NCBI GenBank assembly: GCA_000004695.1
Contig: CM000150.2
Span: forward strand, 64,001-128,000
DNA from: Dictyostelium discoideum
Taxonomy: Eukaryota
Direction of reading: 5' to 3'
DNA: 64,000 nucleotides
Program-made: the position numbers and the translations under genes
Notes under the pieces: model-generated
Databases searched by the model: none
Told to the model about the DNA's origin: nothing
The model's input: only the letters and a program-made list of their open reading frames with translations
Shown here: positions 1 to 64,000 of the stretch, piece after piece
Position numbering within the stretch: the first letter of the stretch is position 1
Layout of the letters: every line of letters begins with the position of its first letter

Positions 1-1
1 C

Positions 2-2041
2 CAAAATGGACAAGAAAATGATGATATTGAAATTTTGAAAGAAAAAGAAAATGGAAATTTAGGAAAAGAATTAAATAATTATGAAATTGGATTTTTAAAG
101 TTGGGTTTAGAAAATGCTAAATCGTTAAAATTTATGCAACAAATTTTGGATTTTTTTAAAAACAATATAAATGCAATTAATGAAATTAGATATACAACAA
201 AGTATATGGATTCTATATTTTTAGCAAATTTACCTATCGATGGTCACTTTTTGAGTTACAAATATTATGAAGAGTCAATTTTTTATTATGAAATTTGTTC
301 AGTTGTAAAATTATTAATTGAAAAAAAAAATTTTATAGAATATTTAGATTTCTCAAAAGACTATGAGCAAGGTATTTATAAAAATTATAAATCTGGAGAA
401 CAATTCAAAAAAATAAAAAATTCAATTTCAGATAAATTTATTTTATTAAGAATATTTAGTGACGGAATGAGTCATCAAGGTAGATCAGATTATACTATAA
501 TGGTGGATTTTGAAAATTATAATGGTCCATTTTTTAAAAATAACAAAATTGTTTTATTTATTGTTCCAAAAGAATGGTTTCACAATATACATCAAACAAT
601 TAAAAAATTATTTTCAGCGCAATTTAATAATAAATTAATAATTAAAGATAATAATGGAAATGATTATGAAATTATACCATATGGATTAACAATGGATATA
701 CCAGAATTTAGATCATCTTGTAGGATTAACCATTATAATTGCAATGAGTTCTCATGTCATACATGTGATAAACTAAGAGGTGTCGATTATTTATTAAAAG
801 AAGGAAATTATAGAAATCAAAAAGACATTATTGACTTTCACAATTCAAAACCAAATAAACAAGATTTTTTAAATCCTCAAAATAAAATTTTAAAATTAGA
901 AACAGAACAAAAAATGAAAAAAATCGGCATTACAGATTATGACAGATCTTGGGTAGAAAATTTAAAAATAAATTATTTGTACTTACAACCTGATATTTTA
1001 CACAACATATTATTGGGTATTGTACAATGGGTTTTAAATTATATTTTCAAAAAATATAAGGATCAAATTACAATTTTTATAAAAAAATTAAAAGAAGCTA
1101 AAATCATTCCAGATCATTTACCACCATCAGAATCTTTATTTGGTGTAAAAACAAGAAAAGGTAGAGAGAATAGAAGCATATTATATTATATTTTATTTTT
1201 TACTAAACCAAATGTATCAAATGATGATTTCTTATTATTAGAAGAAATGGTTCAGATTACTTTTTTATTATATCAAGATTCTTTCGACGAAGATGATTTG
1301 GATAAAATAAATTATTTAGTTAAAAATTTTAATAAAAAAATATTTATGATAATACCAAATGAACCAATCAACTTTCACCTTTTATTACATTATCCTTTAT
1401 ATATAAAAAATTGGGGTGCACCAAAATTTACATCAGCAGAGAGATTTGAAGCACAATTTAGTAAAATTAAAGACCTTTTGACAAACAATACAAACAACCA
1501 AGATCAACATAAATTTGAAAGAGTAACAAAAATATTAATGGCAACATTTTTAGATAATTTTAACAATCTAAAAGAAAAAGATGTTGACAATAATGATTTA
1601 ATTTTAGGGCAAATAATTAAAAAAAATGAAAATATTTATTTAAAAAATAATATTTTATCAGACATTAACTTGCATTACAAAAACATTGAAAATATTCAAT
1701 TTCATAAATCAATTAAAAATTTAAAAGAAATATATAATGTTGGTGATGGAATTGAAGTTGCCTCAGAAAATTCATTAACTGGACGATGGAGTGCAATAAT
1801 TATTGCTATTTGTTTAATAGAATTAAAAAATAAAAAAAGTGCACATTCTATTTATATACAATACTTTGATAAAGATACAGGTGATCAAAATAATAAGTAC
1901 CACTTTTTAAGAAAAAGCTTTTCAAGTATAGTATTTGATAACATAGTAAACACATTAATACCAATACAAATCGATTCGTCCAACTATCTTATAATTTATA
2001 AGTGCCATGACCAATTTTCAATAAGTAAAAAAAAAAAATGA
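2..2041 (+). CDS. Large ORF of the alpha DNA transposon (putative transposase-like protein). The frame is open back to the window start, so the N-terminus lies outside the window.
   Basis: The supplied 668-aa ORF is homologous along its length to the beta ORF at 4914-7109, for example VPFGLTMDIPEFR, CHTCDK/CHTCEK, DRSWVENL/DRGWVEPL and WGAPKFTSAE/WGAPKYTSAE. It has the Asn/Lys-rich low complexity typical of dictyostelids. Confidence 0.6.
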   Translation, partial: QNGQENDDIEILKEKENGNLGKELNNYEIGFLKLGLENAKSLKFMQQILDFFKNNINAINEIRYTTKYMDSIFLANLPIDGHFLSYKYYEESIFYYEICSVVKLLIEKKNFIEYLDFSKDYEQGIYKNYKSGEQFKKIKNSISDKFILLRIFSDGMSHQGRSDYTIMVDFENYNGPFFKNNKIVLFIVPKEWFHNIHQTIKKLFSAQFNNKLIIKDNNGNDYEIIPYGLTMDIPEFRSSCRINHYNCNEFSCHTCDKLRGVDYLLKEGNYRNQKDIIDFHNSKPNKQDFLNPQNKILKLETEQKMKKIGITDYDRSWVENLKINYLYLQPDILHNILLGIVQWVLNYIFKKYKDQITIFIKKLKEAKIIPDHLPPSESLFGVKTRKGRENRSILYYILFFTKPNVSNDDFLLLEEMVQITFLLYQDSFDEDDLDKINYLVKNFNKKIFMIIPNEPINFHLLLHYPLYIKNWGAPKFTSAERFEAQFSKIKDLLTNNTNNQDQHKFERVTKILMATFLDNFNNLKEKDVDNNDLILGQIIKKNENIYLKNNILSDINLHYKNIENIQFHKSIKNLKEIYNVGDGIEVASENSLTGRWSAIIIAICLIELKNKKSAHSIYIQYFDKDTGDQNNKYHFLRKSFSSIVFDNIVNTLIPIQIDSSNYLIIYKCHDQFSISKKKK

Positions 2042-2188
2042 AAAAAATTCGTTGAACTTATTTACATAACTTTTACATTTTTACGTAACTTTTTCTTTTT
2101 TTTTTTTTTTCTTTTTTTCCAATTTTCTTTTTTTTCGGTTGGAAATTATAGGATTTTAAAAAAAAATTAAAAAAATATTATAAAAAAA

Positions 2189-2476
2189 ATGACTCACAAT
2201 AATTCTGCATCATTTGAAACACCAAATAGAAGTGGTAATTATGTAAATAGATCATCTTTAACTTCACCAACATCACCAATAACACCAATACCATCTCTTA
2301 TTTTAAATCAAACTGATACCTCCATAGGTCCACAACGTACTGTTAGAAGACTACAAAGACCTCAAAGACCAAATGCAAGTCATCCACCAACAACAAATAT
2401 TGTAGAAAAAATATTGGTGTATGAAACATTGCACAGAAATTGTGTTTCTCAATACTATGCAACTGGTAAGGTAAGA

Positions 2477-2543
<67 letters not shown>

Positions 2544-3191
2544 AAGAGACTAATTAAATTAAATAAACAAAAATAATACATAAGATTTCCTCTCGTTTTA
2601 TTAGGACCTGTATATTAAATGCTGGCGGTACAAATTCAAATGAAAATAAAGTTGTTTTATCCAAATTGGTTAAATGGGTCAACAATAAACGTGGTAACAC
2701 ACGTATTAAAGCCCTAAATACCCTTAGACTTTTAGTTAGAAATAAAGTAGAACAGTTCAGCGAGTTGCTCTCTCAGGTTCCAGCATTAATGGAGTATGAA
2801 TCGGTATGTAAAATAAAAAAAAAAAATAAAAATAAAAAAATAAAAAAAAAAAAAAAATAAAAAAAAAAAAAAAAATAAATTATTAATAATTTGTTTTTTT
2901 AATTTTTTAATTATTATTTAGATAACTCCTTTTGATTTGGCCACTCTTATTATCGATACAGTTACCTTAGAAGCTTTTGACTCCGATCCTTTTGTAAAGT
3001 TCTTAGTGTCTCAATGCTTTACAATTGAAGAAAAAGAATGGTACAGCGGTTCCAAACCTCTTATTTCTTTAATAGTTAAAGCATTGCGTGGTGTTTCTCA
3101 AAAGTTCATTGACTCTCCTGATGAACTTACTTACACTGAAAAGGTTGCTTTTGAATTCACTTCAATACCTCTTTATGCTCCACTAAATTAA
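2189..3191 (+). CDS. Second gene of the alpha element, with about three exons (roughly 2189-2473, 2605-2808 and 2921-3191). The exact splice phases are unresolved.
   Basis: GTAAG and GTATGT donor motifs follow the coding blocks, and AT-rich introns end in TAG/AG. The last exon (…EEKEWYSGSKPLISLIVKAL…) is homologous to the last exon of the beta gene (…EEKHWYPDSVPLIKRLISIL…). The middle exon is homologous to the beta minus-copy exon at about 29520-29740. Confidence 0.45.
2484..2541. repeat. Poly(A) tract of about 58 nt inside the first intron of the alpha gene 2.
   Basis: Homopolymer run read directly in the sequence. Confidence 0.9.
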
Positions 3192-3394
3192 ATCGTTTAA
3201 ATAAAAAAAATTAATATGATTTCACATACTCAACTTTAATTTTTTCTTTTTTTTTTAAATCTTTATTTAATTTTTATTTTAAATTTTTATTTTTAATTTT
3301 TATTTTTAAAGTGATATTATTAATATATCTTATTAAGTTAACTTTATAATATAAATTTATAAATGCACTTTTAAATTGAATTTTATAAATATAA

Positions 3395-3790
3395 TTAATA
3401 AGAATACTTAATAATTGTACTTATAAAGAGTACATTATAATTATAATTAGTAATTACGCTTAATAAGTATACTTAATAATAATACTTAATAAGTATACTT
3501 ATTAAGTATACTTATTAATTATACTTAATAATTATACTTAATAAGTATACTTATTAAGTATACTTATTAATTATACTTAATAATTATACTTAATAAGTAT
3601 ACTAATTAATTATACTTAATAATTATACTTAATAATTATACTTAGTAAGTATACTTAATAAGTATACTTAATAAGTGTATTTAATAAGTATACTTAATAA
3701 GTATACTTTATAAGTATATTTAATAAGTATACTTAAAAAGTATACTTTATAATTATACTTATTAAGTACACTTTATAATAGTACTATTTA
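3395..3790. repeat. Array of the self-complementary 12-mer TAAGTATACTTA and variants, forming the subterminal repeats of the alpha element.
   Basis: The same array lies beside the other alpha-type termini at 8800-8930, 4400-4486 and 49510-49830. Confidence 0.8.
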
Positions 3791-3837
3791 CATTCCTACT
3801 TTAAAGATGCTTTTAAGTATTTTTTTTCGCCCCTGTG

Positions 3838-4192
3838 CAACACAACAAACAAATAACAACACAACAAACAAATAACACAATAACAACACAACAAACACAA
3901 TAACAACACAACAAACACAATAACAACACAATAACAAAACAACTTCAAAATAAATTACAACACAATAACAACACAATAACAACACTGTAGCCGAACACAA
4001 CAGGTACGACAACAACAATAATTACAACATAATAACAACACAACAACAGGTAGGACTGCAACATCAATAAAACAGCAACATCAATAGTACAACAACAGCA
4101 ATAATAAAGCAACAATAATAATACAACATCAATAATACAGCAACAGCAATAGAAATTACATAGCAATATCAATAATACAACAACCACAGAGT
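3838..4192. repeat. (CAA)n / AACACAACA-rich satellite-like array.
   Basis: Visible tandem repeats read directly. The overlapping Cys/Val-rich ORFs at 3788-4187 are artefacts of this repeat. Confidence 0.8.
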
Positions 4193-4284
4193 TATTTCAC
4201 ATTCTTTTTTTTTTTTACTTGGAAGTTTTTTAACATTCATATTATAGCTATTTCCAATGAAAATTATCAAAGTGTTTATAGCTT

Positions 4285-4395
4285 ACATGGTAATGCGATA
4301 AATTAATAAGGTAGAGGTCAAGGGTTCGATTCCCATATAAAACATTTCCACGGAACTTCAGGAAGGGAGGTCACGGTTCAATTCCCACATAAAAC
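4285..4395. other. Two tRNA-derived fragments with T-arm-like motifs GGTTCGATTCC and GGTTCAATTCC. They are likely remnants of tRNA genes or SINE-like sequence.
   Basis: The motifs are seen directly, but no complete cloverleaf can be folded. Confidence 0.25.
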
Positions 4396-4913
4396 ATAAA
4401 TATATATATTAATAAGTATACTTAAAAAGTAATACTTTATAAGTACACTTAATAAGTATACTTAATAAGTGTACTTATTAAGTAGTACCACAGCAAAGAA
4501 AAATGAAAAAAAAAAAAAAAATTTAATTATTTGTTTTGCATATTTATATTATAAGTATAAACATACATATAAAAAAAGATTTTTTATTTTTTATTTTTTA
4601 TAATTAATAAACAATTAACGAGTGCACAGGTATATTATTGCATTAGTGTAGTTTTACAATTAATTGGGCAGATTTTATAGTTTTTTTTTAATATTTTAAA
4701 AAGAAAAAGGTATAGACAGGGTCATAGGTTCCCCGTCATTTTTTGAAAATGGGGTATATCCCTCTAAATATAAAATTCTAAGTACTAAATCATATATCTA
4801 CTTGCTATAATGCTAAAATTTGAATAAAATGAAAAAAAAAAAAAAAAAAAACGTAAAAACTCGAGGAAAAAAAAAAAAAAAAAATTATTTTTAATTTCCA
4901 GCCAGCAAACAAA

Positions 4914-7109
4914 ATGAATTTAAATAACATATCATGCATTAATTGCAGAGAAAAATTAAAGAATTTTTAAAATATTATTATTCATTATATTATGCATAAA
5001 AATATATGTCCATTTTGTCTTGCATATTACCGTTCTTATAAACAATTTTATGATGTAAATGGACATTTCAACACCAAAAAATGTAAAAATGAACAAAATA
5101 AAATTATTACAAATAATCAAAAAAGAGATAGCTTTTATAAAAAATTAATGGATATTACTGGTGAAAAAATAAAATATCCAACAAATGATCCAGATGACCC
5201 ATGTAAACATTTATGTAACCAAAACCAAGATGAAATTTTTTATCAAGAAAATAATGAAAATAATGAAAATAATCAAACAATTGATAATGAAGAAAATCAT
5301 GATATAATTGGGTTGGTACATAGTGAAGATGAAAACAATGAAATTAGAATAGATGAAAATGAAGCAAACATTAATAATGAAAATAATGAAAATAATGAAA
5401 ATGAAAATGCTCAAAACGAACCAATAAATAATAATCTAAATAATAATTTAGATAATGAAAAATCAAAAAAAAAATTAAATGAAACTGAAATTGAATTTTT
5501 AATGTTGGGAATTGAAAACTCAATAAGTTTAAAGCTACTTGAAAAATTTAAAAGTTTTATTGACAAAAATAAAACCAATTTAAATCAAATAAGATACACA
5601 CCTCAATATATGGATAAATTATTTATTGAAGATTTTCAAATAAAAGGAGAAACATTTATAAATAAAAATTATGATCACTCAATTTTTTATTTTGAAATTA
5701 AAAAAGTATTAGAAACTTTATTAAATAAAAAGCAATTTTTTGAAAGAATAGATTTTGATACAGATTTTGAAACTGGAATTTATACAAATTATAAAAGTGG
5801 TCAACAATTTAAAGATTTAAAAAATAAAAATAAAAATAAAATTGTTTTACTTAGAATTTTCACTGATAGTATGCAGTGTCAAAACAAGAAAGATTATACT
5901 ATAATGCTGGATATAGAAAATTATATTGGAAATGAATTTAAAAATAATAAATTATTATTATTTGTAGTACCAAATGATTGGTTACTTAATTTTCATCAAA
6001 CAATTAGGGCATTGTTTTCATCTTTTATTGGTAATGGCTTTAATTTAATTATTGAAAATGAACAAATAGATGTTGTACCGTTTGGACTAACAATGGATAT
6101 TCCAGAATTTAGAGCATCGTGTAAACTTAATGGACATAATTCAAATGAATATGCATGTCACACATGTGAAAAACCAAGAGATGGTTTATTTATTTGCAAA
6201 TCAGGTACATTAAGAAAACAAGAAGATATTACAAATTTTCACTCCAACAAACCAAATTATGCTGAATTAAATGCTGATATAGAATTAAAAAAAGTATGGG
6301 AAAAAAAAGCAAAAGATATTGGTATCAAAGGTGTGGACAGAGGGTGGGTCGAACCCTTGTCTATTAATTATTTAAAAACACAACCAGACATATTACATAA
6401 TATTTTATTAGGTGTCGCGCAAAGATGTTTAAATTACATTTTTGATAAATATAAAAATAAAATTGCAAATTTTTTAAATAATTTAAAAAATGCAAAAATA
6501 ATAGATAACAAACCAAAACCTTCAATTTCACTATTTGCAAATAAAACAAGGAAAGGAAGAGAGAATAGATCAATATTATATTACCTTTTAATATCAATTA
6601 AAAATCAAATATCAAATGATGATTTTTTAATTATGGAACAATTAGTAACTATATGTTTTAAATTATATAGTGACTCTTTTGATGAAAATGATTTAAATTC
6701 ACTTCAAGTATTAATTGAATCGTTTAATGCAAAAGTAAATTTAATTACTGAAACAGAAATAATGAATTTCCACTTGTTGTTACATTATCCAATCTATATA
6801 AAAAATTGGGGAGCACCAAAATACACTTCAGCTGAAACTTTTGAAGCACAATTATCAAGAATTAAAAATTATTTAAAAAATAATACAAATAATAGGGATG
6901 AACAATATGAAAGGGTTACCAAATTAAACATGGTGAAATTTTTTAATTCAGTAGATAAATTAAAAAGTATTGAACCTGAAAGTACAGCATTAATTATTGG
7001 TTACAAAATAAAAAATCCAGATAATTTAGATAACATAAAAATTAAATTAGATTCATTATTTCAAAACTATAAAAATATAACTTTTCACTCATCAATTAAA
7101 AATAATTAA
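4914..7109 (+). CDS. Large ORF of the beta element (transposase-like, about 730 aa). This copy carries a nonsense codon (TAA) at 4968-4970.
   Basis: The inverted paralog at 32164..31142 reads straight through (…REKLKNFKNIIIHYIMHKNICPFCL). This copy has a T-to-A change that creates the TAA stop, and the supplied ORF 4992-7109 covers the rest. Confidence 0.6.
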
Positions 7110-7539
7110 GAAATATACAATGTTGGTGATGCAGTTGAAGTTGCATCAGATAATGAACTTTCAGGTAGATGGTCAGGTATTATCAATTCAATATCAATGA
7201 TTGAAATGGATGATAACATAATAAAACATGCAATATTATTAAATTATTTTGACAAATATGTTGGTGACCAATTTAATAAATACCAATAATTAAATTATAT
7301 TACATATGATAATATTCTAAATAATGTTATACCAATTCAAATTGATGATACCAATTACCTTATTATTTACAAATGCCACGATAAATTCTCGGCTTCAAAA
7401 AATAAAAAATCAAAAAATTAAAAACTTTTTTACATAATTTTTACATTGTTATGTAAATAATGATTTTTTTTTTTTAATTTTTTTTCATTTTCGGGCAGAC
7501 TGAAAAAGCGAATATGATTTCAATACATATTTTTTTAAA

Positions 7540-7920
7540 ATGAATTCATCTGCAAATTTTATAGCACCAAATGGTAATGTACCTGATTTTAACCAATCAC
7601 CAATCCAAAGAAGAACAAACAATAATATTTCTATCGGAGATGAATCATTTAATAATTTGTCAATAGGTAATGTATTAGGAAATGCAAATGCTCCAAACCC
7701 AATGGAAAACCAGAGAATAATTAGAAGAGTTCCAAGGCCAACTGTTCCACCAATCCAAGAAACAGTGCAAATAGCCACAAACCCACGTGTAACATACATA
7801 TTGGAATACGAAAGTCTTCAGAAAGTTTGTCAAAGTAAATACTATTCAGATGGCGATGTATGTTACCATTTGGTAATGAAATTGTGTGTATAAATTTATA
7901 TAATCAAAATTTACAAAATA

Positions 7921-7968
<48 letters not shown>

Positions 7969-8243
7969 AAATATAGTTTTCCCCTGCTTTACTTTCTCTT
8001 TTTCTCAGCCACATTAATTATGAAAATTATCAAAATGATATTTTCATAAAAGAGTTTGTTGACTCTTGTAAAACAGGTGAAGAGAAACACTGGTACCCAG
8101 ATTCAGTTCCTTTAATAAAGAGATTAATTTCAATATTAAATGATTTTAGTAGTAAATTTGACTCTAAGGCTAAAATGAGAAAAGATGCACAAGAAGCTTT
8201 TCAATTTCCTCATTCTGCACTTTACTTAAATTCTTCCCAATAA
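7540..8243 (+). pseudogene. Beta gene 2. Exon 1 is 7540-7857 with a GTATGT donor, and the last exon is about 7991-8243. The middle exon is missing because of an internal deletion of about 270 bp.
   Basis: Comparison with the inverted copy, which retains a middle exon at about 29520-29740 but lacks exon 1, and with the three-exon alpha gene. Confidence 0.45.
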
Positions 8244-8399
8244 AAGTTTTAAAATAATTTTTAAAATTTAAAAATAAATTTTATTATTAAAAAATAATAT
8301 ATCTGTGTATTTTATTGTTCACATAAAATTTTATTTCATACTATAGTTTTAAAATAATTTTTAAATTTTTTTTTTTATTTTTGTGGCATTATTAATAAG

Positions 8400-8799
8400 G
8401 TGCTTTTAAATGTAATTATTAATAATCTTTAAAATTCAATTTTTAAGGAGCTTTAAAATGTAATTATTAATATAATTTTTAATCATATTTTTAAGTAATT
8501 TTAAAGAGCATTATAAAGTTAATTTTAAAGGGCATTTTAAACTTAATTTTAAAGAGCATTATAAAGGTAATTTTAAAGGTCATTTTAAAGGTAATTTTCA
8601 AGGTCATTTTAAAGTTAATTTTAAAGGTGATTTTAAAGGTAATTTTAAAGGTGATTTTAAAGGTGATTTTAAAGGTGATTTTAAAGGTCATTTAAATAAT
8701 TGCTTTTAAATTAATTTTTAAGTGACTTTTTTATAGGACTTTAAATCCACTTTTAATTTAATTTAAAGTTGCTTTAAAGGTGTAATTTTCATCGCTGTG
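8400..8799 (+). repeat. Subterminal short tandem repeats (AATTTTAAAGGTGATTTTAAAGG…) of the beta and MITE right ends.
   Basis: The same repeats occur in inverted form at 28523-28900 and inside the MITE copies. The supplied 'MTFKITFKITFK' ORFs come from this repeat. Confidence 0.75.
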
Positions 8800-8976
8800 A
8801 CTTATAAAGTATATTTATTAAGTATACTTATTAATTGTACTTATTAAGTATTATTTATTAAGTATACTTATTAATTGTACTTATTAAGTATTACTTATTA
8901 AGTATACTTATTAATATATATTAAAAAGAGTACTTGGATTTAAAGGTGCTTTAAAGTGTTGATTTTCGCCGCTGTG
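8800..8976 (+). mobile_element. Alpha-type right-end fragment with a TAAGTATACTTA array and a terminus …TTTTCGCCGCTGTG.
   Basis: It has the same architecture as 3700-3837. Confidence 0.5.
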
Positions 8977-9178
8977 GTTGATCACAGTGCAGATACGTTT
9001 CGATTTTAAAATTCACATCTACCCTTGCACCTTTATTGTGTAGCAATTTGACCAGATCTACCTTATTTTTTTTCACTGCCCAATTCAACAACTTCTCACC
9101 GTTATCATTAATCGCAACATCTAAGTCTGGGAGTTTACTCTTGGAAGAAAGGTAAGTTGTTAGAAGAAGGTTTAACAA
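8977..9178 (-). pseudogene. Ankyrin-repeat protein fragment whose C-terminus is cut off by the transposon end.
   Basis: The motif LLNWAVKKNKVDLVKLLHNKGARVD is ankyrin-like. The frame runs into the TIR at 8976. Confidence 0.35.
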
Positions 9179-9299
9179 ATCATTACTCGGCCATGCGAAG
9201 CCAAACCCAGAGAGGTTTTTTTTTCACTATCTCGTTAAGCATTTCTGTAATAACGTAATCGCTATTACCCTCACCACGCAGTTCGATTATCATGGCAAT

Positions 9300-9503
9300 T
9301 TATTCTGGGTTAAGTTGTTTCTTTTGGCTTTTACTAAATGCTGATCTACCAAGAGATAATTGTAACTTGGCGCTACACGAATTTGAGCAGGTTGGTGGCG
9401 TACCGGTTTCCATTCTAGCTAAATAGTTCTTAGCGAGGATGCGTTTGAGCGCTCCACATAATGGACAGTAGAAGTCGAAGTATACACCGCCTTTCTCTTT
9501 CAA
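9300..9503 (-). CDS. Small C4 zinc-ribbon protein (CPLC…CSNSC). The start codon is uncertain, and a frameshifted paralog lies in G3/G4.
   Basis: Taken from the supplied ORF. The upstream frame is open with no ATG. A diverged homolog of its C-terminal part is seen in 37560-37611 and 38645-38700. Confidence 0.35.
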   Translation of the reverse strand: MKEKGGVYFDFYCPLCGALKRILAKNYLARMETGTPPTCSNSCSAKLQLSLGRSAFSKSQKKQLNPE

Positions 9504-9861
9504 AAATCTGCGATAACGTTCACTCTTAATTCGATTCTCTTCTACTGTAAGAATCTGATATCGTCATTGGTCCTATCTTCATCCATGTGATCTACTTGTT
9601 CATTGGGCGATAATAATCTACCCAACTTCACCGACATTAAGTATTATGCGTAAGTCCGAAACGATCATGGCTGCTGTTGAAGCGTTTTCTTTTATCAGAA
9701 CACTCGATTAGATATCCGAGAAGCCATTGTTCTTTAAAACGGTAACTGCAACTCTAAACGCATTTTGACTCCTTAATGGTCTATCAAGGTAGTCATGTAG
9801 GACTAAGAATATCTGCCACCGAAACCAATCATTCTACCAACTGAACTACACGAGCAAATAT

Positions 9862-9931
9862 GGAATGAGACCTAGGAGTCGAACCCAGGACCGCCGGATT
9901 TGAATCCTATGCTCAACCAAGTGAGCTCATA
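9862..9931 (-). tRNA. tRNA-like 3' portion with a T-arm (CTGGG-TTCGACT-CCTAG), acceptor strand and encoded CCA. Its 5' part is non-canonical or disrupted at the DIRS junction. A second tRNA 5'-half-like sequence (GCTCGTGTAGTTCAGTTGGTAGAAT) lies immediately downstream at about 9826-9852.
   Basis: Folded by hand. No complete cloverleaf was obtained. Confidence 0.3.
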
Positions 9932-10541
9932 TTTAAAAATTTAATTTATTAAATTATATTTGAATTTCCCAAATATTTAAGATAATTTTTTAGAATGTTC
10001 TAGAACATTCGAAGAATAAAAAATTTTCGAAAGAAAAGTAAAAATTTCGAACCGGCACAATGACGCGATCATTGCGCAAGGTCGAAAAATTAAAAATTTA
10101 ATTTATTAAATTATATTTTATATTAAATATATATATATATATTATGAATAACATTTATTTATTTGAATTTCCCAAATATTTAAGATAATTTTTTAGAATG
10201 TTCTAGAACATTCGAAGAATAAAAAATTTTCGAAAGAAAAGTAAAAATTTCGAACCGGCACAATGACGCGATAATTGCGCAAGGTCGAAAAACTGAAAAA
10301 TTCCGAACCGACACTATGCACAAATTTGTGAAGGGTCGAAAACTCTTATTTTTTTGAGTTTTGCGAAATTTTTAAGAAAATAAAAACGTATAAATAGTGG
10401 CACTAAAAACTAAAACAATTTGATTTATGGAATTCCGACTAAGGGCGGGTGGGATGGGACTAATATATATATATATATTTAATATAAAATATAATTTAAT
10501 AAATTAAATTTTTAATTTATATTATCATATATATATATATA

Positions 10542-13500
10542 TTATGAAATTTGAACGACAGTATTTAAGAAACCACCAGATTTTTCACCAATGATTCTTT
10601 TATCGTAGAAGGTATCTACAGTATCGTTTGATTTCCAACGACCCATCTTCTTGACAACGTGGAACGGAACGTTATTTGACAACAGCAGAGAAGCCATAGC
10701 GGAACGGGTAGAGTGTGATTTGAACTTGACAATATCAATGCCTGACTTTGAGAGTGTTGATAATACAATTGAATTAATATCATTAACTTGGAGCGGTTCA
10801 CCCTCATTCTTAATAAAGACAGAGTCACCCGAATGGGGCTTTCTTCTTCCTTTAGAGGCTCTAAGGTATGTTGCAATGTGGCGAACAGGGCATACTTGAG
10901 AGTTTGTATCATCTAACGATGTTAATTCTAAGATTGAAACAACACCACTTCTTTGTTCTTTAGCATTAATAACTGGACCTTTGATTGAGTCAGGAGTAAT
11001 AATGAGACCCTTGAACGACCACTTCACCAAGTCTGATGATCTTGCTAAACCAAACATTTTACAGAGTACAAGTGTCTTGTTTAATAGCGCAGTGTATGTG
11101 TACTTGGGGATGACTTTGATAGTAGATAAGTGCTTGAATACTTGATTTGCATCCCATATCTCTTTATACTTTGCAGATGAAGGACGCAACTTGTGAATAC
11201 CAGTCATAATTCTTGTAATGAATGGATCATTAACAATATCAGTTTGATTCCTAAGGAGTAACAACTGATTCAACATAGATCGATGACCGTTAATTGTTGA
11301 GAAAGCTAACGGAGGTTTGTGTTTGAATAGATGTGTAAGATAATCTATGAAAACAACTAAGGTAATGTTTGCTGGATTCAAAGAGTTCAAAGTACAGAAA
11401 TTGCGGAATCTTGTATAACTGGAGCTATATACTTTGAGAGTTGAAGGTTCCCAAGACTTCATTAACAGCTCAGCTGTTTTTGTATTTGTTGTACGAGCAA
11501 AGGACATTACATGAGATTGGAAAGTTGAATAATCCCCAGCTTCCAACGTTGTTGAATCTGGATTGGTATCGACTCTACTGATTGTTTGGTCAATACTTCT
11601 TGGAATGTTCCCAGTACTTGAGGAAACATGTGACGATGATGACGAGGAACTTGTGCTTGAATCATCGGATACCAAGTTGCTGATCTCCAGATTGGGAAGA
11701 TCAGTATTATAGAAACCTTCTTCGAACTGGATGAGTTCATCTTCTCCAGGATAGAAGGCAAAAGAATGGGTGGTGGGAAGGCTAGACATTGCTTCCATTG
11801 ACTCCAATCGAGGTGGAGTGCATTCATTCTTATTGTTGAGTAGTTGTTCGTTTGATGGTTGAGGTGAGATGCGAACAGATCCATCTGTATTTGACCGAAT
11901 TGAAGTTGGATGCGATTGAACACTTCCTTCTTCAGTTGCCAGTTGTAACTCTTGATTACTCTGGTCGATGATTTGTGATTCATCTCTGAAAGACGACTGA
12001 GGTGGTCGGCTTTTACATTGAAGAATCCTGGAATATGCTCTCCAATTAAGTTTACTTTCTTCTTGAGGCATTGTTTCCAAAGTTGTTCGAACAGAACTGA
12101 GAGATCTTGTATTTGACCACCCTGGCGATTGATATAAGAGAGAGTGGTAGTGTTGTCGGTTTGAATCTTCAGCTTGCAGTTGTTCAGTTTCCGACATAGC
12201 GCTTGATAGGCCATCAGCAGCGCGAGCATTTCTCGACGATTTGACGACATGTTTGATTGAGTTGTTGACCACTGGAATGACCAAGTTTTGATTACCTTGT
12301 TTCCTTTCTTGAGAGTGGCACCTGCACCTGATTCCGAGGCATCGGTTGTAAGAACATAGTCGTAACTTGGAAACAGACTGATTTCTTTTCCATTCCATTG
12401 GTTTAGAACTGTTAACCAATGTGAAATCTCTGACTTGACGTCTTGAGGAATGGGGAATGATTGATCCCAATCTCCATTGGCTAGAGTCAGACAGTGAGAG
12501 TGAAACTTGTTTGTTCGACGAGTGTAAAGTCTGAAAGGGATGACTGCATCTTTCAGTGCGATTAGCTTTCCTTTTAAACCAGCAAGCTTTCTTGGGGAGC
12601 AAAAATCTAGTTTTAAAAAGTTTCTTATTTCTTTGATGACACTTTTCTTCTTTTCTTTGGGAACAAGAAGCTTCATTGATACCGAATCGATTTGTAATCC
12701 GAGAAACGTAATTGATTGAGTTGGTTCGAGAACACTCTTTTCTAGGTTTAACTTGAAACCTAGTTTGACAAGTAAGTCCATTGTCTTTTTGAGGTTGGAT
12801 AAACATTCTTCTTTTGTTGAACCTACGATTAATAGATCGTCCAAGTAAGCGATGACGGATACGTTGATATCTCTCAACATTCGAAGTACAGGTCTTAACA
12901 GCATTGTAAAGATACGAGGAGCTGTCGATAGCCCGAACGGCATTGTTTTCCAACGGTAGTGCGAACCTTTCCACACGAAGCGGAATAAGTCTCTGTATTG
13001 TGGATCTACTAATACGTGGAGGTAGGCTTTCTTGATATCGAGTTTTACCATGTAATAACCTTGTTTGACCATTGATGGTAGATTCTTGATTCCTTCCATC
13101 TTGAATGATTGGTTGTTGATGTAAGTGTTTAACCTTTTTAAATCTAGAACTGGACGATGTAGATTCGTTCCAGGTTTTGGAACCGTAAACACGTTGGAGT
13201 AAAAAACGCGCTTTGAATAACGGTTTGGAAGTACTTGTTCGATGGCATCGTCTAATAACAAGTCTTGTACTTCCTTTGTGATGCAATCTGATTTCGGACC
13301 CTCCGGAATTGAAATCGGAATTGGGTTTAGCATCGGCTTGAAATTTGGAAGCAGATGGATTTTTAATCCATTTACGACCTCTTGACAAAAGTTTGGAAGA
13401 CCCAATTCTTTCCAAACTTGTTTGTGGTGGAATAGACGTCCACCTACTGGTAAGTTTACTTCTTGTTCTTCTGAAAACGGTTGTTGGTACCGTTGGCAGA

Positions 13501-13619
13501 CTTGGTATTGTTGCTACCTGATGCAACATTACTTGGTGATCCATTGAAGTTGTTAGATCGGCCATTACTCCCACTACTGGATTTACTATTACTACTGTTT
13601 CCTGTAGTGTTATTACCAC
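10542..13619 (-). CDS. DIRS-1 ORF3 long frame overlapping ORF2. The C-terminal part (about 10542-11800) is the tyrosine recombinase.
   Basis: The C-terminal …HSTRSAMASLLL… region is integrase-like. The whole frame is open as supplied. Confidence 0.7.
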   Translation of the reverse strand: MVITLQETVVIVNPVVGVMADLTTSMDHQVMLHQVATIPSLPTVPTTVFRRTRSKLTSRWTSIPPQTSLERIGSSKLLSRGRKWIKNPSASKFQADAKPNSDFNSGGSEIRLHHKGSTRLVIRRCHRTSTSKPLFKARFLLQRVYGSKTWNESTSSSSRFKKVKHLHQQPIIQDGRNQESTINGQTRLLHGKTRYQESLPPRISRSTIQRLIPLRVERFALPLENNAVRAIDSSSYLYNAVKTCTSNVERYQRIRHRLLGRSINRRFNKRRMFIQPQKDNGLTCQTRFQVKPRKECSRTNSINYVSRITNRFGINEASCSQRKEEKCHQRNKKLFKTRFLLPKKACWFKRKANRTERCSHPFQTLHSSNKQVSLSLSDSSQWRLGSIIPHSSRRQVRDFTLVNSSKPMEWKRNQSVSKLRLCSYNRCLGIRCRCHSQERKQGNQNLVIPVVNNSIKHVVKSSRNARAADGLSSAMSETEQLQAEDSNRQHYHSLLYQSPGWSNTRSLSSVRTTLETMPQEESKLNWRAYSRILQCKSRPPQSSFRDESQIIDQSNQELQLATEEGSVQSHPTSIRSNTDGSVRISPQPSNEQLLNNKNECTPPRLESMEAMSSLPTTHSFAFYPGEDELIQFEEGFYNTDLPNLEISNLVSDDSSTSSSSSSSHVSSSTGNIPRSIDQTISRVDTNPDSTTLEAGDYSTFQSHVMSFARTTNTKTAELLMKSWEPSTLKVYSSSYTRFRNFCTLNSLNPANITLVVFIDYLTHLFKHKPPLAFSTINGHRSMLNQLLLLRNQTDIVNDPFITRIMTGIHKLRPSSAKYKEIWDANQVFKHLSTIKVIPKYTYTALLNKTLVLCKMFGLARSSDLVKWSFKGLIITPDSIKGPVINAKEQRSGVVSILELTSLDDTNSQVCPVRHIATYLRASKGRRKPHSGDSVFIKNEGEPLQVNDINSIVLSTLSKSGIDIVKFKSHSTRSAMASLLLSNNVPFHVVKKMGRWKSNDTVDTFYDKRIIGEKSGGFLNTVVQIS
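11507..13405 (-). CDS. DIRS-1 ORF2 reverse transcriptase / RNase H.
   Basis: The RT motif VIAYLDDLLIVG is present. Confidence 0.85.
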   Translation of the reverse strand: MGLPNFCQEVVNGLKIHLLPNFKPMLNPIPISIPEGPKSDCITKEVQDLLLDDAIEQVLPNRYSKRVFYSNVFTVPKPGTNLHRPVLDLKRLNTYINNQSFKMEGIKNLPSMVKQGYYMVKLDIKKAYLHVLVDPQYRDLFRFVWKGSHYRWKTMPFGLSTAPRIFTMLLRPVLRMLRDINVSVIAYLDDLLIVGSTKEECLSNLKKTMDLLVKLGFKLNLEKSVLEPTQSITFLGLQIDSVSMKLLVPKEKKKSVIKEIRNFLKLDFCSPRKLAGLKGKLIALKDAVIPFRLYTRRTNKFHSHCLTLANGDWDQSFPIPQDVKSEISHWLTVLNQWNGKEISLFPSYDYVLTTDASESGAGATLKKGNKVIKTWSFQWSTTQSNMSSNRREMLALLMAYQALCRKLNNCKLKIQTDNTTTLSYINRQGGQIQDLSVLFEQLWKQCLKKKVNLIGEHIPGFFNVKADHLSRLSEMNHKSSTRVIKSYNWQLKKEVFNRIQLQFGQIQMDLFASHLNHQTNNYSTIRMNALHLDWSQWKQCLAFPPPILLPSILEKMNSSSSKKVSIILIFPIWRSATWYPMIQAQVPRHHRHMFPQVLGTFQEVLTKQSVESIPIQIQQRWKLGIIQLSNLM

Positions 13620-14463
13620 TTGAGTTAACTAATTTCTTGACATTGGGCTTGGAATGATAATTCAATTTTAACAATGATTGTTTTGCTTCGTTGTTCTTTC
13701 TGATTGACTTGGCTAGCTTTCTTACACGTTCAGTTTCAGTTTCATCAAACATCTTTGGTGTATCCTTGATCTTAATTGGTAAGAGTACTTCAGAACCATA
13801 GATTTCTTTAGCGATGTTGTTACGACGGACACGACTAAGCGATGCTTGAGCATTAACAGCTAAGACGATTGCACTCTGAGTTAAGTAACTAATAAGTTCT
13901 ACATCGACATTAGAGCTATCAGATGATAACATACTTGATATGAGAAGCAAAGGTTTCAAGCTATCGTTGATTCGCTTTTCGACAATCAACAAGTCAGTAT
14001 CATTGTTTTTGACGTTGGATGATACAGTAATACCTTCAGGTGTACCGAATGGAGCGACATTCACTTGGAAGTTAGATGGAAAGTTGAATACTTTATTCAA
14101 TTCGGATATCTCATCTTTCTTGAGGATACATTCTTCTTCGACGAGTAAACCTTGATTGTTTACCATATGTTTGTACTGACCAAGTAAGGTATCGGATAAT
14201 TGATAATCGGTTGGAACATCGACATTGTTACTTGATTCATCTTCACTTTGTTCATTCTCGGTGTCAGAGTTATCATGAGAAGGTTGGCTACTTGAATTGG
14301 TATTAGAAGAGAACATAGGTTCTTTCATGAATCTTGTAAAGGCTAAGGAAAGGTTGTTGATTTGATCTTCCATTGATTTCATTCTTAAATCAAAGGATTC
14401 AGCGCTATTAGAGGCAGAGGTACTACTACTAGAGGCTTCGTTATTATTAACAGTGGTAGACAT
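13456..14463 (-). CDS. DIRS-1 ORF1 (Gag-like), 335 aa.
   Basis: Supplied ORF that recurs in every DIRS copy. Confidence 0.8.
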   Translation of the reverse strand: MSTTVNNNEASSSSTSASNSAESFDLRMKSMEDQINNLSLAFTRFMKEPMFSSNTNSSSQPSHDNSDTENEQSEDESSNNVDVPTDYQLSDTLLGQYKHMVNNQGLLVEEECILKKDEISELNKVFNFPSNFQVNVAPFGTPEGITVSSNVKNNDTDLLIVEKRINDSLKPLLLISSMLSSDSSNVDVELISYLTQSAIVLAVNAQASLSRVRRNNIAKEIYGSEVLLPIKIKDTPKMFDETETERVRKLAKSIRKNNEAKQSLLKLNYHSKPNVKKLVNSSGNNTTGNSSNSKSSSGSNGRSNNFNGSPSNVASGSNNTKSANGTNNRFQKNKK

Positions 14464-14905
14464 ATTTTATTGTTGATATCTAAAATTATAATATGAGAAA
14501 AAAATAATAATAAAAATTAATAAAGAGAAATAATTATTTGTATAAAATTTGTGTGTGTGTGTATCTTAAATATATATAGGAGGAATTCCCAAATAAAATA
14601 AATCAAATTGTTTTAGTTTTTAGTGCCACTATTTATACGTTTTTATTTTCTTAAAAATTTCGCAAAACTCAAAAAAATAAGAGTTTTCGACCCTTCACAA
14701 ATTTGTGCATAGTGTCGGTTCGGAATTTTTCAGTTTTTCGACCTTGCGCAATTATCGCGTCATTGTGCCGGTTCGAAATTTTTACTTTTCTTTCGAAAAT
14801 TTTTTATTCTTCGAATGTTCTAGAACATTCTAAAAAATTATCTTAAATATTTGGGAAATTCAAATAAATAAATGTTATTCATAATATATATATATATATG
14901 ATAAT

Positions 14906-15910
14906 ATAAACATAAAAATTCCGAACCGACACAATGCACAAAGTTGTGAAGGGTCGAAAACTCTTATTTTTTTTTGAGTTTTGCGAAATTTTTAAGAAAA
15001 TAAAAACGTATAAATAGTGGCACTAAAAACTAAAACAATTTGATTTATTTTATTTGGGAAAACTCTTATTTTTTTGTATTTGACCACCTTGGCGATTGAT
15101 GTAAGAGAGAGTGGTAGTATTGTCGGTTTGAATCTTCAGTTTGCAGTTGTTCAGTTTCTGACATAGCGCTTGATAAGCCATTAGCAGCGCGAGCATTTCT
15201 CGACGATTTGACGACATGTTTGATTGAGTTGTTGACCACTGGAATGACCAAGTTTTGATTACCTTGTTTCCTTTCTTGAGTGTGGCACCTGCACCTGATT
15301 CCGAGGCATCGATTGTAAGAACATAGTCGTAGCTTGGAAACAGACTTATTTCTTTTCCATTCCATTGGTTTAGAACTGTTAACCAATGAGAAATCTCTGA
15401 CTTGACCTCTTGAGGAATGGGGAATGATTGATCCCAATCTCCATTGGCTAGAGTCAGACACTGAGAGTGAAACTTGTTTGTTCGACGAGTGTAAAGTCTG
15501 AATGGGATGACTGCATCCTTCAGTGCGATTAGCTTTCCTTTTAAACCAGCAAGCTTTCTTGGGGAGCAACAATCTAGTTTTAAAAAGTTTCTTATTTCCT
15601 TGATGACACTTTTCTTCTTTTCTTTGGGAACAAGAAGCTTCATTGATACCGAATCGATTTGTAATCCGAGAAACGTAATTGATTGAGTTGGTTCGAGAAC
15701 ACTCTTTTCTAGATTTAACTTGAAACCTAGTTTGACAAGTAAGTCCATTGTCTTTTTGAGGTTGGATAAACATTCTTCTTTTGTTGAACCGACGATCAAT
15801 AGATCGTCCAAGTAAGCGATGACGGATACGTTGATATCTCTCAACATTCGAAGTACAGGTCTTAACAGCATTGTAAATATACGAGGAGCTGTCGATAACC
15901 CGAACGGCAT
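14906..15910 (-). mobile_element. DIRS-1 fragment comprising a partial ITR and an RT segment.
   Basis: 15050..15910 matches the middle of ORF2 (MPFGLSTAPRIF…). Confidence 0.8.
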
Positions 15911-16339
15911 TTATATTATCATATATATATATATATTATGAATAACATTTATTTATTTGAATTTCCCAAATATTTAAGATAATTTTTTAGAATGTTCTAG
16001 AGTTTTGCCAAATTTTTTAGTGCCACTATTTATACGTTTTTATTTTCTTAAAAATTTCGCAAAACTCAAAAAAATAAGTGTTTTCGACCCTTCACAACTT
16101 TGTGCATAGTGTCGGTTCGGAATTTTTCAGTTTTTCGACCTTGCGCAATGATCGCGTCATTGTGCCGGTTCGAAATTTTTACTTTTCTTTCGAAAATTTT
16201 TTATTCTTCGAATGTTCTAGAACATTCTAAAAAATTATCTTAAATATTTGGGAAATTCAAATAAATAAATGTTATTCATAATATATATATATATATTTAA
16301 TATAAAATATAATTTAATAAATTAAATTTTTAATTAAAA
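15911..16339. repeat. DIRS-1 ITR sequences fused in both orientations.
   Basis: Read by comparison with the ITRs of copy D. Confidence 0.75.
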
Positions 16340-19300
16340 GTCCATCTGCTTCCAAATTTCAAGCCGATGCTAAACCCAATTCCGATTTCAATTCCAGAGG
16401 GTCCGAAATCAGATTGCATCACAAAGGAAGTACAAGACTTGTTATTAGACGATGCCATCGAACAAGTACTTCCAAACCGTTTTTCAAAGCGCGTTTTTTA
16501 CTCCAACGTGTTTACGGTTCCAAAACCTGGAACGAATCTACATCGTCCAGTTCTAGATTTAAAAAGGTTAAACACTTACATCAACAACCAATCATTCAAG
16601 ATGGAAGGAATCAAGAATCTACCATCAATGGTCAAACAAGGTTATTACATGGTAAAACTCGATATCAAGAAAGCTTACCTACACGTGTTAGTAGATCCAC
16701 AATACAGACTTATTCCGCTTCGTGTGGAAAGGTTCGCATTACCGTTGGAAAACAATGCCGTTCGGGTTATCTTTACAATGTTGTTAAGACCTGTACTTCG
16801 AATGTTGAGAGATATCAACGTATCCGTCATCGCTTACTTGGACGATCTATTAATCGTCGGTTCAACAAAAGAAGAATGTTTATCCAACCTCAAAAAGACA
16901 ATGGACTTACTTGTCAAACTAGGTTTCAAGTTAAATCTAGAAAAGAGTGTTCTCGAACCAACTCAATCAATTACGTTTCTCGGATTACAAATCGATTCGG
17001 TATCAATGAAGCTTCTTGTTCCCAAAGAAAAGAAGAAAAGTGTCATCAAGGAAATAAGAAACTTTTTAAAACTAGATTGTTGTTCCCCAAGAAAGCTTGC
17101 TGGTTTAAAAGGAAAGCTAATCGCACTGAAGGATGCAGTCATCCCATTCAGACTTTACACTCGTCGAACAAACAAGTTTTACTCTCAATGTCTGACTCTA
17201 GCCAATGGAGATTGGGATCAATCATTCCCCATTCCTCAAGAGGTCAAGTCAGAGATTTCACATTGGTTAACAGTTCTAAACCAATGGAATGGAAAAGAAA
17301 TCAGTCTGTTTCCAAGTTACGACTATGTTCTTACAACCGATGCATGGGAATCAGGTGCAGGTGCCACTCTCAAGAAAGGAAACAAGGTAATCAAAACTTG
17401 GTCATTCCAGTGGTCAACAAATCAATCAAACATGTCGTCAAATCGTCGAGAAATGCTCGCTCTGCTAATGGCCTATCAAGCGCTATGTCGGAAACTGAAC
17501 AACTGCAAGCTGAAGATTCAAACCGACAACACTACCACTCTCTCTTACATCAATCGCCAAGGTGGTCAAATACAAGATCTCTCAGTTCTATTCGAACAAC
17601 TTTGGAAACAATGCCTCAAGAAGAAAGTGAACTTGATTGGAGAGCATATTCCAGGATTCTTCAATGTAAAAGCCGACCACCTCAGTCGTCTTTCAGAGAT
17701 GAATCACAAATCATCGTCCAGAGTAATCAAGAGTTACAACTGGCAACTGAAGAAGGAAGTGTTCAATCGCATCCAACTTCAATTCGGTCAAATACAGATG
17801 GATCTATTCGCATCTCACCTCAACCATCAAACGAACAACTACTCAACAATCAAAATGAATGCACTCCACCTCGATTGGAGTCAATGGAAGCAATGTCTGG
17901 CCTTCCCACCACCCATTCTTTTGCCTTCTATCCTGGAGAAGATGAACTCATCCAGTTCGAAGAAGGTTTCTATAATACTGATCTTCCCAATCTGGAGATC
18001 AGCAACTTGGTATCCGATGATTCAAGCTCAAGTTCCTCGTCATCATCGTCACATGTTTCCTCAAGTATTGGGAACATTCCAAGAAGTATTGACCAAACAA
18101 TCAGTAGAGTCGATACCAATCCAGATTCAACAACGTTGGAAACTGGGGATTATTCAACTTTCCAATCTCATGTAATGTCATTCGCTCGTACAACAAATAC
18201 AAAAACAGCTGAGCTGTTAATGAAGTCTTGGGAACCTTCAACTCTCAAAGTATATAGCTCCAGTTATACAAGATTCCGCAATTTCTGTACTTTGAACTCT
18301 TTGAATCCAGCAAACATTACCTTAGTTGTTTTCATGGATTATCTTACAAATCTGTTCAAGCACAAACCTCCGTTAGCCTTCTCAACAATTAACGGTCATC
18401 GCTCTATGTTGAATCAGTTGTTACTCCTCAGGAATCAAACTGATATTGTTAATGATCCATTCATCACAAGAATTATGACTGGTATTCACAAGTTGCGTCC
18501 TTCATCTGCAAAGTATAAAGAGATATGGGATGCAAACCAAGTATTCAAGCACTTATCTACTATCAAAGTTATCCCTAAGTACACATACACTGCTCTATTA
18601 AACAAGACACTTGTACTCTGTAAAATGTTTGGTTTAGCAAGATCATCAGACTTGGTGAAGTGGTCGTTCAAAGGTCTCATTATTACTCCTGACTCAATCA
18701 AAGGTCCAGTTATCAATGCTAAAGAACAAAGAAGTGGTGTTGTTTCAATCTTAGAATTAACATCGTTAGATGATACAAACTCTCAAGTATGCCCTGTTCG
18801 CCACCTTGCAACATACCTTAGAGCCTCTAAAGGAAGAAGAAAGCCCCATTCGGGTGACTCTGTCTTTATTAAGAATGAGGGTGAACCGCTCCAAGTTAAT
18901 GATATTAACTCAATTGTATTATCAACGCTCTCAAAGTCAGGCATTGATATCGTCAAGTTCAAATCTCACTCTACCCGTTCCGCTATGGCTTCTCTGCTGT
19001 TGTCCAATAATGTTCCGTTCCACATTGTCAAGAAGATGGGTCGTTGGAAATCAAACGATACTGTAGATACCTTCTACGATAAAAGAATCATTGGTGAAAA
19101 ATCTGGTGGTTTCTTAAATACTGTCGTCCAAATTTCATAATATATATATATATATGATAATATAAATTAAAAATTTAATTTATTAAATTATATTTTATAT
19201 TAAATATATATATATATTAGTCCCATCCCACCCGCCCTTAGTCGGAATTCCATAAATCAAATTGTTTTAGTTTTTAGTGCCACTATTTATACGTTTTTAT

Positions 19301-19985
19301 TTTCTTAAAAATTTCGCAAAACTCAAAAAAATAAGAGTTTTCGACCCTTCACAACTTTGTGCATAGTGTCGGTTCGGAATTTTTCAGTTTTTGTAAAAGT
19401 CACTCACACTAATCTTCAATCCATTGTCACATTTGTTCAATCTTAAATCAAACAGTCCAATCTTTAAAGTAATGTATTTTAATATGAAGGATAGAAAGAG
19501 TGAAAGACTAATATCATAAAAGTAAACATACATAAAAGAGATAATTAAAAGTAAGGGCGTTATGAAACTAAACCGAAAAATCAGAATTTTTATTATTTTT
19601 TTAAATTTTAATTTAATTTAATTTTTTTTAATTTAATTTTTTATTTTTTGACTGAAAAAATAAAAAATTAAAAAATAAAAATAAAAATTAAATGAAATAT
19701 TTTTACATGGAGATGCGCGAATTTGTTACGTTGTTGAGCTCATACTAACTTTAAATTAATTTAGTTTTGAGTCTCTAACAGTTTTTCGACCTTGCGCAAT
19801 TATCGCGTCATTGTGCCGGTTCGAAATTTTTACTTTTCTTTCGAAAATTTTTTATTCTTCGAATGTTCTAGAACATTCTAAAAAATTATCTTAAATATTT
19901 GGGAAATTCAAATAAATAAATGTTATTCATAATATATATATATATTTAATATAAAATATAATTTAATAAATTAAATTTTTAATTT
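16340..19985 (+). mobile_element. DIRS-1 copy B, 5'-truncated. It starts inside ORF2, has an internal frameshift or deletion in ORF2, and its right ITR is interrupted by a Skipper solo LTR.
   Basis: ORF2 is 16367-18175, ORF3 is 16414-19140, and ITR pieces lie at 19141-19392 and 19781-19985. Confidence 0.8.
19393..19780 (+). mobile_element. Skipper solo LTR flanked by a 5-bp target-site duplication (TSD) GTTTT.
   Basis: About 95% identical to the LTRs at 52897-53287 and 59248-59617. It has TG…CA ends. The flanks read …CAGTTTT|LTR|GTTTTTCGACC against the intact ITR CAGTTTTTCGACC. Confidence 0.85.
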
Positions 19986-22900
19986 TTTGAGTTTTGCGAA
20001 ATTTTTAAGAAAATAAAAACGTATAAATAGTGGCACAAAAAACTAAAACAATTTGATTTATGGAATTCCGACTAAGGGCGGGTGGGATGGGACTAATATA
20101 TATATATATATTTAATATAAAATATAATTTAATAAATTAAATTTTTAATTTATATTATCATATATATATATATTATGAAATTTGGACGACAGTATTTAAG
20201 AAACCACCAGATTTTTCACCAATGATTCTTTTATCGTAGAAAGTATCTACAGTATCATTTGATTTCCAACGACCCATCTTCTTAACAACGTGGAACGGAA
20301 CGTTATTGGACAACAGCAGAGAAGCCATAGCGGAACGGGTAGAGTGAGATTTGAACTTGACAATATCAATACCTGACTTTGAGAGTGTTGATAGTACAAT
20401 TGAGTTAATATCATTAACTTGGAGCGGTTCACCCTCATTCTTAATAAAGACAGAGTCACCCGAATGGGGCTTTCTTCTTCCTTTAGAGGCTCTAAGGTAT
20501 GTTGCAAGGTGGCGAACAGGGCATACTTGAGAGTTTGTATCATCTAACGATGTTAATTCTAAGATTGAAACAACACCACTTCTTTGTTCTTTAGCATTAA
20601 TAACTGGACCTTTGATTGAGTCAGTACTAATAATGAGACCTTTGAACGACCACTTCACCAAGTCTGATGATCTTGCTAAACCAAACATTTTACAGAGTAC
20701 AAGTGTCTTGTTTAATAGCGCAGTGTATGTGTACTTAGGGATAACTTTGATAGTAGATAAGTGCTTGAATACTTGATTTGCATCCCATATCTCTTTATAC
20801 TTTGCAGATGAAGGACGCAACTTGTGAATACCAGTCATAATTCTTGTGATGAATGGATCATTAACAATATCAGTTTGATTCCTGAGGAGTAACAACTGAT
20901 TCAACATAGAGCGATGACCGTTAATTGTTGAGAAGGCTAACGGAGGTTCGTGTTTGAATAGATGTGTAAGATAATCCATGAAAACAACTAAGGTAATGTT
21001 TGCTGGATTCAAAGAGTTCAAAGTACAGAAATTGCGGAATCTTGTATAACTGGAGCTATATACTTTGAGAGTTGAAGGTTCCCAAGACTTCATTAACAGC
21101 TCAGCTGTTTTTGTATTTGCTGTACGAGCGAAGGACATAACATGAGATTGGAAAGTTGAATAATCCCCAGTTTCCAACGTTGTTGAATCTGGATTGGTAT
21201 CGACTCTACTGATTGTTTGGTCAATACTTCTTGGAATGTTCCCAATACTTGAGGAAACATGTGACGATGATGACGAGGAACTTGTGCTTGAATCATCGGA
21301 TACCAAGTTGCTGATCTCCAGATTGGGAAGACCAGTATTATAGAAACCTTCTTCGAACTGGATGAGTTCATCTTCTCCAGGATAGAAGGCAAAAGAATGG
21401 GTGGTGGGAAGGCCAGACATTGCTTCCATTGACTCCAGTCGAGGTGGAGTGCATTCATTCTGATTGTTGAGTAGTTGTTCGTTTGATGGTTCAGGTGAGA
21501 TGCGAACAGATCCATCTGTATTTGACCGAATTGAAGTTGGATGCGATTGAACACTTCCTTCTTCAGTTGCCAGTTGTAACTCTTGATTACTCTGGTGGAT
21601 GATTTGTTATTCATCTCTGAAAGACGGCTGAGGTGGTCGGCTTTTACATTGAAGAATCCTGGAATATGCTCTCCAATCAAGTTCACTTTCTTCTTGAGGC
21701 ATTGTTTCTAAAGTTGTTCGAACAGAACTGAGAGATCTTGTATTTGACCACCCTGGCGATTGATGTAAGAGAGAGTGGTAGTGTTGTCGGTTTGAATCTT
21801 CAGCTTGCAGTTGTTCAGTTTCCGACATAGCGCTTGATAGGCCATAAGCAGCGCGAGCATTTCTCGACGATTTGACGACATGTTTGATTGATTTGTTGAC
21901 CACTGGAATGACCAAGTTTTGATTACCTTGTTTCCTTTCTTGAGAGTGGCACCTGCACCTGATTCCGAGGCATCGGTTGTAAGAACATAGTCGTAACTTG
22001 GAAACAGACTGATTTCTTTTCCGTTCCATTGGTTTAGAACTGTTAACCAATGCGAAATCTCTGACTTGACCTCTTGGGGAATGGGGAATGATTGATCCCA
22101 ATCTCCATTGGCTAGAGTCAGACATTGAGAGTGAAACTTGTTTGTTCGACGAGTGTAAAGTCTGAATGGGATGACTGCATCCTTCAGTGCGATTAACTTT
22201 CCTTTTAAACCAGCAAGCTTTCTTGGGGAGCAACAATCTAGTTTTAAAAAGTTTCTTATTTCTTTGATGACACTTTTCTTCTTTTCTTTGGGAACAAGAA
22301 GCTTCATTGATACCGAATCGATTTGTAATCCGAGAAAAGTAATTGATTGAGTTGGTTCGAGAACACTCTTTTTTAAGTTTAACTTGAAGCCTAGTTTGAC
22401 AAGTAAGTCCATTGTCTTTTTGAGGTTGGATAAACATTCTTCTTTTGTTGAACCGACGATTAATAGATCGTCCAAGTAAGCGATGACGGATACGTTGATA
22501 TCTCTCAACATTCGAAGTACAGGTCTTAACAGCATTGTAAAGATACGAGGAGCTGTCGATAACCCGAACGGCATTGTTTTCCAACGGTAGTGCGAACCTT
22601 TCCACACGAAGCGGAATAAGTCTCTGTATTGTGGATCTACTAACACGTGGAGGTAGGCTTTCTTGATATCGAGTTTTACCATGTAATAACCTTGTTTGAC
22701 CATTGATGGTAGATTCTTGATTCCTTCCATCTTGAATGATTGGTTGTTGATGTAAGTGTTTAACCTTTTTAAATCTAGAACTGGACGATGTAGATTCGTT
22801 CCAGGTTTTGGAACCGTAAACACGTTGGAGTAAAAAACGCGCTTTGAATAACAGTTTGGAAGTACTTGTTCGATAGCATCGTCTAATAACAAGTCTTGTA

Positions 22901-25292
22901 CTTCCTTTGTGATGCAATCTGATTTCGGACCCTCTGGAATTGAAATCGGAATTGGGTTTAGCATCGGCTTGAAATTTGGAAGCAGATGGACTTTTAATCC
23001 ATTTACAACCTCTTGACAAAAGTTTAGAAGACCCAATTCTTTCCAAACTTGTTTGTGGTGGAACAGACGTCCACCTACTGGTAAGTTTACTTCTTGTTCT
23101 TCTGAAAACGGTTGTTGGTACCGTTGGCAGACTTTGTATTGTTGCTACCTGATGCAACAATACTTGGTGATCCATTGAAGTTGTTAGATCGGCCATTACT
23201 CCCACTACTGGATTTACCATTACTACTGTTTCCTGTAGTGTTATTACCACTTGAGTTAACTGATTTCTTGACATTGGACTTGGAATGATAATTCAATTTT
23301 AACAATGATTGTTTAGCTTCGTTGTTCTTTCTGATTGACTTGGCTAGCTTTCTTACACGTTCAGTTTCAGTTTCATCAAACATCTTTGGTGTATCCTTGA
23401 TCTTAATTCGTAAGAGTACTTCAGAACCATAAATTTCTTTAGCGATGTTGTTACGACGGACACGACTAAGCGATGCTTGAGCATTAACGGCTAAGACGAT
23501 TGCACTCTGAGTTAAATAACTAATAAGTTCTAAATCGACATTAGAGCTATCAGATGATAACATACTTGACATGAGAAGCAAAGGTTTTAAGCTATCGTTG
23601 ATTCGCTTTTCGACAATCAACAAGTCAGTATCATTGTTCTTGACGTTGGATGATACAGTAATACCTTCAGGTGTACCGAATGGAGCGACATTCACTTGGA
23701 AGTTAGATGGAAAGTTGAATACTTTATTCAATTCGGATATCTCATCTTTCTTGAGGATACATTCTTCTTCGACGAATAAACCTTGATTGTTAACCATATG
23801 TTTGTACTGACCAAGTAAAGTATCGGATAATTGATAATCGGTTGGAAAATCGACATTCACAGCAAAGAAAAAACCACCTTTAAATTCGCTTTAAATTAAA
23901 TTTAAATTTGCTTTAAAGTCCTGAATTAAAGCAATTTTAAAGGTAATTTTAAAGGTAATTTTTAAAGGTTACTTAAAATCACCTTAAAAAATTACATTAA
24001 AATTACCTTTTTAATGGCTTTAAAAGCGAGGTCCTGAGTTCGAATCCGTTATTTAACGGATAAATTTTTTAAAATTTTTTTTTTAATTTTTCAAAAATTA
24101 CCCAAAAGGGATTCGATCCCCCGACCCTCTATCAAAGGGTAGTCTCATCAACCATTACACCATTTGATTGCTTTGATGAAAAATTTAAAAATGATAGAAT
24201 ATTTTATCCCCATTTTTTTGTGCTAAAATTAGATCTTTTTTATTAAAAACCTTAAATTTATGTTTAAAGGAAATTTAAATTCACTTTAAATCTACTTTTA
24301 ATCTACTTTAAATCCTATTTAAAATTAATTTAAAATAAATTTTAAAGGTATTTTTAAATATCTTAAAAATTATCTTAAAAATTACCTTAAAAATCACCTT
24401 TAAAATCACCTTTAAAATCACCTTTAAAATTGCTTAAAAATTTATTTTAAAGCAAATTTTAAAGGCATTTTTAAATATCTTAAAAATTACCTTAAAAATT
24501 ACCTTAAAAATGAATTTTTTAAACGCGGCTTTAAATTCAATTTAAATCCAATTTAAATCAACTTTTCTTTAAATTTGCTTTAAAGGTGCATTTTTCTTTG
24601 CTGTGTTGTTACTTGATTCATCTTCACTTTGTTCATTCTCAGTGTCAGAGTCATCATGAGAAGGTTGGCTACGTGAATTGGTATTAGATGAGAACATAGG
24701 TTCTTTCATGAATCTAGTAAAGGCTAAGGAAAGGTTGTTGATTTGATCCTCCATTGACTTCATTCTTAAATCAAAGGATTCAGCACTATTAGAGGCAGAG
24801 GTATTGCTACTAGAGGCTTCATTATTATTAACAGTGGTAGACATATTTTATTGTTGATATCTAAAATTATAATATGAGAAAAATAATAATATTAAAAATT
24901 AATAAAGAGAAATAATTATTTGTATAAAATTTGTGTGTGTGTGTATCTTAAATATATATAGGAGGAATTCCCAAATAAAATAAATCGAATTGTTTTAGTT
25001 TTTAGTGCCACTATTTATACGTTTTTATTTTCTTAAAAATTTCGCAAAACTCAAAAAAATAAGAGTTTTCGACCCTTCACAACTTTGTGCATAGTGTCGG
25101 TTCGAAATTTTTCAGTTTTTCGACCTTACACAATGATCGCGTCATTGTGCCGGTTCGAAATTTTTACTTTTCTTTCGAAAATTTTTTATTCTTCGAATGT
25201 TCTAGAACATTCTAAAAAATTATCTTAAATATTTGGGAAATTCAAATAAATAAATGTTATTCATAATATATATATATATATGATAATATAAA
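19986..25292 (-). mobile_element. DIRS-1 copy C with frameshifts in ORF2 and ORF3. A 748-bp TIR element is inserted in ORF1.
   Basis: ORF3 pieces are 20173-21429 and 21607-23274, and ORF2 is 21708-23036. ORF1 is split into 23087-23857 and 24606-24844. The ITRs lie at 19986-20170 and 24960-25292. Confidence 0.8.
23858..24605 (+). mobile_element. MITE-like non-autonomous TIR element. Its TIRs are CACAGCAAAGAAAAAACCACCTTTAAA … TTTAAAGGTGCATTTTTCTTTGCTGTG. It has subterminal TTTAAAGG repeats and a tRNA-like core, and is flanked by a TT target duplication.
   Basis: It interrupts DIRS ORF1 exactly. The flanks read …CGACATT|…|TTGTTACT, against the intact CGACATTGTTACT at 14240. Other copies lie at 36130-36761 and 37612-38644. 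Confidence 0.75.
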
Positions 25293-26640
25293 ACAGCTGA
25301 GCTGTTAATGAAGTCATGGGAACCTTCCACTCTCAAAGTATATAGCTCCAGTTATACAAGATTCCGCAATTTCTGTACTTTGAACTCTTTGAATCCAGCA
25401 AACATTACCTTAGTTGTTTTCATGGATTATCTTACACATCTGTTCAAACACAAACCTCCGTTTGCCTTCTCAACAATTAACGGTCATCGCTCTATGTTGA
25501 ATCAGTTGTTACTCCTTAGGAATCAAACTGATATTGCTAATGATCCATTCATCACAAGAATTATGACTGGCATTCACAAGTTGCGTCCTTCATCTGCAAA
25601 GTATAAAGAGATATGGGATGCAAATCAAGTATTCAAGCACTTATCTACTATCAAAGTCATCCCCAAGTACACATACACTGCGCTATTAAACAAGACACTT
25701 GTACTCTGTAAAATGTTTGGTTTAGCAAGATCATCAGACTTGGTGAAGTGGTCGTTCAAAGGTCTCATTATTACTACTGACTCAATCAAAGGTCCAGTTA
25801 TTAATGCTAAAGAACAAAGAAGTGGTGTTGTTTCAATCTTAGAATTAACATCTTTAGATGATACAAACTCTCAAGTATGCCCTGTTCGCCACCTTGCAAC
25901 ATACCTTAGAGCCTCTAAAGGAAGAAGAAAGCCCCATTCGGGTGACTCTGTCTTTATTAAGAATGAGGGCTCCAAGTTAATGATATTAACTCAATTGTAT
26001 TATCAACACTCTCAAAGTCAGGTATTGATATTGTCAAGTTCAAATCTCACTCTACCCGTTCCGCTATGGCTTCTCTGCTGTTGTCAAATAACTTTCCGTT
26101 CCACGTTGTCAAGAAGTTGGTTCGTTGGAAATCAAACGATACTGTAGATACCTTCTACGATAAAAGAATCATTGGTGAAAAATCTGGTGGTTTCTTAAAT
26201 ACTGTCGTCCAAATTTCATAATATATATATATATATAATAATATAAATTAAAAATTTAATTTATTAAATTATATTTTATATTAAATATATATATATATAT
26301 TAGTCCCATCCCACTCTCCCTTAGTCGGAATTCCATAAATCAAATTGTTTTAGTTTTTAGTGCCACTATTTATACGTTTTTATTTTCTTAAAAATTTCGC
26401 AAAACTCAAAAAAATAAGTGTTTTCGACCCTTCACAACTTTGTGCATTGTGTCGGTTCGGAATTTTTATGTTTTTCGACCTTGCGCAATGATCGCGTCAT
26501 TGTGCCGGTTCGAAATTTTTACTTTTCTTTCGAAAATTTTTTTATTCTTCGAATGTTCTAGAACATTCTAAAAAATTATCTTAAATATTTGGGAAATTCA
26601 AATAAATAAATGTTATTCATAATATATATATATGATAATA
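25293..26640 (+). mobile_element. DIRS-1 fragment E comprising the ORF3 C-terminal part, with an internal deletion, plus the right ITR.
   Basis: It begins mid-ORF3 (MKSWEPSTLKVY…). A 57-bp ORF2 snippet follows at 26641-26697. Confidence 0.75.
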
Positions 26641-26697
26641 TAAATGCCGTTCGGGTTATCGACAGCTCCTCGTATCTTTACAATGCTGTTACAAAGA

Positions 26698-28522
26698 GAT
26701 AGCTTTTATAAAAAATTAATGGATATTACTGGTGAAAAAATAAAATATCCAACAAATGATCCAGATGACCCATGTAAACATTTATGTAACCAAAACCAGA
26801 TGAAATTTTTTATCAAGAAAATAATGAAAATAATGAAAATAATCAAACAATTGATAATGAAGAAAATCATGATACAATTGGGTTGGTACATAGTGAAGAT
26901 GAAAACAATGAAATTATAATGGATCAAAATGAAGCAAACATTAATAATGAAAATAATGAAAATAATGAAAATGAAAATTGTCAAAATGAACCAATAAATA
27001 ATAATCAAAATAATAATATAGATATTGAAAAATCAAAAAAAAAATTAAATGAAACTGAAATTGAATTTTTAATGTTGGGAATTGAAAACTCAATAAGTTT
27101 AAAGCTTCTTGAAAAATTTAAAAGTTTTATTGACAAAAATAAAACTAATTTAAATCAAATAAGATACACACCTCAATATATTGATAAATTATTTATGGAA
27201 GATTTTCAAATAAAAGGAGAAACATTTATAAATAAAAATTATGATCACTCAATTTTTTATTTTGAAATTAAAAAAGTATTAGAAACTTTATTAAATAAAA
27301 AGCAATTTTTTGAAAGAATAGATTTTGATACAGATTTTGAAACTGGAATTTATACAAATTATAAAAGTGGTCAACAATTTAAAGATTTAAAAAATAAAAA
27401 TAAAAATAAAATTGTTTTACTTAGAATATTCACTGATAGTATGCAGTGTCAAAACAAGAAAGATTATACTATAATGCTGGATACAGAAAATTATATTGGA
27501 AATTAATTTAAAAATAATAAATTATTATTATTTGTAGTACCAAATGATTGGTTACTTAATTTCCATCAAACAATTAGGGCATTGTTTTCATCTTTTATTG
27601 GTAATGGCTTTAATTTAATTATTGAAAATGAGCAAATAGATGTTGTACCGTTTGGACTGACAATGGATATTCCAGAATTTAGAGCATCGTGTAAACTTAA
27701 TGGACATAATCCAAATGAATATGCATGTCACACATGTGACAAACCAAGATATGGTTTATTTATTTGCAAATCAGGTACATTAAGAAAACAAGAAGATATT
27801 ACAAATTTTCACTCCACCAAACCAAATTATGCTGAACTAAATGCTGATATAGAATTAAAAAAAGTATGGGAAAAAAAAGCAAAAGATATTGGTATCAAAG
27901 GTGTGGACAGAGGGTGGGTCGAACCCTTGTCCATTAATTATTTAAAAACACAGCCGGACATTTTACATAATATTTTATAAGGTGTCGCACAAAGGTGTTT
28001 AAATTACATTTTTGATAAATATAAAAATAAAATTGCAAATTTTTTAAATAATTTAAAAAATGCAAAAATAATAGATAACAAACCAAAACCAGCAATTTCA
28101 CTATTTGCAAATAAAACAAGGAAAGGAAGAGATAATAGATCAATATTATATTACCTTTTGATGTCAATTAAAAATCAAATATCAAATGATGATTTTTTAA
28201 TTATGGAATAATTAGTAACTATATGTTTTAAATTATACAGTGACTCTTTTGATGAAAATGATTTAAATTCACTTCAAGAATTAATTGAAAGTAAATTTAA
28301 TTACTGAAACAGAAATAATGAATTTCCACTTGTAATTACATTATCCAATTTATATAAAAAATTTAGGTGCTCCAAAATACACTTCAGCTGAAACTTTTGA
28401 AGCACAATTATCAAGAATTAAAAATTATTTAAATAATAATACAAATAATAGGGATGAACAATATGAAAGGGTTTCCAAAGAAAACATGGTGAAATTTTTT
28501 AATTCAGTAGATAAATTAAAAA
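26698..28522 (+). mobile_element. Beta DNA-transposon fragment, 5'-truncated, with multiple stop codons.
   Basis: Colinear with 5130-6960. ORF pieces lie at 26883-27506 and 27582-27980. Confidence 0.7.
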
Positions 28523-29421
28523 CACAGCGATGAAAGTTACACCTTTAAAGCAACTTTAAATTAAATTAAAGTGGATTTAAAGTCCTATAAAAAAGTCACT
28601 TAAAAATTAATTTAAAAGCAATTTTTTAAATGACCTTTAAAATCACCTTTAAAATCACCTTTAAAATTACCTTTAAAATCACCTTTAAAATTAACTTTAA
28701 AATGACCTTGAAAATTACCTTTATAATGCTCTTTAAAATTAACTTTAAAATGCCCTTTAAAATTACCTTTATAATGCTCTTTAAAATTACCTTTAAAATG
28801 ACCTTTAAAATGACCTTTAAAATTACCTTTATAATTTTTTTTAAAATTAAGTTTAAAATGCCCTTTAAAATTAACTTTATAATGCTCTTTAAAATTACTT
28901 AAAAATATGATTAAAAACTATATTAATAATTACATTTTAAATCTCCTTAAAAATTGAATTTTAAAGTTTATTAATAATTACATTTAAAAGCACCTTATTA
29001 ATAATGCAAAAATAAATAAAAAAATTTTAAAAATTATTTTAAAACTATAGTATGAAATAAAATTTTATGTGAACAATAAAATACACAGATATATTATTTT
29101 TTAATAATAAAATTTATTTTTAAATTTTAAAAATTATTTAAAACTTTTATTGGGAAGAATTTAAGTAAAGTGCAGAATGAGGAAATTGAAATGCTTCTTG
29201 TGCATCTTTTCTCATTTTAGCCTTAGAGTCAAATTTACTACTAAAATCATTTAATATTGAAATTAATCTCTTTATTAAAGGAACTGAATCTGGGTACCAG
29301 TGTTTCTCTTCACCTGTTTAACAAGAGTCAACAAACTCTTTTATGAAAATATCATTTTGATAATTTTCATAATTAATGTGGCTGAGAAAAAGAGAAAGTA
29401 AAGCAGGGGAAAACTGTATTT

Positions 29422-29471
<50 letters not shown>

Positions 29472-29749
29472 TATTTTGTAAATTTTGATTATATTAATTT
29501 ATACACACAATTTCATTACCAAAAAATACTTGGCTATCGGAAATATAAACTTTAAGATTGTGGTTTTTTTCACCTTTTGAATAAATGGCTAAACTGTCAG
29601 CTACTTTTGTTCTTGTGTTACTATCCTTATTACTTACCCATTTCGTTAACCTTGCAAAAATATTTTGACTGGTACAATCTTCGTTACTACCACCAGCTTG
29701 TTTAATTATTCCAGTAATAAAGAAATTTGAAACCTATTTATTTAAATTA

Positions 29750-29786
<37 letters not shown>

Positions 29787-32603
29787 ATTAATCTGGTAAC
29801 ATACATCGCCATCTGAAAAGTATTTACTTTGACAAACTTTCTGAAGACTTTCGTATTCCAATATGTATTGAAATCATTTTCGCTTTTTCAGTCTGCCCGA
29901 AAATGAAAAAAAATTAAAAAAAATCATTTTTTACATAAAAATGTAAAAATTATGTAAAAAAGTTTTTAATTTTTTGATTTATTATTTTTTGAAGCCGAGA
30001 TTTTATCGTGGCATTTGTAAATTATAAGGTAATTGGTATCATCAATTTGAATTGGTAAAACATTATTTAGAATATTATCATATGTAATATAATTTAATTC
30101 ATTTGAAAGAAAATGGTATTTGTTAAATTGGTCACCAACATATTTGTCAAATAATTTAATAATATTGCATGTTTTATTATGTTATCATCCATTTCAATCA
30201 TTGATATTGAATTGATAATACCTGACCATCTACCTGAAAGTTCATTATCTGATGCAACTTCAACTGCATCACCAACATTGTATATTTCTTTATTATTTTT
30301 AATTGATGAGTGATTATTTATATTTTTATAATTTTGAAATAATGAATCTAATTTAATTTTTATGTTATCTAAATTATCTGGATTTTTTATTTTGTTACCA
30401 ATAATTAAAGCTGTACTTTCAATTTCAATACTTTTTAATTTATCTACTGATTTAAAAAATTTCACCATGTTTAATTTGGTAACCCTTTCATATTGTTCGT
30501 CCCTATTATTTGTATTATTATTTAAATAATTTTTAATTCTTGAGAATTGTGCTTCAAAAGTTTCAGCTGAAGTGTATTTTGGTGCACCCCAATTTTTTAT
30601 ATAAATTGGATAATGTAACAACAAGTGGAAATTCATTATTTCTGTTACTTTAAACATCTTTGCGCGACACCTAATAAAATATGTAAAATGTCTGGTTGTG
30701 TTTTTAAATAATTAATGGACAAGGGTTCGACCCACCCTCTGTCCACACCTTTGATACCAATATCTTTTGCTTTTTTTCCCATACTTTTTTTAATTCTATA
30801 TCAGCATTTAGTTCAGCATAATTTGGTTTGGTGGAGTGAAAATTTGTAATATCTTCTTGTTTTCTTAATGTACCTGATTTGCAAATAAATAAACCATATC
30901 TTGGTTTGTCACATGTGTGACATGCATATTCATTTGGATTATGTCCATTAAGTTTACACGATGCTCTAAATTCTGGAATATCCATTGTCAGTCCAAACGG
31001 TACAACATCTATTTGCTCATTTTCAATAATTAAATTAAAGCCATTACCAATAAAAGATGAAAACAATGCCCTAATTGTTTGATGGAAATTAAGTAACCAA
31101 TCATTTGGTACTACAAATAATAATAATTTATTATTTTTAAATTAATTTCCAATATAATTTTCTGTATCCAGCATTATAGTATAATCTTTCTTGTTTTGAC
31201 ACTGCATACTATCAGTGAATATTCTAAGTAAAACAATTTTATTTTTATTTTTATTTTTTAAATCTTTAAATTGTTGACCACTTTTATAATTTGTATAAAT
31301 TCCAGTTTCAAAATCTGTATCAAAATCTATTCTTTCAAAAAATTGCTTTTTATTTAATAAAGTTTCTAATACTTTTTTAATTTCAAAATAAAAAATTGAG
31401 TGATCATAATTTTTATTTATAAATGTTTCTCCTTTTATTTGAAAATCTTCCATAAATAATTTATCAATATATTGAGGTGTGTATCTTATTTGATTTAAAT
31501 TAGTTTTATTTTTGTCAATAAAACTTTTAAATTTTTCAAGAAGCTTTAAACTTATTGAGTTTTCAATTCCCAACATTAAAAATTCAATTTCAGTTCCATT
31601 TAATTTTTTTTTTGATTTTTCATTATCTAAATTATTATTAAGATTATTATTTATTGGTTCGTTTTGAGCATTTTCATTTTCATTATTTTCATTATTTTCA
31701 TTATTAATGTTTGCTTCATTTTCATCTATTCTAATTTCATTGTTTTCATCTTCACTATGTACCAACCCAATTATATCATGATTTTCTTCATTATCAATTG
31801 TTTGATTATTTTCATTATTTTCATTATTTTCTTGATAAAAAATTTCATCTTGGTTTTGGTTACATAAATGTTTACATGGGTCATCTGGATCATTTGTTGG
31901 ATATTTTATTTTTTCACCAGTAATATCCACTAATTTTTTATAAAAGCTATCTCTTTTTTGATTATTTGTAATAATTTTATTTTGTTCATTTTTACATTTT
32001 TTGGTGTTGAAATGTCCATTTACATCATAAAATTGTTTATAAGAACGGTAATATGCAAGACAAAATGGACATATATTTTTATGCATAATATAATGAATAA
32101 TAATATTTTTAAAATTCTTTAATTTTTCTCTGCAATTAATGCATGACATGTTATTTAAATTCATTTTGTTTGCTGGCTGGAAATTAAAAATAATATTTTT
32201 TTTTTTTTTTTCCTCGAGTTTTTACGTTTTTTTTTTTTTTTTTTTTTCATTTTATTCAAATTTTAGCATTTTAGCAAGTAGATATATGATTTAGTACTTA
32301 GAATTTTATATTTAGAGGGATATACCCCATTTTCAAAAAATGACCGGGAACCTATGACCCTGTCTATACCTTTTTCTTTTTAAAATATTAAAAAAAAAAA
32401 CTATAAAATCTGCCCAATTTATTGTAAAACTACACTAATGCAATAATATACATGTGCACTCGTTAATTGTTTATTAATTATAAAAAATAAAAAATAAAAA
32501 ATCTTTTTTTATATGTATGTTTATACTTATAATATAAATATGAAAAACAAATAATTAAATTTTTTTTTTTTTTTTTTTGATATTTTTCGCTTTTTGAAAT
32601 GAA
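28523..32603 (-). mobile_element. Beta DNA transposon, inverted near-full-length copy. It includes the right-end subterminal repeats (28523-28900).
   Basis: It is the reverse complement of 4489-8799. The large ORF is in pieces at 32164..31142, 31066..30704 and 30657..30094. Gene 2 retains its middle and last exons but lacks exon 1. The terminal sequence at about 32580-32603 is degenerate. Confidence 0.65.
31142..32164 (-). pseudogene. Beta large-ORF N-terminal portion. The N-terminus (MNLNNMSCINCREKLKNFKNIII…) is intact and the downstream part is frameshifted.
   Basis: Supplied ORF, homologous to 4914-5940. Confidence 0.6.
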
Positions 32604-32829
32604 AAGTAAAATTTAAAATAACATAATATAAAACCCAAGGCAATTGAAACACTTATTTATTATTAATTAATAAAAATAATAATAATAGAATTCAATTGCC
32701 ACTGAAACAAATAAATAAAGAATTAAAATTACTTTGGTTATCTTTTTAGTTTTTTTTTTTTTTTAATTTTCATAATTTTTTTTTTTTTCTTTTATTTTCT
32801 TATTTTTTTTTTTTTTTTAATAAATTTGA

Positions 32830-33135
32830 AATAAATAGTGTAAAAATTGATTTGAAATGTATTTAAAATGCATTTAAAATGTATTTTAAAAAATATAATT
32901 AATAAAAGCTTAAAAAAGGATTAATAAGTAATTTTAAATTACATTAAAAATAACTTTTTTAAATTTATTATAAAGTGATTAAAACATTATTTAAAAACCG
33001 CTTTATAATAAATTTAAAAGGTCATTTTTAATGTAATTTTAAATGACCTTAAAAATATCTTTAAAATTACCTTTTTAAAAAGCAAATTTTAAGCCAATTT
33101 AAAGTTGATTTAATGGTGTAATTTTCATCGCTGTG
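32830..33135 (+). mobile_element. MITE/beta-type right-end fragment with TTTAAAGG repeats and a terminus …TCATCGCTGTG at 33135.
   Basis: It has the same terminus as 8799. Confidence 0.55.
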
Positions 33136-34615
33136 TGGAAAGTTTACTTCCTGTTCTTCTGAAAACGGTTGTTGGTACCGTTGGCAGATTTGGTATTGTT
33201 GCTACCTGATGCAACATTACTTGGTGATCCATTGAAGTTGTTAGATCGGCCATTACTCCCACTACTGGATTTATTATCGCTACTGTTTCCTGTAGTGTTA
33301 TTACCACTTGGGTTAACTAATTTCTTGACATTGGGCTTGGAATGATAATTCAATTTTAACAATGATTGTTTAGCTTCGTTGTTCTTTCTGATTGACTTGG
33401 CTAGCTTTCTTACACGTTCAGTTTCAGTTTCATCAAAAATCTTTGGTGTATCCTTGATCTTAATTGGTAAGAGTACTTCAGAACCATAGATTTCTTTAGC
33501 GATGTTGTTACGAAGGACACGACTAAGCGATGCTTGAGCATTAACAACTAAGACGATTGCTCTCTGAGTTAAGTAACTAATAAGTTCTACATCGACATTA
33601 GAGCTATCAGATGATAAGATACTTGACATGAGAAGCAAAGGTTTCAAGCTATCGTTGATTCGCTTTTCAACAATCAACAAGTCAGTATCATTGTTCTTGA
33701 CGTTGGGTGATACAGTAATACCTTCAGGTGTACCGAATGGAGCGAAATTCACTTGGAAGTTAGATGGAAAGTTGAATACTTTATTCAATTCGGATATCTC
33801 ATCTTTCTTGAGGATTCATTCTTCTTCGACGACATTGTTACTTGATTCATCTTCACTTTGTTCATTCTCAGTGTCAGAGTCATCATGAGAAGGTTGGCTA
33901 CGTGAATTGGTATTAGATGAGAACATAGGTTCTTTCATGAATCTTGTTAAGGCTAAGGAAAGGTTGTTGATTTGATCCTCCATTGATTTCATTCTTAAAT
34001 CAAAGGATTCAGCGCTATTAGAGGTAGAGGTACTACCACTAGAGGCTTCATTATTATTAACAGTGGTAGACATATTTTATTGTTGATATCTAAAATTATA
34101 ATATGAGAAAAATAATAATATTAAAAATTAATAAAGAGAAATAATTATTTGTATAAAATTTGTGTGTGTGTGTATCTTAAATATATATAGGAGGAATTCC
34201 CAAATAAAATAAATCAAATTGTTTTAGTTTTTTGTGCCACTATTTATACGTTTTTATTTTCTTAAAAATTTCTCAAAACTCAAAAAAATAAGTGTTTTCG
34301 ACCCTTCACAACTTTGTGCATTGTGTCGGTTCGGAATTTTTATGTTTTTCGACCTTGCGCAATGATCGCGTCATTGTGCCGGTTCGAAATTTTTACTTTT
34401 CTTCGAAAATTTTTTATTCTTCGAATGTTCTAGAACATTCTAAAAAATTATCTTAAATATTTGGGATCGCGTCATTGTGCCGGTTCGAAATTTTTACTTT
34501 TCTTCGAAAATTTTTTATTCTTCGAATGTTCTAGAACATTCTAAAAAATTATCTTAAATATTTGGGAAATTAAAATAAATAAATGTTATTCATAATATAT
34601 ATATGATAATATAAA
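33136..34615 (-). mobile_element. DIRS-1 fragment F comprising ORF1, with an internal deletion of about 250 bp, and a left ITR that carries a 70-bp internal duplication.
   Basis: ORF pieces lie at 33144-33788 and 33816-34073. The duplicated ITR segments are 34370-34440 and 34480-34550. Confidence 0.75.
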
Positions 34616-34858
34616 CACCGTCCAATAGCTCGTTAATGGATATAATTCTTTCGTGGAACGTTTTAATGTGCGGGTGTTTCCGCGCCAATGACGGCTAGCT
34701 GGTGGTCGCTTTTTGTAATAACAAACAAGATTGAACAGAGATATCATCATTAGCGATCAACTTAAATAAATAGTCGACAGTCTGGGGAGTAGTGGGCATT
34801 TCTGGATCGATAAGGTAAGCGTGACGATTATTTTAAATGGTTTCGCCTAAGCCCTTAA

Positions 34859-35108
34859 CTACTGTAGCAAAGCACGTTTGAAATATAAATTAAATACCAC
34901 AACTAGAACGTTAGGGTTACGTATAGCATACTCAATTAACCAGCGAGTTTTCCCAGTTTGACGTGAGCCACTGAAGCCAATTGTAAACAACTCTCGTAAA
35001 TGACATGCCTTAGTACCGCCAAGATTATTAGCAGCGCTACGCATTATTAATCGCAATACTTTTCTCAAGTTCTTGAACTATCGCATCATAATCAATTGTA
35101 GACGTCAT
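34859..35108 (-). pseudogene. P-loop NTPase pseudogene with a Walker A motif GFSGSRQTGKT. The N-terminal ORF MTSTIDYDAIVQELEKSIAINNA stops and then frameshifts into the Walker A frame.
   Basis: The SRQxGKT signature resembles the Walker A motif of T4 gp17 large terminase (SRQLGKT). An SD sequence GAGGT lies 9 nt upstream of the ATG. The G5 paralog (61993-62139) is truncated by a TAA stop after the Walker A serine-arginine. Confidence 0.4.
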
Positions 35109-35120
35109 GATTTTTTTACC

Positions 35121-35288
35121 TCATTTATTTAAGTGGTTGTATGAACTCACAGGGTTATAGTCCTCATAAACAGGAAGTAGTAGACCAGGTGCATTAGGCA
35201 TTGTTATTAATACACGCTGCCCACGCACATAAGGTTGGTTGTTAACATATTTAAAATCAGTTGCCACATAGCCTTTTGGAATTTCCAT
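35121..35288 (-). CDS. Small ORF of 55 aa (MEIPKGYVATDFKYVNNQPYVRGQRVL…). Its stop codon overlaps the RBS of the next gene.
   Basis: An intact paralog lies in G5 (62151-62328) with an in-frame 3-codon indel. The gene layout is bacterial-style. Confidence 0.4.
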   Translation of the reverse strand: MEIPKGYVATDFKYVNNQPYVRGQRVLITMPNAPGLLLPVYEDYNPVSSYNHLNK

Positions 35289-35530
35289 GGTAAACTAATC
35301 CTCTTAATAGGGGACCGATGGCGGGTTGACCGTCAGACTTCTACAACACCCAACCACGTAATATCGGAGTGCTTCTGTCATTGTTATTTTATTTTTAGAT
35401 GCTACGCGGTTGATTGTGGTTTACTTACACCAAAGTGTAAGCGTCGGTTATTTGCTGGCATACTTTCAGCCACGTCCCAAGTCTCCAATTCACCGCCTTC
35501 CTGCTATTAATGGTGCCTAATGACGGACAT

Positions 35531-35568
35531 TCATCTCAAAATAAAACCAGGAGGGGTAAAACCCTCCT
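35531..35568 (-). terminator. Rho-independent terminator-like hairpin (AGGAGGG-GTAAAA-CCCTCCT) followed on the minus strand by TTTTATTTT.
   Basis: A 7-bp GC-rich stem plus a T-run, conserved in the G5 paralog at 62567-62601. Confidence 0.45.
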
Positions 35569-35889
35569 ATATACTAATCTTACGGACGTGGTGATATCGA
35601 ATACCACATTCTGTAATTTGGATCATGCTGGGTGTTATTTAATGTTTTGGCTATTGCTATAACCGACCGAGCTACTGTGTTTCCACAGAAATGACTCGAA
35701 CCATCGACCCACAGCGTGTATATAGTGAGCTGGTGGTTTAACCTCCCAAGGGCGGTGTTCGACTATTCGTCAAACGAAGACAAGCTTTTTAATTTAATTA
35801 AACTACCACACCATCTTCAATTTCGATTTTGGTAGAAGAGTTAGATTCAGTTAATCAATGTTGGCTTCGAAATCCAGAATCTCTTTTTC

Positions 35890-36078
35890 CTACTGCTTGA
35901 TTACTTTGCTGATCTCCAGCGGCTGATAACGTTCGATAACTGGATTAACGAACACAGCAATGGAAGCTTCATCGGCTTTCTTAGTACCGTTGAATGCTTC
36001 GGTGCGCGCGGTATTTTCACGCTGGTCAAAATTGGAGTTAGCGGTAACGTTGTGACGAGATATCGATTCGTAGTTCAC
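35890..36078 (-). CDS. Small ORF of 62 aa, probably GTG-initiated, of unknown function.
   Basis: Supplied ORF sitting in a compact gene array. Weak support. Confidence 0.25.
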   Translation of the reverse strand: MNYESISRHNVTANSNFDQRENTARTEAFNGTKKADEASIAVFVNPVIERYQPLEISKVIKQ

Positions 36079-36129
36079 TTTCTAAGCTTTGACAATATCG
36101 CGTTTCTCGCCTAATGCATTATGTGCATG

Positions 36130-36761
36130 TACAGCAAAGAAAAATCCACATTTAAAGCAAATTTAAAGCAAAGTTGATTTAAATTGGATTTAAATTGAAT
36201 TTAAAGCCGGGTTTAAAAAATTCATTTTCAAGGTAATTTTTAAGATAATTTTAAGATATTTAAAAATGCCTTTAAAATTTATTTTAAAATAATTTTAAAG
36301 AGGATTTAAAGTTGATTTAAAGTAGATTTAAAGTGAATTAAAATTTCCTTTAAATATAAATTTAAGGTTTTTAATAAAAAACATCTAATTTTAGATCAAA
36401 AAAATGGGGATAAAATATTCTATCATTTTTAAATTATCATCAAAGCAATCAAATGGTGTAATGGTTGATGAGACTACCCTTTGATTGATGAGACTACCCT
36501 TTTGGTAAATTTTCAAAAATTTCAAAAAAAAATTTTATAAAATTTATCCGTTAAATAACGGCTTCGAACTCCGGACCTCGCTTTTAAAGCCATTAAAAAG
36601 CTAATTCCTAAGGTAATTATAAAGGTAATTTATAAGGTGGTTTTAAAGTAACCTTAAAAATTACCTTTAAAATTACCTTAAAAATTGCTTTTGTACAGGA
36701 CTTTAAATTCGCTTTAAATTAAATTTAAATTTGCTTTAAAGGTGGTTTTTCTTTCACTGTG
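36130..36761 (-). mobile_element. MITE-like TIR element copy. It has the opposite orientation to 23858-24605 and is inserted between G2 and G3.
   Basis: Its termini are TACAGCAAAGAAAAATCC… and …GGTGGTTTTTCTTTCACTGTG. The interior is colinear with the 23858 copy and includes the tRNA-like core at about 36440-36500. Confidence 0.7.
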
Positions 36762-37026
36762 TAGTGTATTCTTTGCCAGCTACGGTAATAAGCGTACTAG
36801 CGTTGGACAATATCACTTTAGCAAGGATATCTTCACGCACACGAATGATATCTTGTAAACCATGGTAGTTTTCTTTGATCGCATCAGAAACCGCCCCAAC
36901 GGAATCATTGAAACCAGCTTCTTGGGCGAATTCATCAGTACCGCGAGTTAGTGAAATAAGCATCAGACCGTTGGACATGGATTTAACCGTGGCCAATGTA
37001 CGGGTAATTGAAATCTTAGTAGCCAT
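36754..37026 (-). CDS. Small ORF of 90 aa (MATKISITRTLATVKS…). Its last codons run into the inserted TIR element.
   Basis: TATAAAGG and AGGAAA lie upstream of the ATG. With the insertion removed, the frame continues three codons to a TAA stop. Confidence 0.35.
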   Translation of the reverse strand: MATKISITRTLATVKSMSNGLMLISLTRGTDEFAQEAGFNDSVGAVSDAIKENYHGLQDIIRVREDILAKVILSNASTLITVAGKEYTTQ

Positions 37027-37157
37027 TATATTTCCTTTTCCTTTATACGTTATAGACAGAGTGCCGAACCCTGTTTTAGAGAACGGTAGAGGCTTTCACT
37101 CTTAGGCTTTCATCGATCCCCGTTCGTGACCGTTTAGCGATTTCTTTAGATCTTAAT

Positions 37158-37247
37158 TGGTAGAGAATTAGAGATTCGAACTCTAGGAGCGGTTTCCCGC
37201 CCGACGGTTTTTAAGACCGTTACCTTGAACCACTCGGACAATTCTCC
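37158..37247 (-). tRNA. Type-II tRNA-like gene, probably tRNA-Leu (anticodon UAA), with a long variable arm and an encoded 3' CCA.
   Basis: Hand fold. The acceptor is GGAGAAT/ATTCTCT and the anticodon stem is ACGGT/ACCGT with loop CTTAAAA. The variable hairpin is GCGG-GAAA-CCGC. The T-arm is TAGAG-TTCGAAT-CTCTA, followed by A and CCA. The D-arm pairing is imperfect. Confidence 0.5.
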
Positions 37248-37406
37248 AATTGGGTGACACCCATTAGAATTTCACGTAGCTCTATAGCTATTACAGTCAA
37301 TACTAACACTTCACAAAAAGGCCTGGTTAACCCCTACTGATTGAACTTAGGTTGTCTTAGAGTTCCTACCAGGAAAACTGCAACTGATATCATTGTTTGG
37401 TGATTA

Positions 37407-37439
37407 CAAAAAAGACCAGTGTTATTGGCTGGTCTTTTT
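37407..37439. terminator. Bidirectional intrinsic-terminator-like hairpin AAAAAAGACCAG-TGTTATTGG-CTGGTCTTTTT. A mirrored copy lies in the palindrome arm at about 37905-37940.
   Basis: An 8-bp stem flanked by an A-run and a T-run. Confidence 0.45.
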
Positions 37440-37611
37440 GAGTTATACGATACCGTTCTCTTTACGATAACGGAATATTTTTGATCTATCGATATTAAGC
37501 ATTTCTGCAATTACTTAATCGCTATTACCTCACCAAGCAGTTCGATAATCATGGCAATATGTTCTGGGTTAAGTTGTGTCTTTTGGCTTTTACTTAATGC
37601 TGATCTACCAA

Positions 37612-37739
37612 CACAGCGAAGAAAAAACCACCTTTAAATTCGCTTTAAATTAAATTTAAATTTGCTTTAAAGTCCCGAATTAAAGCAATTTTAAAGGTAA
37701 TTTTAAAGCGAATTTAAAGGTGGTTTTTTCTTCGCTGTG
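37612..37739. mobile_element. Centre of the palindrome. It is MITE left end nt 1-98, then the reverse complement of nt 31-1, joined at a TTTAAAG microhomology.
   Basis: CACAGCGAAGAAAAAACCACCTTTAAATTCG lies at 37612 and its reverse complement ends at 37739. Confidence 0.7.
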
Positions 37740-38016
37740 TTGGTAGATCAGCATTAAGTAAAAGCCAAAAGACACAACTTAACCCAGAACATATTGCCAT
37801 GATTATCGAACTGCTTGGTGAGGTAATAGCGATTAAGTAATTGCAGAAATGCTTAATATCGATAGATCAAAAATATTCCGTTATCGTAAAGAGAACGGTA
37901 TCGTATAACTCAAAAAGACCAGCCAATAACACTGGTCTTTTTTGTAATCACCAAACAATGATATCAGTTGCAGTTTTCCTGGTAGGAACTCTAAGACAAC
38001 CTAAGTTCAATCAGTA

Positions 38017-38644
38017 AAACACTAAAAATTACCTTTAAAATTACCTTTAAAATTACCTTTTTAATCGCTTTAAAAGCGAGGTCCTGAGTTCGAAGCCGTT
38101 ATTTAACGGATAAATTTTTTAAAATTTTTTTTTTTAATTTTTCAAAAATTACCAAAAGGGATTCGATCCCCCGACCCTCTATCAAAGGGTAGTCTCATCA
38201 ACCATTACACCATTTGATTGCTTTGATGAAAATTTAAAAATGATAGAATATTTTATCCCCATTTTTTTGTTCTAAAATTAGATCTTTTTTATTAAAAACC
38301 TTAAATTTATGTTTAAAGGAAATTTAAATTCACTTTAAATCTACTTTAAATCTACTTTAAATCCTATTTAAAATTAATTTAAAATAAATTTTAAAGGTAT
38401 TTTTAAATATCATAAAAATTATCTTAAAAATTACCTTAAAAATCACCTTTAAAATCACCTTTAAAATCACCTTTATAAATTTATTTTAAAGCAAATTTTA
38501 AAGGCATTTTTAAATATCTTAAAAATTACCTTAAAAATTACCTTAAAAATGAATTTTTTAAACGCGGCTTTAAATTCAATTTAAATCCAATTTAAATCAA
38601 CTTTTCTTTAAATTTGCTTTAAAGGTGCATTTTTCTTTGCTGTG
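38017..38644 (+). mobile_element. Remainder (about nt 100 to the end) of the same MITE copy, with a right terminus …TTTCTTTGCTGTG at 38644.
   Basis: Colinear with 23955-24605. Once the inverted-duplication insert is removed, the whole MITE is flanked by an AA target duplication (…CTACCAA| and |AAGAGATCC). Confidence 0.65.
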
Positions 38645-38693
38645 AAGAGATCCAGTTCTACCATTCTGGCGATGCTTGCTTGCCGATCAGTCA

Positions 38694-38808
38694 TTAACGA
38701 ATCTTCTTCAGTAACTGAGTACGAAGAATTGGATTAGCATCTCGCTTGGCTTTATCGGCCGCTGCAGTGCGTTTTGTACAGTTACCAAAATCAAAAGATT
38801 TACATGGC
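38694..38808 (-). CDS. Small ORF of 38 aa (MPCKSFDFGNCTKRTAAADKAKRDANPILRTQLLKKIR). It has a perfect RBS (GGAGG 7 nt upstream), and its stop overlaps the next start (TAATGA).
   Basis: Read directly. The downstream overlapping gene MTDRQASIARMVELDL… is interrupted by the MITE. Confidence 0.4.
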
Positions 38809-38851
38809 ATGACATCCCTCCATTGACTTAAAAGAAAAATAAGGGGATAAC

Positions 38852-39052
38852 ATGTGTTCTGGTCAAGCCATACCCTTAATGAGGGTGTTAATCTTCGTCA
38901 TAATAATTTTGATCTTTTGGAGTACTTGCATGCAGAGAGGTTATGGGGACCATCCCTACACATTATATCCGGTACTGTGTAAAACTTTACATATCAATAG
39001 ATCAAAAATAAGAGGATGTAGTACATCCCCTCTTTCAATTAAGGCAACATGA
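38852..39052 (+). CDS. Small hydrophobic ORF of 66 aa with an RBS (AAGGGG 5 nt upstream of the ATG).
   Basis: Supplied ORF. A hydrophobic stretch (LMRVLIFVIIILIFW) suggests a membrane peptide. Confidence 0.3.
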   Translation: MCSGQAIPLMRVLIFVIIILIFWSTCMQRGYGDHPYTLYPVLCKTLHINRSKIRGCSTSPLSIKAT

Positions 39053-39330
39053 CCCTAGTCAAGTAGCGCATTGTGTCACGTAATAGGGATACACGCCCGC
39101 GATTAAGATCAACAATACCGTAGTTCAAATGAATAGAATCGTTATATATACCTTCTGCGTTAAGCCTGAAGTTCAAACGCGAACGGAGCGTAGTATGAAC
39201 CTGACCTTCACTTCTGAAAATGTGTACTCGTTATCTAACGCCACATCAAAGGCAGGCCAACCTGTTAATGCTGTTGATCTTATCCCAATTACGTGAAACA
39301 ATGCGCTACTTGGCTAAGGTCATGGTGGCC
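39048..39330. repeat. Pair of imperfect inverted repeats of about 60-75 bp (39048-39125 and 39255-39330). They flank a core of about 130-190 bp that carries a 33-codon ORF with a GGAG RBS.
   Basis: The left repeat reads CATGACCCTAGTCAAGTAGCGCATTGTGTCACGTAATAGGGATA…AGATCAACAATACC. The right repeat is its reverse complement with a 14-bp indel. Confidence 0.5.
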
Positions 39331-39385
39331 AATACAACTCCACCTGTAAACCTTTCACCAACCACTTGTCATTGACTAATAACTA

Positions 39386-39707
39386 GTCAGTTTCGTTGTT
39401 CTTGACGTTGGGTGATACAGTAATACCTTCAGGTGTACCGAATGGAGCGACATTCACTTGGAAGTTAGATGGAAAATTGAATATTTTATTCAATTCGGAT
39501 ATCTCATCTTTCTTGAGGATACATTCTTATTTGACGAGTAAACCTTGATTGTTTACCATATGTTTGTACTGACCAAGTAAGGTATCGGATAATTGATAAT
39601 CGGTTGGAACATCGACATTGTTACTTGATTCATCTTCACTTTGTTCATTCTCAGTGTCAGAGTCATTATGAGAAGGTTGGCTACGTGAATTGGTATTAGA
39701 TGAGAAT
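39386..39707 (-). mobile_element. DIRS-1 ORF1 fragment of about 320 bp.
   Basis: Matches the region 14030-14330. Confidence 0.75.
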
Positions 39708-40222
39708 TAATAATTTAATTTATTAAATTACATTTATATTAAATATATATAAATATATTATGAATAAAATTTATTTATATTATCATATATATATATATAT
39801 TATGAATAACATTTATTTATTTGAATTTCCCAAATATTTAAGATAATTTTTTAGAATGTTCTAGAACATTCGAAGAATAAAAAATTTTCGAAAGAAAAGT
39901 AAAAATTTCGAACCGGCACAATGACGCGATCATTGCGCAAGGTCGAAAAACTGAAAAATTCCGAACCGACACTATGCACAAAGTTGTGAAGGGTCGAAAA
40001 CTCTTATTTTTTTGAGTTTTGCTAAATTTTTAAGAAAATAAAAACGTATAAATAGTGGCACTAAAAACTAAAACAATTTGATTTATTTTATTTGGGAATT
40101 CCTCCTATATATATTTAAGATACACACACACACAAATTTTATACAAATAATTATTTCTCTTTATTAATTTTTAATATTATTATTTTTTCTCATATTATAA
40201 TTTTAGATATCAACAATAAAAT

Positions 40223-41230
40223 ATGTCTACCACTGTTAATAATAATGATGCCTCTAGTAGTAGTACCTCTGCCTCTAATAGCGCTGAATCCTTTGATTTA
40301 AGAATGAAATCAATGGAGGATCAAATCAACAACCTTTCCTTAGCCTTTACAAGATTCATGAAAGAACCTATGTTCTCTTCTAATACCAACTCACGTAGCC
40401 AACCTTCTCATGATAACTCTGACACCGAGAATGAACAAAGTGAAGATGAATCAAGTAACAATGTCGATGTTCCAACCGATTATCAATTATCCGATACCTT
40501 ACTTGGTCAGTACAAACATATGGTAAACAATAAAGGTTTACTCGTCGAAGAAGAATGTATCCTCAAGAAAGATGAGATATCCGAATTGAATAAAGTATTC
40601 AACTTTCCATCTAACTTCCAAGTGAATGTCGCTCCATTCGGTACACCTGAAGGTATTACTGTATCATCCAACGTCAAGAACAATGATACTGATTTGTTGA
40701 TTGTCGAAAAGCGAATCAACGATAGCTTGAAACCTTTGCTTCTCATGTCAAGTATGTTATCATCTGATAGCTCTAATGTCGATGTAGAACTTATTAGTTA
40801 CTTAACTCAGAGTGCAATCGTCTTAGCCGTTAACGCTCAAGCATCGCTTAGTCGTGTCCGTCGTAACAACATCGCTAAAGAAATCTATGGTTCTGAAGTA
40901 CTCTTACCAATTAAGATCAAGGATACACCAAAGATGTTTGATGAAACTGAAACTGAACGTGTAAGAAAGCTAGCCAAGTCAATCAGAAAGAACAACGAAG
41001 CAAAACAATCATTGTTAAAATTGAATTATCATTCCAAGCCCAATGTCAAGAAATCAGTTAACTCAAGTGGTAATAACACTACAGGAAACAGTAGTAATAG
41101 TAAATCCAGTAGTGGGAGTAATGGCCGATCTAACAACTTCAATGGATCACCAAGTAATGTTGCATCAGGTAGCAACAATACCAAGTCTGCCAACGGTACC
41201 AACAACCGTTTTCAGAAGAACAAGAAGTAA
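40223..41230 (+). CDS. DIRS-1 ORF1 (Gag-like).
   Basis: Supplied ORF of 335 aa. Confidence 0.8.
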   Translation: MSTTVNNNDASSSSTSASNSAESFDLRMKSMEDQINNLSLAFTRFMKEPMFSSNTNSRSQPSHDNSDTENEQSEDESSNNVDVPTDYQLSDTLLGQYKHMVNNKGLLVEEECILKKDEISELNKVFNFPSNFQVNVAPFGTPEGITVSSNVKNNDTDLLIVEKRINDSLKPLLLMSSMLSSDSSNVDVELISYLTQSAIVLAVNAQASLSRVRRNNIAKEIYGSEVLLPIKIKDTPKMFDETETERVRKLAKSIRKNNEAKQSLLKLNYHSKPNVKKSVNSSGNNTTGNSSNSKSSSGSNGRSNNFNGSPSNVASGSNNTKSANGTNNRFQKNKK

Positions 41231-44144
41231 ACTTACCAGTAGGTGGACGTCTGTTCCACCACAAACAAGTTTGGAAAGAATTGGGTCTTCCAAACTTTTG
41301 TCAAGAGGTCGTAAATGGATTAAAAGTCCATCTACTTCCAAACTTCAAGCCGATGCCAAACCCAATTCCGATTTCAATTCCAGAGGGTCCAAAATCAGAT
41401 TGCATCACAAAGGAAGTACAAGACTTGTTATTAGACGATGCCATCGAACAAGTACTTCCAAACCGTTATTCAAAGCGCGTTTTTTACTCCAACGTGTTTA
41501 CGGTTCCAAAACCTGGAACGAATCTACATCGTCCAGTTCTCGATTTAAAAAGGTTAAACACTTACATCAACAACCAATCATTCAAGATGGAAGGAATCAA
41601 GAATCTACCATCAATGGTCAAACAAGGTTATTACATGGTAAAACTCGATATCAAGAAAGCTTACCTCCACGTTTTAGTAGATCCGCAATACAGAGACTTA
41701 TTTCGCTTCGTGTGGAAAGGTTCGCACTACCGTTGGAAAACAATGCCGTTCGGGTTATCGACAGCTCCTCGTATCTTTACAATGTTGTTAAGACCTGTAC
41801 TTCGAATGTTGAGAGATATCAACGTATCCGTCATCGCATACTTGGACGATCTATTAATCGTCGGTTCAACAAAAGAAGAATGTTTATCCAACCTCAAAAA
41901 GACAATGGACTTACTTGTCAAACTAGGTTTCAAGTTAAATCTAGAAAAGAGTGTTCTCGAACCAACTCAATCAATTACATTTCTCGGATTACAAATCGAT
42001 TCGGTATCAATGAAGCTTCTTGTTCCCAAAGAAAAGAAGAAAAGTGTCATCAAGGAAATAAGAAACTTTTTAAAACTAGATTGTTGCTCCCCAAGAAAGC
42101 TTGCTGGTTTAAAAGGAAAGCTAATCGCACTGAAAGATGCAGTCATCCCTTTCAGACTTTACACTCGTCGAACAAACAAGTTTCACTCTCAGTGTCTGAC
42201 TCTAGCCAATGGAGATTGGGATCAATCATTCCCCATTCCTCAAGAGGTCAAGTCAGAGATTTCACATTGGTTAACAGTTCTAAACCAATGGAATGGAAAA
42301 GAAATCAGTCTGTTTCCAAGTTACGACTATGTTCTTACAACCGATGCCTCGGAATCAGGTGCAGGTGCCACACTCAAGAAAGGAAACAAGGTAATCAAAA
42401 CTTGGTCATTCCAGTGGTCAACAACTCAATCAAACATGTCGTCAAATCGTCGAGAAATGCTCGCGCTGCTAATGGCCTATCAAGCGCTATGTCAGAAACT
42501 GAACAACTGCAAGCTGAAGATCCAAACCGACAATACTACCACTCTCTCATACATCAATCGCCAGGGTGGTCAGATACAAGATCTCTCAGTTCTGTTCGAA
42601 CAACTTTGGAAACAATGCCTCAAGAAGAAAGTGAACTTGATTGGAGAGCATATTCCAGGATTCTTCAATGTAAAAGCCGACCACCTCAGTCGTCTTTCAG
42701 AGATGAATCACAAATCATCGACCAGAGTAATCAAGAGTTACATCTGGCAACTGAAGAAGGAAGTGTTCAATCGCATCCAACTTCAATTCGGTCAAATACA
42801 GATGGATCTGTTCGCATCTCACCTCAACCATCAAACGAACAACTACTCAACAATAAGAATGAATGCACTCAACCTCGATTGGAGTCAATGGAAGCAATGT
42901 CTGGCCTTTCCACCACCCATTCTTTTGCCTTCTATCCTGGAGAAGATGAACTCATCCAGTTCGAAGAAGGTTTCTATAATACTGATCTTCCCAATCTGGA
43001 GATCAGCAACTTGGTATCCGATGATTCAAGCACAAGTTCCTCGTCATCATCGTCACATGTTTCCTCAAGTACTGGGAACATTCCAAGAAGTATTGACCAA
43101 ACAATCAGTAGAGTCGATACCAATCCAGATTCAACAACGTTGGAAGCTGGGGATTATTCAACTTTCCAATCTCATGTAATGTCCTTCGCTCGTACAACAA
43201 ATACAAAAACAGCTGAGCTGTTAATGAAGTCATGGGAACCTTCAACTCTCAAAGTATATAGCTCCAGTTATACAAGATTCCGCAATTTCTGTACTTTGAA
43301 CTCTTTGAATCCAGCAAACATTACCTTAGTTGTTTTCATGGATTATCTTACACATCTATTCAAACACAAACCTCCGTTAGCTTTCTCAACTATTAACGGT
43401 CATCGATCTATGTTGAATCAGTTGTTACTCCTTAGGAATCAAACTGATATTGTTAATGATCCATTCATTACAAGAATTATGACTGGTATTCACAAGTTGC
43501 GTCCTTCATCTGCAAAGTATAAAGAGATATGGGATGCAAATCAAGTATTCAAGCACTTATCTACTATCAAAGTCATCCCCAAGTACACATACACTGCGCT
43601 ATTAAACAAGACACTTGTACTCTGTAAAATGTTTGGTTTAGCAAGATCATCAGACTTGGTGAAGTGGTCGTTCAAAGGTCTCATTATTACTCCTGACTCA
43701 ATCAAAGGTCCCGTTATTAATGCTAAAGAACAAAGAAGTGGTATTGTTTCAATCTTAGAATTAACATCGTTAGATGATACTAACTCTCAAGTGTGCCCTG
43801 TTCGCCACCTTGCAACATACCTTAGAGCATCTAAAGGAAGAAGAAAGCCCCATTCGGGTGACTCTGTCTTTATTAAGAATGAAGGTGAACCGCTCCAAGT
43901 TAATGATATTAATTCAATTGTACTATCAACACTCTCAAAGTCAGGTATTGATATTGTCAAGTTCAAATCTCACTCTACCCGTTCCGCTATGGCTTCTCTG
44001 CTGTTGTCCAATAACGTTCCGTTCCACGTTGTCAAAAAGATGGGTCGTTGGAAATCAAACGATACTGTAGATACCTTCTACGATAAAAGAATCATTGGTG
44101 AAAAATCTGGTGGTTTCTTAAATACTGTCGTCCAAATTTCATAA
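41043..44144 (+). CDS. DIRS-1 ORF3 overlapping frame with the tyrosine recombinase at the C-terminal end.
   Basis: 1033-aa open frame with the conserved C-terminal recombinase region. Confidence 0.7.
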   Translation: MSRNQLTQVVITLQETVVIVNPVVGVMADLTTSMDHQVMLHQVATIPSLPTVPTTVFRRTRSKLTSRWTSVPPQTSLERIGSSKLLSRGRKWIKSPSTSKLQADAKPNSDFNSRGSKIRLHHKGSTRLVIRRCHRTSTSKPLFKARFLLQRVYGSKTWNESTSSSSRFKKVKHLHQQPIIQDGRNQESTINGQTRLLHGKTRYQESLPPRFSRSAIQRLISLRVERFALPLENNAVRVIDSSSYLYNVVKTCTSNVERYQRIRHRILGRSINRRFNKRRMFIQPQKDNGLTCQTRFQVKSRKECSRTNSINYISRITNRFGINEASCSQRKEEKCHQGNKKLFKTRLLLPKKACWFKRKANRTERCSHPFQTLHSSNKQVSLSVSDSSQWRLGSIIPHSSRGQVRDFTLVNSSKPMEWKRNQSVSKLRLCSYNRCLGIRCRCHTQERKQGNQNLVIPVVNNSIKHVVKSSRNARAANGLSSAMSETEQLQAEDPNRQYYHSLIHQSPGWSDTRSLSSVRTTLETMPQEESELDWRAYSRILQCKSRPPQSSFRDESQIIDQSNQELHLATEEGSVQSHPTSIRSNTDGSVRISPQPSNEQLLNNKNECTQPRLESMEAMSGLSTTHSFAFYPGEDELIQFEEGFYNTDLPNLEISNLVSDDSSTSSSSSSSHVSSSTGNIPRSIDQTISRVDTNPDSTTLEAGDYSTFQSHVMSFARTTNTKTAELLMKSWEPSTLKVYSSSYTRFRNFCTLNSLNPANITLVVFMDYLTHLFKHKPPLAFSTINGHRSMLNQLLLLRNQTDIVNDPFITRIMTGIHKLRPSSAKYKEIWDANQVFKHLSTIKVIPKYTYTALLNKTLVLCKMFGLARSSDLVKWSFKGLIITPDSIKGPVINAKEQRSGIVSILELTSLDDTNSQVCPVRHLATYLRASKGRRKPHSGDSVFIKNEGEPLQVNDINSIVLSTLSKSGIDIVKFKSHSTRSAMASLLLSNNVPFHVVKKMGRWKSNDTVDTFYDKRIIGEKSGGFLNTVVQIS
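41281..43179 (+). CDS. DIRS-1 ORF2 RT/RNase H.
   Basis: The YLDD motif is present in a 632-aa intact frame. Confidence 0.85.
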   Translation: MGLPNFCQEVVNGLKVHLLPNFKPMPNPIPISIPEGPKSDCITKEVQDLLLDDAIEQVLPNRYSKRVFYSNVFTVPKPGTNLHRPVLDLKRLNTYINNQSFKMEGIKNLPSMVKQGYYMVKLDIKKAYLHVLVDPQYRDLFRFVWKGSHYRWKTMPFGLSTAPRIFTMLLRPVLRMLRDINVSVIAYLDDLLIVGSTKEECLSNLKKTMDLLVKLGFKLNLEKSVLEPTQSITFLGLQIDSVSMKLLVPKEKKKSVIKEIRNFLKLDCCSPRKLAGLKGKLIALKDAVIPFRLYTRRTNKFHSQCLTLANGDWDQSFPIPQEVKSEISHWLTVLNQWNGKEISLFPSYDYVLTTDASESGAGATLKKGNKVIKTWSFQWSTTQSNMSSNRREMLALLMAYQALCQKLNNCKLKIQTDNTTTLSYINRQGGQIQDLSVLFEQLWKQCLKKKVNLIGEHIPGFFNVKADHLSRLSEMNHKSSTRVIKSYIWQLKKEVFNRIQLQFGQIQMDLFASHLNHQTNNYSTIRMNALNLDWSQWKQCLAFPPPILLPSILEKMNSSSSKKVSIILIFPIWRSATWYPMIQAQVPRHHRHMFPQVLGTFQEVLTKQSVESIPIQIQQRWKLGIIQLSNLM

Positions 44145-44598
44145 TATATATATATATATGATAATATAAATTAAAAATTTAATTTATTAAATTATATTTT
44201 ATATTAAATATATATATATATATTAGTCCCATCCCACCCGCCCTTAGTCGGAATTCCATAAATCAAATTGTTTTAGTTTTTAGTGCCACTATTTATACGT
44301 TTTTATTTTCTTAAAAATTTAGCAAAACTCAAAAAAATAAGAGTTTTCGACCCTTCACAACTTTGTGCATAGTGTCGGTTCGGAATTTTTCAGTTTTTCG
44401 ACCTTGCGCAATGATCGCGTCATTGTGCCGGTTCGAAATTTTTACTTTTCTTTCGAAAATTTTTTATTCTTCGAATGTTCTAGAACATTCTAAAAAATTA
44501 TCTTAAATATTTGGGAAATTCAAATAAATAAATGTTATTCATAATATATATATATATATTTAATATAAAATATAATTTAATAAATTAAATTTTTAATT

Positions 44599-45265
44599 TA
44601 TTTGAACGACAGTATCAATGAAAATACCACCAGATTTTTCACCAATGATTCTTTTATCGTAGAAAGTATCTACAGTATCGTTTGATTTCCAGCGACCCAT
44701 CTTCTTGACAACATGGAACAGAACGTTATTGAACAACAGCAGAGAAGCCATAGCGGAACGGGTAGAGTGAGATTTGAACTTTCCAGTGTCAATACCTGAG
44801 CTTGAGAGTGTTGATAATACAATTGAACTAATATCATTAACTTGGAGCGGTTCACCCTCATTCTTAATAAAGACAGAGTCACCCGAATGGGGCTTTCTTC
44901 TTCCTTTAGAGGCTCTAAGGTATGTTGCAAGGTGGCGAACAGGACATACTTGAGAGTTAGTATCATCTAACGATGTTAATTATAAGATTGAAACAACACC
45001 ACTTCTTTGTTCTTTAGCATTGATAACTAGACCTTTGATTGAGTCAGTACTAATAATGAGACCTTTGAATGACCACTTCACCAAGTCTGATGATCTTGAT
45101 AAACCAAACATTTTACAGAGTACAAGTGTCTTGTTTAATAGCGCAGTGTATATGTACTTGGGGATAACTTTGATAGTAGACAAGTGCTTGGATACTTGAT
45201 TTGCACCCCATATCTCTTTATACTTTGCAGATGAAGGGAGCAACTTGTGAATACCAGTCATAATT
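44599..45265 (-). mobile_element. DIRS-1 fragment G comprising only the ORF3 C-terminal region, with no ITR.
   Basis: It begins at the ORF3 stop codon and abuts DIRS-D. Confidence 0.7.
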
Positions 45266-46335
45266 ATATATCGTGGTATTTGTAAATTATAAGGTAATTG
45301 GTATCATCAATTTGAATTGGTATAACTATATTTAGAATACTATCATACGTAATATAATTTATTTGAAAGAAAATGGTATTGGTCACCAACATATTTGTCA
45401 AAATAATTTAATAATATTGAATGTTTTACTAGTTATCATCCATTTCAATCATTGATATTGAATTGATAATACCTGACCATCTACCTGAAAGTTCATTATA
45501 TGATGCAACTTCAACTGCATCACCAACATTGTATATTTCTTTATTATTTTTAATTGATGAGTGAAAAGTTAAATTTTTATAATTTTGAAATAATGAATCT
45601 AATTTAATTTTTATGTTATCTAAATTATCTGGATTTTTTATTTTATAATTAATGCTGTACTTTCAGGTTCAATACTTTTTAATTTAAAAAATTTCACCAT
45701 GTTTAATTTGGTAACCCTTTCATATTGTTCATCCCTATTATTTGTATTATTATTTAAATAATTTTTAATTCTTGATAATTGTGCTTCAAAAGTTTCAGCT
45801 TAAGTGTATTTTGGTGCACCCCAATTTTTTATATAGATTGGATAATATAACAACAAGTGGAAATTCGTTATTTCTGTTTCAGTAATTAAATTTACTTTTG
45901 CATTAAACGATTCAATTAATACTTGAAGTGAAATTAAATCATTTTCATCAAAGGAGTCACTATATAATTTAAAACATATAGTTACTAATTGTTCCATTAT
46001 TAAAAATCATCATTTGATATTTGATTTTTAATTGATATTAAAAGGTAATATAATATTGATCTATTCTCTCTTCCTTTCCTTGTTTTATTTGCAAATAGTG
46101 AAATTGATGGTTTTGGTTTATTATCTATTATTTTTGCATTTTTTAAATTATTTAAAAAATTTTCAATTTTTTTATTTTTATCAAAAATGTAATTTAAACA
46201 CCTTTGTGCGACACCTAATAAAATATGTCTGGTTGTGTTTTTAAATAATTAATGGACAAGGGTTCGACACCCTCTGTCCACACCTTTGATACCAATATCT
46301 TTTGCTTTTTTTTCCCATACTTTTTTTAATTCTAT
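45266..46335 (-). mobile_element. Beta transposon fragment, colinear with about 6300-7385 in inverse orientation.
   Basis: Matched by eye. ORF pieces lie at 45800-45997. Confidence 0.6.
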
Positions 46336-49148
46336 ATCAGCATTTATATTATCATATATATATATATATTATGAATAACATTTATTTATTTGAATTTCCC
46401 AAATATTTAAGATAATTTTTTAGAATGTTCTAGAAGAATAAAAAATTTTCGAAAGAAAAGTAAAAATTTCGAACCGGCACAATGACGCGATAATTGTTTA
46501 AGGTCGAAAAACTGAAAAATTCCGAACCGACACTATGCACAAAGTTGTGAAGGGTCGAAAACACTTATTTTTTTGAGTTTTGCGAAATTTTTAAGAAATA
46601 AAAACGTATAAATAGTGGCACTAAAAACTAAAAACAATTTGATTTATTTTATTTGGGAATTCCTCCTATATATATTTAAGATACACACACACACAAATTT
46701 TATACAAATAATTATTTCTCTTTATTAATTTTTAATATTATTATTTTTCTCATATTATATTTTTAGATATCAACAATAAAATATGTCTACCACTGTTAAT
46801 AATAATGAAGCCTCTAGTAGCAATACCTCTGCCTCTAATAGCGCTGAATCCTTTGATTTAAGAATGAAATCAATGGAGGTTCAAATCAACAACCTTTCCT
46901 TAGCCTTTACAAGATTCATGAAAGAACCTATGTTCTCTTCTAATACCAACTCACGTAGCCCACCTTCTCATGATCACTCTGACACCGAGAATGAACAAAG
47001 TGAAGATGAATCAAGTAACAATGTCGATGTTCCAACCGATTATCAATTATCCGATACCTTACTTGGTCAGGAATGTATCCTCAAGAAAGATGAGATATCC
47101 GAATTGAATAAAGTATTCAACTTTCCATCTAACTTCCAAGTGAACGTCGCTCCATTCGGTACACCTGAAGGTATTACTGTATCATCCAACGTCAAGAACA
47201 ATGATACTGACTTGTTGATTGTCGAAAAGCGAATCAACGATAGCTTAAAACCTTTGCTTCTCATGTCAAGTATGTTATCATCTGATAGCTCTAATGTCGA
47301 TGTAGAACTTATTAGTTACTTAACTCAGAGTGCAATCGTCTTAGCCTTTAATGCTCAAGCATCGCTTAGTCGTGTCCGTCGTAACAACATCGCTAAAGAA
47401 ATCTATGGTTCTGAAGTACTCTTACCAATTAAGATCAAGGATACACCAAAGATGTTTGATGAAACTGAAACTGAACGTGTAAGAAAACTAGCCAAGTCAA
47501 TCAGAAAGAACAACGAAGCTAAACAATCATTGTTAAAATTGAATTATCATTCCAAGTCAAATGTCAAGAAATCAGTTAACTCAAGTGGTAATAACACTAC
47601 AGGAAACAGTAGTAATAGTAAATCCAGTAGTGGGAGTAATGGCCGATCTAACAACTTCAATGGATCACCAAGTAATGTTGCATCAGGTAGCAACAATACC
47701 AAGTCTGTTTCCAAGTTACGACTATGTTCTTACAACCGATGCCTCGGAATCAGGTGCAGGTGCCACACTCAAGAAAGGAAACAAGGTAATCAAAACTTGG
47801 TCATTCCAATGGTCAACAACTCAATCAAATATGTAGTCAAATCGTCGAGAAATGCTCGCGCTGCTGATGGCCTATCAAGCGCTATGTCGGAAACTGAACA
47901 ACTGCAAGCTGAAGATTCAAACCGACAACACTACCACTCTCTCTTACATCAATCGCCAGGGTGGTCAAATACAAGATCTCTCAGTTCTGTTCGAACAACT
48001 TTGGAAACAATGCCTCAAGAAGAAAGTGAACTTGATTGGAGAGCATATTCCAGGATTCTTCAATGTAAAAGCCGACCACCTCAGCCGTCTTTCAGAGATG
48101 AATCACAAATCATCGTCCAGAGTAATCAAGAGTTACAACTGGCAACTGAAGAAGGAAGTGTTCAATCGCATCCAACTTCAATTCGGTCAAATACAGATGG
48201 ATCTGTTCGCATCTCACCTCAACCATCAAACGAACAACTACTCAACAATCAGAATGAATGCACTCCACCTCGATTGGAGTCAATGGAAGCAATGTCTAGC
48301 CTTCCCACCACCCATTCTTTTGCCTTCTATCCTGGAGAAGATGAACTCATCCAGTTCGAAGAAGGTTTCTATAATACTGATCTTCCCAATCTGGAGATCA
48401 GCAACTTGGTATCCGATGATTCAAGCACAAGTTCCTCGTCATCATCTTCACATGTTTCCTCAAGTACTGGGAACATTCCAAGAAGTATTGACCAAACAAT
48501 CAGTAGAGTCGATACCAATCCAGATTCAACAACGTTGGAAGCTGGGGATTATTCAACTTTCCAATCTCATGTAATGTCCTTCGCTCGTACAACAAATACA
48601 AAAACAGCTGAGCTGTTAATGAAGTCATGGGAACCTTCAACTCTCAAAGTATATAGCTCCAGTTATACAAGATTCCACAATTTCTGTACTTTGAACTCTT
48701 TGAATCCAGCCAACATTACCTTAGTTGTTTTCATGGATTATCTTACACATCTGTTCAAACACAAACCTCCGTTAGCCTTCTCAACAATTAACGGTCCCAA
48801 ATAAAATAAATCAAATTGTTTTTAGTTTTTAGTGCCACTATTTATACGTTTTTATTTTCTTAAAAATTTCGCAAAACTCAAAAAAATAAGAGTTTTCGAC
48901 CCTTCACAACTTTGTGCATAGTGTCGGTTCGGAATTTTTCAGTTTTTCGACCTTAAACAATTATCGCGTCATTGTGCCGGTTCGAAATTTTTACTTTTCT
49001 TTCGAAAATTTTTTATTCTTCGAATGTTCTAGAACATTCTAAAAAATTATCTTAAATATTTGGGAAATTCAAATAAATAAATGTTATTCATAATATATAT
49101 ATATATATTTAATATAAAATATAATTTAATAAATTAAATTTTTAATTT
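46336..49148 (+). mobile_element. DIRS-1 copy H with internal deletions. ORF1 is fused to mid-ORF2/3 at about 47705, ORF3 is truncated at 48798, and it has both ITRs.
   Basis: The chimeric ORF is 46783-48804. Confidence 0.75.
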
Positions 49149-49462
49149 AATTCAGCATAATTTGGTTTGATGGAGTGAAAATTTGTAATGTCTTCTTGTT
49201 TTCTTAATGTACCTGATTTGCAAATATATAAACCATCTATTGGATTGTCACATGTGTGACATGCATATTCATTTGAATTATGTCCATTAAGTTTACACGA
49301 TGCTCTAAATTCTGGAATATCCATTGTTAGTCCAAACGGTACAACATCTATTTGTTCATTTTCAATAATTAAATTAAACCCATTACCAATAAAAGATGAA
49401 AACAATGCCTAATGGTTTAATGAAAATTAAGTAACCAATCATATGGTACTACAAATAATACA
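49149..49462 (-). mobile_element. Beta transposon fragment.
   Basis: The ORF at 49142-49405 matches …FSSFIGNGFNLIIENEQ…. Confidence 0.6.
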
Positions 49463-49830
49463 CAGGGGCGAAAAAAAATACTTAAAAGCATCTTTAAAGT
49501 AGGAACGTAAATAGTACTATTATAAAGTATACTTAATAAGTATATTTATTAAGTATACTTATTAAGTGTACTTATTAAGTATATTTATTAAGTATATTTA
49601 TTAAGTATACTTATTAAGTATATTTATTAAGTATATTTATTAAATATATTTATTAAATATATTTATTAAGTATATTTATTAAGTATATTTAATAAGTATA
49701 TTTATTAAGTATATTTATTAAGTATATTTATTAAGCATAATTATTAAGTATAATTATAAAATATAATTATTAATTAAAATTATTAAGTATAATTAATAAG
49801 GGTAATTATAAAGTTCACTTAATAAGAATA
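49463..49830 (-). mobile_element. Alpha-type right end in inverted orientation, comprising the terminus CACAGGGGCGAAAAAAAA and a TAAGTATACTTA array.
   Basis: It is the reverse complement of 3700-3837. Confidence 0.6.
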
Positions 49831-50190
49831 CTTAAAAAGTTAAAAATAACATTTTATAATAATAATTTAAAATAAATTTAAAAAAAAAAAAAAAAAAAAC
49901 TAAAAAAAAAAAAAAGAATTAATTAAAAAGTAAAGTATTTGAAATCAGAAATTTTTTTTATTTAATTGTGAAAATTCTAAGGGTATTAATATGTTGACTT
50001 TAACAAGGGTCATACAACATTTATAATTGACTAATTTGAAAAGCAGAACTTTATTTCCATTATTATTTGTACCAAAAGCATTTACTTTACAGGTTCAAAT
50101 AAAAGAAGGGACAACCTAAAATATAATTGTTTTTTAAATTATATTAATCTCTTTATTTTATATTATTATTTTTTTTTTTCTTTGAACCAG

Positions 50191-52896
50191 AGGGTCCGAA
50201 ATCAGATTGCATCACAAAGGAAGTACAAGACTTGTTATTAGACGATGCCATCGAACAAGTACTTCCAAACCGTTATTCAAAGCGCGTTTTTTACTCCAAC
50301 GTGTTTACGGTTCCAAAACCTGGAACGAATCTACATCGTCCAGTTCTCGATCTAAAAAGGTTAAACACTTACATCAACAACCAATCATTCAAGATGGAAG
50401 GAATCAAGAATCTACCGTCAATGGTCAAACAAGGTTATTACATGGTAAAACTCGATATCAAGAAAGCTTACCTCTACGTGTTAGTAGATCCACAATACAG
50501 AGACTTATTCCGCTTCGTGTGGAAAGGTTCGCACTACCGTTGGAAAACAATGCCGTTCGGGTTATCGACAGCTCCTCGTATCTTTACAATGCTGTTAAGA
50601 CCTGTGCTTCGAATGTTGAGAGATATAAACGTATCCGTCATCGCTTACTTGGACGATCTATTAATCGTCGGTTCAACAAAAGAAGAATGTTTATCCAACC
50701 TCAAAAAGACAATGGACTTACTTGTCAAACTAGGTTTCAAGTTAAATCTAGAAAAGAGTGTTCTCGAACTAACTCAATCAATTACGTTTCTCGGATTACA
50801 AATCGGTTCAATATCAATGAAGCTTCTTGTTCCCAAAGAAAAGAAGAAAAGTGTCATCAAAGAAATAAGAAACTTTTTAAAACTAGATTGTTGCTCCCCA
50901 AGAAAGCTTGCTGGTTTAAAAGGAAAGCTAGTCGCACTGAAAGATGCATTCAGACTTTCCACTCGTCGAACAAACAAGTTTCACTCTCAGTGTCTGACTC
51001 TAGCCAATGGAGATTGGGATCAATCGTTCCCCATTCCTCAAGATGTCAAGTCAGAGATTTCACATTGGTTAACAGTTCTAAACCAATGGAATGGAAAAGA
51101 AATCAGTCTGTTTCCAAGTTACGACTATGTTCTTACAACCGATGCCTCGGAATCAGGTGCAGGTGCCACACTCAAGAAAGGAAACAAGGTAATCAAAACT
51201 TGGTCATTCCAGTGGTCAACAACTCAATCAAACATGTCGTCAAATCGTCGAGAAATGCTCGCGCTGCTAATGGCCTATCAAGCGCTATGTCAGAAACTGA
51301 ACAACTGCAAGCTGAAGATTCAAACCGACAATACTACCACTCTCTCTTACATCAATCGCCAGGGTGGTCAGATACAAGATCTCTCAGTTCTGTTCGAACA
51401 ACTTTGGAAACAATGCCTCAAGAAGAAAGTGAACTTGATTGGAGAGCATATTCCAGGATTCTTCAATGTAAAAGCACCTCAGCCGTCTTTCAGAGAAGAA
51501 TCACAAATCATCGTCCAGAGTAATCAAGAGTTACAACTGGCAACTGAAGAAGGAAGTGTTCAATCGCATCCAACTTCAATTCGGTCAAATACAGATATAT
51601 CTGTTCGCATCTCACCTCAACCATCAAACGAACAACTACTCAACAATCAGAATGAATGCACTCCACCTCGATTGGAGTCAATGGAAGCAATGTCTGGCCT
51701 TCCCACCACCCATTCTTTTGCCTTCTATCCTGGAGAAGATGAACTCATCCAGTTCGAAGAAGGTTTCTTTAATACTGATCTTCCCAATCTGGAGATCAGC
51801 AACTTGGTATCCGATGATTCAAGCACAAGTTCCTCGTCATCATCGTCACATGTTTCCTCAAGTACTGGGAACATTCCAAGAAGTATTGACCAAACAATCA
51901 GTAGAGTCGATACCAATCCAGATTCAACAACGTTGGAAACTGGGGATTATTCAACTTTCCAATATCATGTAATGTCCTTCGCTGGTACAACAAATACAAA
52001 AACAGCTGAGCTGTTAATGAAGTCTTGGGAACCTTCTACTCTCAAAGTATATAGCTCCAGTTATACAAGATTCCGCAATTTCTGTACTTTGAACTCTTTG
52101 AATCCAGCAAACATTACCTTAGTTGTTTTCATGGATTATCTTACACATCTGTTCAAACACAAACCTCCGTTAGCCTTCTCAACAATTAATGGTCATCGCT
52201 CTATGTTGAATCAGTTGTTACTCCTTAGGAATCAAACTGATATTGTTAATGATCCATTCATCACAAGAATTATGACTGGTATTCACAAGTTGCGTCCTTC
52301 ATCTGCAAAGTATAAAGAGATATGGGATGCAAATCAAGTATTCAAGCACTTGTCTACTATCAAAGTCATCCCTAAGTACACATACACTGCGCTATTAAAC
52401 AAGACACTTGTACTCTGTAAAACGTTTGGTTTAGCAAGATCATCAGACTTGGTGAAGTGGTCGTTCAAAGGTCTCATTATTACTACTGACTCAATCAAAG
52501 GTCCAGTTATCAATGCTAAAGAACAAAGAAATGGTGTTGTTTCAATCTTAGAATTAACTTCGTTAGATGATACTAACTCTCAAGTATGCCCTGTTCGCCA
52601 CCTTGCAACATAACTTAGAGCCTCTAAAGGAAGAAGAAAGCCCCATTCGGGTGACTCTGTCTTTATTAAGAATGAGGGCGAACAGCTCCAAGTTAATGAT
52701 ATTAATTCAATTGTATTATCCTCACTCTCAAAGTCAGGTATTGATATTGCCAAGTTCAAATCTCACTCTACCCGTTCCTCTATGGCTTCTCTGCTGTTGT
52801 CCAATAACGTTCCGTTCCACGTTGTCAAGAAGATGGGTCGTTGGAAATCAAACGATACTGTGCCGGTTCGAAATTTTTTATTCTTCGAATGTTCTT
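50191..52896 (+). mobile_element. DIRS-1 copy I, 5'-truncated, with an internal deletion fusing ORF2 to ORF3. Its ITR is interrupted by the Skipper insertion.
   Basis: ORFs lie at 50232-52613. The ITR piece 52861-52896 continues at 59618-59735. Confidence 0.75.
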
Positions 52897-53330
52897 GTGT
52901 AAAAGTCACTCACACTAATCTTCAATCCATTGTCACATTTGTTCAATCTTTAATCAAACAGTCCAATTTTTAAAGTAATGTTTTTTTAAAATGAAGGATA
53001 GAAAGAGTGAAAGACTAATATCATAAAAGTAAACATACATAAAAGAGATAATTAAAAGTAAGGGCGTTATGAAAAACTAAACCGAAAATCAGAATTTTTA
53101 TTATTATTTAAATTTTAATTTAATTTTATTTAATTTAATTTAATTTTTTATTTTTCAACTGAAAAAATAAAAAATTAAAAAATAAAAATTAAAATTAAAT
53201 GAAATATTTTTACATGGAGATGCGCGAATTTGTTACGTTGTTGAGCTCATACTAACTTTAAATTAATTTAGTTTTGAGTCTCCAACACCTTCCCCTTCCT
53301 TCTTTAGGCTAGCTTTGGCTTAGAGGTGGA

Positions 53331-53612
53331 CTATAATCTCTTCGGTGTAACTTTTCTTCCTGATCTTGTTGTTTTAATTTGTAAACTAAGATCAAGTTCA
53401 TCATCATCACTTGAAGTATTTTGATTTCTTGATTTTCTTTTCTTTGATTGGTTCATTTGATTTGAGTTGGAGTTTTGTTGTCTTGGAGGAGTTGGTTGCA
53501 ATGTTTGGGACCTTTGAACTTCTTGGGAGAGTGGAGGTGACACAATTGGCTCAACGGCTTCTGTAGTTACATTCTCTCTTTCTCTTCTAGAGTTCAATTG
53601 TTTCTTCTGCAC
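53331..53612 (-). CDS. Basic Ser/Gln-rich ORF immediately downstream of integrase, possibly an integrase C-terminal extension.
   Basis: Supplied ORF with no recognisable motif. Confidence 0.25.
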   Translation of the reverse strand: MQKKQLNSRRERENVTTEAVEPIVSPPLSQEVQRSQTLQPTPPRQQNSNSNQMNQSKKRKSRNQNTSSDDDELDLSLQIKTTRSGRKVTPKRL

Positions 53613-53613
53613 G

Positions 53614-55266
53614 TTATTCCAATACTCTCTGACTAACTAGTTTTACGATTTGATCCTTGTTGTACACATTGTGTTTCTTTGGATAACCTACTAAATCGAG
53701 TGTTACATTATTACCATGAACGGCAGTGATTATGAATGGTCCACAATTCTTGGATTCAAGTTTGTGAGAGATTAGATCTTTTGAAAGGTTAGTTTGGAAG
53801 AATTTTCTTTTAACCATCACCTTTTCTCCGACTACGAAGATAACATCACCACGACCTCGGTTGTAGTACTTTTGAGCATTGATTTGAGCATCTAGTATAT
53901 TATCACGGACAATCTTTTTGATGTTGCTCATTGGTATACGAGTCTTTGTTAATGAATTGAAATGATTAACTGGAGTTGGTGGATTGAATCCATAAACGAT
54001 TTGGAATGGTGACATCTTTGTAGACTTGCTCATTGATGAGTTCATTGCAAATTCAATAAGTGGAATGATATCTGAACAATTCTCCACATACTCTGTTGAG
54101 GCTTTAGTTAATATTCTAATAATTTCTCTATTCATTCTTTCAGTTTGACCATCAGCTTGTGCTCTGTGTGCCACAGTCATCTTGAGTTTAGAATCCATCG
54201 TCTTTGCCCATCTCTCACATATTTCTGAAAGGAATCTTGGATCTCTATCGGAGACGATTGTTCTTGGATAACCATGGAGTCTGAACACATGATTCAACAA
54301 TAATTGAGCGGTATGTTGGGCATCTATTGTCTTATGACATGGAACTATATTAACCATTTTAGATAATCTACAAACAATGACACAAACTTGATCGACTTCA
54401 ACTGTAAATCCGTTTAGTGCATACATTGTTTTTGGTAGCGATAAGAAATCGATTGATATATCTCTCCAAACTTCAAAGGGAATTTCTAAACTTTGGAGTA
54501 TACCATTATCTTTACGGTTAATTTTCAATTGACATGTTGCACAAGACTTTATGTACCTCTTGATAATAGAAAACATTTCTTTAAAATAGTAATCTTGTCT
54601 TATATTATTGTATGTTATATCTAAAGCGTAATGACCACTATATTTGGTATCGTGATATTCCCTAATGACGGTATGAATAGTTTCTTTATCTATGATGATT
54701 AATTTCTTGAACCCATCTTCACTAAGGTAACATAAATCATTAATTTCTTCAATGCATAAATTTGGATTCTTTTTCATCTCTAATAGCCATTGAGAATTGA
54801 TTTGTTCTTCCTTAATTTTATTTAAAAACGATTCATCCCATTGGAAATTATCATATTTACGAGATAAGAAATCAGCTATACAATTCTTTTTACCACTTAT
54901 ATGTCTTAATTCATAATCAAATTCTTTAATATATTTCATATAATTATCTTGTCTCTTTGTGAACGGTTTATCGTTTGACTTATTGATAATATATTTAAGA
55001 TTTTGGTGATCAGTGTAGATTGAAACCTTTTTACCAATTAATAAATGTTGAAACTTCTTTAGAGAATCAATGATTGAAAGGAACTCTCTATCACCTATGC
55101 TGTACCTCTTTTGAGTATCAGTAAGTTTTCTACTGTGAAACCAAATGACTTTGAATTTATCACCTTGAATTTGATATAATACACCTGATAATGCTTTATC
55201 ATTAACATCACAATACAAGTGAAAACTACCATTGTTTAGATTATTATTATCTGAATGGATTGGCAT
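53614..55266 (-). CDS. Skipper RNase H + integrase with an HHCC zinc finger and a DDE core.
   Basis: RNase H-like YTDHQNL, then H…H…C..C (HDTKYSGHYALD…CATC), and a catalytic core. Confidence 0.7.
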   Translation of the reverse strand: MPIHSDNNNLNNGSFHLYCDVNDKALSGVLYQIQGDKFKVIWFHSRKLTDTQKRYSIGDREFLSIIDSLKKFQHLLIGKKVSIYTDHQNLKYIINKSNDKPFTKRQDNYMKYIKEFDYELRHISGKKNCIADFLSRKYDNFQWDESFLNKIKEEQINSQWLLEMKKNPNLCIEEINDLCYLSEDGFKKLIIIDKETIHTVIREYHDTKYSGHYALDITYNNIRQDYYFKEMFSIIKRYIKSCATCQLKINRKDNGILQSLEIPFEVWRDISIDFLSLPKTMYALNGFTVEVDQVCVIVCRLSKMVNIVPCHKTIDAQHTAQLLLNHVFRLHGYPRTIVSDRDPRFLSEICERWAKTMDSKLKMTVAHRAQADGQTERMNREIIRILTKASTEYVENCSDIIPLIEFAMNSSMSKSTKMSPFQIVYGFNPPTPVNHFNSLTKTRIPMSNIKKIVRDNILDAQINAQKYYNRGRGDVIFVVGEKVMVKRKFFQTNLSKDLISHKLESKNCGPFIITAVHGNNVTLDLVGYPKKHNVYNKDQIVKLVSQRVLE

Positions 55267-55617
55267 GTCTGTTGATGCTTTAACCTTTTCGATATCTATT
55301 GGTATGCAGTTATCTTGTTCAATTGGAATATCGACAATATTTTCACCTTCAAACTCTTTCTTTAGATTATTGAATTCTTTGAGTGATTCATCAGAAAGTG
55401 TTTTCTTGTTTTTTCCTATTGATTCTTTGGAAAGGTGATATGTTTTTTCAGCGTAATTTTCAATGTGTCTCCTGAAGAATCCAAAAAGACCTAATGCAGC
55501 TTCAGCTTCTTTGGCGTTTCTTGGTTCAGGTAACTCAGAGATAGCTCTAACCTTTGCAGCTCTTGGAGATATACCATCTTTATGAATGTGAAAACCAAGG
55601 AAATCTACTTCAGTCTT

Positions 55618-56637
55618 TTACATTTCACTCTTTTCTCTTGAAATGAATAATAGGTACATTCTACAATATAGAAGCATTCTAATGATTTCAATGAAATGTA
55701 CCATGTAGTCGAGTTTTGAATGAACCAAAAGATCATCAAAGTATTGTAATAAACTTTTGATTTTTCCAAATATTTCGACCATCAATCTAGCGAATGTGGA
55801 TGGAGAGTTGACTAAACCTTGTGGCATTCTAGTATATTCAAATTTACCAATATGTGTAATGAAAATGGTGTACTTTGCGTGTTCTGGATTAATTAACACT
55901 TGTAAATAACCCATAATCATGTCAAACTTTGAGAAAAGCTTTGAATATTTACATTGATTTAAAAGACTATCAACCGGAGTGAATGGATGATCGTCTCTAA
56001 CAGTGACTTTATTTATTTGACGATAGTCGTGGACTACACGCCATGAATCTCTCTTCTTTAATAACATGATTGGGGATGAGTAATTTGATTCTGATCTTTT
56101 GATAATACCTAAATCTATAAATTTGAGAACCATTTCTTCGACATGTCTCTTATGATCATCTGTTGAGTAATAGATTTGTTTCTTTGTTGGTTCAACATCT
56201 TGATCTTTCTTTATTATGATATTATGTATGATATTACCTCTTCTGGAATTGTTAATCTGATCTGGAACATCAGGAAGTTTATCTACTATAACATCTTCGA
56301 ATGAATTATTAATGAAATCACGTACTGCTTGTATCTCTTCTTCTTCTGGATTATTTTTAACCAGTATATCACAAAGTTGTGATGGGATGCTTTCAATAAA
56401 CTTTGTAACTTGTTCTTTGATATCTTCATCATCATCTAGTAGATTATGTGACTGTGACTGATTATCATTGGATACGGTAACATGTTTTCTTGGAGCTTTT
56501 ACATTACAATGTAATTGATTCGACTGTTGATAATTAATTTTGTATGTACTGTTATTCAACTTGATTATTTTATCTTTTTGGTTAATGATAGAGTCCTTAA
56601 GGATATCATTACCAAAAAGTACATCAATGATATCCAA
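55618..56637 (-). CDS. Skipper reverse transcriptase.
   Basis: The YFDDLLV motif. Stop codons interrupt the pol frames, so this copy may be slightly defective. Confidence 0.7.
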   Translation of the reverse strand: MDIIDVLFGNDILKDSIINQKDKIIKLNNSTYKINYQQSNQLHCNVKAPRKHVTVSNDNQSQSHNLLDDDEDIKEQVTKFIESIPSQLCDILVKNNPEEEEIQAVRDFINNSFEDVIVDKLPDVPDQINNSRRGNIIHNIIIKKDQDVEPTKKQIYYSTDDHKRHVEEMVLKFIDLGIIKRSESNYSSPIMLLKKRDSWRVVHDYRQINKVTVRDDHPFTPVDSLLNQCKYSKLFSKFDMIMGYLQVLINPEHAKYTIFITHIGKFEYTRMPQGLVNSPSTFARLMVEIFGKIKSLLQYFDDLLVHSKLDYMVHFIEIIRMLLYCRMYLLFISREKSEM

Positions 56638-57342
56638 TTATATATTAAAGAAGTTATGAATTTCATTGTTAACTTGTATATTGATTTGTTCAACAAACTC
56701 TTCTTTGACGTCAAGTAGCGGTAAGTTAATCTTGGCTTTGGTTTTGTGAACGTGGTTCTTCATATCTTTTGAAATCAACCTCTTATTGATTAAACTAACA
56801 TTACTTCCAGTATCGAGAATTAATTTGAATTGTTTTTTTTTGGAATGAGAGTTAATTATAATCTTGGGTTTATCCATGTTTTCTCTGTTTGGAACGATTA
56901 AACATTTTAGAGTCGGAATGAGAGCAGTATCACTTGTACCAGTACTATGTAATAATGAGATGATTGGTTTGTTTGTTTCTTTATCGAATTTAATTGTGTA
57001 AAGCAATTCATCTTCTTCATCGTTAATTAATTCTTTACCAGAATTTAATATCTTTGGACGATTGAATATGTTTACAGTATAGTTTTTATCTTGAACATTT
57101 GTTAACTCTGTTGGAGTATTAAATTCAATCTTCTGTGGTGTATACTTCATCTCTGATTCCACAGCTTTTGGAATTGGAACGTTTGTATCAGGAACTAGTT
57201 TTATACCATATGAGTCTTTGACGTATTCTTTAAGTTTGTTGATGTTTTTATGAACATCATGTTGCTGGCTTTGTTGATGTAACTGTTTAACAATGTTTTG
57301 ATTATAAAAAGAGTTAAGAGTATAAAGTGAATCTTTGTTCAC
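56638..57342 (-). CDS. Skipper aspartic protease, a separate ORF.
   Basis: LILDTGSNVSLI active-site motif. Confidence 0.7.
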   Translation of the reverse strand: MNKDSLYTLNSFYNQNIVKQLHQQSQQHDVHKNINKLKEYVKDSYGIKLVPDTNVPIPKAVESEMKYTPQKIEFNTPTELTNVQDKNYTVNIFNRPKILNSGKELINDEEDELLYTIKFDKETNKPIISLLHSTGTSDTALIPTLKCLIVPNRENMDKPKIIINSHSKKKQFKLILDTGSNVSLINKRLISKDMKNHVHKTKAKINLPLLDVKEEFVEQINIQVNNEIHNFFNI

Positions 57343-57432
57343 TGGGTAATCATTATCCTCAAGGTGATGATATTGTGAAATTTTATAATTTTTATTTAAA
57401 ATCTTTGACCTGGACTCATCACCTTCATCGAG

Positions 57433-57852
57433 TCATTGTTGCTTTTTGGCTAATGGACCTGGATTGGCTTTGGCATCGACCGGATCAATTCTACATGTAG
57501 ATGTGGAGTGATTTGATTTACCACAATTGAGACAGTAGCCTTTGCTTTGACGGTAAACGATGAAACTGCTTCTTATCTTTTTGAGGTCTACCTTAGAGTC
57601 TTTTCTTATTTCGGGTAATATTGCAGCTCTAATCTTATCAGCTTGAGCATCAAAGGAATTCCTGTTATGAGAGTTATGATTTGGAGTAGCATGATTCTTT
57701 TTTAATGGAAACTTCTCATCAGTATTCGATGCAGAATCGGAAGGTCTTCTTCTCGAGAACTTATCAGCATTGTTAAGAACCAACTCGGTGATGGCTTCAC
57801 GACACTCGGTGATATCGGTTTGTAACCAGTCTGGTACGACCATCTTTAACAA
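57433..57852 (-). CDS. Skipper Gag C-terminal / nucleocapsid CCHC zinc knuckle.
   Basis: CLNCGKSNHSTSTC motif. Confidence 0.65.
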   Translation of the reverse strand: MLKMVVPDWLQTDITECREAITELVLNNADKFSRRRPSDSASNTDEKFPLKKNHATPNHNSHNRNSFDAQADKIRAAILPEIRKDSKVDLKKIRSSFIVYRQSKGYCLNCGKSNHSTSTCRIDPVDAKANPGPLAKKQQ

Positions 57853-57879
57853 AGCAAGGATATTATTATCTAAAATTGA

Positions 57880-58567
57880 TCATAGATACTCTAATTGAAC
57901 TTCAGCAGTACCATGGATGAGATACACCGGATTAATTACATTGTGGTAACTCATAATGGCTTCGATGTTATTTATAACATCTTGGGCTGAGTAGCAGTTA
58001 CGATGGTTAATAGCTTCGACTACTTTAGTATTGGCAGCTTCGTAGTCAGTTTTGAATGGAACCAAAGTCTTGGATCTAAAGTTACGGTGGATTAGCTTCT
58101 TCAATGTTTCACCTTCAATTTTATCGTTGTTCTTAACTGATTCATTGTGGGTAGGTTGAAGCAATTGAAATAATTCATTTGATGCAGCACCATTGTCCAC
58201 AATGGTCTTCAAGGTTGGTTCAACACCATTCTGGGAGCAGTGGATGGTAAAAAGATTCATGAAGATGACAGCAGTGGCAGCATTTTTTAAAGCATCAATG
58301 GTTTTAGCTTCAATGGAATTGGTCTTTGATTTCTTTGGCACTTTCTCTCTGACTTCGACGTCGGATACATCAGTGCTTTCAGTTGAAATAAATTTCATCA
58401 TCAACTTCAGTGGGACGAAGAGTCTTTTTTGATTTTACTTGAACAGTAATAGCATCATGGGAGGCGGTTGTCACTTCAGCGGCACGTTTGGCGGTGGAAG
58501 ACACTTTGGCTTTACGGATGGCTTTCTTTGAAGGAGTAGTAGTTGATGACATGACTTTCACCAACAA
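57880..58567 (-). CDS. Skipper Gag.
   Basis: The supplied ORFs 58379-58567 and 57880-58404 are adjacent, with a possible frameshift between them. Confidence 0.6.
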
Positions 58568-59735
58568 TTATATATAAAATTTATTAAATATAATTTAATT
58601 TTATAATTTAATTTTATAATTTAATTTACATAATTTAATTATATAATTTAATTTAATTTATTTAATTTAATTTAATTTAATTTTTAATTAAATAATTAAA
58701 TATAAGTATTAATATATGTTAACTGTTATTCCACTAATATATTTTTATTGTGGTGTCTTTATATTATTTAATTGATAATAAATATTATCTTAAATTATTT
58801 TAATTATAACAATGCATCAATATAACTGTTATTCCACTAATAATTTATATTGTGGTGTATTTATTTAACTGTTATTCCACTAATAATTTATATTGTGGTG
58901 TCTTTATTTAACTGTTATTCCACTAATAATTTATAGTGGTGTCTTTGTATTTGAGCATTATTATTAAATTAATTGATACAATCTTGTTTTATATTACTTT
59001 ATAAAAGATGCATGTTTACAATGTGAGTAGGAAGTGTCGTTGTACCGCCTAAGCAGTACAGCGTTAATCTTGCAAACAGAAGGGCCATTGTAATGCATTT
59101 TTATTTTGTTTTAAATACTACTGTTATTCCTCTAATCTGAAGAGTCGACTTCTTCATCATGAGGTGTCATTGTATACGAAATATAAGGATTGTATCTAAT
59201 TATTTGTTTTAATGTATTTGTTTTATGTTAAAATTAGAAAAAAAAAGTGTAAAAGTCACTCACACTAATCTTCAATCCATTGTCACATTTGTTTAATCTT
59301 TAATCAAACAGTCCAATCTTTAAAGTAATGTTTTTTTAAAATGAAGGATAGAAAGAGTGAAAGACTAATATCATAAAAGTAAACATACATAAAACAGATA
59401 ATTAAAAGTAAGGGCGTTATGAAAATCAGAATTTTTATTATTATTTAAATTTTAATTTAATTTTATTTAATTTAATTTTTTATTTTTCAACTGAAAAAAT
59501 AAAAAATTAAAAAATAAAAATTAAAATTAAATGAAATATTTTTACATGGAGATGCGAATTTGTTACGTTGTTGAGCTCATACAAACTTTAAATTAATTTA
59601 GTTTTGAGTCTCTAACATCTAGAACATTCTAAAAAATTATCTTAAATATTTGGGAAATTCAAATAAATTAATGTTATTCATAATATATATATATATTTAA
59701 TATATAATATAATTTAATAAATTAAATTTTTAATT

Positions 59736-61924
59736 GATTGAGTTGGTTCGAGAACACTCTTTTCTAGATTTAACTTGAAACCTAGTTTGACAAGTAAGTC
59801 CATTGTCTTTTTGAGGTTGGATAAACATTCTTCTTTTGTTGAACCGACGATTAATAGATCGTCCAAGTAAGCGATGACGGATACTTTGATATCTCTCAAC
59901 ATTCGAAGTACAGGTCTTAACAGCATTGTAAAGATACGAGGAGCTGTCGATAACCCGAACGACATTGTTTTCCAACGGTAATGCGAACCTTTCCACAAGA
60001 AGCGGAATAAGTCTCTGTATTGCGGATCTACTAACACGTGGAGTAGGCTTTCTTGATATCGAGTTTTACCATGTAATAACCTTGTTTGACCATTGACGGT
60101 AGATTCTTGATTCCTTCCATCTTGAATGATTGGTTGTTGATGTAAGTGTTTAACCTTTTTAGATCGAGAACTGGACGATGTAGATTCGTTCCAGGTTTTG
60201 GAACCGTAAACACGTTGGAGTAAAAAACGCGCTTTGAATAACGGTTTGGAAGTACTTGTTCGATGGCATCGTCTAATAACAAGTCTTGTACTTCCTTTGT
60301 GATGCAATCTGATTTCGGACCCTCTGGAATTGAAATCGGAATTGGGTTTAGCATCGGCTTGAAGTTTGGAAGTAGATGGACTTTTAATCCATTTACGACC
60401 TCTTGACAAAAGTTTAGAAGACCCAATTCTTTCCAAACTTGTTTGTGGTGGAACAGACGTCCACCTACTGGTAAGTTTACTTCTTGTTCTTCTGAAAACG
60501 GTTGTTGGTACCGTTGGCAGACTTGGTATTGTTGCTACCTGATGCAACATTACTTGGTGATCCATTGAAGTTGTTAGATCGGCCATTACTCCCACTACTG
60601 GATTTACTATTACTACTGTTTCCTGTAGTGTTATTACCACTTGAGTTAACTGATTTCTTGACATTGGACTTGGAATGATAATTCAATTTTAACAATGATT
60701 GTTTTGCTTCGTTGTTCTTTCTGATTGATTTGGCTAGCTTTCTTACACGTTCAGTTTCAGTTTCATCAAACATCTTTGGTGTATTCTTGATCTTAATTGG
60801 TAAGAGTACTTCAGAACCATAGATTTCTTTAGCGATGTTGTTACGACGGACACGACTAAGCGATGCTTGAGCATTAACGGCTAAGACGATTGCACTCTGA
60901 GTTAAGTAACTAACAAGTTCTACATCGACAATAGAGCTATCAGATGATAACATACTTGACATGAGAAGCAAAGGTTTTAAGCTATCGTTGATTCGCTTTT
61001 CGACAATCAACAAGTCAGTATCATTGTTCTTGACGTTGGATGATACAGTAATACCTTCAGGTGTACCGAATGGAGCGACGTTCACTTGGAAGTTAGATGG
61101 AAAGTTGAATACTTTATTCAATTCGGATATCTCATCTTTCTTGAGGATACATTATTCTTCGACGAGTAAACCTTGATTGTTTACCATATGTTTGTACTGA
61201 CCAAGTAAGGTATCGGATAATTGATAATCGGTTGGAACATCGACATTGTTACTTGATTCATCTTCACTTTGTTCATTCTCAGTGTCAGAGTTATCATGAG
61301 AAGGTAGGCTACGTCTTAAATCAAAGGATTCAGCGCTATTAGAGGCAGAGGTACTACTACTAGAGGCATCATTATTATTAACAGTGGTAGACATTTTTTA
61401 TTGTTGATATCTAAAATTATAATATGAGAAAAATAATAATATTAAAAATTAATAAAGAGAAATAATTATTTGTATAAAATTTGTGTGTGTGTGTATCTTA
61501 AATATATATAGGAGGAATTCCCAAATAAAATAAATCAAATTGTTTTAGTTTTTAGTGCCACTATTTATACGTTTTTATTTTCTTAAAAATTTCGCAAAAC
61601 TCAAAAAAATAAGAGTTTTCGACCCTTCACAACTTTGTGCATAGTGTCGGTTCGGAATTTTTCGACCTTGCGCAATGATCGCGTCACTGTGCCGGTTCGA
61701 AATTTTTATTTTTCTTTCGAAAATTTTTTTTTTCTTCGAATGTTCTAGAACATTCTAAAAAATTATCTTAAATATTTGGGAAATTCAAATAAATAAATGT
61801 TATTCATAATATTAATATATATATGATAATATAAATCTTGGAATGTTTTAGAACATTCTAAAAAATTATCTTAAATATTTGGGAAATTCAAATAAATAAA
61901 TGTTATTCATAATATATATATATG
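59736..61924 (-). mobile_element. DIRS-1 fragment J comprising part of ORF2, ORF1 with a deletion, and a left ITR with an internal duplication.
   Basis: ORF pieces lie at 60031-60426, 60477-61121 and 61152-61394. The ITR is 61500-61924. Confidence 0.75.
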
Positions 61925-62150
61925 ATAAATTAAATTTACTAGAACGTTAGGGTTACGGATAGCATACTCAAATAACCAGCGAGTTTTCCCAGTTTAACGT
62001 GAGCCACTCAAGCCAATTGTAAACAACTCTCGTAACTGACATGCCTTAGTACCGCCAAGGTTATTAGCAGCGCTACGCTCATTATTAATCGCAATACTTT
62101 TCTCAATCGCATCATAATCGATGGTTGTCGTAGACGTCATGATTTTTTAC

Positions 62151-62328
62151 CTCATTTATTTAGGTGGTTGTATGAACCCACATGGGTATAGTCCTCATAA
62201 ACAGGAGCTACTTTTGCTGGTAGACCAGGTGCATTAAGCATTGTTTTTAATACACGCTGACCACGCACATAAGGTTGGTTGCTAACATATTTTAAATCAG
62301 TTGCCACATAGCCTTTTGGAATTTCCAT
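62151..62328 (-). CDS. Small ORF of 58 aa, paralog of 35121-35288 (MEIPKGYVATDLKYVSNQPYVRGQRVL…).
   Basis: It is intact in both diverged copies, with an in-frame indel, and the same RBS and overlap arrangement is retained. Confidence 0.4.
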
Positions 62329-62941
62329 GGTAAACTAATCCTCTAAATAGGTGACCAATGGCGGGTTTACTTCTACAACACTCAACCACGTAATGTTGGA
62401 AGTGCTTCGGTATTGTTCTTTTATTTTGAGATGCCATGCGGTTGATCGTGGTTTACTTACCCCAAAGTGTAAGTGTCGGTTATTTGCTGGCATACTTTCA
62501 GCCACTTCCCAAGTCTCCAATTCACCGCCGTCCTGCTATTAAGGGTGCCCAATGACGGACATCCATCTCAAAATAAAACTAGGAGGGGGTAAAACCCTCC
62601 TATATACTGATCTTACGGACGTGGTGATATCGAATACCACATTCTGTAATTTGGATCACACTGGGTGTTATTTACAATACCTAACGGACTGTATTTATCG
62701 TAGAAGGATCCCACTGTTGCGTTGCAATACCGTTAACAATCAACACTAAGCTGATTGTCCATACACTATTCTTCGTCGATGTATGATAAGGTAGGACAAT
62801 CCCATCAGCCGGTAGCTTATCCAATACAGCATCAACAATCAGCGCTTTGGACGGTGCTAAAATAAGGAACATCCGTTGTTAGCTTTGTTTTCCATATTTG
62901 GTTCACTGTCTTACAAACAAACCACCGGCATCTTTACCCTG

Positions 62942-62987
62942 CGTGTTACTAATAGGAATGGGGAAGGCATTCCTATTAGTAACACGC
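62942..62987. repeat. Strong hairpin or palindrome with 19-bp arms CGTGTTACTAATAGGAATG and a GGGAAGG loop.
   Basis: Read directly. Confidence 0.6.
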
Positions 62988-63115
62988 ATAACTGACGTTT
63001 TCACTAGGGGCTAATACTAATTAATATTACCATGCCAGCTACGGTGTCAATCCAGTGTGTCAAATTAGTAACAGCTTTGGAGCCATCCAGATATGACGGA
63101 ACGCCTGGGCCTGAA

Positions 63116-64000
63116 ATTTAAAAATTTAATTTATTAAATTATATTTTATATTAAATATATATATATATATTATGAATAACATTTATTTATTTGAATTTCC
63201 CAAATATTTAAGATAATTTTTTAGAATGTTCTAGAACATTCGAAGAAAAAAAAATTTTCGAAAGAAAAGTAAAAATTTCGAACCGGCACAATGACGCGAT
63301 AATTGCGCAAGGTCGAAAAACTGAAAAATTCCGAACCGACACTATGCACAAAGTTGTGAAGGGTCGAAAACTCTTATTTTTTTGAGTTTTGCGAAATTTT
63401 TAAGAAAATAAAAACGTATAAATAGTAGCACTAAAAACTAAAAACAATTTGATATATGGAATTCCGACTAAGGGCGGGTGGGATGGGACTAATATATATA
63501 TATATATTTAATATAAAATATAATTTAATAAATTAAATTTTTAATTTATATTATCATATATATATATATATTATGAAATTTGGACGACAGTATTTAAGAA
63601 ACCACCAGATTTTTCACCAATGATTCTTTTATCGTAGAAGGTATCTACAGTATCGTTTGATTTCCAACGACCCATCTTCTTGACAACGTGGAACGGAACG
63701 TTATTGGACAACAGCAGAGAAGCCAGAGCGGAACGGGTAGAGTGAGATTTGAACTTGGCAATATCAATACCTGACTTTGAGAGTGTTGATAGTACAATTG
63801 AGTTAATATCATTAACTTGGAGCGGTTCACCCTCATTCTTAATAAAGACAGAGTCACCCGAATGAGGCTTTCTTCTTCCTTTAGAGGCTCTAAGGTATGT
63901 TGCAAGGTGGCGAACAGGGCATACTTGAGAGTTTGTATCATCTAACGAAGTTAATTCTAAGATTGAAACAACACCACTTCTTTGTTCTTTAGCATTAATA
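63116..64000 (-). mobile_element. DIRS-1 copy K comprising the 3' ITR and the ORF3 C-terminal region. It continues beyond the window.
   Basis: The ITR is 63116-63590 and the ORF3 end is at 63600 and beyond. Confidence 0.8.

Follow-up and report, generated by a model that had tools for sequence, protein, structure and literature searches.

A MITE-associated inverted duplication in a DIRS-1 repeat cluster of Dictyostelium discoideum and its probable origin by fold-back synthesis

The window analyzed here, a 64,000-nucleotide stretch of the Dictyostelium discoideum contig CM000150.2, contains at positions 37335-38016 two identical DNA arms that face each other across the end of a miniature inverted-repeat transposable element (MITE). 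Such an arrangement could in principle represent a functional hairpin or cruciform, a mutation caught shortly after its origin, or a product of sequencing and assembly. The question raised by this locus is which of these it is, and, if a mutation, by what route it arose.

The inverted repeat and its surroundings

The window is eukaryotic and consists of a mosaic of nested 4.8-kb DIRS-1 elements with inverted terminal repeats of ~320 bp, whose overlapping ORFs code for gag, an RT/RNase H/methyltransferase-like protein and a tyrosine recombinase. It also contains a Ty3/gypsy-type element, and a protein predicted at this locus carries the annotation Dictyostelium discoideum; the region is a DIRS-1 repeat cluster of the centromere type found in this organism. 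Lodged between DIRS fragments is an island (34467-39373) of ~37-40% G+C with stops throughout all of its reading frames. Its decayed gene is a homologue of Ea357_199 of Erwinia phage Ea35-70, a gene conserved in jumbo phages, to which it is 47% identical across 95 residues at the start and 37% identical across the 99 that follow; 146 phage records match an Ea357_199-like gene. What a preceding analysis, made from the letters of this DNA without database searches (hereafter the sequence-only reading), had called island DNA is better described as degraded jumbo-phage-like DNA inside a DIRS-1 cluster. The identities of about 88-90% which that reading gave for paralogous island pieces hold on measurement, with 91.5% for 37495-37611 versus 9235-9352 and 89.6% for 34902-35641 versus 61938-62674. 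The presence of decayed jumbo-phage-like DNA, accompanied by tRNA genes, as diverged paralogous pieces within a DIRS-1 cluster is an observation in its own right and the more surprising item of the region.

Several further searches concern these surroundings. The chromosome CM142509.1, reached through the DIRS-1 gag at 40223-41230, was considered as a second sequence of the same locus and rejected: it carries a DIRS-1 copy that is 100% identical and flanked by other DNA to either side, represents a different locus and is therefore uninformative on the inverted repeat. Exact-product look-ups found no record for the 90-aa ORF at 36754-37026, a 58-aa ORF in the arm, a 31-aa ORF spanning the first junction or a second DIRS gag, and searching for homologues of the 58-aa ORF in the arm returned no relatives. 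The 277-bp flank that forms most of each arm (flank X) includes the 3' end of a small, decayed minus-strand ORF and a GACCAG(N9)CTGGTC hairpin with a T-run behind it. The hairpin was recognized by reading the sequence only, its loop being longer than the limit of the terminator scan, which hence made no call.

The arms, 37335-37649 and 37702-38016, are each 315 bp long and pair without a single mismatch when position i is set against position 75351-i, and their complementarity ends sharply at 37334/38017. Between them lie 52 single-copy nucleotides (37650-37701, nt 39-90 of the MITE), in which 12 of the 26 symmetric pairs are mismatched. The feature is thus not a perfect DNA palindrome, which would have no spacer and all bases paired; it is a spaced inverted repeat, or quasi-palindrome, with 315-bp arms, 0 mismatches and a 52-nt spacer. 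In terms of what was copied, 37709-38016 is the reverse complement of 37335-37642 over 308 nt with 0 mismatches. As single-stranded DNA, the 682 nt are predicted to form one hairpin with a folding energy of -400.6 kcal/mol, versus -62 +/- 5 for shuffled sequences (z = -69). No second closely spaced, high-identity inverted repeat occurs in the 64-kb window, where the other close palindromes are AT-rich tandem arrays with 70-85% complementarity.

Most of the anatomy proposed by the sequence-only reading survives this examination. Its inverted duplication of the 277-bp flank plus the first 31 bp of the MITE is confirmed, with arms free of mismatches, and the TTTAAAG microhomology at which it placed the join is found at 37702-37708. 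Its "perfect 682-bp palindrome" was right in coordinates and arm identity and wrong in perfection, owing to the non-palindromic centre, and the MITE head preceding the join comprises nt 1-97, one base fewer than the nt 1-98 it had given. It overlooked the right-hand junction altogether: there, MITE nt 98-127 are gone and a scar, AAACAC, occupies 38017-38022. The parts of the locus are collected in Table 1.

Table 1. Features of the inverted repeat, of the MITE family and of neighboring DNA (window coordinates)
Feature	Position	Strand	Remarks
tRNA-Leu(UAA)	37158-37247	-	ARAGORN; Rfam tRNA 50.7 bits; part of the phage-like island; 88 bp left of the inverted repeat
Left arm, flank X (277 bp)	37335-37611	+	Original copy; identical to the ancestral allele (locus L003 of the comparison contig)
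MITE copy C head, nt 1-97	37612-37708	+	Identical to the ancestor for exactly 97 nt
MITE nt 1-38	37612-37649	+	Completes the perfect left arm
Non-palindromic centre, MITE nt 39-90	37650-37701	.	Putative fold-back loop; itself an imperfect hairpin (predicted folds)
Junction 1, TTTAAAG (7 nt)	37702-37708	.	MITE nt 91-97 = reverse complement of nt 32-38
Inverted MITE nt 31-1	37709-37739	-	Head motif on the minus strand from 37739; absent from L003
Inverted flank X (277 bp)	37740-38016	-	100% complementary to 37335-37611; absent from the independent contig
Right arm	37702-37739 + 37740-38016		
Junction 2 scar, AAACAC	38017-38022	.	From comparison with the ancestral allele
MITE copy C remainder, nt 128-749	38023-38644	+	Identical to L003; 96% to copy A 23971-24605
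MITE copy A (748 bp)	23858-24605	+	Intact reference; within a DIRS-1 gag ORF; TT target-site duplication
MITE copy B (632 bp)	36130-36761	-	Inverted relative to copy C; splits the phage Ea357_199-like gene at residue 95/99
MITE copy C	37612-38644	+	749 bp in ancestral form; AA target-site duplication
Empty paralogous site for MITE C	9330-9375	+	…CTACCAAGAGAT…

The MITE family and the unduplicated allele

The element at the centre of the repeat is a MITE, with inverted termini, target-site duplications and the short, non-coding, multi-copy character of this class. It is an AT-rich element of 748 bp that starts with CACAGCRAAGAAAAA and ends with the inverted complement of this sequence; the head (CACAGCAAAGAAAAAACCACCTTTAAA) and the reverse complement of the tail (CACAGCAAAGAAAAATGCACCTTTAAA) agree at 25 of 27 positions. 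The window contains three copies (A, B and C), together with related fragments near 8.4-9.0 kb and 28.5-29.0 kb. The copies range from 632 to 749 bp, differ among themselves by 4-13%, and none has an ORF of at least 100 aa. Target-site duplications of 2 bp are evident for copy A (TT, by comparison with intact DIRS-1 copies) and for copy C (AA, by comparison with the paralogue at 9330-9375), and that of copy B is imperfect (TG/TA). At its 3' end copy C has the terminal inverted repeat ...CTTTGCTGTG, followed by the AA duplication. The paralogue at 9330-9375 is an empty site, and therefore 37611/37612 is the true boundary of the MITE insertion. In the head of copy B a 27-bp core lies in opposite orientation to that of A and C, with TTTAAA hexamers at its bounds. 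This flip, present in both assemblies compared here, is an older event, and it demonstrates that the palindromic hexamers have mediated an inversion in vivo.

Protein look-ups led to a comparison contig, the unplaced 39,973-bp JBTAPE010000022.1 of assembly GCA_054883475.1 (loci L003 and L004). It aligns with the window over 25879-37721 at 99.86% and over 38015-58804 at 99.99% identity, so that the two are collinear over 11.8 kb on the left side of the feature and over 20.8 kb on its right, where there are 0 mismatches. Outside the junctions they are distinguished by one SNP, one 1-nt indel and differences in homopolymer length, about 7 differences over ~33 kb. In the contig, flank X runs into an intact MITE of 749 bp, and the inverted copy is absent. 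The ~30 nt lacking from the window (GTAATTTTTAAGGTTACTTTAAAATCACCT, MITE nt 98-127) are present in the contig and match copies A and B; the simple allele is therefore not a collapsed version of the palindrome. The contig thus carries the ancestral allele and the window the derived one, with a net change in length of +284 bp.

With both alleles in hand the junctions can be described to the base. Junction 1, situated at the foot of an imperfect hairpin of the unduplicated MITE, is spanned by GGTAATTTTAAAG to the left and CGAATTTAAAGG to the right of the join, and junction 2 correspondingly by CAATCAGTA and AAACACTAAAAATT. The second of these can be read in two ways: either a 6-nt filler, AAACAC, is followed by re-entry at MITE nt 128 with nt 98-127 lost, or re-entry occurs at nt 117/118 on a TA overlap, with three 1-nt deletions and nt 98-116 lost. 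Both readings are compatible with end joining, and the junction sequence (AAAACACTAAAAATTA) has no other template within the window. Diagnostic k-mers are GGTAATTTTAAAGCGAATTTAAAGG and TTCAATCAGTAAAACACTAAAAATTACC for the junctions of the window allele and TTTTAAAGGTAATTTTTAAGGTTACTTTAAAATCACC for the unduplicated one. The contig also upholds the template-switch or fold-back origin offered by the sequence-only reading, for it fixes the prior state and all four switch points.

The same comparison bears on age. Perfect identity of the arms is by itself no proof of youth because conversion between the arms could maintain it; an unduplicated allele in a genome only ~1 SNP per 33 kb apart, on the other hand, means that the palindrome is very recent, as had been surmised earlier from the arms. 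The event postdates the divergence of two genomes that are otherwise nearly identical. The duplicated allele is seen only in this window, the other assembly compared being without it, and the two assemblies could be from the same strain or read set, in which case the allele would represent culture heterogeneity or an artefact. [quoted passage not shown] Two intron-less ORFs of the window are on record, each at one position in GCA_054883475.1, and neither position is the sequence of the window itself.

Fold-back synthesis and its rivals

We read the feature as a structural mutation and not as a functional element. We consider it probable that it records a real in vivo event in the sequenced lineage, namely a fold-back templated insertion inside MITE copy C. 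The anatomy stands as described above; for the order of steps and the enzymes we infer the following course. A break or stalled fork within MITE nt ~98-127 would have left a 3' end terminating in TTTAAAG (nt 91-97), which would snap back onto CTTTAAA (nt 32-38) on the same strand, aided by an imperfect hairpin (nt 36-92) that was already there and leaving a loop of 52 nt. A polymerase would then extend the paired 3' end by ~308 nt, after which the new strand would unwind and join the other side of the lesion at MITE nt ~118-128 through an end-joining-type capture using at most 2 nt of homology or a short filler. Fill-in synthesis would finally produce the perfect 315-bp arms. The reverse order, with priming first on a 2-nt homology ~400 nt away, is much less plausible. 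The outcome can also be described as a four-point replication template switch.

Predicted folds of the unduplicated MITE head agree with this course. The head folds better than all 200 of 200 shuffled sequences (z = -3.6; predicted hairpin at nt 36-92), and in a 3' tail that ends at nt 97 the predicted minimum-energy fold (-13.5 kcal/mol) pairs the terminal TTTAAAG with CTTTAAA, the 3' base included, such that this hairpin would constitute a ready primer-template. Within the family, the flipped core of copy B offers a precedent. The sequence-only reading had spoken of a hairpin-prone TIR; the hairpin propensity is borne out, and the part concerned is subterminal (MITE nt 32-97), not the terminal repeat itself. 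On the other side of the balance, the 308-nt tract is ~2 times as long as the longest insertion of the yeast assay (PMC11724301), and the allele is present in a single assembly and absent from a near-identical genome. Arms of 300 bp with a 52-bp spacer are furthermore expected to be somewhat unstable in vivo.

The absence of the inverted copy from an essentially identical genome would also be expected if a single aberrant molecule or read, formed in vitro or by a rare somatic event, had become the backbone of the assembly and survived polishing. We regard such an artefact as possible, if on balance doubtful. The feature shares with long-read fold-back chimeras, a concern that the sequence-only reading had already raised, and with palindromic contig ends the inverted duplication, the identity of the arms and an assembly of the long-read era. 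Furthermore, junction 2 has three small differences within ~10 nt, versus ~7 in ~33 kb elsewhere, a cluster which fits error-prone repair and fits equally well an unpolished stretch taken from one noisy read. Short-read polishing could also have equalized the arms because reads map to both, and pipelines combining Nanopore and Illumina data may let large backbone-specific insertions pass window-based polishing. Against this, the classic kinds of fold-back read (template-complement read-through, a missing SMRTbell adapter or a hairpin-ended fragment) are symmetric about the fragment end and remain inverted to the end of the read, whereas here a stretch of 52 nt at the centre lacks symmetry, the inverted copy having set in 59 nt behind the turning point, at a microhomology junction. 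Only 308 nt later the original orientation is regained within that MITE, 20-30 nt downstream, and the sequence stays collinear with the contig for 20.8 kb, whereas a chimera of this kind is symmetric and makes no return. Two switches of polymerase or ligation in one molecule are not to be expected when a library is prepared without amplification. In other places the window is no less accurate than the contig: at 36269 it fits the MITE consensus and the contig has a 1-nt deletion. The simple form of the chimera is thus a poor fit, and the caution voiced in the sequence-only reading stands.

Three other origins invoke the MITE or a function of the hairpin. Some transposase families make hairpins on flanking DNA, and a by-product of transposition, such as a transposase hairpin intermediate or an aberrant excision at the MITE end followed by repair, would accord with the position of the event less than 100 bp from the MITE terminus and with the mobility of the family, as seen from the clean 2-bp target-site duplications of copies A and C. 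We nevertheless hold it to be very unlikely: the turning point is internal (nt 38-91) whereas cleavage would be at nt 1, an intact MITE end and AA duplication are retained on both sides, head and flank were copied as one continuous template, and palindromic or P-nucleotide footprints of transposases measure a few nt, not 308. Recombination or gene conversion between copies B and C, or misassembly of their inversion isomers, is comparably improbable. The two copies are opposed, with their heads facing the 850-bp segment 36762-37611, and an inverted isomer would also set the reverse complement of flank X beside a MITE head; however, the inverted head at 37709-37739 is that of C itself and differs from that of B (CACAGCGAAGAAAAAACC versus CACAGTGAAAGAAAAACC), the end of the tract at 37335 is not a repeat boundary, and the left copy of flank X is retained in its original orientation. 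An old functional palindrome, whether a gene for a hairpin RNA or a miRNA-like RNA or a cruciform that binds protein, with arms kept identical by gene conversion, is the least credible of the alternatives. A perfect stem of 315 bp would be possible, transposon-derived small RNAs such as thug-S are known in Dictyostelium (PMC4894637), and a permissive Rfam search yielded sub-threshold matches to plant MIR precursor families (MIR2630, MIR2670 and others). The best of these reaches 115.4 bits against a gathering threshold of 144, all lie below gathering on both strands, and we rejected identity with a plant miRNA precursor, regarding the matches as generic matching of long hairpins. With an unduplicated allele in an almost identical genome the palindrome is neither old nor conserved, and its arms consist of degraded phage DNA that shows no sign of selection.

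Relation to known systems and significance

Fold-back synthesis, the reading we prefer, has its closest parallel in yeast, where ends of double-strand breaks fold back at an imperfect inverted microhomology of 10 nt, leaving a loop of 41 nt, Pol delta makes the inverted copy, and non-homologous end joining captures it with 0-5 bp of microhomology (median 2 bp); the insertions range from 2 to ~150 bp and are mostly shorter than 14 (PMC11724301). The present locus similarly has an inverted microhomology beside the presumed break, with 7-nt TTTAAAG/CTTTAAA pairing and a loop of 52 nt as against 41 nt in yeast. In both, the template is the sequence upstream of the end on its own strand, some sequence is lost at the second junction, and an inverted repeat is lengthened; the 0-5 bp of homology found at that junction in yeast may apply here as well, if the TA reading is right. 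Unlike in yeast, the tract here is 308 nt, outside the yeast size range, whose upper limit may reflect amplicon sequencing; furthermore, the host is Dictyostelium, with no known induced break.

In terms of the four-point template-switch model (PMC8794818, PMC7954356), synthesis would have left the MITE at nt 97, copied from nt 31 back to 37335 and returned at nt ~118-128. An exact reverse complement lies nearby, the ancestral allele is available and the return is close to the departure. The conversion of an imperfect hairpin into a perfect one in a single event likewise resembles quasipalindrome-associated switching (PMC7202029). Documented switches, however, usually involve tens of bases, the largest in a study of rRNA being 59 bp (PMC8794818), and the untidy return junction seen here, with its filler or deletions, is more like end joining. 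Snap-back synthesis in synthesis-dependent microhomology-mediated end joining (SD-MMEJ) also uses structure-forming repeats near a break to prime in cis before the product joins the other end. There, however, the tracts made are normally a few to tens of nt long and the new microhomology is used in the join (PMC5728401, PMC2943611), whereas the tract at the present locus amounts to 308 nt and the last join involves at most 2 nt. MITE-derived hairpin loci, such as hpRNA loci, young miRNA genes and thug-S (PMC4894637), share with this one a long perfect hairpin that consists partly of a non-autonomous DNA transposon; those loci arise from the inverted repeats of the element itself or from two adjacent copies, whereas here one end would have been copied by fold-back together with its flank. 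If real, the feature belongs to a type of mutation already described, of which it is an unusually long and clear-cut instance; artefact or not, it is no new biological system.

Should the allele prove an artefact, it would serve as a warning that long-read assemblies of repeat clusters may hold internal inverted insertions unlike the classic chimeras. If it is real, it provides a natural fold-back insertion of 308 nt whose ancestral and derived forms are both defined at single-base level in backgrounds that are almost isogenic, whose priming hairpin and microhomology can be identified, and whose size extends beyond the range of the yeast break-repair assays. A further and quite improbable prospect is that the palindrome, if fixed in the strain, is a newborn hairpin-RNA locus with a 315-bp dsRNA stem, giving rise to siRNAs against the MITE family and the phage-derived DNA; this is conceivable because the palindrome sits in a DIRS-1 centromere cluster that is transcribed and controlled by RNAi. 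It would then illustrate how fold-back synthesis can give rise to a small-RNA gene in a single step, with the ancestral allele surviving in a sister strain. More generally, a real event would mean that the palindromic, TTTAAA-rich ends of MITEs can seed large inverted repeats in the centromeric clusters of Dictyostelium, and such repeats are potential fragile sites or sources of hairpin RNA.

A decayed phage-like island

The DNA lying between the DIRS-1 fragments is a decayed, bacteriophage-like island, with paralogous pieces elsewhere in the window (see table). The island contains a homologue, in two halves, of the jumbo-phage gene Ea357_199 of phage Ea35-70 (47% and 37% amino-acid identity), which is matched by 146 phage records. 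Upstream of this homologue is a tRNA-Leu(UAA) in the same orientation as a tRNA in the phage, and Erwinia and Salmonella jumbo phages additionally give weak DNA-level matches to the island. Given that stops occur throughout all of its reading frames, that it carries insertions of host MITEs, and that its paralogous copies are about 90% identical, the island appears to be a resident part of the D. discoideum genome. It is also found in the assembly GCA_054883475.1. None of the papers in the library searched reports such an island in D. discoideum.

A second, truncated tRNA-like sequence, which resembles tRNA-Lys genes of Stenotrophomonas phages, adjoins DIRS-1 terminal-repeat sequence, and neither ARAGORN nor Rfam calls it.

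Features of the window and differences from contig JBTAPE010000022.1
Feature	Position	Strand	Detail
Island, decayed bacteriophage-like DNA	34467-39373		paralogous pieces 61938-62674 and ~8978-9925
MITE copies A, B and C	23858-24605, 36130-36761, 37612-38644		related ends at ~8799 and ~8977
Inverted pair, MITE copies B and C	36130-38644		630 bp, ~88-91% identical
Truncated second tRNA-like sequence	~9850-9925	minus	85% identity to Stenotrophomonas phage tRNA-Lys genes
AT-rich tandem arrays	3268-3795, 49503-49832		self-complementary units
Complete DIRS-1 copy	39773-44598		4,826 bp; counterpart L005, CM142509.1 ~58.5-63.4 kb
Difference from contig	29425-29433		A-run +9 nt in window
Difference from contig	32227-32228		T-run +2 nt in window
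Difference from contig	33139		single A/T SNP
Difference from contig	36269		C in window and MITE consensus, missing from contig

The MITE family and other inverted sequences

The MITE family is AT-rich, about 750 bp long and rich in (C)TTTAAA(G) palindromic motifs, with terminal inverted repeats that start with CACAGCRAAGAAAAA and target-site duplications of 2 bp (TT, AA). A 27-bp core in the head of copy B, bounded by TTTAAA hexamers, is reversed relative to copies A and C; since the orientation in copy B is that of the tail repeat, A and C probably carry the derived version. Between copies B and C lies an 850-bp segment containing the tRNA-Leu and the beginning of the phage gene. The inverted arrangement of the two copies could permit flip-flop inversion of this segment, but no sign of an inverted isomer was seen. 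By eye, the MITE interior at 38160-38225 (also 24110-24170 and 36420-36500) includes a stretch that looks like part of a tRNA, its minus strand showing the T-arm-like motif GGGGGATCGAATCCC; this stretch is reported neither by ARAGORN nor by a permissive Rfam scan.

Many overlapping 70-85% 'palindromes' arise from the two AT-rich tandem arrays, which match each other at about 80-88%.

Comparison with a second assembly

The unplaced contig JBTAPE010000022.1 of GCA_054883475.1 represents the same locus, and the only differences outside the palindrome are the four in the table. Their pattern suggests that the two sequences come from the same strain or very close ones, with residual homopolymer errors.

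The complete DIRS-1 copy of the window is 100% identical to that at L005, a locus on a 6.43-Mb chromosome of the same assembly, where the flanks on either side differ from those in the window and another partial DIRS-1 copy (99.95%) lies close by. This combination of identical copies and differing flanks indicates a very recent transposition or homogenisation of DIRS-1.
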